A DNA stretch of 60,254 nt, the filler included, from Asterionella formosa (lineage: Eukaryota), in NCBI GenBank assembly GCA_002256025.1. It is 5 parts of 5 records of this genome, joined end to end, with 100 filler letters (N's around TTAATTAATTAA, not from the genome) between each part and the next. Parts side by side here need not be neighbours in the genome. Positions count along the whole stretch, not along the records: positions 1 to 12,005 come from NKIB01007970.1; 4 more parts are not named here. One strand, written 5' to 3'. The translations under genes and the position numbers were made by a program. The notes under the pieces were generated by a model. The model searched no databases. It saw only the letters and a list, made by a program, of their open reading frames with translations, and was not told the DNA's origin. Of the stretch, positions 1 through 60,254 are shown piece by piece (position 1 is the stretch's first letter; every line of letters begins with the position of its first letter).

Positions 1-265
1 TATTGCATTCTTTGACGTCAACTTGAGAAACAAGTTGTACATAAAATTAATTAGCTCATATATTCAATACATACCACCACTTCTAGCGGTAGTTAGATAC
101 TTCACCAGGTACCTCCTACCAGCAGTTCGGATCTTATCATGAGTACCGGTACTCCGAGTACTGTGGTACTTATTACCGGTATACTGCTGATATGAAAACG
201 AAAAGAACTCAAACCAGAGGAATCGTTTCCAATCAGCCGTTATTGTATTATTCAGCGTGGATGTC

Positions 266-490
266 ATGACTCCTCCTATTCGAACCCTTCTCGCTTCTCA
301 CTTGGTTGTCTTTGCCGCTGGATGCGCTCTAGGAACAGCGTGGAACGCTGACGAGCTTATAATGTACCGGGAAGCCAACGAGGGTTGGTTGAGCAAGCTG
401 CGACGCAAGGGCAAGTGGGTGCTCGTCGGTATTGGTGGATTGACCACTGTTCTGTTAGTTGCGAGGGCTGCTGCTTCCAAAAAGGCTTAG
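266..490 (+). CDS. Small (74 aa) hypothetical membrane protein
   Basis: ATG at 266. Two hydrophobic segments (LLASHLVVFAAGCALG; WVLVGIGGLTTVLLVA) flank a basic linker. Coding-like composition; convergent with catalase. Confidence 0.55.
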   Translation: MTPPIRTLLASHLVVFAAGCALGTAWNADELIMYREANEGWLSKLRRKGKWVLVGIGGLTTVLLVARAAASKKA

Positions 491-588
491 ATGCACGCTG
501 AACCACAGTAATAACTGATAATAACTGAATTTATAACTTATGTTTGTTTCTGTTCTTGATTTAATCTCCTTCCAAATGACCCAAGCAA

Positions 589-2290
589 CTACAACTTCGA
601 CGCGAACCCATATGGACACCTTGCTGTCTGCTCTGGAACCATTCGAGGGGGCGATAATTCTGCAACTTTTTTGAGTTCACGACGTGGCCTTTCGTCAGCC
701 AAGATAACCTGTACTTTATCTCGAATCATGCGGCCGTACATGGCATCGACCGCCGAAAAGTTGGCGATAGCCCGTTCCCGAATGCAGGACTGCGCCTTGT
801 AAATATGTCCTGCAATATTATCAGTCAAGCGCTTTCTACCTCCATTGTCCAGAACATGAAGAAAGAATTCGCCGCATTGCGAAAAGTTGTCCTCGTCACC
901 AGTTTCGACTCGTTGAACGTCACCCGATAGTCGGTCTCCATTCCACGACCCATCCGAGGAAGGAACAGAGCCTTTGAAAGAGTTAGGAAAGTAGTTTGGT
1001 GCGCCATCTCCATTTGCGGATACTTGCATGGGACCGTCACGTTGATAATTGCGCACTTTGGCGTTCAATGGCATGTTGACAGGAATAGATTGGTAGTTGG
1101 TACCTAATCGGTGCCGCTGTGTATCAGGATAGGAAAACAGGCGAGCTTGCAACATTTTGTCAGGGCTGGGCTCAACCCCTGGAATCATGTGCGACGGTGA
1201 AAATGCCAACTGCTCGACCTCTGCGAAATAATTCTCTGCGTTCCTGTCCAAAACCATGCGACCAACTTCCTTTAGAGGGAAATCCTTGTGAGGCCAAATC
1301 TTTGTCAAATCAAAGGGGTTGAACTTGACATTCGCCGCTTCTTCAAAACTCATGACTTGTATGTATAGAGTCCAAGAAGGAAATTCTCCCTTTGCAATAG
1401 CGTTATAGAGGTCGCGAGTGGAATAGTCCGGGTCTTTGGAAGCAAGAATCCCAGCATCCTCAGTACTTAGATTGGAAATGCCTTGATCCGTCTTGAAATG
1501 ATACTTAACATACACTGGTTCACCTTTGGAGTTGATATTCTTGAACGTATGTGATCCATATCCATTCATGTGACGATATCCGTCTGGAATCCCTCTATCG
1601 GAGAACAGAAATGATACTTGATGCGTTGTCTCTGGTCGGAGTCCAATAAAGTCCCAAAACATGTCAGGATCGGCGAGGTGAGTGGCAGGATTTCGTTTCT
1701 GTGTATGAATAAAGCTTGGAAACAAGATAGGGTCTCGCAGGAAGAATATTGGGGTGTTGTTTCCAACAAGATCCCAGTTCCCCTCCTCTGTATAGAACTT
1801 GACAGCAAAGCCACGAGGGTCACGAGCAGTATCAGCCGACCCACTCTCGCCTCCGACTGTTGAGAAACGAACAGCAACCCGCGTGCGTTTCCCAACTGCA
1901 TCAAACATTTTGGCTTTGCAGATGGACTTGATGAATGGCTTCGTCACTTCAAAGTATCCGAAACCAGCGGCCCCTTTCGCATGAACCACGCGTTCAGGAA
2001 TGCGCTCGCGATCGAATCTAGCCAAGTGGTCGATTAGCGTAAAATCCTGAAGCAAAATAGGCCCGCTTCGAGCAACCATTTTCTCCCGCAAGTGAGAACA
2101 TGTGGTTCAGTAGAATCATCAAAGATGCAATAGGAAAGCTACCTTCTTACCGTGCGCCTGCAGTCATGGATGCTGTCAATGAATCCACCGGATTGCCATT
2201 GCTAGTTGTCAAGGTAGAATGGCCGCCGGAAGTCTGTGAGGCATAGCTCTCAAGCTGGTTCGTGGCTGGTTCTCGACCCGTCATTGTCAT
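589..2290 (-). CDS. CAT: Monofunctional heme catalase with peroxisomal PTS1
   Basis: Exons 2290-2151 and 2065-589; intron 2150-2066 (GTAAG..AG). Motifs [41 protein letters not shown] and the proximal heme motif [10 protein letters not shown]-terminus -ASKL. Confidence 0.97.
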
Positions 2291-2743
2291 GAGGCTGCTT
2301 GTCGGCTTGCTTGGCTCTCTGCTTGCCAGGCACTCTCTGGTTGATGGTTGGTCTGCAAGCACACTTGTGCGTGATGTTCAGGTTGCTTCTCGTTTTGGAT
2401 CAATCCTATGAAGAATACCGGTAGTATAGTACCGGTATATTATCTCAACAATACACATGCAGTACCTGATGGTACCTGGTATTACGGGTACTGCTCAAGA
2501 CCATCCCGTTTTTGGACTAAAATTAGAACTATGTTCAGCTGACCCCGATTAAAACCCTTTGAGAACCGGTAGATGTCAACTAATGCATGCAAGCTCTACC
2601 GTATAATTCAGTGTCATGGACCTCGCAATGTTCACTGCCTTGACTGAATTTGACTGATTTTACTTCAAGAGGGTCCAAGAATGTGGTGAGCTTGAGTAAA
2701 TTTTATTAGTTCTACAGGATGACACGCTATTTAAAAAAATAAA

Positions 2744-3072
2744 AAAGCATATGATCCCAACATCCAATGTGGCCCACACAATGCAAAATTGGCATGAATT
2801 TTGCAAGTGGAACAAGCTTTTGTATATTGATATGTTGGAGACTTGTCTGATAGATCTGGATGGTCCAAGACTGATCCATCTGAGAGTTGATATGAGTTGG
2901 AAATTGCTTTTGTTGACTTTTTCATCATCCCACTAGCGAAAAATTGGAGGAGGAAAGCGGAGTTGTTGGACTATTGTCTGGTAAATATCTTAATTATGCG
3001 CTGCAGAATCGAATGGAAGAATGGGAACACAAGGGAAGGGAATTAGCAAAGGAAATGGTTGCAAAGTTGAAA
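2744..3072 (+). pseudogene. Decayed fragment of a class I 3',5'-cyclic nucleotide phosphodiesterase C-terminus
   Basis: Across shifting frames reads TSNVAHTMQNWHEFCKWNKLL ... DPSES*YELEIAFVDFFIIPLAK ... YLNYALQNRMEEWEHKGRELAKEMV. This matches my recollection of the diatom PDE C-terminal consensus (ASDVAHTMQHW..KWNERL; GFFDFYIIPLAKKL; YLNYA..NR.EWE). Frameshifts and a stop are present. Confidence 0.8.
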
Positions 3073-4850
3073 CATCATTGGCGATTGCTCATTTTAAAGC
3101 TGCAGCTGATTTCATTGGCCAGATCACAAGTACCCTTGCAATGCACCAACTGAAATGTGTATAAATGCCATTATTCATAGAATTCTTTACATCAACTATG
3201 GCATATTCACTACAAGCCTTGTTCTTCTAAATCGTTGATGAACTGAGGATAAAAGCTATTGTAGCGCAATGGGGCAGCTTTGATAGGTACTGAAAACACT
3301 CTTAAGTAACTTTTATACTCATCCAAATCACGAAGACGATTTCAATTCTATTTTACTCTAGTATTCCGCTCTGTATCTCTAACGTACTTTTCAACATCGA
3401 ACCTCTGAGCTTCCACGCGTTGCAGGAAGTCCCTCTTCTGTGAATTTTTGACAACAATTGATTGATTAGCATAGCTGTGATGGTAATCTCCTGAGCACAG
3501 TACAACATCTTTTCATTGCTATGGCACAAACTAGCGTGCGTTTTTAAACTGGAATTGCGCACAGAATCGCGCCATGATAATTATCCAACTGAAGAAAAGC
3601 GTTAGCGCAAAGCTACATTTATTTTGAGTAAAATATTTTATTCAGTATTTAATTTAAAGATTAAATGTCGGCCCAGCTCAATGAGGTAATTTTATTTGCT
3701 TCCGATGTGCCTCTCTCAACCACGTTTTCGGACTCGATTATCTCATCAGCTGGAACACAACATCGATCGGGCGTTATGACATCATATATGTATATGCGTA
3801 AAACAAATGACTTCTTCATAGCAAATATTGTCGTATCTCCATAACTGAAAAAGTTTGTAGTACAAAATGTAAGATTACCCCGCCCGTTATAGTGGTCTTA
3901 AGCAGTTGTTGACTGGTACTTTGTTTTCTCACGCATAAATTCCTGGTCTACAATCCAATTAGCTACTGGTAAAATCGTTATAGCAAGCAAGGCGCCAATA
4001 GACTGGCTGGGAGCTATCTGATAATAAAAAATTATTATATCATGCGTAATATGACACAAATCGTCGTAGCCATGAATATCCCATAATTTGTGTTACTCAC
4101 ACACACATTTTTACGGTTATAAATAAAAGTGCATTATATAAGAAGATGTAAAAAGGATAGTATGTTTTATAGCCCATTTGTACTACCCTAGTATTTTTAG
4201 GCAAGTCTTCGATTGTGCTACCTGCTAACAAGACCTGTGCTTCCCTATTTTTGTTAGCGTAATTGAGTCCCCAGCCACTTTTACAAAAGGTGATTGTCTT
4301 AGCCGCAGCATTAGAAGAAAATCGAACCGCCTAGTAGGAAGGCGACACAAGCTGCTTGAAGGGGAGCAACCCACGTTTTTTCGCAGACCAGGCAAGACAG
4401 TGCAGGATTGTAAGGAGTATGGGAATCGAGCCCAACAATTGCATCTTAAAAAATTGCGGGAATCGAACCACACAACTTCAGATCACATTTCCTTATATAA
4501 GAAGATGCTTAGGCATGAATGACTACATAAAATTTCCCAGAATATTTCAAGACTTGCTTGCTCATACTTGAAATGACTGCTCTTGCCAAAATAGGTATGC
4601 ACATCGTTACATATCAATCAACCTCCTCAATACATTGATTGTCATCACTCTTAGATTTTGACGATATCTTCATCTTCTTGTTCCAGTCAAAGGAGACCAG
4701 TCATGTGGGCTTCCCTTCCTCTCCAAGGCTGCTTGAAAAAATTTAACTTCACTTCTATTAAGCACTTTAAAACTACTCATTTGCTAGAAGGGTAGACCAA
4801 GTAGCACTTCCTGGCACCGCCAGCCCATGTAATCTAAAATATCTCGATTA

Positions 4851-5089
4851 GGGGAATGGCTTGGTGGTTAGCACACCCACTGTGGTGGCAGGTTCGATTC
4901 CTGCATTCTCCACCTGTCTTTTTCATTTAGTCCCTAGGGTTTTGGGGGGTGCGGCTGACGAAAAGGCAGGTCACATTGTACCATACAGACAAAATAAAAC
5001 CGGTAATAATTGTGTCCATCTATTTGGTGGGCCCAAGTGCAATTATTGGATAGCTTTAATGTACTATAAAATTTCATTGACATTTTTTA
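4851..5089 (+). mobile_element. tRNA(Ala)-derived SINE-like element, copy 1
   Basis: Head GGGGAAT..A-box-like TGGCTTGGTGG..B-box GGTTCGATTCC..ATTCTCCA at 4851-4912. Flanked by a 20-bp direct repeat, 19/20 identical (4831-4850 and 5090-5109). Homologous to the copy at 36738. Confidence 0.8.
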
Positions 5090-5230
5090 AATCTCAAATA
5101 TCTCGATTATCAAATGTAGCCATCATTATGTAATCAATAAGTCACTGTTGTTTCCAGGCAAGCTATTGGGAAGCTCAGCATTTTCATTCTGAATTGCAGT
5201 GAGGATGCCTTTCTAAATATTATTGATTCC

Positions 5231-7327
5231 CTACAGTTTACTCTGTGGAGCCGGAAGATTGGCATACATCTTGGCGATTTGATGTTCATACTTTTTTCTC
5301 AGCTTATCCCGTTTGAGCTTAAAAGTGGGAGTGACTAAATCATTTTCAGCAGTGAACAAGTTTGAATCTAGGTAGACAGCCTTGGGAGTCTCAAAACCAT
5401 GTAGGCCATGATCACTCGATAGTCGCTTGATTTCAGACATAATAGCTGCATTCAATTCGAAAGACTGACACAGGACCTCAAAAGGCTGCTTTGCCAGCGA
5501 TGGAAGTTGCTTTGATGCCCAAGCTTTCACTGGCTCCTCGTCAGGAACTATAATAGCAACCAAGGCACTCTGAAAAGAGTCGCCATTCACAAAACATTGT
5601 CCAATCAACATTGATTCCATGAAAATATTCTCGATCTTTTCTGGTGCAACATACTCTCCTTGCGACAGCTTGAAGATATTCTTCTTGCGATCTACAATCT
5701 TCAACTGACCTTGCATTGTCCACAATCCAATATCACCACTTCGTAACCATCCCTCTTCATTGATCATTTCCTTCGTCTGCTCCTCATCCTTGTAGTATCC
5801 CTTGAATACATTGGGTCCACGAATCCAGATCTCACCACGGCCCTGACAGGGTCTGCCATCATGTTGTTTATCAGTGTGAAGATATCCCATTTCTGGGACA
5901 TCCACAAGTACAACTTCGGTCGCTCCAGTTGGCCCCCCGACATGACCCACTGTCGAAATATCGTATGGATGGCCAATCGTGGCAGCAGCCGCTCCTTCTG
6001 TTTGACCATACCCTTCGATAACCGTCACACCAAGCATGCAGCGGAAGAAAATCATGACTGATTCACTTAACGGTGCAGATCCACTGACCATGAATCGGAG
6101 ACAGTCCAAACCCAAAGCCTTTTTGATCTTGTTGAAAATAAGACGGTCATACAGAGTATGCTTCAAGTGCCCATTGGCCAGACCTTTTGTCTTGGCAGCA
6201 ATGCCGGCATCAAAAATCTTTTTCTTCATCCCCCCAGCAGCGACGATCCCTGCCAGAATCTTATCATGAATCTTGTTCAAGACACGAGGAGCTGCAGGCA
6301 GTAGGGTAGGTCGACAAGCTTGCATGTCTTCGATCAAAAATATTGGATCCCCACGGTAAAAAGCGATGGAAGCACCAGTAATTAAAATTTGTTCTGCAAC
6401 TATTCGTTCAAATATATGCGCCAAGGGAAGATATGATAAATGCCGATCAAAGGCTTCTGGTCTAAAGGTGGTTTGCATCCCAGCGATAGCCGAAATGAAA
6501 TTCTCGTGAGTTAGCAACGCCCCCTTTGGGTTTCCCGTCGTTCCAGATGTGTAGCAAAACGTCGCGACATCCTTGGCGTTGGGAGGATTGTGTTCATGTC
6601 CCCTAGTGGCAATTCTCTGTGCTCCAATGGCTTCGACCTTGGCAAATGAAATGACGTCAACGCCTGCGTCCTTGGCAATTTGTGCGGCTTCTGGAATTAC
6701 GCCATCAACTAGAATGGCGTATTGAAAGTTAGGGCAGTCACCAGATGACTTGGCCTGACAGACTATAGGTAGTTCCGCGCGACTACAAACCACTGACTTG
6801 GAACCAGTCTGCGCGAGGACAAAACGGACAACATCAGGACCCAACGTGTCGTACATTGGAGCTGTTGCTCCACCCAAACAGAAGGTGGCATGCTCTGCTA
6901 ATATCCATTCCATGCAATTTTTCATGTACAGACAGAGCTGAAGATATGGTTAGTTTTGCAAGGAGTATCTGGGGTTGCTGTGGACATGAACACTTACCAC
7001 CGTCATCCCCTCGTCATTCTTTTCCAGTAAATTCAAAGTGTCCAAACCTGCCGCAAAGGCATCCACTCTCGCCAAGCATTCCGAATAAGAGGAATAAATG
7101 TATGGCGTAGGAAAACCGGTGGTACTAATAGCCCTAAACCCCAAACAAGGCCCCAATGGATTGATACTGGCGCCTTGACGAATGCCTTCGTACAGTGTGC
7201 GGCATCCGTCGACTCCCAATTCGGGATGCAAGGATGGATCAAAGGCGCGTCTAATGTTGCCTCGGTCGGCTCGGGATGTTTGTGGCACTTCGTACGACCA
7301 GAGGTCGATGTGTTTGGTCGTCGTCAT
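5231..7327 (-). CDS. LACS: Long-chain acyl-CoA synthetase with peroxisomal PTS1
   Basis: Exons 7327-6998 and 6937-5231; intron 6997-6938 (GTAAG..CTAAC..CAG). AMP-binding motifs YTSGTTGNPKG and EGYGQTE; FACS signature GWLRSGDIG..LKIVDRKKNIFKLSQGEYVAPEKIE. C-terminus -QSKL. Confidence 0.96.
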
Positions 7328-9278
7328 GGTAGTACCTAGTACCTGGAACGCTGTAGTCGGCGTGGGAGATGATTTTATGTATTTATCATTTGAGGAAGCA
7401 GAAAACGAAACTCCATAGTAGGCATGTACGGGAAGTGCGTACAAGCATCAGTCAAGGTGATCTAAAAAGGGGAACCTGCGGGATGTGGGCGGAAGTTGCG
7501 GCAAAAGGCGGTTCTCACTACATCCAAGGAAAACGACGCAGCTACATCAACTTGCTCTGGAACTAGTACCAGGTACCTGGTACCTGGTACTCTCTGCAGC
7601 TTGCTGTTTGTATGCATACTAGTGATGAGGCGACAGAATTTCTGTGAAACCCATTCCTCAGCACCCTAGAACTCCCTATTCCAGAGAAGTATTCTCATCG
7701 GAGGAGTGCTGCTACGGTCACCAGGATGAGCTGCATGTCAAATAATAAATTTGTTTTATTCCATGGGATACATCATGTTACTGAGTTTTTTACACTTTTG
7801 TAGCTCGCACATGCAACCTTCGCCATAGTCAAATGTTTGTATTTTCCAGGTTGTTTTAGTCTCCTATTTTTCCCATAGTAGCTAGGTAAAACTTCTTCTT
7901 TGAGTTTCACCGAAATTCTCAGTTGAGCCACTCAACAAATGCCTATAAGCACTTTGTGTTACTCCTTTCTTATTTTGGAAAAATTGGCCATTAAGATACT
8001 AGTACCCCTCAAGCACAATATAGCGCGAGAAAACCACCAGCAAGCAATGTTAAATCAACCAGCTGATCAACAATGGTGGTGCTTTTGGTTGCGTTCTTGG
8101 TGAACTAATGAACCGGTAAAATGATAACAAACTATAGAAATGAATGATTCGATACTATTTTATGTTTTGAGGCACTTTGTTTTTGATGGATCTGTAGGCC
8201 ATTTGCTAGGCGACTTGCATGCAATGGCATTTCCAAAAATTGATCTCACAGCAATCCATCTACGAATAGCAATTTGCCACACCTCCATCACTACATCTGT
8301 CAATTGAACTAGCCGTTTGTCTGATTGCCGATGTCCGCCTTGCAGGATGTTTCTTAGACTTTTAATACGCCAGTTTTCTTGCAAGTCAACCCATTCCTCA
8401 TATTATCGTTATACTACTAGCTGAAAGAAGAGGTACAGAAATGGAAAACTGGAGTGAGATTCTGGTGAAAAAATGTGCTTCAATATCCGGTCTGCTGGTT
8501 GTCACTTACTGCTGTTAGGAGATGTCAATGTTTGTTTGCAACATCATGAGGGACTACAGGTACAATTCATTCACCTGCCTCCAAGCGGCTGCCTGAACCC
8601 AACAATCAACCAGTCTGATGCTGTGAGACATCAAACAATACAAACGAGATGACAAGCAAGGTAGAAATGGACAACCATGACGATTATTCAGGTGATGTGA
8701 TTTATGATGCGTGTTCTTGCATTGTTCCCAGTGCATATTTACTGACTAGCTTTACCGTGTTGTTCTCAGAGAAATAACTAAGTCTATGACGGTTTCTAAG
8801 TAAGAATATATGAGTGATGAATCTCCAAATCTTGAAATCGCTGTGATCTGTGATTTTCGACTTGTTCATCTGTTGGCGAATATGAAGAAAGCTTAAGCCT
8901 GGAATGCTGCCAAGATTCACTGAGAGATGAAGAAGTTGGAATCAAAACAACAGTGATCAACCCCTAATTTCGCATCAGGTTGACTGGCATCAAGAAACAA
9001 TATTAATTTTGCTAAGAAAACAAAAGACTGATTAGGATTCTTTTTACAATGGCTTTCAATTGCCCATTTTATCAACAAACATTTGAAGCAGAAAAGGTTG
9101 CATGTGCATAGCAATTACACTACTGGTTGCAGCATACCAGGTTACGAACCTGCTCAACAGCAAGCATCAGCCAGCATGACTTAAATATTTTTTCTATGAT
9201 AGCTACCTACGATAGTAGCGAGCTCCAGTGGTGCTGCGCTGGCGGAACAAGTATGATACGCACTGGTACCGGTACCTG

Positions 9279-9365
9279 CAAGTTGAGGTCATTTTGCTTA
9301 AATAGACAATTTGATCTGGGATAAAGATAGCTAAATCTTTAGTTGAGCAAAATTACCGCAACTTG
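9279..9365. mobile_element. Very short (87 bp) MITE-like element
   Basis: Terminal inverted repeats CAAGTTGAGGTCATTTTGCTTAA / TTGAGCAAAATTACCGCAACTTG match at about 20/23. The right half recurs at about 31176-31233. Confidence 0.55.
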
Positions 9366-9606
9366 ATGGTACAACTACCGGTACCAGGTACCCTGGTACC
9401 TACTACATATGATCTGATCAACTGAAAAACTATGTACGTACCGGTATGATATAGGTGTATATACCGGTAAAACCCATGCTGTAGCTTACCAGCTACAACT
9501 CACTCAGTGTATGTGATAGCATCCGCATTTAAAATCACTTGGCCATTGCTTCTCTTAATCATCACCTCCTTGCGACTTACTTTCCATTCACGTATCTCTC
9601 ATTAAC

Positions 9607-10501
9607 ATGGACGCTGACGAGGGAGTGGTCAACTTGGTACGTTGTAATCTATGAACGAGAGTTCTGACTCCGTAGTCGTACGAATTCTTCGTCAGGTGGG
9701 TAGTTCTGTAAACTGCCGTTGCGTCCTTTGGAACAAACACTCCATGGTCAATCTGTGTCTGTACCTGATTTTGTTAGGTACTGTTGCAATCAAACATTCG
9801 AGTCTGATACGAACGCTTAGTTAGCGCTGTTCTATTCAAGGAAGCGCATAATGTCTGATTTTTAAGTATATCTGATTTTTTGCATCACTCATGTTCATTT
9901 CAAATTCGACGATCGAACAGATTTCCAAAGAGGGAGAATCACACCCGGTCAAGATTGAAGTAGCAAAAATGTCCAAGCTCGTTGAAGCCACTATTGACGA
10001 CGAAGGGGATGAAGAAACGCATGACGTTCCCTTACCCAATGTCAAGTCGTCCGTCCTTGCCAAGGTCATTGAGTACTGCGAACACTACAAAACGGAAGAA
10101 ATGACCACCATTACGACACCACTCAAGTCGAGCAAGATTGAAGACCTGGTGCAACCTTGGTATGCGGAGTTTGTCCGAATCGATCAAGTCATGCTCTTTG
10201 AGCTAGTTACGGCTGCCAATTTTATGGATATCAAGCCATTGTTGGACTTGACTTGTTTGGCTGTTTCGGTGATGATCAAGGTACGAATATTGGTACAGGG
10301 AAGTTCATGTCTTGAGCGATTGACAGATAGTCTGTTTCGAATGTAGATCCAATGGAACATTTGCTCACGTCATTGAAACCACAGGGGAAATCTGCCGAAG
10401 AGCTTCGCCGGATATTTAACATCAGCAATGAATTTAGCCCAGAGGAAGAAGCCCAGGTTCGAGAGGAGAACAAGTGGTATGAGCAGCCAAACAATGCATA
10501 G
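9607..10501 (+). CDS. SKP1: S-phase kinase-associated protein 1 (SCF adaptor)
   Basis: Exons 9607-9636, 9921-10280 and 10385-10501 with GT-AG introns. Motifs [42 protein letters not shown] and [33 protein letters not shown]. Confidence 0.97.
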
Positions 10502-10829
10502 GCAACATATTCGATAAGAGGTGTCTGTAAAGGTGCATGTATTCCCTATGATTACCGGTATTTTGGGTAGGCCAGGATATCACCGCCAGACCAATCGCCA
10601 TGTATCGACGTTTCGTGTTGCATATGCGACCTTTGAGATGTTCAAACTGACGGAGATTCTTTTCACTGCGCCTGTTCTGTTAGGTTAGCTAGATAGATTA
10701 GATTATGAACATTATCTACCAGTTGATGATTTGAAGAATCATGGCTACATTGAATGCGGGGATCGAAGGGACGTAGCCGCCAGTAATATTGGATTGGAAT
10801 TGATTTTGATTATCATTCCACGCGCCATG

Positions 10830-11742
10830 CTACTCCGTTCGGCGCTTCTTGACATCTTGCTCTTGCCGTTCTTCGACGCTGGGAGTGACAGCTCGACTTT
10901 GCTTGGAATTTCGAGCATTTTCATCGCAGACATGAACCTTGCGACTGCCGAAGGTCTTCCACTCAAGATGAGCGGCTGTAGCTGATGCGCCCGCCACAAA
11001 TAGCTTCAGCTCCATCTCTGTCAATCGTTTGGTATACGCAGTTACATCGTCTCCAACACTGCTCATACTCCAGTCCAATGTCTTTCTCAGGCGCTCGCCA
11101 GTGTACGTCTGCCATTTATTCACACTCATGGGTTAGAATTACACAATCTAGGATGCAGTTTGGCAAGAATACAATGCACATGTAGCCAAATCACTCACCA
11201 TCAAAAGAGTTCGCCGCAACTCAGCAGCCTCTAGTTCCAGCTGCTGCACAGCGGCTGTAGTTCTCCTCTGATTTCTTCGTCCAGGAGTACTTTCAGAATT
11301 GGCCGCAGTCGATTTGGCGTAGTTCTCAATCAAATCGACAACCATTCGTCCCGACATGAAGTAGTGCTGGTTTCGTTTCCTACAGGGATTATCGAAAGCC
11401 AGGAGTGAGCTTCTGTGTACCTTTATCCGTGACAAAATTAACACATGTGCAAGGAACGACACAAAATGTCGGAACGTACCTCAAATCAGCATCACCTGGA
11501 TCAGCTTCGAGCCGTTCTCGTGCCTTGCGCCCAAAAATGCGCGGTATGCTGATTTTGACCATGCCAAGTGAGGACCACTTCTTCACAGCCCAGAGGGGCA
11601 TCTTGATAGCACTTTCATCTGGGAGATATTGCTTCTTATTGTCTGGATCCAAGTGCGGAAGATGATGAAAGTCAAAATTATTGATGCATGGAATAAGTTC
11701 CTCTTCTGCCAGAATGGCGTCAATGTCGTAATAGCTCGTCAT
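10830..11742 (-). CDS. GINS3: DNA replication complex GINS subunit Psf3
   Basis: Exons 11742-11480, 11379-11199 and 11108-10830 join in frame through GT-AG introns. N-terminal YYDIDAILAEEELIPC plus KMPLW, LEADP..ADLR..HYF and RLTEMELKLF are typical of Psf3. Confidence 0.9.
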
Positions 11743-12005
11743 TACGGACGACTGTTTTCAAGGCTAAAAGAGCTGCTCACGCTATTCGAAGGGAAGAAAC
11801 CGGCAACAACAGCAGGAATCAACTCTGGTTGTTTGGCTGTTTGAGATGCCTTTGGGCCGTGAGTTCAACGCAGTGAGCGTCAATTACATAAAACATGTGA
11901 TAACAATGGTGCATATTACTACATGCAAAGGATGGGAGAAAGAAATTCAAATCTCAAAACTTTTGGCCCAAGAACCCAACAAAACCTGAATATGATAAAA
12001 ATTAC

Positions 12006-12105
12006 NNNNNNNNNNNNNNNNNNNNNNNNNNNNNNNNNNNNNNNNNNNNTTAATTAATTAANNNNNNNNNNNNNNNNNNNNNNNNNNNNNNNNNNNNNNN
12101 NNNNN
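12006..12105. other. Assembly spacer (100 nt of N with a TTAATTAATTAA core); also at about 24097-24196, 36158-36257 and 48209-48308
   Basis: The same all-frame-stop 12-mer sits inside fixed-length N runs four times. This is an artificial contig joint. Confidence 0.95.
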
Positions 12106-12314
12106 AACTAAACTAATTATTTAGAACATTCAATTGGTGTAAGTCATAACCGCAAGGGTTTTGGTAGCAAATTGTTTAAGCACCTTTTTTGAGCGGGAGC
12201 TCTTCATGTGAACCGGTACATCATATGACAATAACAATATATCATATATATATATACAGAGTACCAGTAGCAGGTAGTAAGTGATATACTGGGGGTAGTC
12301 GGAGTAGTAAACTA

Positions 12315-12690
12315 ACAACAGAACACCATATGTTCAGGACAGTTGCTACTGCATTGGGACAGTAAATCATCATAGTTTTAGGATCGTATGATCGTAAAAC
12401 TAAAAACCAATAGAACACCATATGTCTATGACTGCTGCTACTGCAGCGGGACAGTAAATCATCATAGTTTTAGGATTGTATGATCATAAAACTAAAAACC
12501 AATAGTCGGAGTAATAAGCAAGCAACAGAACACCATATGTCTATGACTACTGCTACTGCAGCGGGACAGTAAATCATCATAGTTTTAGGATTGTATGATC
12601 GTAAAACTAAAAACCAATAATTGGAGTAACAAGCAAGCAACAGAACACCATATGTCTATGACTGCTGCTACTGCAGCGGGAAAGTAAATG
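12315..12690. repeat. Tandem repeat of about 93-114 bp, about 3.5 copies, each full unit with an internal palindrome
   Basis: The unit AGAACACCATATGTCTATGACTGCTGCTACTGCAGCGGGACAGTAAATCATCATAGTTTTAGGAT(C/T)GTATGATCGTAAAACTAAAAACCAATA starts near 12320, 12412, 12527 and 12641 (partial). Confidence 0.9.
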
Positions 12691-12746
12691 AATTTAAGAT
12701 CATCGAACTTTAAGGAAGACAACGACAACAGTTATCACGTAGTACA

Positions 12747-14532
12747 ATGTCTTCAAGAAACCATAAAGAGGTTCATGGAAACAAGCGACATGTGGCAAAT
12801 ACTGCCGGTATGGAACAAAGAAGCAACTTCCAAAATGAGTTAACAAAGAAAAAGCGAAAAGGCGATTATCCTTCAGCAGCCTTATCAGAACGTCGTTCTC
12901 GCTTAGCTAAAATTGAACCACCAATTCCCACAAAGGTTGTGAGTTTTATTTTCAAGATCAAGAAATTTTGCTGTGAACATGTAAGTTTGATGTTATAGTT
13001 TGTGAATTGCAGGTACTGTAAAACAGAATATCAATCAAATTTGCTTTTTTCTGGTCCCAAAAGAGAATCAAACATCCCGCCCTATCTGGTCCAAGTAGTA
13101 TGAAAGGCATTTCCAATCACAAACAGGATTGGTTTGCCGAATGTTGACCTGCCTAACTCGGCTATACACAGTGAGACCGGAGTTAGGCAAAGAATTGGAG
13201 AGTGACCCAGAGCTTGCCGATTTCATATGGAATGGTTCTGATGCACTACTTCCAATGAATCAGACCATTGAATGTACCAACAAGGCATGTTTAGATTACA
13301 TCAAATCAACATTTGGTGGCATGTACAATAAAAAGTTGAGCAAGAGAATGTCAGAATGTATTGATTAATCAATTTAAAGGAATCTTAGTAAGTTCTTGCA
13401 GGACGGGAGATGCTCTGAAAGCATGATGTTTTGAGTCGGTGATTACATTCTTATCAAATATGTTTCAATTTAAAAATGCTAACATAATTAATGACACACA
13501 AGCCGTTCTAACAGAATATAGCGAACTTCCAGACTATGGATATTGATGACTTTATTAGGTGGGCGTTCACGCTTTATCATTTTGCGCAGTCAAGGACCTT
13601 GACAGGCAGGGGAAGCCAAGGATACCAAGTCTGACCTGATATTCTTGCTCCAGTGTATTTAATAGGCAGGACAAGCCGTGGAGTACCATGTTACCAAAAA
13701 TATCGACTCTACACTGGCAAAAATCAAGACCCGGTAGAACACTTGTACCAGCACCAGAAATGTATTTTCGAAACGATACTTCGAACAAAGTGGCTGCTAG
13801 ATATATCAATAGCCATTTGGAAAGCAAGGCAAAGCGATCGTGAAATTCCAAAATTGTCATACGGATCTGGGATGACGGCTTTGTCAAAAATGTCAGGGCA
13901 AGAAATTCCCGAATTATGACTGTTAACTATTTTTTCAATGGGTGGAATGATGGGTTCAGAGAACATGCACGTAGAAAAGGAATTCACATTGCTGTTATGG
14001 TTATGAATTTCTATCAAAGACACTTTTTTCATACCGCAGTACACATCAACATGTTTTGATATTTTAGAGGGAAGGGTGAAGAGATTTATGTCAGTTACTA
14101 AGATTAGTCTATGATTGGTCCCCAACGGGAAATGATATCTCAAATTGGCTTACGAATGGCAAAAGTTCATAGAGTGAAACGCACATTACCCTCATCTGCT
14201 TAGGAAGTTCGTATCTCCTCTAAATTTCTTTGGTGGATATTTGGAGTCTTTTTTGAAAGACAAATTGAAACGAACCAGTAAGCATGTCAATGGACAATTA
14301 CATCGATTAAAGCATGATTTTTTCCAGGTCATTTGAAACAAGGCAGTTTTCCTAGGCACGAAATTTATTTTTTGCAAGTGATTCATTATATACAGAAAAC
14401 AAACAGAAGAAGATGAGTAAAGTACATAATAATGTGACTGAGGATATTTCAACAGAAATTGATTTTGAAGGAATGATTCCCGATACAAGGATGTTGCCTA
14501 GTACCTCACCTGATATAATTTTTGTGGGGTAT
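12747..14532 (+). pseudogene. Decayed intron-containing gene of unknown family, probably transposon-borne
   Basis: ATG at 12747 directly follows the tandem repeat. Splice-like sites are present (e.g. acceptor CTAACAG at 13508-13514). The frame 13515-14417 is broken only by 8 TGA codons. Confidence 0.6.
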
Positions 14533-15799
14533 ANNNNNNNNNNNNNNNNNNNNNNNNNNNNNNNNNNNNNNNNNNNNNNNNNNNNNNNNNNNNNNNNNNN
14601 NNNNNNNNNNNNNNNNNNNNNNNNNNNNNNNNNNNNNNNNNNNNNNNNNNNNNNNNNNNNNNNNNNNNNNNNNNNNNNNNNNNNNNNNNNNNNNNNNNNN
14701 NNNNNNNNNNNNNNNNNNNNNNNNNNNNNNNNNNNNNNNNNNNNNNNNNNNNNNNNNNNNNNNNNNNNNNNNNNNNNNNNNNNNNNNNNNNNNNNNNNNN
14801 NNNNNNNNNNNNNNNNNNNNNNNNNNNNNNNNNNNNNNNNNNNNNNNNNNNNNNNNNNNNNNNNNNNNNNNNNNNNNNNNNNNNNNNNNNNNNNNNNNNN
14901 NNNNNNNNNNNNNNNNNNNNNNNNNNNNNNNNNNNNNNNNNNNNNNNNNNNNNNNNNNNNNNNNNNNNNNNNNNNNNNNNNNNNNNNNNNNNNNNNNNNN
15001 NNNNNNNNNNNNNNNNNNNNNNNNNNNNNNNNNNNNNNNNNNNNNNNNNNNNNNNNNNNNNNNNNNNNNNNNNNNNNNNNNNNNNNNNNNNNNNNNNNNN
15101 NNNNNNNNNNNNNNNNNNNNNNNNNNNNNNNNNNNNNNNNNNNNNNNNNNNNNNNNNNNNNNNNNNNNNNNNNNNNNNNNNNNNNNNNNNNNNNNNNNNN
15201 NNNNNNNNNNNNNNNNNNNNNNNNNNNNNNNNNNNNNNNNNNNNNNNNNNNNNNNNNNNNNNNNNNNNNNNNNNNNNNNNNNNNNNNNNNNNNNNNNNNN
15301 NNNNNNNNNNNNNNNNNNNNNNNNNNNNNNNNNNNNNNNNNNNNNNNNNNNNNNNNNNNNNNNNNNNNNNNNNNNNNNNNNNNNNNNNNNNNNNNNNNNN
15401 NNNNNNNNNNNNNNNNNNNNNNTGTATTCAAAGGAATCTTCGATTGATTTCATAAGTTTCTTCATTTTCTTTTCCGAAAACATAAAGTCGTGTAGTGTAA
15501 ACAATGGAAGTGAGTCACATTTCTTGTTTGACTGATCCTTTGCATGAAATCCATGAAATGCCATTTGGAAAAGTTGTCAAAAGTGCCAAAAGTCTATGAT
15601 GTAAAACAGTGGAATGGAAACGCGGAGCTTTTTGCGGCGCTTGTGGAGGTGCAGCTGGTGTGATGGTAAACAAGTGTAGTAATTGTTGAACAGAGCACAG
15701 TGTCATTTGCATGTTCCGCCAGCGTAGTGTTTACACAATACATATACCGGTATATATATATAACAAGGAAAAAGCTAAGTCACTGCTGTAATGTACACA

Positions 15800-16332
15800 A
15801 GTTGAAAGTTTACAAACAGACATGCTAAACAGGTTTTAGGCAACGGACAGTGGTTCCAACAAGCGAATGACAATACGGGTACCAATTTTTCGAGCGGCAA
15901 ACCACAATGATGAAGGAAACTTGTCCCTCTATTGATGAGGATGACAAGGACACCGACTTTTCCAGGAGCAAACAACAATGAAGAGACCCATTTGTTGCTC
16001 TATTGACGGTAAAAAAGATCCAGACAAGTTCAACAGTGAATACAAGAACAACATACCAATGAAAACAAGTCGACAGTGTGTGTAAGCATGCGCTAAGCAG
16101 TTTTGAGGCAACGGACAGTTCCAACAAGCAAATGATGATATGGATATCAAATTTTTCCTGCGGCAAACCACAATGATGATGATGAAGGACACTCATCCCC
16201 TATTGTTGATGATATGGATACCGGAAGGGTTTTCAATGAGCGAACAACAATGAAGAGAGCCACTTGCTGTCGCTCTCTTGATGGTAACGAAGAAACGGAC
16301 CTATTCAATAGTAAATGCAAGTACAGCATACG
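15800..16332. repeat. Diverged tandem duplication of about 270 bp
   Basis: About 15800-16056 vs 16068-16332 share AGGCAACGGACAGT..TTCCAACAAGC, GCGGCAAACCACAATGATGA and AACAACAATGAAGAGA in the same order. Confidence 0.85.
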
Positions 16333-16949
16333 AAATGCGGAAACGAGCGATATGAAAAAGAAATTGTAATCAGAATCATTCTATAACTATAACTATGTGG
16401 ATAGCAGCCTGTTACATTTTCGTATCTCCTTCTATGCTGAATCTCAATATTAGATGTAGTATCATGTGAGAATTGAAAATGTCAACAAGAATAAGTAGAA
16501 TGTGTTTGTTTAAAAGTTGATTTGCGAGATTGTCATGCTGGTGGTCAACGAAACTGATTTACTATTTGTGCTGTGTGTGAAACCATTCCGAGTTTTAATG
16601 ATTTCTTCTCTGTAAACTCTTAATTGAATGATTATGAACAAGGGTTCACTGCACATGACGATTACTCAAAGATTTAATGATCACTCGACCAAAAATTAAA
16701 GACGGTATCGCAGACAATCATTCCACTTGTCACTGCTAGTATTTCGTTGTTTTTGCAAAAATCTTAGTGATGATGGATGGGAATGACGAGCCAAATTATA
16801 TTACTTTAGCTGGTACATTATCCTACCACGAAATTCAAATAAAGGAATCTAAAAGAAACAATTCATATAATAATTGAACATACATAGTCAACAGGGTTAC
16901 TATTTAAATTATAAGGGCATTCATCAAAATTATAATCAGATGATCACAA

Positions 16950-17750
16950 TCCTATGATGTATCATGGGAATATGATAGTTTTTATTTGCAGACGTATGCC
17001 GCATACCAGCAATTCCCAGCAATGTCCACTCTGCCTCCAACACACATCCACGTCTGTCCATGCTACTCTTTCCATCCACTCCCCCCATCCGGTCACCTCC
17101 AACATGGTCTCTACTAGTACTACCATTGTGTACCATCAACCCCGACATTTCCAGTACTTAAGGGCAAATTTGGCTGGTCGCCAGCAATATGTTCCTCCAT
17201 CGACTGGACATCTTCTTCACATGCCATTTGTCATCTTTCTCATGGTCACCGCCTAGCCATGATCAAACTTACCAATGGACAATGGCAAGTGAACCGCATT
17301 TTATTTCATTGGAACCAAGTTTCCTCTCCCTTAGTTGTATGTAGTCCCCACAACCATGGCTGTGCTGATTTGCTCAGTAAAATTCCCAGGATTTCCGATC
17401 TGCCAAGCAAATGGGCAGCATTAATCTCTCACATTAAAATCAAATTCAAGACATCAGAAATCCTGGCTTTTGCTCTAGAATTCGGAATCCAGGCCTGAGA
17501 AAATGAGAATCCCTTCTCTTCTCTTTGGCCCTTTGCAGATCCCACTCCGACATATGCTATAGTAGTGGGGTTGTCTCCGCTTTTACCCACCAAACCACAA
17601 TCGGTTGGAATCATACCCTCCATGGCCACTTGGCACTAGCCTGGGGAACCACCATGTCTATTTACCACTCACAAGAAAGGCATCCAGGTTCTCATTTTAG
17701 CGCTGCTCAATGGACCTGTTCTCTCTTTGCTTAGTAGTCTCTGAGTCTAT
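16950..17750 (-). mobile_element. Heavily degraded remnant, possibly the post-RT region of a non-LTR retrotransposon
   Basis: Frame-broken peptides NSRAKARISDVL, GEETW, RRCPVDGG and VLEMSGL occur in the order expected for RKAR..W.RISRVL / GSETW / RR...W.YP..VLE.AGL. Weak evidence. Confidence 0.3.
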
Positions 17751-18429
17751 GCTATCATGGATCAGTGGACAGAATAAAACTAATTTTGTTCATGGAGCAA
17801 CTCTTCTCAGTAGCTACTTGCGCCAAATTTACACGCCGTCTTATGACAGACATGAAATTAGCCTATGAATTGAAACATAAAGTCCCTGCAGACGGAGCAA
17901 GGCTATTTATTTGGTATTTTTCTCTCCCTCCTACTCCTCCATTCCTCCTCCTCCTCCTCCATGGAAGCCTGGCTTGCTATACTATACACCAAAGCCGGGC
18001 AATACCATCTAGTACTCTTACTACTTTGCCAGGACCATCGTCGCCAGGGTATCTAACATTACGCAAGAATACCCCTCAACGCCCTAGCTACTTCTCTCCC
18101 CCCCCCCATCTAGTAATTTACTCACCAGTCATACCGGGCGCTATTGTATGCGCCTTGGTGCAACCCAAAGAACTCCACAATAGTCAAGGCTCATAAATGC
18201 ATACTTTAAAACTTTATTTTTCAACTATATATGATTTGTGCGATATCATTGTTGTGACATAAGTGTGCCAATAATAACTGAAGCTGTGGTGCAATACTTG
18301 ATCAGTAAACAAAGTATCTGTGATCCCAAAAACCCCAAGATTGGGTAGGTCAAAAGAATAGTAGTAGATGTTTGGTCATTTTACTAAAGCGTATCCTTGA
18401 AAGCAAAGTAGGGAGGTAAGATCAATCTA

Positions 18430-19400
18430 TTTGGTGACATGATTGGCTGCTTCATGATGAATGTCGATGCACATAGCGGATATTTCATGGCTGGTCACAG
18501 CATAATTTGATATGCTATCAACACTTTGTGGCTGAGTACTTTGGAAGCTTATATTTTCATAGCTACTCATGAAATGTTGTTGCTGAATACTAAGTGTCCG
18601 AAGTTTGTCGTTATTTGTCGTTATTATTACCTTCATTGCCCCAGAATTTCTTGGTCCATTCTGTGCACCTTTTTCTGTAGTATTTTGGTGACGTGTTGGA
18701 AATCACCTCCTGATGTTNNNNNNNNNNNNNNNNNNNNNNNNNNNNNNNNNNNNNNNNNNNNNNNNNNNNNNNNNNNNNNNNNNNNNNNNNNNNNNNNNNN
18801 NNNNNNNNNNNNNNNNNNNNNNNNNNNNNNNNNNNNNNNNNNNNNNNNNNNNNNNNNNNNNNNNNNNNNNNNNNNNNNNNNNNNNNNNNNNNNNNNNNNN
18901 NNNNNNNNNNNNNNNNNNNNNNNNNNNNNNNNNNNNNNNNNNNNNNNNNNNNNNNNNNNNNNNNNNNNNNNNNNNNNNNNATTTCTGTAGTATTTTGGTG
19001 ACGTGTTGGAAATCACCTCCTGATGTTAACTGTATTTCAACATTTATCTCTCCGATTTACTCTTTATATTCATCATTTTGACAGTCCCATGCCATGGCCA
19101 CAAAAACCATTTTTCCAACAATGTTAAAGCTCCCCCTGTCATGTATAATAATTGCTCCCAAAATTGAGCTATGCTTTGCATTTCCTTTATGATCATGTTC
19201 AAGTGAGTGTGATCCATTGATAAGATCAATTCCGTGTCGTCTACATAGGTTTCCACTGCACATTGTTGACACCGAATTAAGTGACTAAAGATTTCTTCTG
19301 AATCAATAATTGTTTGAAACTCTAGAATCTCCCCTGTCTCATCATAGCTATATGGGGTTTTGTTCAAGGAGGAGGCTTGTTCGAATTTCACCCTTTGCAT
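18430..19400 (-). mobile_element. Degraded LINE reverse transcriptase fragment (Ambal-like)
   Basis: The RT catalytic YVDD is followed by QSIAQFWEQLLYMTGGAL..EK, then TSGGDFQHVTKILQKK. This resembles the diatom Ambal-type AQ.WEQLL..SGGAL..KC motif. Frameshifted. Confidence 0.65.
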
Positions 19401-20189
19401 ATTTTCATATTTTTGGCCATAGTTTGCTTATCATGTATTAAGCTGAAAGAATTGACTTTAGCCAGTTCTTCAAATTTGGGTTTATCACCCTTAAATTTTC
19501 CTTCTTCTAATTATTTTTCCAGATATTGTTTCTGAAGGATTTTGTCATTTTCTTATACCATGAGCATATTTAGCTTGAGCCATGCATCATCTAGTTTATT
19601 CTTGAAGAATTCCTGTTCCAGCCGCCTTGATGTTGTGAGACCATAATCCTTGAGTAATTGCATAACTGGGTGACCCCCCTTCTTGTGGCATCTCAAGCGC
19701 TTTTTTCAAAATGTTACTTCTTTGCCTGCTTTTGCTAACTACTGGTAACACCCAGCCATCTCCGAAATTGATCGTCATGATGGCTAGACTGTAATATTTC
19801 TACTGCATCATTCAATGACAATTTTCTACTTTGCGAAACTTTAGATGATATCTCGAATCCAAAAATAAGGCTCTGTGAATCAGTTGAATGGTGAGGATTG
19901 TGTGCCGCCTTGTTGCTGTTGTCATCATTATAGGTACTTCAACTCACTCACGCACTGTTGCATTCGAATAATTCGCGGGTTCATGAAAAATCCACTTTTA
20001 GGAACAGTGGGTGGAATGCATTCCTGTGCCAAATCCCACCAAAATGCTATCAATTCAAGAGTCACCATGCCGTACTGAATGAACAGCTGATAGAGCTTGT
20101 GATGACAGGGATAATCCCATATGATGGGTGACCATGCCATTCTGAATGAATAGCTTCCTTTTTGCCTTGCATTGATAGAACTCTTCATA

Positions 20190-20410
20190 TTAGTTGAATG
20201 AGACCTACAGAAAAAAGTGAAGAACCTTCAAGTAAAATAGTTTTTGACCTTGAGGTGAATAGTTGAACAATCTTAAGGAAATTAGTTGAATGAACTTCAG
20301 CAAAATTATGTGAAAAAAATTATATAATAACGTGAAAAAATCATAATATTACTTGAATGAATTTAACATGTTACGTGAACGAAATTATAAGGCAACGTGA
20401 ACTAGCTAAA
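20190..20410. repeat. Degenerate array with about 22-bp period (core (G/T)TGAA)
   Basis: TGAA cores at 20264, 20287, 20311, 20333, 20354, 20376 and 20398. Confidence 0.6.
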
Positions 20411-21539
20411 TTATAGATTTACGTTTAGGTAATAGTCTATAGTGATGATCAGGAATGCATGTACGATTCTCTGAAGAAATAATTATCGTGATGTATTCAG
20501 ATAATGTATCAATATATTCAAGTACGCATTTTGATGTTTCAACTAGCTAATCCATGTGATCCATTCAAAATCAACTAGGCTTACCGGTATTTACGTAAAG
20601 GTCACTTCACGTAATACGCGGCTTAAATGTAGCATACCACAAGCTACAAGCGGCTCCCCAAAATTTCGGTTTTGTACTGATAGTCATAACAAAACGGGAT
20701 AATCACACGGTTTGGGACAAATGTTTCTAATAAGATAAATCTCTTTTTGAGAAAGTCACATGCAGCAATGCCCGTGCATACCGGTAGTCAACATTTTTTC
20801 TAGTTTTCCAGGTTCGATATTTAAGCTGAAATTTGTTTTACTATGGTTTCCTCGATCTTTTTCATTGACAATCATGCTTGTCAATTAAACCCTTTAGGAA
20901 TTTACAAGACTTTTGTCTGCTGTTGATTGGATTATAACCTTTTGAGTATGATATTCATGGTATCTTTGTTTATCAGGTGAATTCGTGAGAGACAGTGTTC
21001 TTTGATATGCATGGAACCTTTGGTTGACAGGTGAATTTTTGAAGGAATCATGATAATGGAATATTTACAAACACTCTGTACACTTGTTATGATACACTGG
21101 CATGAGTATGCAAAAACAATAACATCATAAAGGCTTGTTGAGGAGGAATATGAGATGGATATTATTGGACAATCATTCATATCATTTTTGTCGAATCTTG
21201 GCTAGATCACCGACTGTGTATGTTATGCACTGACAGCTGCACTATTAGGTTGCCATATCAATTCTTGGTGGAATCATCATCATGGAACATCTACAAACAA
21301 CACTACACTGAAAAATGATAATGACACAACAACCACATAATAAAGACTTGAGAAAAATAAATCAATCATTCAAATTGTCATCTTTGTTTGATTGTCGAAG
21401 ACAGAGCGAAAACAGAGCAAGTGATGATGACGACAAATAAGCCAATACTTTCGCTAGCGCATCATGCATATTTCTGGAAAATTTAACTATCGGAACAAAA
21501 AATGAAAACAATACATACAATAGTTCAATATGCATTTCC

Positions 21540-22150
21540 ACAAGCCCATGATACCAAGACAGTTCAAGTTTTGAGGGAAAGTGTGAAGATCTCAAGGCTT
21601 TTATCTATGATTGTTCTGATGCAACTCAATCTTACATGTTCATAAAGACAAAAAAGATATTGGAGAATACATGTTGGAAGGACTTATAAATATGGTGGGA
21701 ATATTTGGTTTGTTGGTGAGACTCTGGAATTACCAGTCATGGCAGAACCAAATGATCCAACCGAAACTGCAACCAAGACCCAAGAAAGAATCTGGGAAAA
21801 GCAGGTTGATGAGTTTGTCAAACATAGCAGCAATTGTGCTGAAGAGGTGAAGACGCTGTACTCAATGGTGTGGGCACGAGAGTGCATTGACATAATGCAT
21901 CAGAAGATCAAAGCATTGGATACATTTGATGATATTTCCAATGCTTGCTTGCAATGGATTGTCATTGTTGAAGGCCATTAAGGATATGACATAAAACTTT
22001 CAAAGCCAAAAATATCTCCCTTACTCTCTACATGAATCCAAATGACAATTTTTATCCATATGCACAAAGAAGGTTTGCAACAACTCAAGAGTACTACCTA
22101 GAACAGTTTCAAAATATAAATTGATGTGATTGACATATGCGGGAAATATT
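21540..22150 (+). mobile_element. Degraded Ty1/copia (CoDi-like) gag fragment
   Basis: Across frameshifts reads FEGKCEDLKAFIYDCSD .. GRTYKYGG .. RIWEKQVDEFVK .. KTLYSMVW .. GLSLLKAIKD .. FQSQKYLPYSLHESK .. YLEQFQN, characteristic of diatom copia gag. Confidence 0.8.
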
Positions 22151-22502
22151 GCCAGTGTTCGAATTTTGGGTTTTCATCATGTGATAGAAAGCCGTGCATT
22201 CATTCGATTCATCATTCCTTTTGTGTATTTTTTCTTTGGACCTGCATTGCGAGCACGGTACAGACCATATTACATAATCAATTCGGTATCTCCTCACCCC
22301 ACAACAATTGCCAATTGAATTTGGTGGTCAATATGAATTTGACTACGAAACATGGATACAAGTTTGTCACCAACTAGAACACGACGAGATGACCATGGAG
22401 GTACGATCTGCAAAAGCGTGAATTGATGTAAATGAATACCGGTAGTATCCATAGTTTCATTCTTATCTTTTTTCTATTTTTCGACTTGTTAACGTTCTAT
22501 AT

Positions 22503-23813
22503 TTATTCCATGACTTGTTTTCCAAATTCATAACATGAAATCATAATAGCACAGGCCGGTGCGACTTTGATCATGCGAGTTTGGTTCCCCCTCCATAAAC
22601 CCGAAATCCCTTCATCTCTCCATATTTGTTTCATCACATGAAACGTTCCTGGTGAGAATGATACTCTTGTTGTAGTAGTAGCAGCATCTTTGTACGCGAT
22701 GGCTCCATCGTGATGACAGCGGGATGTTAGATATTCCGACGGTATTGCTACAGTTTTTGTCTCGGGTAGTACTACAATGTCAGCAGTAGCAGCAAATGTC
22801 TGTCCTATTTGTTGTCGTGTCTTGACAACATCAAATGGTGCCGTGACTGCAGCAGCAATCATTCCAGCAATAGCACCATTGACAAAGGCTTGACTAGCCG
22901 CAACGGCAGGTGGCTGTAAGGAGTGATGATGATATTGTGTTGTTGTTGATATTGCGGTGTTTTGGTCATTCCATACCAGCTCGTTCATTTTCTCAACGAC
23001 CAACCAATAAATCGCAGAAAATGGTGCGTCTCTCCACAAGGTTGGACCAAGTCCACGATACAAAGATACAGCTCCTCCCTCTTGAATCATGGTACGGAAT
23101 TCATTGTACAATCCTGATGAAGCTTGGCTTTGTCCAGCTAACGATGCCTGCCTAGTTCGTATCAATTCAAGAGGTGCGGTTGCAATGGATGCCAATGTTC
23201 GTGCGGATGATCCACTTATAAGTGGAATCCAAGAGGGTGTGGTGTTATTGGACATTGTACCATGTTGTGGTTGGTGGTTGTGGTGATAGTGTCGCAAGGT
23301 TGCAGCAATTTCATCATAGGCAGTAAAATACAAGACAGTATTAGGCACAGACATGACAAGTGTCGGTGCCAACCCAGCATAAATCCCAGCAAATCCTTCT
23401 TGTAAGAAAATCCGTCTCACATGTGCAAAAGTCCCCAGCGGCGATGGTTTCGCCATTGCTTGCTTCGTTGCAGCAGCAGCAACTTGAGTCAGTTGTCCCT
23501 TGGCATCAAAGTACGGTACGATTGACTTGGGCAAAACACATTCCATCAGGCCATTACTAAGTATAAACGTCCCGCATCCTCGAGAACACAAGGATATTTT
23601 GGGAGGGGGAAGAGGAGATGGAGCTGCTCGAATAGCTTGTTGTCTGACTTTTACAACTTCGAGTGGCGTAACGGCCAACGCAACGGCTATTGAGCCAATC
23701 GATCCAGCGATCAATCGGGGAAGGAGAGAGGGCTTACTACTAGTAGCAACTACCGGTAGTTGATCATCATTCCGTGATAATGCTGATGATTCATTCATCA
23801 GGCGCGGCGGCAT
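22503..23813 (-). CDS. SLC25A40: Mitochondrial carrier of the SLC25A39/40 (Mtm1) type
   Basis: Three PX[DE]XX[KR] repeats (PLEVVKVR, PLELIRTR, PFDVVKTR), GLAPTLVMSVPNTVLYF, RDAPFSAIYW and KVAPACAIMIS.YE. The first matrix loop is Cys-rich and contains NGLM. Confidence 0.92.
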   Translation of the reverse strand: MPPRLMNESSALSRNDDQLPVVATSSKPSLLPRLIAGSIGSIAVALAVTPLEVVKVRQQAIRAAPSPLPPPKISLCSRGCGTFILSNGLMECVLPKSIVPYFDAKGQLTQVAAAATKQAMAKPSPLGTFAHVRRIFLQEGFAGIYAGLAPTLVMSVPNTVLYFTAYDEIAATLRHYHHNHQPQHGTMSNNTTPSWIPLISGSSARTLASIATAPLELIRTRQASLAGQSQASSGLYNEFRTMIQEGGAVSLYRGLGPTLWRDAPFSAIYWLVVEKMNELVWNDQNTAISTTTQYHHHSLQPPAVAASQAFVNGAIAGMIAAAVTAPFDVVKTRQQIGQTFAATADIVVLPETKTVAIPSEYLTSRCHHDGAIAYKDAATTTTRVSFSPGTFHVMKQIWRDEGISGLWRGNQTRMIKVAPACAIMISCYEFGKQVME

Positions 23814-24846
23814 TTATTTTATTAATTTCTTGTTTTTATGTCGTAGGAATTGTGATATTTTCATTTAAGTGGACATGCATTGATGTGTGAGGGCGTCCAG
23901 AGATCACGAGGTGGGGGTGGAGACGATGCACTCATACATAAATCATTGACTTCACATACTTCATATGTAGAGAGCAAGAAAAATACCGTAGACCATGCAT
24001 ACCGGTATGTATAGACAATATTTGTTAGTAAAAGTGTACCTGCTTGTATTTTGACAGTATGTACAGTACTATTTATACTGATGATCATTATTACTANNNN
24101 NNNNNNNNNNNNNNNNNNNNNNNNNNNNNNNNNNNNNNNNTTAATTAATTAANNNNNNNNNNNNNNNNNNNNNNNNNNNNNNNNNNNNNNNNNNNNAGAC
24201 AACTGTTACCGGTAGTCTTCCATGTACCAGTACATCTGTGCAAATGTACTCCTACGACCATTTGTGACGTTTATTTGTTGGAAGTAGGTAGCTACCCGGA
24301 CCTTGTAGTATGTACCTGGTACCGGTACCAGTACCAGGTACCTGGTACCAGTACCGCAACACTACACAAGTGTTCATTTATATGTAGCTTTCATGGCTAG
24401 GTAACAATGAACTGGCGGAACAAACACACGAAAACCCGACTAAAATTCCATTTACGTAAATAACGAAATTATACCGAATATTGATTATTATACATGCCTT
24501 TAATAATTCCACTCATTGTTGACGTTAGCAAAAAGCCGCGAAAGTTATTATTATGCCGAGCCGACAAAGTCCAGTCATCGAGTCAGCGTTACAATAACTA
24601 ACGCACTTTGTTGCGACAAGGAGTAGCTATGAATGAGACTGAAGGATTAGACATGGCGACCATGACGTTGTTAATGATTCAAGCCCTTCTGGTGATCTAT
24701 ACAAACAGATGTTAATTAATGAAATCCTCAATAGAAGTAGTTTTGACAGAGTACAACCATCGCAGTATGTAGTCTTGGTCAAAAGTGGCAGATTGGAATG
24801 TATGAATCATAATGGTCCAGCTAGGATAGAAAAGGTCTTGTAGTTT

Positions 24847-25224
24847 TCACCGGGAAAAGTCGCTGATTTTAACGTTTCCCTGCTTTCGATATCTCTTCTT
24901 TTTGAGAATCGATGGAACGCGAGACGTTGGTCGCACTCGTCCACTTCCCCCACTTTCAACGGAGGAATCATCATCTCCATGACGCCTCAGAGACTGACGT
25001 TTCTTCTCGGCTGTCGTATCAGGCAAGATGGCCTCCAGCAAACCTGAAAACCACGATTTCTCATGTTCGTCGCTATCATCAACGTAGCAAAAGAATCCCG
25101 AGATACCAGAACGGGAGTTTTGACGCACAAATTTTTCATTCCTTGTCGAGTAGTGAAAGCGTTCCGAGTGATGCTTCTGATGAAACTGAGACCAACTCTC
25201 AGTTTTAAGAATTTCACCACGCAT
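24847..25224 (-). CDS. Hypothetical protein, 125 aa
   Basis: AAAATG start context, coding-like composition and a basic C-terminal cluster (KKKRYRK). No recognised domain. Confidence 0.5.
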   Translation of the reverse strand: MRGEILKTESWSQFHQKHHSERFHYSTRNEKFVRQNSRSGISGFFCYVDDSDEHEKSWFSGLLEAILPDTTAEKKRQSLRRHGDDDSSVESGGSGRVRPTSRVPSILKKKRYRKQGNVKISDFSR

Positions 25225-26156
25225 TTTGCGATTCTTCCTTGTATCGAACTAAAATCTTAATGCACGACGATTTGAATGATACACAATGAGATAATGGACT
25301 TGGTGGAGATGGATATGCGCTTCTCTACCTCCTACGGCACGAAAGGAAGCAATCACGGCGAATAGTGAACACAGTGAGAATTGAATCAAGGATTGTGGCA
25401 ACAAGATTGATTGTGATGTTTGATTCCTATTTTTTTGTTATATACATAATAAAATAATATACTCATTTATTCGTAATAGGGGTATATGTATATTTATGTT
25501 CAAATTTGTTTGTGACGACATATGCAGAAGTGAAGGCTGGATAGACATTCAGTCTTGTATTCCCTTTCGACATCGGAGTAAACCTAACGTCCAATTAACA
25601 TCGATTTAACGTGTATCTTTGAAAACGAACTCCTTTACTGTCAGCTATTCGGCTGGCGATTATTTGCTCTGCCTGCGGTGAGTCACGCCACGAAGCAATG
25701 CTACCGGTGCATGTCAGTCTTCCATCATCCTGTCGCTCCCGTTGATCTAGTGAAGAAGTGAGCGAGGGCAGCATCAGCTATTTTGCATTGTTGCATACAA
25801 GATATGTACCAGGATACCTGTTACAGGTACTGTGATCCCTGGCTCTATTCGGAGTACCAGGTAACACCGTGGTACCTGGTACCAACCACACCTCAAATTG
25901 AGACGATCTGCCTGTTCGTTTAGTCTGCGCTGTGTGCTGGGAATTCATGGCTGGTGGTGCACGTGGTATATCGTTGAAGTAGTTAAAAGTACACATAGCA
26001 TAGGTTTCCTTTCGTCATTTTGATTGTTATTGTACTTCGTCTTTTGTTAGGCTGTACGACAGGCTATCAAATCCACTTCTTTCGCCTCTCACGTCGGTTT
26101 TGAGAAGCGCGAGGAACGAACCGGAAACGAGCGATTCGTGGTGGCGCCAGAAGAAG

Positions 26157-28714
26157 ATGAATGCAGTGCCCTCTGAATTAGCAACTAAAGAATCAGATTG
26201 GAGCCCAACGAGAGTGTCAGAGTTTGAGGGACAGGAGCAAGTTAAAGATCCAGCCAGAGCACCCAAAGAAATCATAGTCACACCAAGCGTTTCCGCTTCC
26301 CCGATATACCGCATACACCCATCGACAGGGGGGCAACAACGAGTCCAACAACATCCGAATATGGCAACTGCGCCTTCTCATCGAGAGCCCATGCACATGC
26401 TTCTGGGAACGCTCGAAGAGTCCTCTTCTGTATCTTCTTCCAGCGATGTTTCCGACACGAAACGCGACGACGAAAAGAGGGCAGCGAAGAAGGAGGCCGA
26501 GGAAGTGCGACAGAGACTTTTTCAAAACGACCTAGAAGAGGGTGCTCCATATCGTGGAATGACTGCGAACCAGAAGGAGATTCACAAACTTAAAACCCTC
26601 GCAACCCAACACGCATCTCGTGGGAAGGAAGAAGATGCCATCAAGGTTTACCATCGGGCGTTGAGAATCATGAAATCTGACTTGGGAAGAATCAAGAAGA
26701 ACCTGCAAAAATCTCAGCAAAAGGCACCACAAGCACGGCGCGGAGCGGAACAGCTTCACGAAGAGTGGATGCAGTTAGCAACGACTCTGGCGGAAATTCG
26801 AACGATCATGGCCATCTTGTACGAACGCATGGGAGAGTATGAGAAAGCCATTTCGTCATGTGAGGAGGCAAAGGATGTGTACAGCTCCTATGCTCGTCTA
26901 ATTGCAAGAAACGGTATTGCTGACTCAGATATTGATGAGTTTGCCAACCAAATGGATGTGATGTTGGATCGACTAAATGTCGCTCGCGGCAGCTTCGATG
27001 GTCGAAAAGAGTTACACGAAGGAATCCTTCAATGTAGAGTGAAAATAGCAAAAGCCAAAGATCCTGCACTCAAAGAGCAATTATACGACAAAGTCTTCAA
27101 TTTACTGAACAAGGTCCTTGATATGGAGCGAGTTAGTCTTGGTGAGTCGCATCCTCAGATATCTGATACACTTCGTATTTTTGCGACATTATACTTTGAG
27201 AAAGGTCAGTTCGAGCACGCGGTGGAAACGACAGAGGATGCTATTGGCATCTTGAAGTTGTGTTTGGGGTCAGAACATCCCAGAACCGCGTTGGCGATGC
27301 GTTCTTTGGCGAAAATTCACGAAATGAGGGACAGAGACCCCCGGGACACGGAGCTCGCGATTAGGTATTACAACGAAGCTGTCGTTGTGTTGAAGCAAGC
27401 GTATGGACCAAACCACAATATGGTTGGATCAACTTTGAATAATGTTGCAGTGCTTCACATTAAACGAGGAGAATATGATGAAGCCGTCGAAACTCTAAGC
27501 GACGCTCTGATATCTTATGAGTCCGTTGCCGACGGTGGAAGCTCGATTAACCCTGATGCTGCCCAAGTCTGGAAGAACCTTGGAGAATGTTATACTCGAC
27601 AGCGCGAATGGGAGAATGCCCATTTTGCGTACACAAGTGCTTTGGAAGTACAGCGAGAAGCCCGACGTGGTCTTGAACGATTGAAGGTGACTGGCAGCCC
27701 TTCGTCCTCATCTGGCGTTTCCCTGGTGAAGAATGCTCCCAAAGGGTCGGATGACGCCTCGATGGCTGATACATTATTGAGACTTGGTAGAGCAACCAAG
27801 GAGACTGGGCGACACGATGATTCTTATAAGATCTACAAGGAAGGCTTGCGTATTTTTCGTAAGCTCTACCAAGCTTCGAAGACGAGCCATAATCCCCAAG
27901 TTTTGGCCGAGGCTCAGGATAGGCTTGCTCACACCATGTACTGCATCGCCGAAGTGCAAGAGATTCGAGGACACTACAACGAAGCGGTACAATTTTACAC
28001 CGAATCGCTAAACCTGCGATTGAACAGCGATGCCAATCGGTCCGAAAATCGATTAAATATGGTGCACTGTGCTATGGCATTGGCTGGCATTGGTAATGTG
28101 CACATGCAAAAACGTGAGGGCGCAGATGCATGCGTGTCATACAATGAGTCTCTTCGTTTTCTAAAAGCACACGGTAAGTTGACGATTGATGGATCAAATT
28201 TTGTTTCACTATGTCGCTCATTCTAGCTGTTGCAGGAGTTCCGGATGAACACGAAATTGCACAAGCAATAAAGGGCAAGTTACTTGCTGCAGAAAGTAGC
28301 CTAGCATCATCATCTTTCGACAGCGAGTGCTCCTTTGACACACCAAGTGGTCCGAATATCGATCGTACGTTAGAGATGGATTTGGACGCCGAGGAACAAA
28401 TCGAGAATGGTGAATATGATGCTGCAATTAAGACACTCACTGCCATCCTATCTATTCGGCGTCAGCGACTGACAAGGAGGCAAAGAAAGGAAAAGCGGAC
28501 TATCAATCTGAGGGAAAAGAGTGAGGTTGCAAGGACACTCTGCTCGTTTGCAAAAGTGCTGCGAAAAAAGGGCGAGGTCAAGCAGTCTCTTATGTTGTTC
28601 ACAGAGGCACGACGGTTGTTTATTTCTAATGGCGTTGACGACACCGATGAGCTTATTGTCAGTATTGGGAGAGAAATTGACCAGTTGAGTGAGGGAGATC
28701 TTACCGATATGTGA
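26157..28714 (+). CDS. Tetratricopeptide repeat protein (kinesin light chain / nephrocystin-3-like TPRs)
   Basis: Exons 26157-28173 and 28236-28714; intron GTAAG..CAG. Repeats LGESHPQISDTL, LGSEHPRTALAM and YGPNHNMVGSTLNNVA. True start uncertain; the frame is open from about 26004. Confidence 0.88.
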
Positions 28715-28743
28715 TTCTTAATTTAGTAATTTGTTATTACACA

Positions 28744-30226
28744 CTACGTATTTGGCATCTTTTCACCGCAAGAAAAGCAAAATCTTGCTGATACTGGCAC
28801 CTTTGTTCCGCATGCCATGCAAAATCTACTTTCCTCGGCTTTGGTGTTACCCTCATGCAGACGCCGTGCCGGTGGCGGCCGAGTGGCAGTGTTGGTAATT
28901 GGTTCGACCATTTCCTCGGTCGCTGCTGACATGACAGCCTTCTGTGCAGCGCTCTGATGCCAATTATCTAGGACTTGGTGTAGTGATGCGAATGTATCGA
29001 TAATCGAGTCGGCGAACTCATCCTGCAATGAAGTAGCCAAGTAATCCCCGCCACCAATGTCCATCTTAATTTCTTTCATTCCAGAAATTTTCTTCACGAA
29101 TTCGTCGACTGATAGTTTCGGTGGCTCGTCTGCTTTCAATTCCTCTATTGGCTTTACAATCAACTCTCGGCACCATACACTTCTCATTCCCAATTCCTTG
29201 GCTGCCACAATGTCCTTGACAAAGTCATCTCCAATGTGGACCCACCAAGAGCCAATGATATCTTCCATCTTTTCATCAGTCAAGTTTGGTTGGTGTAGAT
29301 CGAAGATATCTTGCACACAAGTATGTGTCGCTGCTTCACGCATGGCTGTCAGATAAACTTCTCGTGCTGGTTTCGAAATACCAACGCTTTCGGCATTGAC
29401 ACAAAAGTCAAAGTAGGCTGCAAGCTGAGGAATATTTCGTGGATCTGAGTTACCATCAGTGATGGCTCCTATTAACACTGGTTGACCTGTGGAAGACTCT
29501 ATTCTTCTAATCTTTTGCAATGTCTCTACCACCGAGTCGACAAGGTGTAAGTTAATTGCTTCGTGTCGAGCATTCGTCCACACAGTGAATGATTGTTCAG
29601 CTAGGTCCTTTGCCTCTTCTGCGGAATATTCATTATGCTGCAGCAGCACAAATTCTAGCGCGTCTGTTCGAAGCTGGGTTAAAAGTACAGGAGCTTTCGC
29701 ATCCTCACCTCCAATGGGTGCATACTTTGCCTTGGATCGTTCCCAGAGTTGTCCCATAATAACCTCGACTCGCTGGGGTTGGACAATGCTCATGGTATCA
29801 AGGAACTTGGCCAGCTCATCGTTGGCCGCTGAAATTGTCGGCCCAGTCTTCCACAAGGTGTTGTCTAGGTCAAAAGTGACAACACGAATTTGATTTGGGC
29901 TAAAGTTCTTTTGCGAGATATAATTGTCTGCTTCGTCGCCAGCACTGCATGCAAGTGGGTTTTGTAAAATAATATAATATGTGAAAAGCGGTGAGTCGAG
30001 AAAATAAGTTACAATCCAAAGCAAGGATCAACCGAACTCACGAATACATGGTTTCCCACTTCAAAATATCTTCCTCAGCAGGGTTGGCATAGATAGATAG
30101 ATGGCGAGCTCCCCACGATCCATATCGTGCCAGCGGTCTGAAGGCGCGGCTGACGGGAGAGAAGAGAATGGCAAAGGTAGCTGCAATTGAAATTGTAGAA
30201 GCGATGGAAACTCGAAGCAAAAACAT
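28744..30226 (-). CDS. HAD-superfamily hydrolase with likely plastid presequence and C-terminal double zinc ribbon
   Basis: Exons 30226-30042 and 29944-28744; intron GTGAG..CAG. Motif I FDLDNTLW, ITDGN, KP and HIGDDFVKDI. N-terminal hydrophobic signal ends SRA-F. C-terminal CMACG..CFSCG. Confidence 0.88.
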
Positions 30227-31175
30227 GAAATTATGAATGAAGTGATGGTTCTGGACAGGAGGAAGGATAGCGACGAAGGTGAAACAATCCTTAATTGAAT
30301 ACAGCACACGATCTGTCTACTATTGGACCATTGCTTTCCTTTTTTCGGATGAGACGAATGGAATATTGTAGACAACAATTACCGGTATTTGGTACCGGAG
30401 ATTAATATCCGAGACTTACCGGTGTATTTCTATATATATTACACACGCACATACAGTACACAAATTACGTTGCTGTACAAAAACGCAACTCGGAGTACCA
30501 CCAGGTACCATGTCCAGTCTACACATGATTACATGGCTAACATGATACCGTCATCACCAAAACCGGTACCGGTACAGGTATAATAGTCCTGGTANNNNNN
30601 NNNNNNNNNNNNNNNNNNNNNNNNNNNNNNNNNNNNNNNNNNNNNNNNNNNNNNNNNNNNNNNNNNNNNNNNNNNNNNNNNNNNNNNNNNNNNNNNNNNN
30701 NNNNNNNNNNNNNNNNNNNNNNNNNNNNNNNNNNNNNNNNNNNNNNNNNNNNNNNNNNNNNNNNNNNNNNNNNNNNNNNNNNNNNNNNNNNNNNNNNNNN
30801 NNNNNNNNNNNNNNNNNNNNNNNNNNNNNNNNNNNNNNNNNNNNNNNNNNNNNNNNNNNNNNNNNNNNNNNNNNNNNNNNNNNNNNNNNNNNNNNNNNNN
30901 NNNNNNNNNNNNNNNNNNNNNNNNNNNNNNNNNNNNNNNNNNNNNNNNNNNNNNNNNNNNNNNNNNNNNNNNNNNNNNNNNNNNNNNNNNNNNNNNNNNN
31001 NNNNNNNNNNNNNNNNNNNNNNNNNNNNNNNNNNNNNNNNNNNNNNNNNNNNNNNNNNNNNNNNNNNNNNNNNNNNNNNNNNNNNNNNNNNNNNNNNNNN
31101 NNNNNNNNNNNNNNNNNNNNNNNNNNNNNNNNNNNNNNNNNNNNNNNNNNNNNNNNNTCTGGTTTAATGAAAAAC

Positions 31176-31233
31176 ACAATTTAATTTGAGATAAAGATAG
31201 CTAAATCTTTAGTTGAGCAAAAGTACCGCAACT
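31176..31233 (+). repeat. Second, gap-adjacent copy of the 9279-9365 MITE-like element
   Basis: GATAAAGATAGCTAAATCTTTAGTTGAGCAAAA(G/T)TACCGCAACT is near-identical to 9320-9363. Confidence 0.75.
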
Positions 31234-31480
31234 AAAAATCATTGTTGTGGAAGTTCACTCCTTGCTGTATTAATAGTCTACTACAATAGTAACGAGCTGT
31301 CCATCTTGTTTATTTAAGGATTTACAGATTGAGTAAGGCACAACACACACTGCTTATGCTCTGTACGGCCTCAAGATCATGAGACATTCAAAAGAATTGG
31401 TTCTCAGACATAATAGTAAGCTTGGAAGTCGCCTTGAATGAATTGGTTGTCAGACATTATAGGAAGTCGTCTTGAATACA

Positions 31481-32796
31481 ATGGAACAATCACAGTCGGT
31501 GCAAGTTGGACGTTTGATCATTCATGCTGCTAGCAACGTGTTGGCACGACTGCAGCTTCCACCGGAGGAGGAGGCGCCTGCCTTTGACTACATCCCAGCT
31601 AGTCAATACCAGCGACTCCAGGACGCCTTCCATGGTCTGATTCCGTGGCTACAGAAGATTCTATACCTTTCATTTATCAGTATCATTCTACTTTGCACTT
31701 CCATCGTCTCATATGGTTTATTCTATTATGCTGCCATGCCATCCACTTATGCATCACAGCATTTATACTTTGATTACACCTGCGGATCTGTAGGATGCCA
31801 CGATGGACCCAACAATGATATGACATGTACTTCTCACACTTGCACCCCTATGGCAATGGTGGATCTTTTTTCGGATCATGCTCCTTGGGACGCCATTCAT
31901 CCAGATGTATCATTCCCCCTGCCCATATCACATGATCGAGTACTCGTCGCTCGTCAGCCATACTATTTGGAAGTCGTCTTGCATCTTCCAGAATCAGACA
32001 CCAACCGCAATGTTGGAATGTTCGCAGTTCAGGTGGAGCTCCAGACAAGCAACAAGACTGTGTTGGCATCATCGATACGATCGGCAAGACTACCCCACGA
32101 AAGCAACTGGGTGGGAGTTATTCGCAAGACAATAACGATTTTGCCACTTTTGTTGGGAACTACAACAGAACGTAGAGTCGTAATCGTACCATCCTATCGA
32201 CGTTTTATAGAGACGTTAGAGGCTCCACTGGTACGTTTTATTGATGATGCCACCACATGGATTCTTGCCTAACCAAGTATTAACGTGTTTGTCTTTTCGT
32301 ATTCAAGAGACACATTGTTGTAAGACTCTTGTCCCGAGGAAAATTATGGCCCGCAGGCTCACCTATTGAAGTGATTTTCGGTGAAGTACGAATTGGAAAG
32401 GAATTGAATGTGATGCAAGACATGCTCAAGGAATGGTTCTATGCGTGTGCTGCCATTGGAGTGGTGCTCCTATTTCTCGTTCAGGCATCGATCTGCATTT
32501 TGGTGCACATTTGGTGGGATTGGCGAGCTCGGAAACGCCACGAAGTGGCTGCCCGTCAGACCGAGGAAGAAAATCCTCATGATTTCGGCGATACAAATTT
32601 CTTCATTTCAGATGATGAGTATGATCAATGGGATGAAATGCCACCAAATGACACGCCGGACGATGAAATGAGGACTCCACATCTTTCAAGTGAACAAAAC
32701 TTGGACAACTATGATGAAACTTCTGCAACAGCTCCAGACGATGACAATTTGACAGAAAGGCAAAGCAATGCCGAGTCTCATGAAATGGAGACCTGA
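31481..32796 (+). CDS. BSCL2: Seipin (lipid droplet biogenesis protein)
   Basis: Exons 31481-32230 and 32308-32796. TM1 followed by YGLFYY..P, LYFDY and Q.Y..VVLHLPES..N..VGMF.V; second TM; acidic cytosolic tail. Confidence 0.88.
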
Positions 32797-33507
32797 TGGC
32801 AACATGTTGTTTGTGTGCTTCTGCTTGGCGAGGGGATTGCAGAGTTTGTCCACCTTTGTCAGGGCCCTGGTCCTTGGTTTATTTACTTGTATGTGACCTA
32901 CCCGAATATATGACAAAAGACGAAAAATAGGAAATTGTGAAGCTACCGGTTTTATAGGTACGTAAAGCGTGGTTCAAGCCAACCGAAATCATACATACGT
33001 GTACTGTATGGCTGTATCTGTAATTTTAACGTGCACAGACACACATGTCCCTAGTGTATTTTTTTTTTAGTCCGAAAATAGCAGTGGGCAATATTTTGTT
33101 GGCTAAAATTCTTGCAACAACATTACCGGTATATACATAGATCAACAACATCAGAACCGAACAAGCAAGAATGACTGACTGCCTTCCTCGTCTGCCTACT
33201 GTACTGGTGGTAGGGCTATAAAGGTTCCAGCACTCGTCCTTTCCTCATTTCTTGATTTACCGGTACCTACCTCCTCCTCGCAAGCCGAGAACTTTTCCGC
33301 CAACAAAATATATGCAGTACATACGACCGGCATGTAAAGGACGATATAAGAAATACCGGTATATAGTTGGTACCGGTATCATCGGGCCGTCGACTGCATT
33401 CGCCGCACCAGCCATCACGCACTAGGTACCACACCAGGGTACTCTCCGAGTACATTGTTACATTTACCCACGTTAACACAACCAACTCCCTCTAGCACAT
33501 ATTGATC

Positions 33508-34911
33508 ATGGAAGGATCTGACGACAACTACTACGGAAGTGATGGAGGCTACGATGGCTACGACGACGAAGTAGGAGGCGACATTGCTCGACATGCATCC
33601 CAAGATGTTGATTTTGATGATCCAAAGATTGCAAGCTTGCCTCGCGTTCTCTTGATGGGTCCACGGCGAGGAGGAAAGACAAGCATCCAGGTGCGTGTGT
33701 GAGAGCGGACTGGTAGTTGTATGCCAGTTACTTAAAACAGCATTCCGTATTCGCTAACATTCCTGTATTGTATCATGTAGAGAGTCGTTTTCCACAAAAT
33801 GTCGCCTCACGAAACACTCTTTAGATTGGAAGCCACACAAGGGTTGGAACGGGCCGTGGTGGACCACACTCCCCTTTGTCGCTTCACCATTTGGGACTTC
33901 CCTGGGGACTATTATGGTGATGACTCGGAACAAATTGAGGACGATGTCTTTGGAGGGCCAACGTCACTGATTTTTGTCATGGACGCACAGGATGAACCGT
34001 ACGACCATGTATTGCAATCATTCACCAACGCTGTGTCAAGGGCTATTCAGGTAAATCCACACATTACTATTGAAGTCTTTATCAACAAAGTGGACGGGGA
34101 ACTGTTTCTATCCGACGAGTCAAAGTACGATTGCCGACGGGACATTATGGCGCAAGTGACAGATGAGTTGCACGAAGCGGGGGTCAGCCCAGATGGGGTG
34201 CACATTCGATACCACTTGACAAGTATTTATGACCATTCCATTTATGAAGCCCTCAGTCGAGTGGTTCAACGTTTGATTCCCCAGTTGCCAACGTTGGAGA
34301 ACCTGTTGAACACTTTGGTCAGCACCTGCTCGATGGAAAAGGCGTATTTGTTTGATATTGTGAGTAAGCTGTACATTTCGACGGACTCGAGTCCAGTGGA
34401 TATGCAGTCAGTAGAGTTGTGTTCCGATATGATTGATGTTGTACTGGATGTTAGCGGCATTTATGGATTGGGTCCCAGCAATGTAATCGAGGACGATGAG
34501 CATGATAACGAGGAGAAGAAAAATGGAACTAAGGATACATCTGGCAAGGATAATTTGGTGGGAACACTCATCGGCCAGGACCTAAAGTTAGATGCGGACT
34601 TGGTAGACCCTGATACGGCCTATGATTTTGAAAGCGCAAGTGTCATTCGACTTCACAATGGTATGGTAAGTGCTGCTGGGATTTTTCTTGTCGTCATGTT
34701 TTTAGTGCTTTCTCACAAATTTGCTGCCAATGAGTAGGTATTATACTTAAAGGAAGTTGACACCATGTTGGCATTAGTGTGCATAACTCGAGCTGAAAAC
34801 TTCAGAAAAATGAGTTTGATCAATTACAACATTGGATGCCTTAAGAAGGCATTTCGAGGTTTGGTGAAGCCAGCTTCAACGCTTGAAAATAGTGAACATT
34901 CGTTGCAATAA
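33508..34911 (+). CDS. RRAGC: Rag C/D (Gtr2) GTPase, TORC1 amino-acid signalling
   Basis: Exons 33508-33690, 33781-34665 and 34738-34911. P-loop LLMGPRRGGKTSI.RVVFHKMSPHETLF, IWDFPG, NKVDG, LTSIYDHSIYEA and roadblock-domain ELCSDMIDVV.D.SGIYG. Confidence 0.95.
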
Positions 34912-34978
34912 CTGGTGTAAGGAATATGGAGTCTATCATAGGTTTTAATCATAAAGGTCCTACTAGCACATTGCTGCT

Positions 34979-36157
34979 TTAATCTTCAGTAGTAGCTTCA
35001 CTAGGATCATCGTCCGTACCCGAACCTTTGTCAGCGTTATTCCCTTGTCCCTCCTCTTCGTCGTCCGTCACGTCCTGCTCATACACTGTTCCACCGCCTC
35101 CATCGACGAGCTCGCCTTTCAAACCATCGTCCTTTCCATAGATACCTGTGGTTTGCATTGTATGACTTCCCTTCTTGGTCTTCTTGGCGGCTGCTCGGTC
35201 CTTTAAGCTGACGGAGGGTTCGATTGTGGAGGGAAAGCTACCAACCTTGATCACGATGGTAGCGGCAGGGTACAAGCCATGTTCGCGAAATGACTTATCC
35301 ATGGCTTTTTTATCTGAAGACTTTATAACAACTTTCTTTGCTGCACAAGTTATTTGGAATTCGTCGCTTTCATCGAGAGACACTGGAAGGTCCGGTAAGA
35401 TGGATTTGAGCATTTGGTCGGCCTGCACAACAAGATCGTGAACTTTCTTCTTTCCTTCCAATCGAACCTTTATCAACGTCAGATTAGGATCAACGTCCTC
35501 GATTTCTTCTTCCTCTTCTTCGTCTACCTTATCAAAAGCGCCTTCTTGCAGTAGGCGGTCTCGTTCCGCCAAATCTTTGCGCTTTCTCATGGCAGTCGCT
35601 ACGTCATGGCGACTCCTGTCAATCCATTTGTCAATACAGTCCCTGGCAACTGTTAATGGTGCAACATTGACTACATTTTTTCCCTTGCCGACAATCATGC
35701 TGCCTTCACCATCAGGAGAAAACCCAATTCCTTTCAGGATTGCAATGGCAGGTGGGAAATTAGTCACTTTCGAGGCAATCACGTTATTCTTAAGGTTGAG
35801 TTTACGAAACTTCTCTTCATGAGGATCGCGGATGATATTGGACAAGAGAGATCGGAGAACCTTTGCAGAATCTTCCGCATCAGCAAAATTTCCTCCGTGT
35901 GCCTTGACAAGGTCATCCAGTCTCACTGCCATTCGGTCTTGCAAACGTTCTCTGGCGGAAAAGGAGAAAGTAGCAATACCCGCGACTTTAGCTAGCTTTG
36001 CACTGAGCTCAGCAAATTTCTTCTTCTCATCTTTTGAAAGGGCTGGGTTGAAATCAGCTCCTGGCATCAAAAGGCCCATCATGAAATTCTTCATCATTTC
36101 TTCACCCCGGGGCATTCCCTTGAAACTATTGAGAATCTTTCCATCCTTGACACCAAA
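34979..36157 (-). CDS. PUB-domain protein with a ubiquitin-like/UBX-like region; 5' end lost in a gap
   Basis: PUB motif LLSNIIRDPHEEKFRKLNLKN..AILKGIGF. Downstream IKVRLEG..SFREHGLYPAATIVI resembles UBX. The frame is open into the gap. Confidence 0.8.
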   Translation of the reverse strand, partial: FGVKDGKILNSFKGMPRGEEMMKNFMMGLLMPGADFNPALSKDEKKKFAELSAKLAKVAGIATFSFSARERLQDRMAVRLDDLVKAHGGNFADAEDSAKVLRSLLSNIIRDPHEEKFRKLNLKNNVIASKVTNFPPAIAILKGIGFSPDGEGSMIVGKGKNVVNVAPLTVARDCIDKWIDRSRHDVATAMRKRKDLAERDRLLQEGAFDKVDEEEEEEIEDVDPNLTLIKVRLEGKKKVHDLVVQADQMLKSILPDLPVSLDESDEFQITCAAKKVVIKSSDKKAMDKSFREHGLYPAATIVIKVGSFPSTIEPSVSLKDRAAAKKTKKGSHTMQTTGIYGKDDGLKGELVDGGGGTVYEQDVTDDEEEGQGNNADKGSGTDDDPSEATTED

Positions 36158-36737
36158 NNNNNNNNNNNNNNNNNNNNNNNNNNNNNNNNNNNNNNNNNNN
36201 NTTAATTAATTAANNNNNNNNNNNNNNNNNNNNNNNNNNNNNNNNNNNNNNNNNNNNAACAGGATATCTACACACACACAAGCAAACAATTTACATAAAT
36301 AGCTACATCTAAGCGGCAATAAAAAGCAAGCACATCAGCAAGTATGACTAAAACTTTTCTATATTACGTTTCATATAATGGAGCTAGTGCAAGCAAGTAT
36401 TACAATTTGCGTTGACCAAACTGGCTACTGTGGTTTTCAAGGGGCATCAAGTTTGTTCATGCGCCGAAATTTGAGAAAACACGAGAAATTATTAATTTGA
36501 GTTCTATCATTGGAAAATTGTGTTTGTTTGCTTTTGTCTGCCTGATTCCCAAAGAACCCACCAGGAGTCAATTTTAAGAATTACAAAAATGTATATTTCT
36601 TACAACGTGAATATTTATATACTATTTATAGTTGTACAATTGCTTGCTCAATGCATACCGGTATGTTCTTACTATGCATTCGAATTTCATGTGTATATGC
36701 ATGCCAGTATATATCTACTATACATAGCAGTCATTTA

Positions 36738-36949
36738 GGAGAATAGCTTAGTTGGTTAGCTCACCTTCCGAGGTGGCGGGTTCGATTCCCGCATTCTCCA
36801 CCAGCTATCTTTATGTATTCCCTTGGGTTTCGGGTGGTAAGGCAGACAACAAGCAGGTCTAAGGCCCTCTGGGGGGCCAAGTACGACTTCCACAACCTCC
36901 ACAATTGTCGAGTTCTTAAACAATAGCGTACTAGAAAATTTACTCAATA
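36738..36949 (+). mobile_element. tRNA(Ala)-derived SINE-like element, copy 2
   Basis: Head GGAGAATAGCTTAGTTGG..GGTTCGATTCCCGCATTCTCCA(CCA) at 36738-36803. Body motifs are shared with the 4851 copy. Degenerate flanking repeat ATAGCAGTCATTT (36724-36736) / ATAGCAATCTTTT (36950-36962). Confidence 0.78.
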
Positions 36950-38456
36950 ATAGCAATCTTTTCTAAGGCGCATGAAAACTAGCCTCTTTCTGGAGTTGTC
37001 CGCGTTGCACTCTATGGCACATAAAAGATAGGACGGTGGATGTGTTGACAGGTGGTCACTTCCTCATATGGGAGTTGGTGTAAAAACAATTGTGTTATCT
37101 TTGATCTTGTCCCAATTTCTGTGGCTGAAAAGCTCGTGTCATCAGCTGGGAAATTGAATCCGAAGTTTGGAATGATTTAAATGCCATTTTTGTGGGCTAC
37201 ACTCGGGATTTTCTGTTGTTTATATTCCTGTGGCTCCTTGCGCTGGACCAGCCAGCCATGTGCAGCAAAGATTCCGTGATTGATGTTTGAACTTGGTTTG
37301 GCTGAAGCCTGGATTTCTCAACCAAGTAGTATGCCTTTCCAGAAATCGTAATTTTTATTCGTTTTTGCCTGGAGCATATCATCTGATGGAACTGAGAAAA
37401 GATGAGCATCCGCCCCTGTTGCTAATTTCCCGCCGCCAGGTATATATCTATTTAGCTAACTAGTATATATCTTTTTCGCCAGCTAAATACCCATCATTCT
37501 CAATGCATACATATTTTCCTTTAAAGTATAGGGAAATGCCTATGACTTTCTGGAAACAAAAGGAAACTCTAAGAAAAGTAAGGAAATGTCAGCAAATTGC
37601 AGGAAATGCATGGAATTTTCCGGAGTCTCCAAAAGTGGGTTTTTCTTACCAAAGTGAAAAAACCCTCTATCCTTTGTTCTAGATTAAAAGTACTGGTGAT
37701 AGTTAGGATCATTTGAAATAATGGAGGTGGTGTGACTAACTATTATTAATATATTTAATATATACATTGTATAGTCTTTATGTATCCTTTCGTTTCCTGA
37801 AAGGCATAGTCATTCCAGAAATTCCTACCTGAAAGTTATAATGATTTCATGAAAGTTATAGTCATATGCTGTTTGTTCTCTTATTTTTGCCACTAGAAGA
37901 ACTCCGCTATTTATTTCGCTGAATCGTGCTAAAAATAGAAGATGTCCTTTATATAACATTAATTATGTCCCTGTTCAGCAACACTTGTCCATTTCAGCAA
38001 AATGACCGCAACTTGTAGTTACTGTCAGCGACATATCTGCATAATTCAAAAATGGCCTGTTGTTGATGTTCCTGGTGTGTTTGACTTTTTCATTGGTTGC
38101 CTTGTTGACGTGTGATTTGTGCAATCTGTTAATTGCTAATTCCACATTGTTGTGCTTGTAATCTGTGTTGTCAGCAGTAGTACAGTGCTCAGTTACCATT
38201 GCTTCATCTCTCTGCTTTCTTCCTCCTCTTGAATTCTCTTTCTTTCACTTTTCTTTACAACTGATATTTGTTGCATTGCCTGGTTGATATTTGCTCTGGG
38301 GGCAGGGCCACCGGTTGTTTTCGCTGTGTTCGTTGTGGTGAATCCATTAAATCTACACTTGGGAGCCGCACAGTACCCGGATTTTCCTGTATATATTATA
38401 GCTACAATATTTTACATTATAATTCACAACATCATTGTAATATCAGTCCTATTTGA

Positions 38457-39649
38457 TGTTGCTGCATTTGAAACCCTAGGCAAAAATTAAAATATTGCTT
38501 AGGGTTGCCAAAATTCCCTGGAATTAAGAATTTAATTAGCTATTTTTGAATGACGTGATTCCATTTGAAATATTTAAATCAGTGGAATTTTGCGAAGACG
38601 TACATAGATTCCTTGTCGAAATTGCTAAATATATATAGACACTCTTAGTCGCTGAATGTATATATACGCTAAAAATTCGATGAACATGTATGCATGGACA
38701 CTCTATACTCCGATTCACGATTTTATATGTTATGCATTGAATCCGTTCGACATATTCAAATCGTTTAATATTTATATATATACAGATTCTAATCCCCTGA
38801 TGTGCATACACCAGTGATACAATCTATACTCCGATTGACGACAATGGGTCATGTATGCTGTACGACCCGGCGGCTCAGCAGATATTTGAAGGTGCAATCA
38901 AGGAGCGGTACGCGTATGTCCAATGATGATCATCTACTGGTACCAGGCACCTGCTACCCTTCGTGAATATAGAACCGGACTGTCAGTACACCCAAGAAAA
39001 TATTACATGTTTATACTATGTGGCCGGCGTGGGTTCGCAAGACCTCGCAAACCAGGCCAATTTAAACAGAGGAATGTAATTCACGTTCACCAATCATATT
39101 ATACATGTGGAAGCGGGCACTTACAATGGAATTTTTTGGACAGGAGATTTTAGGACTAAAAAAATTCCGGCACACGACTACCATTCCGATGATGACGTTT
39201 CGGCACTTAATAATTCTGATTCCGATATTTTGGCGACCGAAGAAAAGGCCGATTTTGTCGAGTTTTTGGACGACGATAATAGGTAACTTTCAAACAGCAT
39301 CAGTATATAACTTCTGGCGAGAAACTGCAGAAAGGAACTTCGGTTTTTTAACTATGCCAAATAAACTGATTTCCCCCGAATTTTCGAGTCTTTTTAAGCC
39401 TATTTAAAAACCGAAGTTCCTTTCTGCAGTTTCTGACCAGATCCTATATACTGACGATTTATAGAGTGTACCTACACCCCTACTTTGTCCGAAGACTGTA
39501 TGTAAGCAAATGGAAAGGGTGTGTATTGGTGAAAGCTCCGTTGAGCGTTATACATATTTGATTTATATGTGGAAAGTATAGGTTTGAATAGTCTGACTCA
39601 ATACTATTTTCTTACCCTACCTCGAGCTAGGGGTTCAAATGCAGCAACC
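38457..39649. mobile_element. Non-autonomous TIR DNA transposon of about 1.19 kb, possibly Kolobok-type
   Basis: TIRs GTTGCTGCATTTGAAACCCTAG (38458-38479) and CTAGGGGTTCAAATGCAGCAAC (39627-39648) match at 21/22. Right end CC|TTAA; left flank TTGA. No convincing ORF. Confidence 0.7.
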
Positions 39650-40208
39650 TTAAGCTCGCCTTTATACTTGGCTACAGTGTATAGAGTTAACAGTTAAAAT
39701 TGCAGCGAACATAGAGTCACACTTTTCTCGGTTAACATTCAAATTTATGTAGGTCAGAAGTAACTATTTCTAGTGTAAGAATATCTTACACCACAGCCAA
39801 TACAAGTGAATTGGCTGCCTGTATATTGTGCTAGATATGTACTGACATTTATGCATTTGTAATGTTGGACACCGGAGTACTAAAAAACCTAGTGACAACA
39901 TCAGTAGTAGGGACAGTAGATATCAAAAATAGATTAATTTAAGTGACATCGGTGTTAGGGATGATAGATACCAAAAAACAGATTCATTTTTATTGTATGC
40001 TGGAATTGATTCACTGTTTACAAGGGGACTAGACACCCAGCCAAGGCTATAGCTAAGAGACGACATTTGCATCTATGCAGCACTTTGGTTCCTGAAGCCG
40101 AAAAGTACTTCAAAATTTTACATGTACTTGGTTTCTGAATGCATGAATTGGGGGTGGCAGTCACAAGGCAGTCCGACTCAAGTTGAGAGGCAAATATGCA
40201 CTGGATCC

Positions 40209-41279
40209 TTAAACCTCGCCCAAATCACGATAGGATCCGGACAAGCAATGAAAATCTTCTGGTTGCCCAGTTGGCAAAATTGAATAAATTCCTCCTGAAT
40301 CTTCTTGAATCTTATAAAATGTGCATTCCCGTTCACTATCCCCACTATAGGGGGGCAACAAGACATCCAATACGGCGGCCCCATGTTCTCCTGCTACAAA
40401 TTCGTGCAAATTGCCTTCATGAGGGAATAGCATAGTAATATCCGGGGCCTGTAGGTGATCTTGTCGTAACATGGCCGCTTTCTGGCTCCTTTTGTGTGAC
40501 GAAGTAAACAGCATATTTAACCACGAACTCCTCGTATCCTCAACCAAGTCCATGGAAGTTCTTTCCAAATCACCATAGAGCACTCTGGATAAGACGCACA
40601 TCCCGGGATGATCATGCAATGGAATGCGACTGTGGGGAGGAAAGACAAAGATCCCAATGCTGTATTTCTCAGGTATTTCGCTAACATGAAGGTATCGGAC
40701 CACGCCGGAACCTCGATCGCTTCGGCATGGGGTAATCTCGTCGTGAATGGGCCGTACAAACTCGCTGGACAACATACTGTGAGCGCATTGGAGGCCTCAT
40801 TGCTTTTTGCGTGACAGTTGAAAATTTCACAAAATCTCACCTATCATTCAATCTCGCTCCATATTCCATGCGTTGCAAACTTAGCATTGTCTCTGCGTCT
40901 AGATTTTTCAGCGAGCGCCAAATGGGATCTACATATTGACGAAGGGTCTCCGAATCAAACTTCGCCAGTCCTTGTGTCGGCAGCTGGGCCAGCGAAGAAG
41001 CGCTGAAAAAGTCTGAGCTATGATTGTTGAGAGTTTCTGTGTTCATGGCGAAGAGGGGCAGCAGAAAGTGAGGGCTTTTGAATCTGCAGCGGGAATGAAT
41101 GCGAAGTTTGGCGCCAATCCGAAGCGTCTTTGCTCTCTGTGCTTACTTGAAGTGTCACTTGACGTCATCAGCTCACGATCACAAGAAACTGGATTTCTAC
41201 CAGCCATTCTCGTTACTTGATTCAATAAAGGGATCAATGATGGGTGGCGCCGTCGCTTGGCAGGGGGGGGACTAGCCAT
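40209..41279 (-). CDS. ADO: 2-aminoethanethiol dioxygenase / plant cysteine oxidase family (N-terminal Cys dioxygenase)
   Basis: Exons 41279-41147, 41036-40841 and 40776-40209 join in frame. Cupin motifs SIGIFVFP..IPLHDHPGM.VLSRVLYG, GNLHEF and AVLDVLLPPY..RECTFY. Confidence 0.92.
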
Positions 41280-41844
41280 TGTGAAGCATTCACAGCTTGC
41301 CTTGCATTCTAGCGGCAGCCGTACTTCATTTTTTGGTGTTGCTTCGCATTTGTGCATCATCAGTCAGGCCGTCATCACAATCGCAAACCGTTCAATTGAA
41401 TCCCGTACGAATAATGATGTCACTAACGACCAAAACGTGCAAACGGGACTTAAATGCTACCTTCCTTGTTCAAATCACCTGACTGATGTATGAATACTAC
41501 CGGTAGCTACCTGGTACTGGGGGAATATCATTATGTACCAGTTAGCTGTAGTAACGATGACTTACTAGTCTATTTTGATATGCAGTCATTGCACTCCATG
41601 GCCCATAAAAGCAAGGTAGGGCAGTGGAAATATTGGGATGTATCACTTCCTCATGTGGAAGTAAGTAGTGGTTACATTCATTCTTTGTGTTATTACTACT
41701 AGCTTTGTTCTCGAATGGATTCTCCATGACTGCACCACTCATGTCAGCCAGAGAATTGGATTTTCTTGAGTGTAGATCATTGCTTGTGTAGTGGATTTCC
41801 TTGTCGGCTTTCCTGTATTTTTAGAATAAGAAGTGTGCATTGAT

Positions 41845-42890
41845 TTTTGTTTGGCTTTTGCCAGTAGTCCCTGATATTTTGCTCATGTCATTGTTTGGCT
41901 TTTGCCAAGAGCCCATGATTTGTTTCTCAGCCATTTCATTCAGCTTTAACTGGTAGTCCCTGACTTTTCTCTCATGTCAATTGGCTTTTGCTGGTAGTCC
42001 TTGATTTGCTGCCGAAACAATTCTTTGGATTTCGCCAGTAGACAGTCCTTGATTTGTCTCTCATGTCATTTGGGTTTTGCCAGTAGTCTTTGATTTGTTA
42101 CTGATGTCATTGTTTGAAAAAAATTACATTAAATCTTATGGTATGCATGTTAAGCTATCCAATGATAATCGCACTCATAACCATATGAAGAATGGAAATA
42201 ATTAGTACTGGTGTATTCATCCGAATGGGACCTGTCTTTTTGTAAACCAGCCCCAAGAACATGAAAACGTANNNNNNNNNNNNNNNNNNNNNNNNNNNNN
42301 NNNNNNNNNNNNNNNNNNNNNNNNNNNNNNNNNNNNNNNNNNNNNNNNNNNNNNNNNNNNNNNNNNNNNNNNNNNNNNNNNNNNNNNNNNNNNNNNNNNN
42401 NNNNNNNNNNNNNNNNNNNNNNNNNNNNNNNNNNNNNNNNNNNNNNNNNNNNNNNNNNNNNNNNNNNNNNNNNNNNNNNNNNNNNNNNNNNNNNNNNNNN
42501 NNNNNNNNNNNNNNNNNNNNNNNNNNNNNNNNNNNNNNNNNNNNNNNNNNNNNNNNNNNNNNNNNNNNNNNNNNNNNNNNNNNNNNNNNNNNNNNNNNNN
42601 NNNNNNNNNNNNNNNNNNNNNNNNNNNNNNNNNNNNNNNNNNNNNNNNNNNNNNNNNNNNNNNNNNNNNNNNNNNNNNNNNNNNNNNNNNNNNNNNNNNN
42701 NNNNNNNNNNNNNNNNNNNNNNNNNNNNNNNNNNNNNNNNNNNNNNNNNNNNNNNNNNNNNNNNNNNNTTTTTTGTCATTTGGGATTTTGCCAGTAGTCC
42801 TTGATTTGTCTCTCATGTCATGCATTCCTTGGCTTTCACCAATAGTCCTTGATTATTCTCTGATGTCATTGTTTGTCTTTCGCCAGGGAC
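41845..42890. repeat. Degenerate 42-45 bp minisatellite on both sides of a gap
   Basis: The unit TTGGCTTTTGCCAGTAGTCCTTGATTTGTCTCTCATGTCA recurs about 6 times in 41845-42115 and about 2-3 times in 42770-42890. Confidence 0.85.
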
Positions 42891-43273
42891 ACGTGGTTCT
42901 TCTTTCGTTTCTTTCTCTTTCATTGTCATAGTTATCTTTACCATGGTACTATGGCGTAGAATCTACGCAATGGTATAGTGGACTGCCCTTCAAGTTACTC
43001 TTGCTTACTTTTCATTTGCTCGCCTGTGATCTGTTGTCACCCAAAAGATGCTTTGTTGCTTGAATGCTCCTGCTACCTCTTTCGATCTGAGTTTGTCAAT
43101 TTACTACACTTGCCACTACAAACAGCATGATAGATTCTTCTGCCATCGGCTTTGACATGGTGTCATCCATAATTAGTTTAGCTATGCAAATTAGGAATTT
43201 TTATTGTGTTTGTGCCTATCTATTTTCTCAGTGAATAAGTTAGTGTACTCAGTTCGACCTATTCTCTTTTCGT

Positions 43274-44332
43274 CTATTTTCTCAGTGCTGTTCCTTTCTT
43301 GGTTACATTACTGTTTCTTTCCTCACCCCCAAAATATCGCTGAATCAATTTCCAAACTGGGACAGAAGCGAACTGCAACATCATCTTTCGAATCTGATGC
43401 TTTTGCTTTCTTGTAAAATATGAGTGGTAGGATCGCATGAGAAATGGAATCTCCTGCTGCCATGCGCCAAGAGGATTCAGAACTGGTAAGCGCAAAAACA
43501 TACAAAGTTCTTGCACTGTTCCTTCCCAATCATGATGGTAGTCTTCATACTTCAATATCATCATTTCAAATCCCATTTCAATACCAGTTATATGGGCTAG
43601 ATTGTGCCATTGAACCCACCTAAAGAATTCAGCGTGACATGGTATCTCTCGCCACATATGACGCAAGTTTGGATCTATCCATCGAGTATGCTGCTCCATC
43701 CAGGTGTAGGAAGTATCCAAATTCCGGCACCATTCCTGAAAACCAGTTTCGTTGTTGGGAAGGTGACTGGAGCGTCCACGTCTTCTGCTCAAGTGGAAGC
43801 GTGCAACAACATTGTCCAATGGATGCCTCATCAGATGCACGGCTCTTCGGACGTGCGAACGAGAATAAAATAATTCGGTTTCGGTATTGTTTAGCATGCG
43901 GTTGCTTCGTAGGCAACCTCGTTGAAACGATAGCGGTGTTTCCAAGTATCCATCAGGTCCACAATGGACACATCGACTTGCACAATGAGTCTTCGTCAAA
44001 ATAAATTCAGCTGGTAAAGGCAGGTTTGGATATGCTCGGAAGGGTCCATTTGTCATGTTATCCCACATGAAACTACTGTTTGTGGTTTCATCCATGTACT
44101 CGTCGCCGTAGTTGGTGGCTGTTGTCATATTCGAAACATGACGAACAGTTCGAAGCGTATAACTTGTCCCCGAGTTTGGGAAGCTCATTAGCCAAGCAAT
44201 GTAAGGCACCGATTCTTTGATCTCGATTGTGGTACTATATTTGGAAGAAACACTCGGTTGCAATGACGTTGTACGATCAAAGCAAGTAGTCGATTTCTGG
44301 GGTGCAAAGTTGACCGTTGATCGCCATGCCAA
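43274..44332 (-). CDS. Sulfotransferase-like (PAPS-binding P-loop) protein; 5' end lost in a gap
   Basis: 5'-PSB-like WLMSFPNSGTSYT, LTKTHC, 3'-PB-like VHLMRHPLDNVVARF and KYED. Confidence 0.8.
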   Translation of the reverse strand: MAWRSTVNFAPQKSTTCFDRTTSLQPSVSSKYSTTIEIKESVPYIAWLMSFPNSGTSYTLRTVRHVSNMTTATNYGDEYMDETTNSSFMWDNMTNGPFRAYPNLPLPAEFILTKTHCASRCVHCGPDGYLETPLSFQRGCLRSNRMLNNTETELFYSRSHVRRAVHLMRHPLDNVVARFHLSRRRGRSSHLPNNETGFQEWCRNLDTSYTWMEQHTRWIDPNLRHMWREIPCHAEFFRWVQWHNLAHITGIEMGFEMMILKYEDYHHDWEGTVQELCMFLRLPVLNPLGAWQQEIPFLMRSYHSYFTRKQKHQIRKMMLQFASVPVWKLIQRYFGGEERNSNVTKKGTALRK

Positions 44333-45134
44333 NNNNNNNNNNNNNNNNNNNNNNNNNNNNNNNNNNNNNNNNNNNNNNNNNNNNNNNNNNNNNNNNNNNN
44401 NNNNNNNNNNNNNNNNNNNNNNNNNNNNNNNNNNNNNNNNNNNNNNNNNNNNNNNNNNNNNNNNNNNNNNNNNNNNNNNNNNNNNNNNNNNNNNNNNNNN
44501 NNNNNNNNNNNNNNNNNNNNNNNNNNNNNNNNNNNNNNNNNNNNNNNNNNNNNNNNNNNNNNNNNNNNNNNNNNNNNNNNNNNNNNNNNNNNNNNNNNNN
44601 NNNNNNNNNNNNNNNNNNNNNNNNNNNNNNNNNNNNNNNNNNNNNNNNNNNNNNNNNNNNNNNNNNNNNNNNNNNNNNNNNNNNNNNNNNNNNNNNNNNN
44701 NNNNNNNNNNNNNNNNNNNNNNNNNNNNNNNNNNNNNNNNNNNNNNNNNNNNNNNNNNNNNNNNNNNNNNNNNNNNNNNNNNNNNNNNNNNNNNNNNNNN
44801 NNNNNNNNNNNNNNNNNNNNNNNNNNNNNNNNNNNNNNNNNNNNNNNNNNNNNNNNNNNNNNNNNNNNNNNNNNNNNNNNNNNNNNNNNNNNNNNNNNNN
44901 NNNNNNNNNNNNNNNNNNNNNNNNNNNNNNNNNNNNNNNNNNNNNNNNNNNNNNNNNNNNNNNNNNNNNNNNNNNNNNNNNNNNNNNNNNNNNNNNNNNN
45001 NNNNNNNNNNNNNNNNNNNNNNNNNNNNNNNNNNNNNNNNNNNNNNNNNNNNNNNNNNNNNNNNNNNNNNNNNNNNNNNNNNNNNNNNNNNNNNNNNNNN
45101 NNNNNNNNNNNNNNNNNNNNNNNNNNNNNNNNNN

Positions 45135-45259
45135 ATGATCTTGCTTGCTTTGGCAATAAGGAAGCATCTCAATTCATTTGTCAATATTTATTGCATGTCT
45201 TGGTTTCTAATCACTAAAATATCGATCCTCGACTCGTTGCATTACACATATTTTATCAT
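45135..45259 (+). repeat. Dispersed repeat, copy 1 (copy 2 at 58346-58499)
   Basis: ATGATCTTGCTTGCTTTG..AAGCATCTCAATTCATTTGTCAATA..GTCTTGGTTTCTAATCACTAAAA(A)TATCGATCCTCGACTCGTTG..TATTTTATCAT occurs in both copies. Confidence 0.85.
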
Positions 45260-46623
45260 TGTTGTATTAGAACTAATATCACTTGTTGCTAGCCTTCTTG
45301 CTACCAAGTTTTCGCGATTCTCATCACTGTTTGTAAATCACTTTAAAATTATGAGCTTGTCAAACTAAAATCAAAATTCAGTCCCATCCAAGGAATTTCA
45401 CATCACACTTAAAGAACCTATTCTCTAGAGTAGATATCTTCAGTTGACATGCCCTTCTTTCCATTAATGTAAATAATCAGTCTTGTTACCAATCTACACT
45501 TCCCATCCAATTCTCGAGCTGACATGAACAGTGCAGCTATCGAGAAATTCAAAGAGAACAACGCTATAAGATTGTTTTAAACCTACTTCCACACGAGGGA
45601 GTGACCAGCACCAAAAAAATCCCCCGCCCCACCTTATATGGGCCATGGAACACAAAGACCACAACTCTAGAAATAGAATAGTAAGAATACGCTATAAAAA
45701 TGATTAACATATATTTTTACAAATAAAATAGTAGTATGATTCCTATATGGGAATCAGTTAGTTTTCATAGCAATTGTGGACTCAATTGAAATATACTGGT
45801 GACTTGGTGATGGAAACAACGATATGACGATGATTATCACATGGTGATCCAACTATTATAAACAGATAAATACTGAGTTATAAATCAATTTTTTGTTTTG
45901 GGCCTGATCTCTTGTAGACAATGGAACATTTTAGAATGGCGCATATGTACAAATACGACATGGTTCAATGTGATGAAGAGGCATCAAGATATCGTTCTTT
46001 GTCGTCAAGCCCAATTGTGGGTTTCCGATTTTACTGTTTCTGCTATATCTAAATAAATGTAGAAGCTACAATTGAGATCGTTTTACAATACGCTAGCGAC
46101 TATTCGATTCTATCTATTTGACTAGTATGCAATAACAAATTAGGGAAAGATGACAGGATCACTGTCGTCAAGCAAATTGCCAGCAATTTGTTGTAATTGT
46201 TGCTGAAATGATGACAATTAACGATGACTTATACCGGTATACCTGTACTTTTTCAAGGGTCAGTGTCCAGGGTATGTACTGGTATATTAATACACATATG
46301 CCATACACCGGTATACTGAGGACTCAAAGATGAGCAGAACAATTGGGTTTGTTCTTGCTACATTCTAAGTAGTCAAAATAGAATCCTACCTCATGTAGGT
46401 AACTTTGGTTTAAAGTTACATAAATAACATGGTAATGCATTTAGGTAAAACTTATTGAGATGCATATAGGCACAGAATCTCCTACCAGGTACAGTACCAG
46501 TAATGCAAACAACAAGCTTGTGTTGGGATTTTCACTCCGCCTGTTGGCATCGCATTTTAGGCAGGGTTACAGAAACCGAAACACTGTTTGGTTGGCATTT
46601 TTGTGCATGGTTAGAACTGGTAT

Positions 46624-46757
46624 TAAGGTACCAAACACTTATTTACTTTCAACTTTAGCACCAAACGCTTATTTAGTACTCTTAACTTACTAAGCACCAA
46701 ATGCTTATTTACTTATAACTAAAGCACCAAATGCTTATTCACTTTTAACTTAAGCAG
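46624..46757. repeat. Tandem repeat of about 31 bp, about 4 copies
   Basis: Unit (T)AAGCACCAAATGCTTATTTACTTTTAACT with variants. Confidence 0.85.
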
Positions 46758-48308
46758 TATGGGTCAAAAGCACAAGCCAAGCCTCCGTGGAAGCATGCCA
46801 GCCCTTGCATGATGCACTCTTTATATATATGAAGCTCTCTATAATTAGCTAAAATATTTAACGCCCCCAAAAAACGGTTTTAAGCACGTTTTCCGGATGT
46901 CCGAGGTACATTCCGGCAATTCCCGCTCCAGCTATCGTCTTGCCATTCGGGTACTTCTAAGTAATTTTTAGTTTTTAAGTAATTTCTTAAGTAATTTTTA
47001 TTTAAGGGCAATATGGGGCACATCGAATTTTTCGGCAATAAAATTGCCGATTTTAGCATGACAACCAGAATATCGGTAATATGCATAGAGATGGTACAAC
47101 AAGCGTAAAACACACGAGAATGATTGTAACATGCAACATCAATGAAAATTGAACATGATGTTTGGAGCAACCAAAGTATGAAATGCGATGTAATATAATA
47201 AGTAGCATCAAATGAAAATAGAAAAAATTGTTTTGGGTTAGAAATGAAATAAAAAATAAGAGTTCCAATGGAGATGTAGCTATGCATTGTGAATCATTGT
47301 AGTACTTACACAGGCAACATTGACTTTCCATCGCCATACAATCGAAGACCAAAAGAAGAAGAAGAAAAGCTGAACCCTATGTAGACCTGCATCGTTAATT
47401 AGCGTCAATGGTCTGGTTGCTGCAACCATGCGCATCGCTGTAGTAGCCTGACACCAGTAGCAGTATTTCCGCCACAGTCATTCCTCTCCGCCCACCAAAC
47501 AGGCAACCCCGATCATTCCATTCTGAGCAAGCATGATCGCCACGCTGCTCCAGCACTATTGACTCTCTCTAGCTGAGTGTTCATGTAGCTTCTGATACGA
47601 ACTCGCAGTAGAAATGTAGCAAAGCGCGTTAGTACAAGAAAAGCATTGCTTGGCGGCAATATTGACATCTTATCAATGACTATACAAATCAACAAATACG
47701 GTCAACAACGGCACAATACCACATCTTCAATGAGTAGTCATTGATAAATGCATTGGTTCTTATGTAGATATGTACAATCGAAACAAAACGACAGTGTGTA
47801 ACAACAAACAACGATGGAAGCGATGAAAACAAACCACGGAAGCAATCAAATTGGAAAGTCGATAAATGCGATCTACAATCCACATTCAGTGTTTCACTGT
47901 TGTACTTATCGATCCGCTTCAACTAGCATAACAAGCAGCAGACGATGGGATAAAAGAAAGACGAACATTGCCTATTGCAAGCCCGAATAGAGGAAAGGCA
48001 GGCAAGATAGAGTGAGAACTATATTTGTGAGGACAAAATCGGGCATACAGTACGTGAAATCAATGAATATGTGAACGATATAATTCAACATTTCAGGTCT
48101 CGTAAAAATAATACCGAGTCTACAGAGATAATATTATAACGTGTTCAAAATAAGCATTAAAGCATAGCTTAAACCATGCATGGTTGTTTTTAGTACCACG
48201 TATGTATGNNNNNNNNNNNNNNNNNNNNNNNNNNNNNNNNNNNNNNNNNNNNTTAATTAATTAANNNNNNNNNNNNNNNNNNNNNNNNNNNNNNNNNNNN
48301 NNNNNNNN

Positions 48309-49218
48309 GGGTCAGTTTCAGACCATCCATTGCTCCCCAACAATTTGTGATATGTGGGTATTTCTGATTGATTATGGTTGCAAACAAGGTGGCTTCGTCT
48401 GCAGTAGGCAGTCTCACAACGGCATCTTCATGTGTCAGCAGTACTTTTACAATCATTCGCCTTGAAAACCTCAACCAAACACTCAAAGAACCATGAGTTA
48501 ATCCGAAAATAATCTGAAGAATCATATAGGAACCACGAGTCCTAGTCCATGCTAACCCAAGCGCTAGACAACTGATGGAACAGAGGTATCTTTGCCGACC
48601 TTTCTTTGTTGTTGAATTTCTAACAATGAAATCCGTATTTTTCCTACAGGGAGTGAAGGAATAAAAACAAGGTTTGAACAGCTGGTGTAGGAGCTCGAAA
48701 GAAGCATGGTCAAACCCACACAAGGTAATCAGAGCATCATCATGCTTGTTGCTGTTGAACAAAGTCCAGAATGTACTCGATAATGGATGCTGTAGTGCGT
48801 GGCGACGGATTTTGCCACTTCTTCTTCTGACCTCATCAACAGTCAAACTTTCCCTGAACGATGGCATCCTATTTACTGGTGGATAGCACATTGCTACCAG
48901 TAGCAATGTGATCATAATGTCATCATCATCATCATCAGGAGATGGGATGAAAGTCGACATGGTCAGTGACCGACAATGATGAATATATAGAACTCATGCA
49001 TATAATGAACAAGAGGCGGCATAACATACAAGAGGATGCATCGATATGAAAATTTAACTGTTGAAAATTAAAGTTAAAAATATATATAATGTCAGAGAAG
49101 TAATCTAAAATATCTCTATTATCAGAGCGCAAGGACGATATTATGTAGCAGATCACCAGAATAATTTGCGTTATAATACACACATGATATAATAATTTTG
49201 TATTATCAGAGCGCGCCC
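48309..49218 (-). mobile_element. PIF/Harbinger-ISL2EU superfamily transposon, 5' part, with a DDE_Tnp_4-type transposase ORF (48960 to gap)
   Basis: Uninterrupted ORF with an HTH-like region (GR.R..CLALGLAWTRT..LQIIFGLT..LSVWLRF) and the first catalytic Asp in YP..NCWGAMDGLK. Probable terminus GGGCGCGCTCTGATAATA at 49218 with adjacent AT. TATTATCAGAGCGC is repeated at 49117 and 49201. Confidence 0.85.
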
Positions 49219-49724
49219 ATTATCTCCTCAAAATCATACAGGAACCTTGGAGAATGTGGCTTGCTACCATTCTTAATGGAAGCAACAATCAACCATGAGA
49301 GCACAGGTAACAAGTTATATGCACATTGCCTGCTCATACGGAAATTGGAGTGATGGATTGTTCATGTGATCGTTTCGTTGCACATATCTTTGTTAAGATG
49401 CCTTGCTTACTTTATGCAACAGTTTTGCTAACATTGTTGTTATTATCTCTTACAGGAAAGTTGTACAAGAACATTGGAGAATGTGACTTGCTGCCATTCG
49501 CAATGGTAGAGGTTCGAATAAAGCATCATCAATTTCATTTACTCTCTCATTTCATTTTGAAAAGGCAAAAAATGATCTAAACATAGCTACCGGAAGTGAA
49601 AATTAAAGTATTGAAGACCACTGTGTGCTCATTCTGATAGAGGATGCACAGTGGAAAGTATGGGTGACCAGAAGTAGAATATTTGAGTATTAAATAGCAA
49701 TCCAATTTAGTTCGATTTGTGTTC

Positions 49725-49930
49725 ATCATTGATCGAACATGATAATAGGTTTGATCAATGAGAGAAATAAGTTAGATCAGTAGTAATTTGACCATAGCAT
49801 TCGAAAGGTTAGACCGAATGAATAACTGATTTGATCTCATGATTACTATCTATGGATCGAACAACAAAATGTTAGTTGATATCAATCAGTTTTTTGTATG
49901 ATCAATCAGCATTTTTGTATGATCAATAAA
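49725..49930. repeat. Degenerate array with about 22-bp period (core GA(T/C)C)
   Basis: Cores at 49731, 49753, 49775, 49790, 49812, 49833, 49855, 49878, 49900 and 49921. Confidence 0.65.
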
Positions 49931-50516
49931 AAAAATACGTCATACTGAGAATTTTTGGGGCAGTGGGTCTTACAGCAAAACTGTTAGGCCTAACGGTTTT
50001 TTATTTACAGACAATGTCATTTAGTAAAACAATGTAATCCTTGATCAATGGGGTCCAATGGTACACATTAGGAATACATTGACATAAAATGAAATAAAAT
50101 AATTTATGTCATGCTGTGATGAATGTATGGAATGTAACCCCATTGTGCATTTTATGATGATTTCGTGGGATTGCTCACTCCATTTTTCCTGTAGAGTCTA
50201 CCGGTATACGTGGACAAAATATATTTGTTATATTCATTTACACTACCCGTATATGTTTACCGCCGCTAGAACTACCGGTATACCCGTATATTATATTTAT
50301 TTCTACTTTTATTACATGCAGATCAACTGTCGTCATCACAGCCAACCGGTTTATCGACAAGCATACCGGTAAATCAAGAAGAACCTTTTTGATATTTGTT
50401 ACGACGACCCGTGATTTGTAACAACGTGAGTTCATTGCTTTAGGTCTCATCGCCTTGAATAGTGTATTAATACTCTCTATTGTTATTTATAAACCGTAGC
50501 TATTGACCCTCACAGC

Positions 50517-51478
50517 ATGACAGAAACAGTGGAAGCACAAGCCTCATCGACATGGCTCGACACTCTAGAAGCTATTGATCGCAAGGTAAGGCAAGGCGGA
50601 AAGCGTCGCTGTGTCGCCTTCAATCATTGCATTATTTTCATGACTCATGCATATATCTGATCGCCCAACACTCGTTTATCCATTGTACAATCTCTCTTGC
50701 TACATTACGTACTGCACAGGCCTTTGTATCTTCCTTTGTATCCCAAAACATCCGACCCGACGGAAGAACATTCACACAATCGCGTCCAGTCAGCATTGCC
50801 AAAGGAATCTTGTCCAAACACACTGCAGGATCTGCCTTGGTCAAGTTTGGGAGCACCACGCAAGTTCTGGCTGGTGTGACATTACAAATTGGTCATCCTG
50901 CAGCTGACAGTAGTTCGTGTGGAGATGTATCCATCACAGTCAACAACTCCAATGGCCACGTATCCTTGCAACGGTGGTTGCAGCGCATTGTAGCAATGAC
51001 AGTCCCAATGGAACAATTATGTATTGAACCAGGACATGCAGCATGGAGGCTGGTGGTTTCGTGTCAAATATTGAAAAGTACGAGCGAACATGATGTACAA
51101 GATGCTTGCTTATTGGCAATAATGGCAGCACTCTTGGAGACTCAATTGCCAAAAACACAAAAGCGCAAGGATGGTACAATGGATATTGTGGCAGGGTCCA
51201 CCACCACTTTTCTCGTTTTACCTGTTATTTCGATTCCCATTTCCTTTGGAGTCATTGTATGCAATGACAGTGAAGGACCCACATGTATTCTTGACCCAAC
51301 CACACAAGAAGATCCTATTGTACTTGGAAGGTTGTCCATGGTAATTGTCAATAATGATGTGGCAAACGTCAGATGGAGTGGTCATGTTGGATTATCACAA
51401 ACCAATATTGCCATGGCAGCACAAGTGGCAATTCGAAGAGCCAAGGAATTGACCAAGATTCTTGCAAATGCGACATAA
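50517..51478 (+). CDS. EXOSC8: Exosome RNase PH-like subunit, most like Rrp43
   Basis: Exons 50517-50585 and 50720-51478. Motifs IRPDGR....R, GSALVKFG.T.VLAGV, QLCIEPG.AAWRL, DACLLA.MAAL.T.LP and ILDPT..E. Confidence 0.8.
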
Positions 51479-52325
51479 TATGGCATCAATTCAAAATTCA
51501 ATAATATCAGGAACAGTGCTTTGTGATAAGATAATATTGAAAATAGACAATTTGTGTAGAAGCACCATCTTGCTTTAGTTACCATCAAGGGTTCTTTGCT
51601 ATTAAGTTCCATTATATGGAGAGAAAGACCTCAAGAATTGTGAAAGAAGGGATACATATAATGTCCGATAACATGAAAGAACTCAAGTGTGGTGAATGAA
51701 CATGATGTCATATGTAGTTGCCTGAATGATCTTTCACAATGGGTTTATCTAATATGTGCATACAGTATCTATAGCAATTTCTAATGTGTATTATATATAC
51801 CCTTATGTATTTCATAGCTGTCATTGATCTAGAAACCAATGATAAAAAAAAATTCATTCAAGTGCATCAAATTGTTGTCAGTTGTTCCATATGCATAAAT
51901 AAATGTTGCACTTTTCCTAGATGAGGATACTCCAACTACTCTTATAACATACAACTACTTTATATATGGAGAATATAAGCTCAGGGATCACTGTTTAATT
52001 CTTTATGAGTTATTGCCCTTTGTCATCATTACAAGGAACTTTCTTTCAAACCGCATGGCAGCCGCGCTGCCGCGCAAAGGTGTTCGGATGTCGACGACAA
52101 CTCCTATTTATTATTTGTAGGAGTTCACATCAGTTAATATCTCGTCATCAAGGCTGATGATCAAATCAGCAGCAGCCCGCAGCAGAAGCACATCCATCTT
52201 TTGCAGCTTGTGTTCTGGATCAACAAGACGAATCAGTATTTTTGATTTTGTCTCGTTGCCCATCAGCATCTGGAGAATCATTAGAGTCACACAAATCCAG
52301 ACTTCCAAGCTTGCGTCGTCAAGGA

Positions 52326-54311
52326 ATGTTTCCAATCAGAAAGTTTCCATTAAGTAAGGTCAAGAGCTTGGATCTAGGTTCCTTTAGCTTCTCTGACACC
52401 GAACAAGCCTCTCTGTCAATGCAGAATGCCTTGACGTGGAGGTTGGATCCAGAAGAGAGCTTCAGCGACTGGACTATCCAAGTCTTTACGATCAGTGACA
52501 GAACGAACGACGGAGTCCATCCTGTAGTGGAATCGTTTCTCGCTCAGAACCAAGATGGACAACAAGACTACGTCCGGAACGAGAATACCAGTCATCAGGT
52601 TACCACCAACTACCATGTGCACAAACATATGCTAGGGGCTGGTCAACGATCCAGTCTCTATTTTGCTCGTATGTTCAGATCAACCATGGCCGAGACGTGC
52701 ACTAGTACCAGCAGGATAGAACTGGACGACGCTGCAGCTGATGCCTTTCCAATCATGCTGGATTTCATGTACTCTCAGCAAGCACTAGACGCAACGACCG
52801 ATTCAGCTGTGGCTTTGCGCTATCTAGCGAATTACTTTGGAATCGAATCTCTCTTTCACGAGGTTAACAATTTTATTGAACAAGACCTTGGACCGACGAC
52901 CTTGGCTCGCTACGTCGAGGGAGCAACGTTGTACCAAGACGAGAAGATGCTAGACGCCGTGGAAGAGCACATCCTGGAGTGTTGGGACAGCGCGCTGGGA
53001 GAGAAGCTCATGGAACTACCTCCTCCATACTTTCTCCGTATTATCAAAGCGTTACAGGGGGTGAAGGATCCCAACACAACTGTAAACGCTGAAATTGTCG
53101 CCAGCTATTGTTTGATGCATGAAGATTTAGAATTGGAATTCGTTCGAAACATCACACTTGCGGACTCTCTTACCGAAATTATTCCAGAATTTGCTATCAA
53201 AATGATTCATTTGGCAGTACAAAGGAACCTTGTGGAAGAAGTCGACGGGAAGCCGTCCTTGAAGCAGCGTGCAATCGAAGCGGCCGCTGTATTGTGGTTC
53301 GAGTTGTCCAAATCCTTCTTCTCGGTGGCGACATCAGGTGACAAGATTGAAAGCGCCGCTGAGAAACGACGAGAATCAGGTTATGACAATTTGTCGACCG
53401 AAGTCAAGCTGGAGATTTTCGAACGTGCAATTGGGTACCGCCAGCAGCGACTCGAGCAAGATCAACCAATACGGAACGAAACGGGCACACATGGTGCATC
53501 ACGTTCCCAATACTACCGCCCAATGCCAGGAGGAGCCGCATTTGGACCCTTATTTGTTCGGAATTTCTTGGATGAAGGTTACGTGAACCGGCGGCGCCAT
53601 GATATAAACTTGAACATGGATGCCGATGAGGTCGATTTGAGATTTCCAGAACAGCGCCAACAAGTGAATCTGAATCCTGCTATCAATGCAAATAACCCAC
53701 CCGATGAACACGCCCCTGCGCATGTTCCTATAAACGCTAGGATCCGTGCGAATGCGTTAGCTGCTGCAATGGCAGGCGACAGTGACAGCGCTCCTCGACG
53801 TTCTCGCCGACATGCCCTTCGGGAAGCACGACCTGTACTAGTTGGCCACCATCGCTTTATCCGCCCCAATCGTTTGGCCCGTCGACCTGACGAACAACTT
53901 TTTGCGCGTCACCACTTAAATGGAGATCGAGTGTATGAAATGGGATCTGAAGGGGAAGGCGATCGCTTTGCTCGAGCCGTACTTAGACGAGGAGGAAGGC
54001 ATCATGACATTATCTATGATGCCGATTCGGATCATGATGACTTGTTTCGACTGGATGGAGTTGCTGCACGACGACAAGCTCATTTTCCAAGGCTAGCCGG
54101 TGAGGATGCAGGGCCACCAGCCGAGCGACGAGCTGCTGTTGTAGATGCAAGAGCAGTTGAGGGTGGTGAACTTCCAGGAATCAACATGGCACGTTTAAAT
54201 CAGATACTTCGACAACAGCAGCATGACCAAAGTGATCGAAGGGCGTTGACGCTTCGTCGATTTCGCCCACAACATGAAGACAATGTTCAGCCACAACCGG
54301 GTGCGATATAA
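52326..54311 (+). CDS. BTB/POZ domain protein (diatom-type) with a low-complexity C-terminus
   Basis: LTWRLDPEESFSDWTI..YHVHKHMLG.G.RSS.YF..F..AFPIMLDFMY..AVALRYLANYFG. First in-frame ATG at 52326. Confidence 0.88.
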   Translation: MFPIRKFPLSKVKSLDLGSFSFSDTEQASLSMQNALTWRLDPEESFSDWTIQVFTISDRTNDGVHPVVESFLAQNQDGQQDYVRNENTSHQVTTNYHVHKHMLGAGQRSSLYFARMFRSTMAETCTSTSRIELDDAAADAFPIMLDFMYSQQALDATTDSAVALRYLANYFGIESLFHEVNNFIEQDLGPTTLARYVEGATLYQDEKMLDAVEEHILECWDSALGEKLMELPPPYFLRIIKALQGVKDPNTTVNAEIVASYCLMHEDLELEFVRNITLADSLTEIIPEFAIKMIHLAVQRNLVEEVDGKPSLKQRAIEAAAVLWFELSKSFFSVATSGDKIESAAEKRRESGYDNLSTEVKLEIFERAIGYRQQRLEQDQPIRNETGTHGASRSQYYRPMPGGAAFGPLFVRNFLDEGYVNRRRHDINLNMDADEVDLRFPEQRQQVNLNPAINANNPPDEHAPAHVPINARIRANALAAAMAGDSDSAPRRSRRHALREARPVLVGHHRFIRPNRLARRPDEQLFARHHLNGDRVYEMGSEGEGDRFARAVLRRGGRHHDIIYDADSDHDDLFRLDGVAARRQAHFPRLAGEDAGPPAERRAAVVDARAVEGGELPGINMARLNQILRQQQHDQSDRRALTLRRFRPQHEDNVQPQPGAI

Positions 54312-54400
54312 ATATTATGCTCATCAATACGATTACTTTGTCCTAATGATGATAATTCATGTATCCAAGTTTCTAGTTGAATGTCTGTATTCATTCGTTG

Positions 54401-55654
54401 CTAAACAAGTTTCGAGTCCTGTGTAGAACCTTCCTCTGATTGCAAATCGCTCCTTGGTCTTCTGGAAGACTGGACAAGTATGCTCATATCTGCTGCAAAG
54501 TCCTTGAGCCCCAATCCTGGCTTTGCGTATTCCTTGGGTCTGTAATTTTCTTCCCACTCCTCTGGAGGGAATACACACCAATGCGCAATCGCAAAGAATA
54601 GCATTTCCAAACATATTAATACGTTTTGAATCTTCGCCGCCTTTACGACATTTTCACCGTGAAGAGTTACAACAATATAAATAATGAGTCCTTGCCAAAA
54701 TGTCATGAATACCACTCCCTTAATGCATAAAAATTTGGAAAATGGCTGACACCACCGAAGGTCGTCGGCAGTGGCATGGTAAAATTTGAGTAGTCCTCCG
54801 AATGCCAAAAACACTGAAATATTTTGAATCATAGCAATGGCAAATTGAGGTGTAATAAAATAGGCCCATTTGCTTAGTTCCGATTCGTCATCTTGTGTCA
54901 CAATAGTATCTCCGTCGTCCATTGCCATAATGACAAAGCTGGCAATTGACGTGAGTGGTCGCACCAGGACAAACTGCATGCATAGAATTTGACATTCCAG
55001 CAACACGGCAGCGGCCTTGGCTAGTGCTGATGTGTCTGGATGTGGATGATAGCAACAGGCCAATACCCTGTTGGGCGAAGTCAACTGGTCCGCATGCTGT
55101 GCCAGCAACTCAATGACAAGCTGTCGATCGCCTCGTCCCAACACGGCGATGAGGAAGCTCAAGAACATGTAAATGGCGTAGGCTTCGTAAAAGTCCTTAA
55201 TGACGGCCAGGTACGCTTCCATTTGTGGCAATAGCAGCGTAAGGAAGGAGGTGATTGCATAAATGGGTGACATCCAAAGAATGGCCAATATCTTGCGCTG
55301 CACAAAAGGTTCATGAAAGGCCCTCAAGTGCGCTGACATGTGGAACATGGTCAACAAGCAAGTGAGCAGCGTGAAGGTGCCAGCCATATGAATGATGGTC
55401 AGATCGTGCTCTTCTTCCACCTTTTGATTCAATGAATTGATCTGATCCTGTTGGGAGTTTTGAATTTGATCCAGCAGATTGTCGATCTGTTGCTGTTCGG
55501 ACGCAACTTTGTACGTCACGTACTGCAGCTGGAAGAACATAACTGTCACGGCGATGATCAGGCCCGTAATGGCTCCAGCGTTCAGGGCGCGAAAGCAGGA
55601 CCAACCGGACGAGGATGTTGCGGCATGATTGGAGAACGGGGTGGTTTCCGACAT
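54401..55654 (-). CDS. TMEM184: TMEM184 / organic solute transporter alpha family membrane protein
   Basis: HL....P..QRKILAILWM.PIYAI.S, KDFYEAYAIY.F, KFLCIKGVVF.TFWQG and IQNVLICLEM.FFAIAH. Has an extra N-terminal TM plus coiled coil. Confidence 0.92.
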   Translation of the reverse strand: MSETTPFSNHAATSSSGWSCFRALNAGAITGLIIAVTVMFFQLQYVTYKVASEQQQIDNLLDQIQNSQQDQINSLNQKVEEEHDLTIIHMAGTFTLLTCLLTMFHMSAHLRAFHEPFVQRKILAILWMSPIYAITSFLTLLLPQMEAYLAVIKDFYEAYAIYMFLSFLIAVLGRGDRQLVIELLAQHADQLTSPNRVLACCYHPHPDTSALAKAAAVLLECQILCMQFVLVRPLTSIASFVIMAMDDGDTIVTQDDESELSKWAYFITPQFAIAMIQNISVFLAFGGLLKFYHATADDLRWCQPFSKFLCIKGVVFMTFWQGLIIYIVVTLHGENVVKAAKIQNVLICLEMLFFAIAHWCVFPPEEWEENYRPKEYAKPGLGLKDFAADMSILVQSSRRPRSDLQSEEGSTQDSKLV

Positions 55655-56265
55655 GGTAAAAATTAGAGATTTATAGTGGTCGAATTATGATACCAAAACA
55701 AGTATACTGCGCATGTACTGGTAAGTGAATTTCATAGAGAATTTATTTCATGTGTTCAAAATGCTTGTGAGCTACGGAGTATGTACTCCTAACTATGGGA
55801 CTGGTATTTATCATTATGTGAAGACTTCGTTCAGTCGTGCAATAGTACACAGCCGGACGTACCAAAGGCCATTGAAACGGGCCAAATTCTGAAATCGAAA
55901 AAGAGCCCGAAAACGTCAAAACTGGCTGAGTTTTTATATTTTCGCCGAGATCATTAGGCTACATGCATATACCGGTATATACTCAATACTATACCGTGAG
56001 CATGTTGCTTGTGGTCGACGCTGTTATGTATTTAATTAATCACTCTACCGTTACCCACGTTATGCTACTGATAATTAATAACCATCACGAGCGGATCGAA
56101 AATAGGTGATGATAGCATCATTCCATGGCTATTAATCATCCATTGTCGAACAGATATTCACTCCATCGCCCTCCTTGTTGCATAGCATACCTTGCTATAG
56201 ACCATCCCTTTAGCAAAACAAAGCAAAGCAACAGCACAAACACACAATACATTTCACATTCTCCA

Positions 56266-57051
56266 ATGAGTCCTACAACAACAAAAACAACCCCGAAATC
56301 AGCCACCGCCACAACGATTATGAATGGGAATAACAATACTATGATCCACCTTCTCTTGACGACGGCCATGTTGTTGGCCATTTTCATCGTGACATTCATC
56401 GCACCGCTCTACAAAATCAAGACCTTGGGGACTGCCAAGTTCGATTTTTACGTCATGAGCATGAGCTACCAACCAGAATTCTGTTTTCAAAATCGACATG
56501 ACGATTGGCCAGGATGTTCACATCCGTTGGAGTTTTGGAAGTCGCATTTAACCATTCATGGACTTTGGCCAGAATACCAAGATGGAAGCTACCCATCGTC
56601 GTGCAGCACTGAAGCATTTGATAATGCCACTGTCGCGCCGTTGGAACCGCAAATGTTGAGGTATTGGCCAAATGTCAAATATGACTACAAGAACGATGGA
56701 AAGGACTATCTAGAATTTTGGGAACATGAATGGAGCAAGCATGGGACATGCTCGGGATTGCCACAATTCGAATACTTTTCACATGCCTTGCAAATGTTTG
56801 TCCATACACCCCCACTGGTGGGGAAGCATTATGGAGACTCTGTAGATAGCAATGCCTTGATCCAGGCGTTTGGAGGTGGGGTTATTTTGGTATGCACGGG
56901 ACGGGACTACTTGTCAGAAGTGAGAGTTTGTTTGAGTATGGATAGGCAAGGTGTTCCACTGGAAAGAATACCATGTCCAGATGTATTGACGGAGGAGTCA
57001 AACTGTCCAGAGGTTGTTCATATTGCCAAATTTGAATCTGATCCCATTTAA
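56266..57051 (+). CDS. RNASET2: Ribonuclease T2 family protein with an N-terminal signal/anchor
   Basis: CAS I TIHGLWP, CAS II FWEHEWSKHGTC and FDFYV..MSYQPEFC. An alternative in-frame ATG lies at 56125. Confidence 0.93.
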   Translation: MSPTTTKTTPKSATATTIMNGNNNTMIHLLLTTAMLLAIFIVTFIAPLYKIKTLGTAKFDFYVMSMSYQPEFCFQNRHDDWPGCSHPLEFWKSHLTIHGLWPEYQDGSYPSSCSTEAFDNATVAPLEPQMLRYWPNVKYDYKNDGKDYLEFWEHEWSKHGTCSGLPQFEYFSHALQMFVHTPPLVGKHYGDSVDSNALIQAFGGGVILVCTGRDYLSEVRVCLSMDRQGVPLERIPCPDVLTEESNCPEVVHIAKFESDPI

Positions 57052-57666
57052 ACAAGTCGTGTTTCTCGATTTTGTTATGATCTTTGCCCTTGCATAATAT
57101 TGGGCCACATGGTAATAGTGATATGTAACATATTACAAATATTTATAGCATACATATAGAATTGTTACAATTACAATTACAATAACAATCAATGTCCATA
57201 GGTCAAAAAAGCGAGTACAGTACATCTTTTTGTATCTCTGGTGGTGCAATGTCATAACTATGGAGATTAATTTTTTGAGGTTCTCAATGACACCTTCCAT
57301 CTTATTGAAGTTGATATATTTATAATTCATCAATTTGTTTGTTAGTCACAATGTACCTGCATCCAACTAGCTACTATATCCATACATGCAGGGGATTATC
57401 CCAAAGCCAGCCAGTCTACCGGAATTATTCTATCGCTTTGAACCTCTATACATTGAATAACTCACTTTGTCACGAATTAATTCAATACATATAAATGTGT
57501 CGATCGACCTTTTTTGGACAACGTGATAGTAGCTGTTTGCCATGTCCTTGGAGTATGCAGGCATATGTGTGTTAAGTGATCTAGTTGAAATGTCACTGAT
57601 CTTATTTTTAAGATCAAAAAGGCTGAAAACATATTTTAACTTTGCACTTTGTAATATTGTGAGCTA

Positions 57667-58251
57667 CTCCCTCTGTTCCAGTATAATTGCAACATGCTCA
57701 GCAACTAACCCGGCTTGATCCATGTCCTTGAAAGAAGCCCTCTGTAAAAGGAGTTTTAATTTTCAACACTAGACGAGCGATGCAGGCTATGAGTACTTCG
57801 GTTAGATTAGTTTATGTAGGCGAATATAAGTGATAAATGTGCATTGTTTAGGGCTTTTGATTTTCATTGGCCAGCATTTTCCTGTACATAGTACTATGTG
57901 TGTAATATCGACATTTACTACAAAAGAGATACAGCAAAAGAAGTAATGAGCATGTTTTTCCGGAAAACATATTTCGTTCTACTTCGAATAATATAGCATA
58001 GCAAAAGTTTTGTGCTCATCCGGATTTATGATGAGCTGGTCATGTATGTCAATGGTCTTGTCAGCCTCCCTTTTGAAAATCGAGGTCTAATTCTAGACTA
58101 TTTAGAACAAATATTATATACACCACCACCAGCCATTAAGTTCGGAATAATTTTTAAATTTGAAGCGCTATTAGCCAGAATTTTCGGAGTTTGCGCTTCA
58201 TGAAAAGCAGTGATCTAAAGTGTGGTTGCAACTATACTGGAACAGAGAAAG
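57667..58251. mobile_element. Tc1/mariner-type (Stowaway-like) MITE, 585 bp
   Basis: TA|CTCCCTCTGTTCCAGTATAATTGCAAC ... GTTGCAACTATACTGGAACAGAGAAAG|TA. TIRs match at 24/27 with a TA TSD on both sides. Confidence 0.85.
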
Positions 58252-58345
58252 TATATGTTTGTAGGTCATCTGGTCTTGTTGTTCTTGCCTGATTACTCAA
58301 GTAATCCTGAACAAGACATATCACATTTTCCTTGATCATGTCAAT

Positions 58346-58499
58346 ATGATCTTGCTTGCTTTGACAATAAGTAAGCATCTCAATTCATTTGACAATAAGC
58401 AAGCATCTCAATTCATTTGTCAATAAGTATTCCAGGTCTTGGTTTCTAATCACTAAAAATATCGATCCTCGACTCGTTGGATTTCATATATTTTATCAT
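58346..58499 (+). repeat. Dispersed repeat, copy 2, with an internal 28-bp duplication
   Basis: Homologous to 45135-45259. CAATAAG(T/C)AAGCATCTCAATTCATTTG is present twice. Confidence 0.85.
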
Positions 58500-60254
58500 A
58501 TGTACACATATCGTTTATGAAAGAGGTACCAGGTACCAGGTTCCTGGTACCTGGTGCCGGTACCTGGTAGTCAACAGTCTTATCGTACCCTTATAATAAT
58601 CATACCAGTATATTGACAATAAGTATTTCAAACGAAGTCCTGGATACGACTCAAATTTACCTGTATGCATGCTGTGGTGGGTTTTTTAGGTGCCGCCGGT
58701 ATGTATTTGCTTGCTTCCATCAAAATGCTACGACAGTCTGATACTCGGAGTACCTGGTACCGGGTATACCATATATATTATCAAGTTTCAAACGAGATGC
58801 TACGACAACCTCATACAAAAAATGTTGATTATAATGCTCACACACAACAACCAACTATGTTCACTTTACAACAACAAAGTTCTCATAATTTTCGGAACCA
58901 ACAATACAAAACGGTACGTGAGGATGGTCAGCACTCGTTTCGTTATTGAGTGTTGCTTTGAGTTTTCGCCCCCCAAGCTATGTTCCTCAGGTTGACTTGC
59001 TCGTGATATCATTGATGTTGCGAACAAGCGGATAGTCTGCATGCAGTACGCGTGTTGGCTATCGGGTTCCTGAGTCATGTTGAGAGCCACCCCGTTCTGC
59101 TTTTCCTTTGGAAGCGAACCCTGGTGTATAGAGTCACTGTGCACGAACGATACCAGGAATCTGCGTGCTTTCTGCACGTAGATATCTAGTGCCTAGCTCG
59201 TATATTTCCGGCAGGAAATGTAAGAGCGAAATGACTCGTAGTATGTTTTGTTCGCGCTCTCGAAATAGAGTGCGTTCACACAGCTACGCGCTTATAGAAG
59301 GCATGAGCGTCCCCAGTAAATAGAAATCGTCGTTTTGCTTCGATGGGAATCATATCCCTTTAGAGCAATTTGACAGGCGCACGTCCTTTGGACTGGACGG
59401 GATTGTTCCCATGTACTGAGAAGAAATATTTTTCTCACCGTACTTTTTCTCCATTTCACGTGCGAGTAGTACCCTGGTACTACCGGGTACAGAGTGCTAC
59501 GGGAACGGGACATGGTACTGGTACCAGGTACCGGGTACTCTTATCTACCGGTATTACAAATGATTATTGGTAACGCCTGGTAGTACCCCCTGATACCAGC
59601 AAGCAGGTACATGGTGAGTGAAGTATCTAACTAGAAGTAGTAGTATTTGTTGAATATATGAGCTTATTTGTTAATCCTTGTGTGTAACTCGTTCTCCAAG
59701 TCGACACCAAAGTATACAATGAGGGTTAGTCGAGTTCTCTCATTATTGAGTTCTTATACATACATGATATAACACTAACCCTATATACATCTGTATTGAT
59801 GCGCAAGATCGCTCACTCTCCCACACCAAGGGAAAACCTTTTACCTTTGAAAAGGTTTGATGTAATGGATATTAATTCAGTCCGTAGTATGCATAGTTTG
59901 TTGAAAAGTAACTGTACCATTGGCATATACTTGAATAAATAGAATAAGGACCTCGTCCATGGTTATCCAAGGTAGTAGGATTATCCGATAGGATTAAAAC
60001 CTCATCAACAACCTTGTAATCGCAAGAACGATGACGGAAAGTATCACGACGTAGTCATTTGTCAATTATCACTTATCGACATTGATATCCCAATATCAAT
60101 TACATATCTATAATCAAATCATGTTGTAAAACCCATGTTCCTGGTGAAAATACACAATGTACTATAAATAGTAGCTCGAGCTGCATATGATGCAGCAAAC
60201 TGGTATCCACAATATTCTGAACTTGAAATTCCTTGATTGGAGGATGAGCCTTTA

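What the first reader, a model, noticed from the sequence alone, without database searches (positions are those of the whole stretch)
4831..5109. tRNA-Ala-derived SINE family with a 20-bp TSD (second copy at 36738)
Seen: two related 210-240 bp elements (4851-5089, 36738-36949) start with a Pol III A/B-box head. They share ordered body motifs: CCCT(A/T)GGGTTT, GGC(T/A)GAC..GCAGGTC, GGGCC(C)AAGT and GTACTA(T/G)AAAATTT. Copy 1 sits exactly between 19/20-identical direct repeats; copy 2 has an 11/13 degenerate pair. Established: GGGGAAT..ATTCTCCA with a G3:U70 pair (present in copy 1) and A73 is the tRNA-Ala acceptor signature, and long TSDs indicate target-primed reverse transcription. Inference: a genuine SINE family. 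To my knowledge SINEs are poorly described in diatoms. Decayed LINE remnants in the window suggest possible mobilising partners.
Basis: partly seen in the sequence, partly recalled or inferred. Interest (0 to 1): 0.8.

Follow-up and report, generated by a model that had tools for sequence, protein, structure and literature searches.

The report
Diatom SINEs with LINE-matched swapped tails
The two repeats are copies of two related short jumping elements (SINEs) of a diatom that share a tRNA-derived front half but end in different tails, each tail resembling the end of a different group of resident LINE retrotransposons that probably copied it; this design is well known in animals and plants but barely described in diatoms.

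Summary
Real, and richer than described. The two copies are not one family but two: A (4851-5089) and B (36738-36949), together several hundred copies in this diatom genome. They share a 62-63-nt head closest to the genome's own tRNA-Ala(AGC) and a ~60-nt hairpin, then diverge. Target-site duplications, mostly 15-20 bp, flank 60 of 90 full-length copies, and paralogous empty sites for both families lie in the window. Both end in T runs, not poly(A). Head-less matches to the tail led to the likely partners: decayed LINEs encoding endonuclease, reverse transcriptase and an RNase H-like domain, in two well-supported clades. A's last ~55 nt match clade I ends; B's last ~65-90 nt match clade II ends, one of which lies in the window (18158-18219). 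All share a covarying terminal stem. The young poly(A) LINE of the genome does not match. Mechanism: stringent-type SINE-LINE parasitism with tail exchange, inferred from sequence only; no intact partner, transcription or polymorphism was shown, and the LINE clade name (Ambal-like) is recalled, untested. The scan already noted SINEs, LINE-like tails and swapped tails elsewhere in this genome. New member of a known kind.

The parts
4831..4850 (+). Left target-site duplication of the family-A copy
   Evidence: 19/20 identical to 5090-5109
4851..5089 (+). Full-length SINE, family A (consensus 234 nt; this copy 93.6% to it)
   Evidence: 40 of 40 scored matches near full length, 88-100%
4851..4912 (+). 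tRNA-Ala(AGC)-derived head: A box about 4857-4867, B box 4891-4901, 7-bp acceptor stem with G3:U70 and A73, D and T arms, anticodon arm shortened by about 10 nt to a small hairpin
   Evidence: Best global match among 38 distinct tRNA sequences of the assembly, score 64.5 vs 48 for the next; cloverleaf MFE; stems 91-95% paired in 14 copies but no covariation above shuffles
4913..4970 (+). Central hairpin shared by A and B; in A it holds an internal T5 run (4919-4923)
   Evidence: Consensus folds -27.4 (A) and -22.0 (B) kcal/mol; T5 in 38 of 48 family-A copies scored; no match to LINE 5' regions
5028..5079 (+). Family-A tail resembling the 3' end of clade I LINEs; terminal stem arms 5036-5041 and 5060-5065
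   Evidence: 46/58 with L232, 40/50 with L258, 41/53 with L243; stem test
5083..5088 (+). 3' T run (T6), no poly(A)
   Evidence: Sequence; T3-T8 in 33 of 59 family-A copies
5090..5109 (+). Right target-site duplication
36724..36736 (+). Degenerate left duplication of the family-B copy (partner 36950-36962, 11/13)
   Evidence: score 7, not above control on its own
36738..36949 (+). Full-length SINE, family B (consensus 215 nt; this copy 94.4% to it); head 36738-36800
   Evidence: 40 of 40 scored matches near full length, 87-100%; head score 74.5 vs 56 for the next tRNA
36880..36947 (+). Family-B tail resembling the 3' end of clade II LINEs; terminal stem arms 36880-36885 and 36927-36932
   Evidence: 50/68 with L265, 63/91 with L275
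17055..18219 (+). Decayed clade II-like LINE 3' portion; its tail (18158-18219) matches the family-B tail, not the family-A tail
   Evidence: tblastn to the L271 ORF, E 2e-26; tail 45/65, 0 of 500 shuffles for B, 149 of 500 for A
18230..19461 (-). Decayed reverse-transcriptase fragments of the same LINE group
   Evidence: tblastn with P0001, best E 1e-10
14072..14323 (+). Paralogous empty site: a repeat that in L012 carries a family-A insertion; single target at about 14112-14129
38516..38880 (-). Paralogous empty site: a repeat that in L034 carries a family-B insertion; single target at about 38753-38770

Best explanation
A and B are sister tRNA-Ala(AGC)-derived SINE families. RNA polymerase III transcribes a source copy from the internal A and B boxes and stops at a T run (inferred). 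The ORF2 protein of a resident endonuclease-RT-RNase H LINE binds the LINE-like 3' stem-loop, nicks A+T-rich DNA, primes on the U-rich end and makes a 15-20-bp duplication (TPRT; inferred from TSDs, empty sites and 5'-truncated copies). The common head and central hairpin were joined at least twice to 3' ends from two different LINE clades: family A carries a clade I tail, family B a clade II tail (tail exchange). Shown: copy number, TSDs, tRNA origin, tail similarity, two LINE clades, stem covariation. Inferred: polymerase, recognition, direction of borrowing, which enzyme copied which family.
For: Exact head 14-mer 223 times and exact tail 15-mer 82 times, reversed controls 0. TSD score >=9 in 25 of 28 A and 17 of 26 B copies vs 1 of 756 and 0 of 650 mismatched flank pairs; 41 of 58 and 19 of 32 in the larger set. 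Empty paralogues hold one target copy. 2 of 61 tail-motif hits were head-less ends of a LINE ORF; that ORF has 107 matches in the genome. Homologues carry PF03372 and PF00078 over cut-off and the profile hits R2 RT structures, E 3e-7. Tree: clade I 98/97, clade II 100/100. A tail beats all 100 shuffles and outscores the B tail at 13 of 18 clade I loci; B tail beats all shuffles at 8 of 8 clade II loci, where the A tail never does (3-84 of 100). Terminal 9-bp stem: 91.5% paired, 16 cells with double changes, 0 of 500 shuffles, best slid control 56.6%. The poly(A) LINE 3' end scores at null for both tails.
Against: No intact partner ORF2: longest open frames 845 aa and 749 aa against about 1700-2100 aa in homologues. 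Specificity is not clean: one clade I end (L239) fits B almost as well as A (48 vs 53), five more clade I loci also beat shuffles with the B tail, and B's last 18 nt are identical to a clade I end. 4 of 18 clade I loci gave no match and 1 was confounded by a neighbouring SINE. Tail identities are only 69-80%. Covariation rests on 3 pairs and a few lineages; only two measures of five exceeded the relatedness-blind shuffles besides percent paired, and the structure was derived from these sequences. Family A's internal T5 equals or exceeds the first T run behind 15 of 23 tRNA gene rows, which should hinder full-length Pol III transcripts. Only 3 of 19 5'-truncated copies kept a TSD scoring >=9. 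RNase H is below Pfam cut-off (best E 0.0014-0.003). No transcription or insertion polymorphism shown.
Confidence: 0.85

Rival explanations
1. Both SINE families use one promiscuous LINE group: any clade I or II enzyme recognises only the shared closing stem and the A+T-rich end, so the different loops record ancestry, not present partner choice.
For: The closing stem and downstream motif are common to both clades and both SINEs; B's last 18 nt equal a clade I end; L239 fits both tails; a third, head-less element has the same stem around a 60-nt loop.
Against: The loop sequence of B follows clade II over 65-90 nt and that of A follows clade I; TSD length modes differ slightly (A 18-19, B 16-17), weakly suggesting different enzymes.
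Confidence: 0.3
2. The SINEs were mobilised by the young poly(A)-tailed endonuclease-RT LINE of this genome by relaxed recognition, and the tail likeness is a relic.
For: It is the only LINE with long open frames and about 99% identical copies.
Against: It ends in poly(A) and shows no similarity to either tail (scores 19 vs null 20); the SINEs end in T runs; no SINE copy is above 98% of its consensus (0 of 91), so they did not expand with it.
Confidence: 0.04
3. The elements are tRNA-Ala retropseudogenes or a MITE/other repeat with an incidental tRNA-like segment.
For: The head keeps an intact acceptor stem and T arm.
Against: Constant 150-170-nt non-tRNA body, precise 5' start, variable long TSDs, subfamilies, LINE-like tail; terminal inverted repeats are not apparent in the consensus folds.
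Confidence: 0.02

Closest known systems
tRNA-derived SINEs (Repbase class SINE2/tRNA) with LINE-derived 3' tails, 'stringent' SINE-LINE pairs (PMC3747384: passages and Table 1-2 read; examples there: eel UnaSINE/UnaL2, tobacco TS/RTE, Chlamydomonas SINEX-5/6_CR with RandI-5)
   Same: tRNA head with A and B boxes, body, tail of 50-100 nt resembling a resident LINE end, predicted stem-loop with compensatory changes, TSDs.
   Different: Table 1 of that 2013 review lists no diatom or other stramenopile pair and no partner of this LINE type; here the partner carries an RNase H-like domain and the SINE ends in a T run while the LINE ends do not.
SINE superfamilies with tail exchange (CORE-, V-, Deu-SINEs; PMC5786205: abstract and passages read)
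   Same: Shared head and central domain combined with tails of different LINEs.
   Different: The central hairpin is a new sequence, seen here in one genome only; it did not match LINE 5' regions, so the bipartite RTE/Vingi origin proposed in that paper is not supported here.
Plant Au-like SINEs mobilised by RTE LINEs (PMC6007223: abstract only; PMC3747384 Table 2)
   Same: T-run 3' end and duplications that tend to start with T.
   Different: Partner here is not shown to be RTE; no test of the upstream thymine-stretch signature beyond base counts, which show only general A+T richness.
SINEs reported in diatoms: 13 putative elements, 1,454 bp, in Phaeodactylum tricornutum (PMC5859163); repeat-class counts in Cyclotella cryptica (PMC7466962), Skeletonema costatum (cited in PMC8147415) and Pleurosigma pacificum (PMC12803021); passages read
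   Same: Same class in the same phylum.
   Different: The passages give software-assigned classes without tRNA source, TSD analysis or partner LINE. Supplements were not read, so sequence identity with those entries is untested.
Ambal clade of non-LTR retrotransposons (listed as a Repbase clade in PMC5753468; LINE/Ambal named in a diatom genome in PMC12803021; its endonuclease-RT-RNase H layout is recalled, from no call)
   Same: Diatom LINE with endonuclease, RT, RNase H-like domain and C-terminal zinc finger; atlas neighbours mostly Bacillariophyta.
   Different: No Ambal reference sequence was available, so placement is a lead only.

Membership tests
SINE2/tRNA | Short (under about 600 nt), non-coding, interspersed at many loci | tested here: met
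   234 and 215 nt consensus; 223 and 82 exact motif hits vs 0 controls; about 480 head-bearing copies by two-marker estimate
SINE2/tRNA | 5' head derived from a tRNA, with A and B boxes | tested here: met
   Best match tRNA-Ala(AGC) among 38 distinct tRNA sequences found in the fetched loci; not every isotype was in the set
SINE2/tRNA | Variable-length target-site duplications, no terminal repeats | tested here: met
SINE2/tRNA | Transcription by RNA polymerase III | not testable with these tools
   Only assembled contigs of an RNA run were available; they cannot show start, end or strand
Stringent SINE-LINE pair | SINE 3' end similar to the 3' end of a LINE of the same genome | tested here: met
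Stringent SINE-LINE pair | Conserved 3' stem-loop with compensatory changes | tested here: inconclusive
   91.5% paired, 3 of 9 pairs with double changes, above shuffles on 3 of 5 measures; few independent events
Stringent SINE-LINE pair | The tail is required for mobilisation by that LINE's protein | not testable with these tools
   Needs a retrotransposition assay
Ambal clade (partner LINE) | Endonuclease of the AP type plus non-LTR reverse transcriptase | tested here: met
   PF03372 and PF00078 over cut-off in homologues P0011, P0012, P0014, P0007; own copies L270 and L273 align along P0001 residues 85-1736; endonuclease not linked to a clade II copy here
Ambal clade (partner LINE) | RNase H domain after the RT (recalled feature) | tested here: inconclusive
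   Invariant acidic residues at the expected places but Pfam RNase_H/RVT_3 below cut-off
Ambal clade (partner LINE) | RT groups with Repbase Ambal sequences in a phylogeny | not testable with these tools
   No reference sequences at hand; homologues are unnamed

The most novel reading that the evidence does not exclude
This is the first sequence-resolved SINE superfamily of stramenopiles: one tRNA-Ala head plus a new conserved hairpin has parasitised two deeply split clades of a diatom-specific RNase H LINE group by swapping tails, which exposes a clade-wide RT recognition signal (a short closing stem with an invariant G-U pair around loops of 18, 39 or 60 nt). More speculatively, the head is kept as a folded mini-tRNA (acceptor, D, T arms, G3:U70, A73-C-C) so that RNase P can cut precise 5' ends from read-through transcripts, which would explain how family A spreads full-length despite an internal T5 terminator; the RNase P/RNase Z reasoning is recalled knowledge and untested.
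Probability: 0.3. Interest if true: 0.65.

Novelty: new member of a known kind. Interest (0 to 1): 0.45.

Why it matters
Papers read here describe diatom SINEs only as small software-assigned repeat classes and say their roles are poorly understood; one notes they were thought absent from unicellular eukaryotes (PMC7466962, passage). A family with a defined tRNA source, several hundred copies and an identifiable LINE partner extends the SINE-LINE rule and tail exchange to a distant eukaryotic supergroup, gives the first handle on RNA recognition by a little-studied RNase H-bearing LINE group whose RT is mostly missed by Pfam, and offers presence/absence markers for population work. The mechanism itself is familiar, which limits the surprise.

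Tried and rejected
ARAGORN and Rfam on the element: nothing at cut-off. Pfam searches of the genome for LINE domains: PF14529 gave 0 of 42 candidates; PF00078 gave 150 matches (150 of 224 scored), of which those translated were Gypsy-type RTs, telomerase and one poly(A) LINE, which was rejected as partner. Core hairpin against 16 LINE loci for a bipartite origin: only 11-15-nt chance words. Head covariation: not above shuffles (139 and 48 of 500); the body helix in that call was placed on wrong columns and not redone, so its A-versus-B compensatory changes rest on the two consensus folds only. One search was off by one column and was corrected. Read laying on four runs: the element is highly repeated in all four, one contig of X6 bridges the 3' junction, and none of the 15 joints shown (of 42) skips the element: no empty allele shown, no proof of absence; the RNA run does not show transcription. 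Metagenome scan with a clade I protein gave 1 locus of 83 candidates, with the same tail. Literature: searches listed no paper describing a diatom SINE-LINE pair (listings seen; passages read for PMC5859163, PMC7466962, PMC8147415, PMC12803021, PMC5753468, PMC5029228, PMC5348765, PMC5786205, PMC3747384; abstract for PMC6007223); the library lacks most subscription journals and Repbase Reports, and Kramerov and Vassetzky 2011 was not held. No supplements were read. Related genomes are not held for this window.

Full report
Observation. Copy 1 (4851-5089) sits between 20-bp direct repeats, 19 of 20 identical. Copy 2 (36738-36949) has an 11/13 pair that on its own does not exceed my control (score 7, control maximum 7). 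The two copies align only over their first 122 bases (77%). The host is a diatom by inference: the assembly has silicon-transporter genes far over cut-off (best E 1e-171), atlas neighbours of its LINE are mostly Bacillariophyta, and the element occurs in freshwater and algal runs.

Two families. Searching the own genome with each copy gave 692 and 355 first-look candidates, and all 40 scored matches in each search were near full length, 87-100% identical, with no overlap between the two lists of loci. One 100% hit is the same locus assembled twice. Consensuses are 234 nt (A) and 215 nt (B). An exact 14-mer at the head-body junction occurs 223 times and an exact tail 15-mer 82 times, reversed controls 0. 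Of 32 tail hits that retain the head region, 15 have the exact head motif, giving roughly 480 head-bearing copies; age bias lowers and haplotype duplicates raise this number. Among 30 unselected head hits, 19 carry the A tail, 6 the B tail and 5 are truncated or other. None of 91 full-length copies exceeds 98% of its consensus, so neither family looks very recent; sampling favoured young copies.

Retroposition marks. Duplications scoring at least 9 flank 25 of 28 A and 17 of 26 B copies, against 1 of 756 and 0 of 650 mismatched flank pairs (4 copies with short flanks and 4 duplicate loci were dropped first). In the larger set the counts are 41 of 58 and 19 of 32, modes 18-19 bp and 16-17 bp; most start with T or TA in A+T-rich DNA. 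The window itself holds empty paralogues of two filled sites (L012, family A; L034, family B), each with a single copy of the target. Many copies are 5'-truncated with intact 3' ends; 3 of 19 tested kept a scoring TSD. Both families end in T runs.

Head and body. Against 38 distinct tRNA sequences from the fetched loci, both heads match tRNA-Ala(AGC) best (64.5 vs 48; 74.5 vs 56); not every isotype was in the set. About 10 nt of the anticodon arm are missing, yet the consensus still folds as a cloverleaf with a short third arm whose loop differs between subfamilies. Stems are 91-95% paired but show no covariation above shuffles. A 60-nt hairpin follows; A and B differ in it by a pair lost from both strands and a U-A to G-C change, read from two consensus folds only. 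It did not match LINE 5' regions. Unexplained: family A has T5 six bases behind the head (38 of 48 copies), while the first T run behind tRNA genes is T4 or T5 in 15 of 23 rows (some rows are duplicates).

Partner. Pfam searches surfaced only a young poly(A) LINE, whose 3' end does not resemble either tail. I then fetched 60 of the 82 tail-motif sites (the rest were already held or skipped); 2 of 61 motif hits were head-less and lay just behind the stop of a LINE-like ORF. That ORF has 107 matches in the genome (105 of 226 candidates scored). An unnamed homologue, P0001, aligns along copies L270 and L273 over residues 85-1736; its relatives carry endonuclease and RT families over cut-off, RNase H and zinc finger below it, and their profile hits R2 RT structures. 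A tree of the RNase H-C-terminal region splits the genome's copies into clade I (11 rows with P0001, 98/97) and clade II (5 rows, 100/100); L258 was too short and L232-L237 are assigned by DNA likeness. The last 100 nt of A beat all 100 block shuffles and outscored B at 13 of 18 clade I loci (4 without match, 1 confounded by a neighbouring SINE); those of B did so at 8 of 8 clade II loci, where A never did. Identities are 46/58 (A, L232) and 63/91 (B, L275). The window's own LINE remnant at 17055-18219 has a B-type tail (45/65, 0 of 500 shuffles; A 149 of 500). Against a clean split: L239 fits both (53, 48) and B's last 18 nt equal a clade I end. In 21 aligned ends a 9-pair closing stem is 91.5% paired with 16 double-change cells (0 of 500 shuffles; slid controls at most 56.6%), but pairs with double changes (3) and pair types were not above shuffles, and relatedness is not controlled. 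No intact partner ORF2 was found; a clade II family has copies 97-99% alike, and the assembly is fragmented.

Mechanism. Most likely stringent-type parasitism: Pol III transcript, recognition of the LINE-like stem-loop by ORF2, TPRT at A+T-rich sites primed on the U-rich end, with at least one tail exchange giving A and B (confidence 0.85 for LINE-group partnership, about 0.65 for strict clade specificity). Sequence facts are shown; polymerase, binding and direction of borrowing are inferred. Read laying showed neither an empty allele nor transcription.

Comparison and novelty. It meets the testable criteria of SINE2/tRNA and of a stringent SINE-LINE pair; tail exchange is described (PMC5786205, passages). 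Table 1 of PMC3747384 lists no stramenopile pair, and diatom papers give only class counts (PMC5859163, PMC7466962, PMC8147415, PMC12803021; passages; supplements unread). Eight literature searches listed no description of such a pair; Repbase, SINEBase and Dfam could not be searched. The label Ambal for the LINE is recalled and untested. Earlier AI notes of this scan already report SINEs, LINE-like tails and swapped tails on other pieces of this genome; I consulted them after reaching my reading. Verdict: real, new member of a known kind, interest 0.45.

Noticed in passing
L229:1840-1945 (G000:C10055): A third tail type: same closing stem, extended by one pair, around a 60-nt loop, with no tRNA head and no LINE ORF upstream; possibly another non-autonomous family.
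   Followed up: partly
L090-L103, L120-L166: A very young endonuclease-RT-zinc-finger LINE (about 56% G+C, copies about 99% alike, poly(A) end), often with internal tandem rearrangements; its 3' UTR has a small B-box-like hairpin.
   Followed up: partly
L294 and L283: Elements with the same tRNA-Ala head but a diverged body and no A or B tail; possibly older or third families.
   Followed up: no
window 4150-4740: A separate high-copy repeat region immediately left of the SINE (many hits in other loci; high summed depth in all four runs), with tRNA-like B-box words on the minus strand near 4420-4470.
   Followed up: no
window 5110-5231: The family-A copy lies about 140 bases downstream of the stop of a minus-strand acyl-CoA synthetase-like gene (5231-6949), possibly in or near its 3' UTR; run X12 shows a 24-nt insertion near 5207.
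   Followed up: no
L203 and L237/L238: The same 50-60-nt insert with short flanking repeats interrupts a SINE A copy and a LINE 3' end; part of it resembles the target sequence duplicated around copy 1 (4831-4850). Possibly a tiny mobile element.
   Followed up: no
L124:4333-7506 (-): An intact 1058-aa frame that looks like telomerase reverse transcriptase.
   Followed up: no
window 1-12005: Identical to G000:C2437:11595-23599: the locus is assembled twice, so copy counts include duplicates.
   Followed up: yes
window 46916-48208 and 48253-48993 (-): A repeat present in many other loci next to a 246-aa frame that looks like a DNA-transposon-derived protein; no Pfam hit at cut-off.
   Followed up: partly
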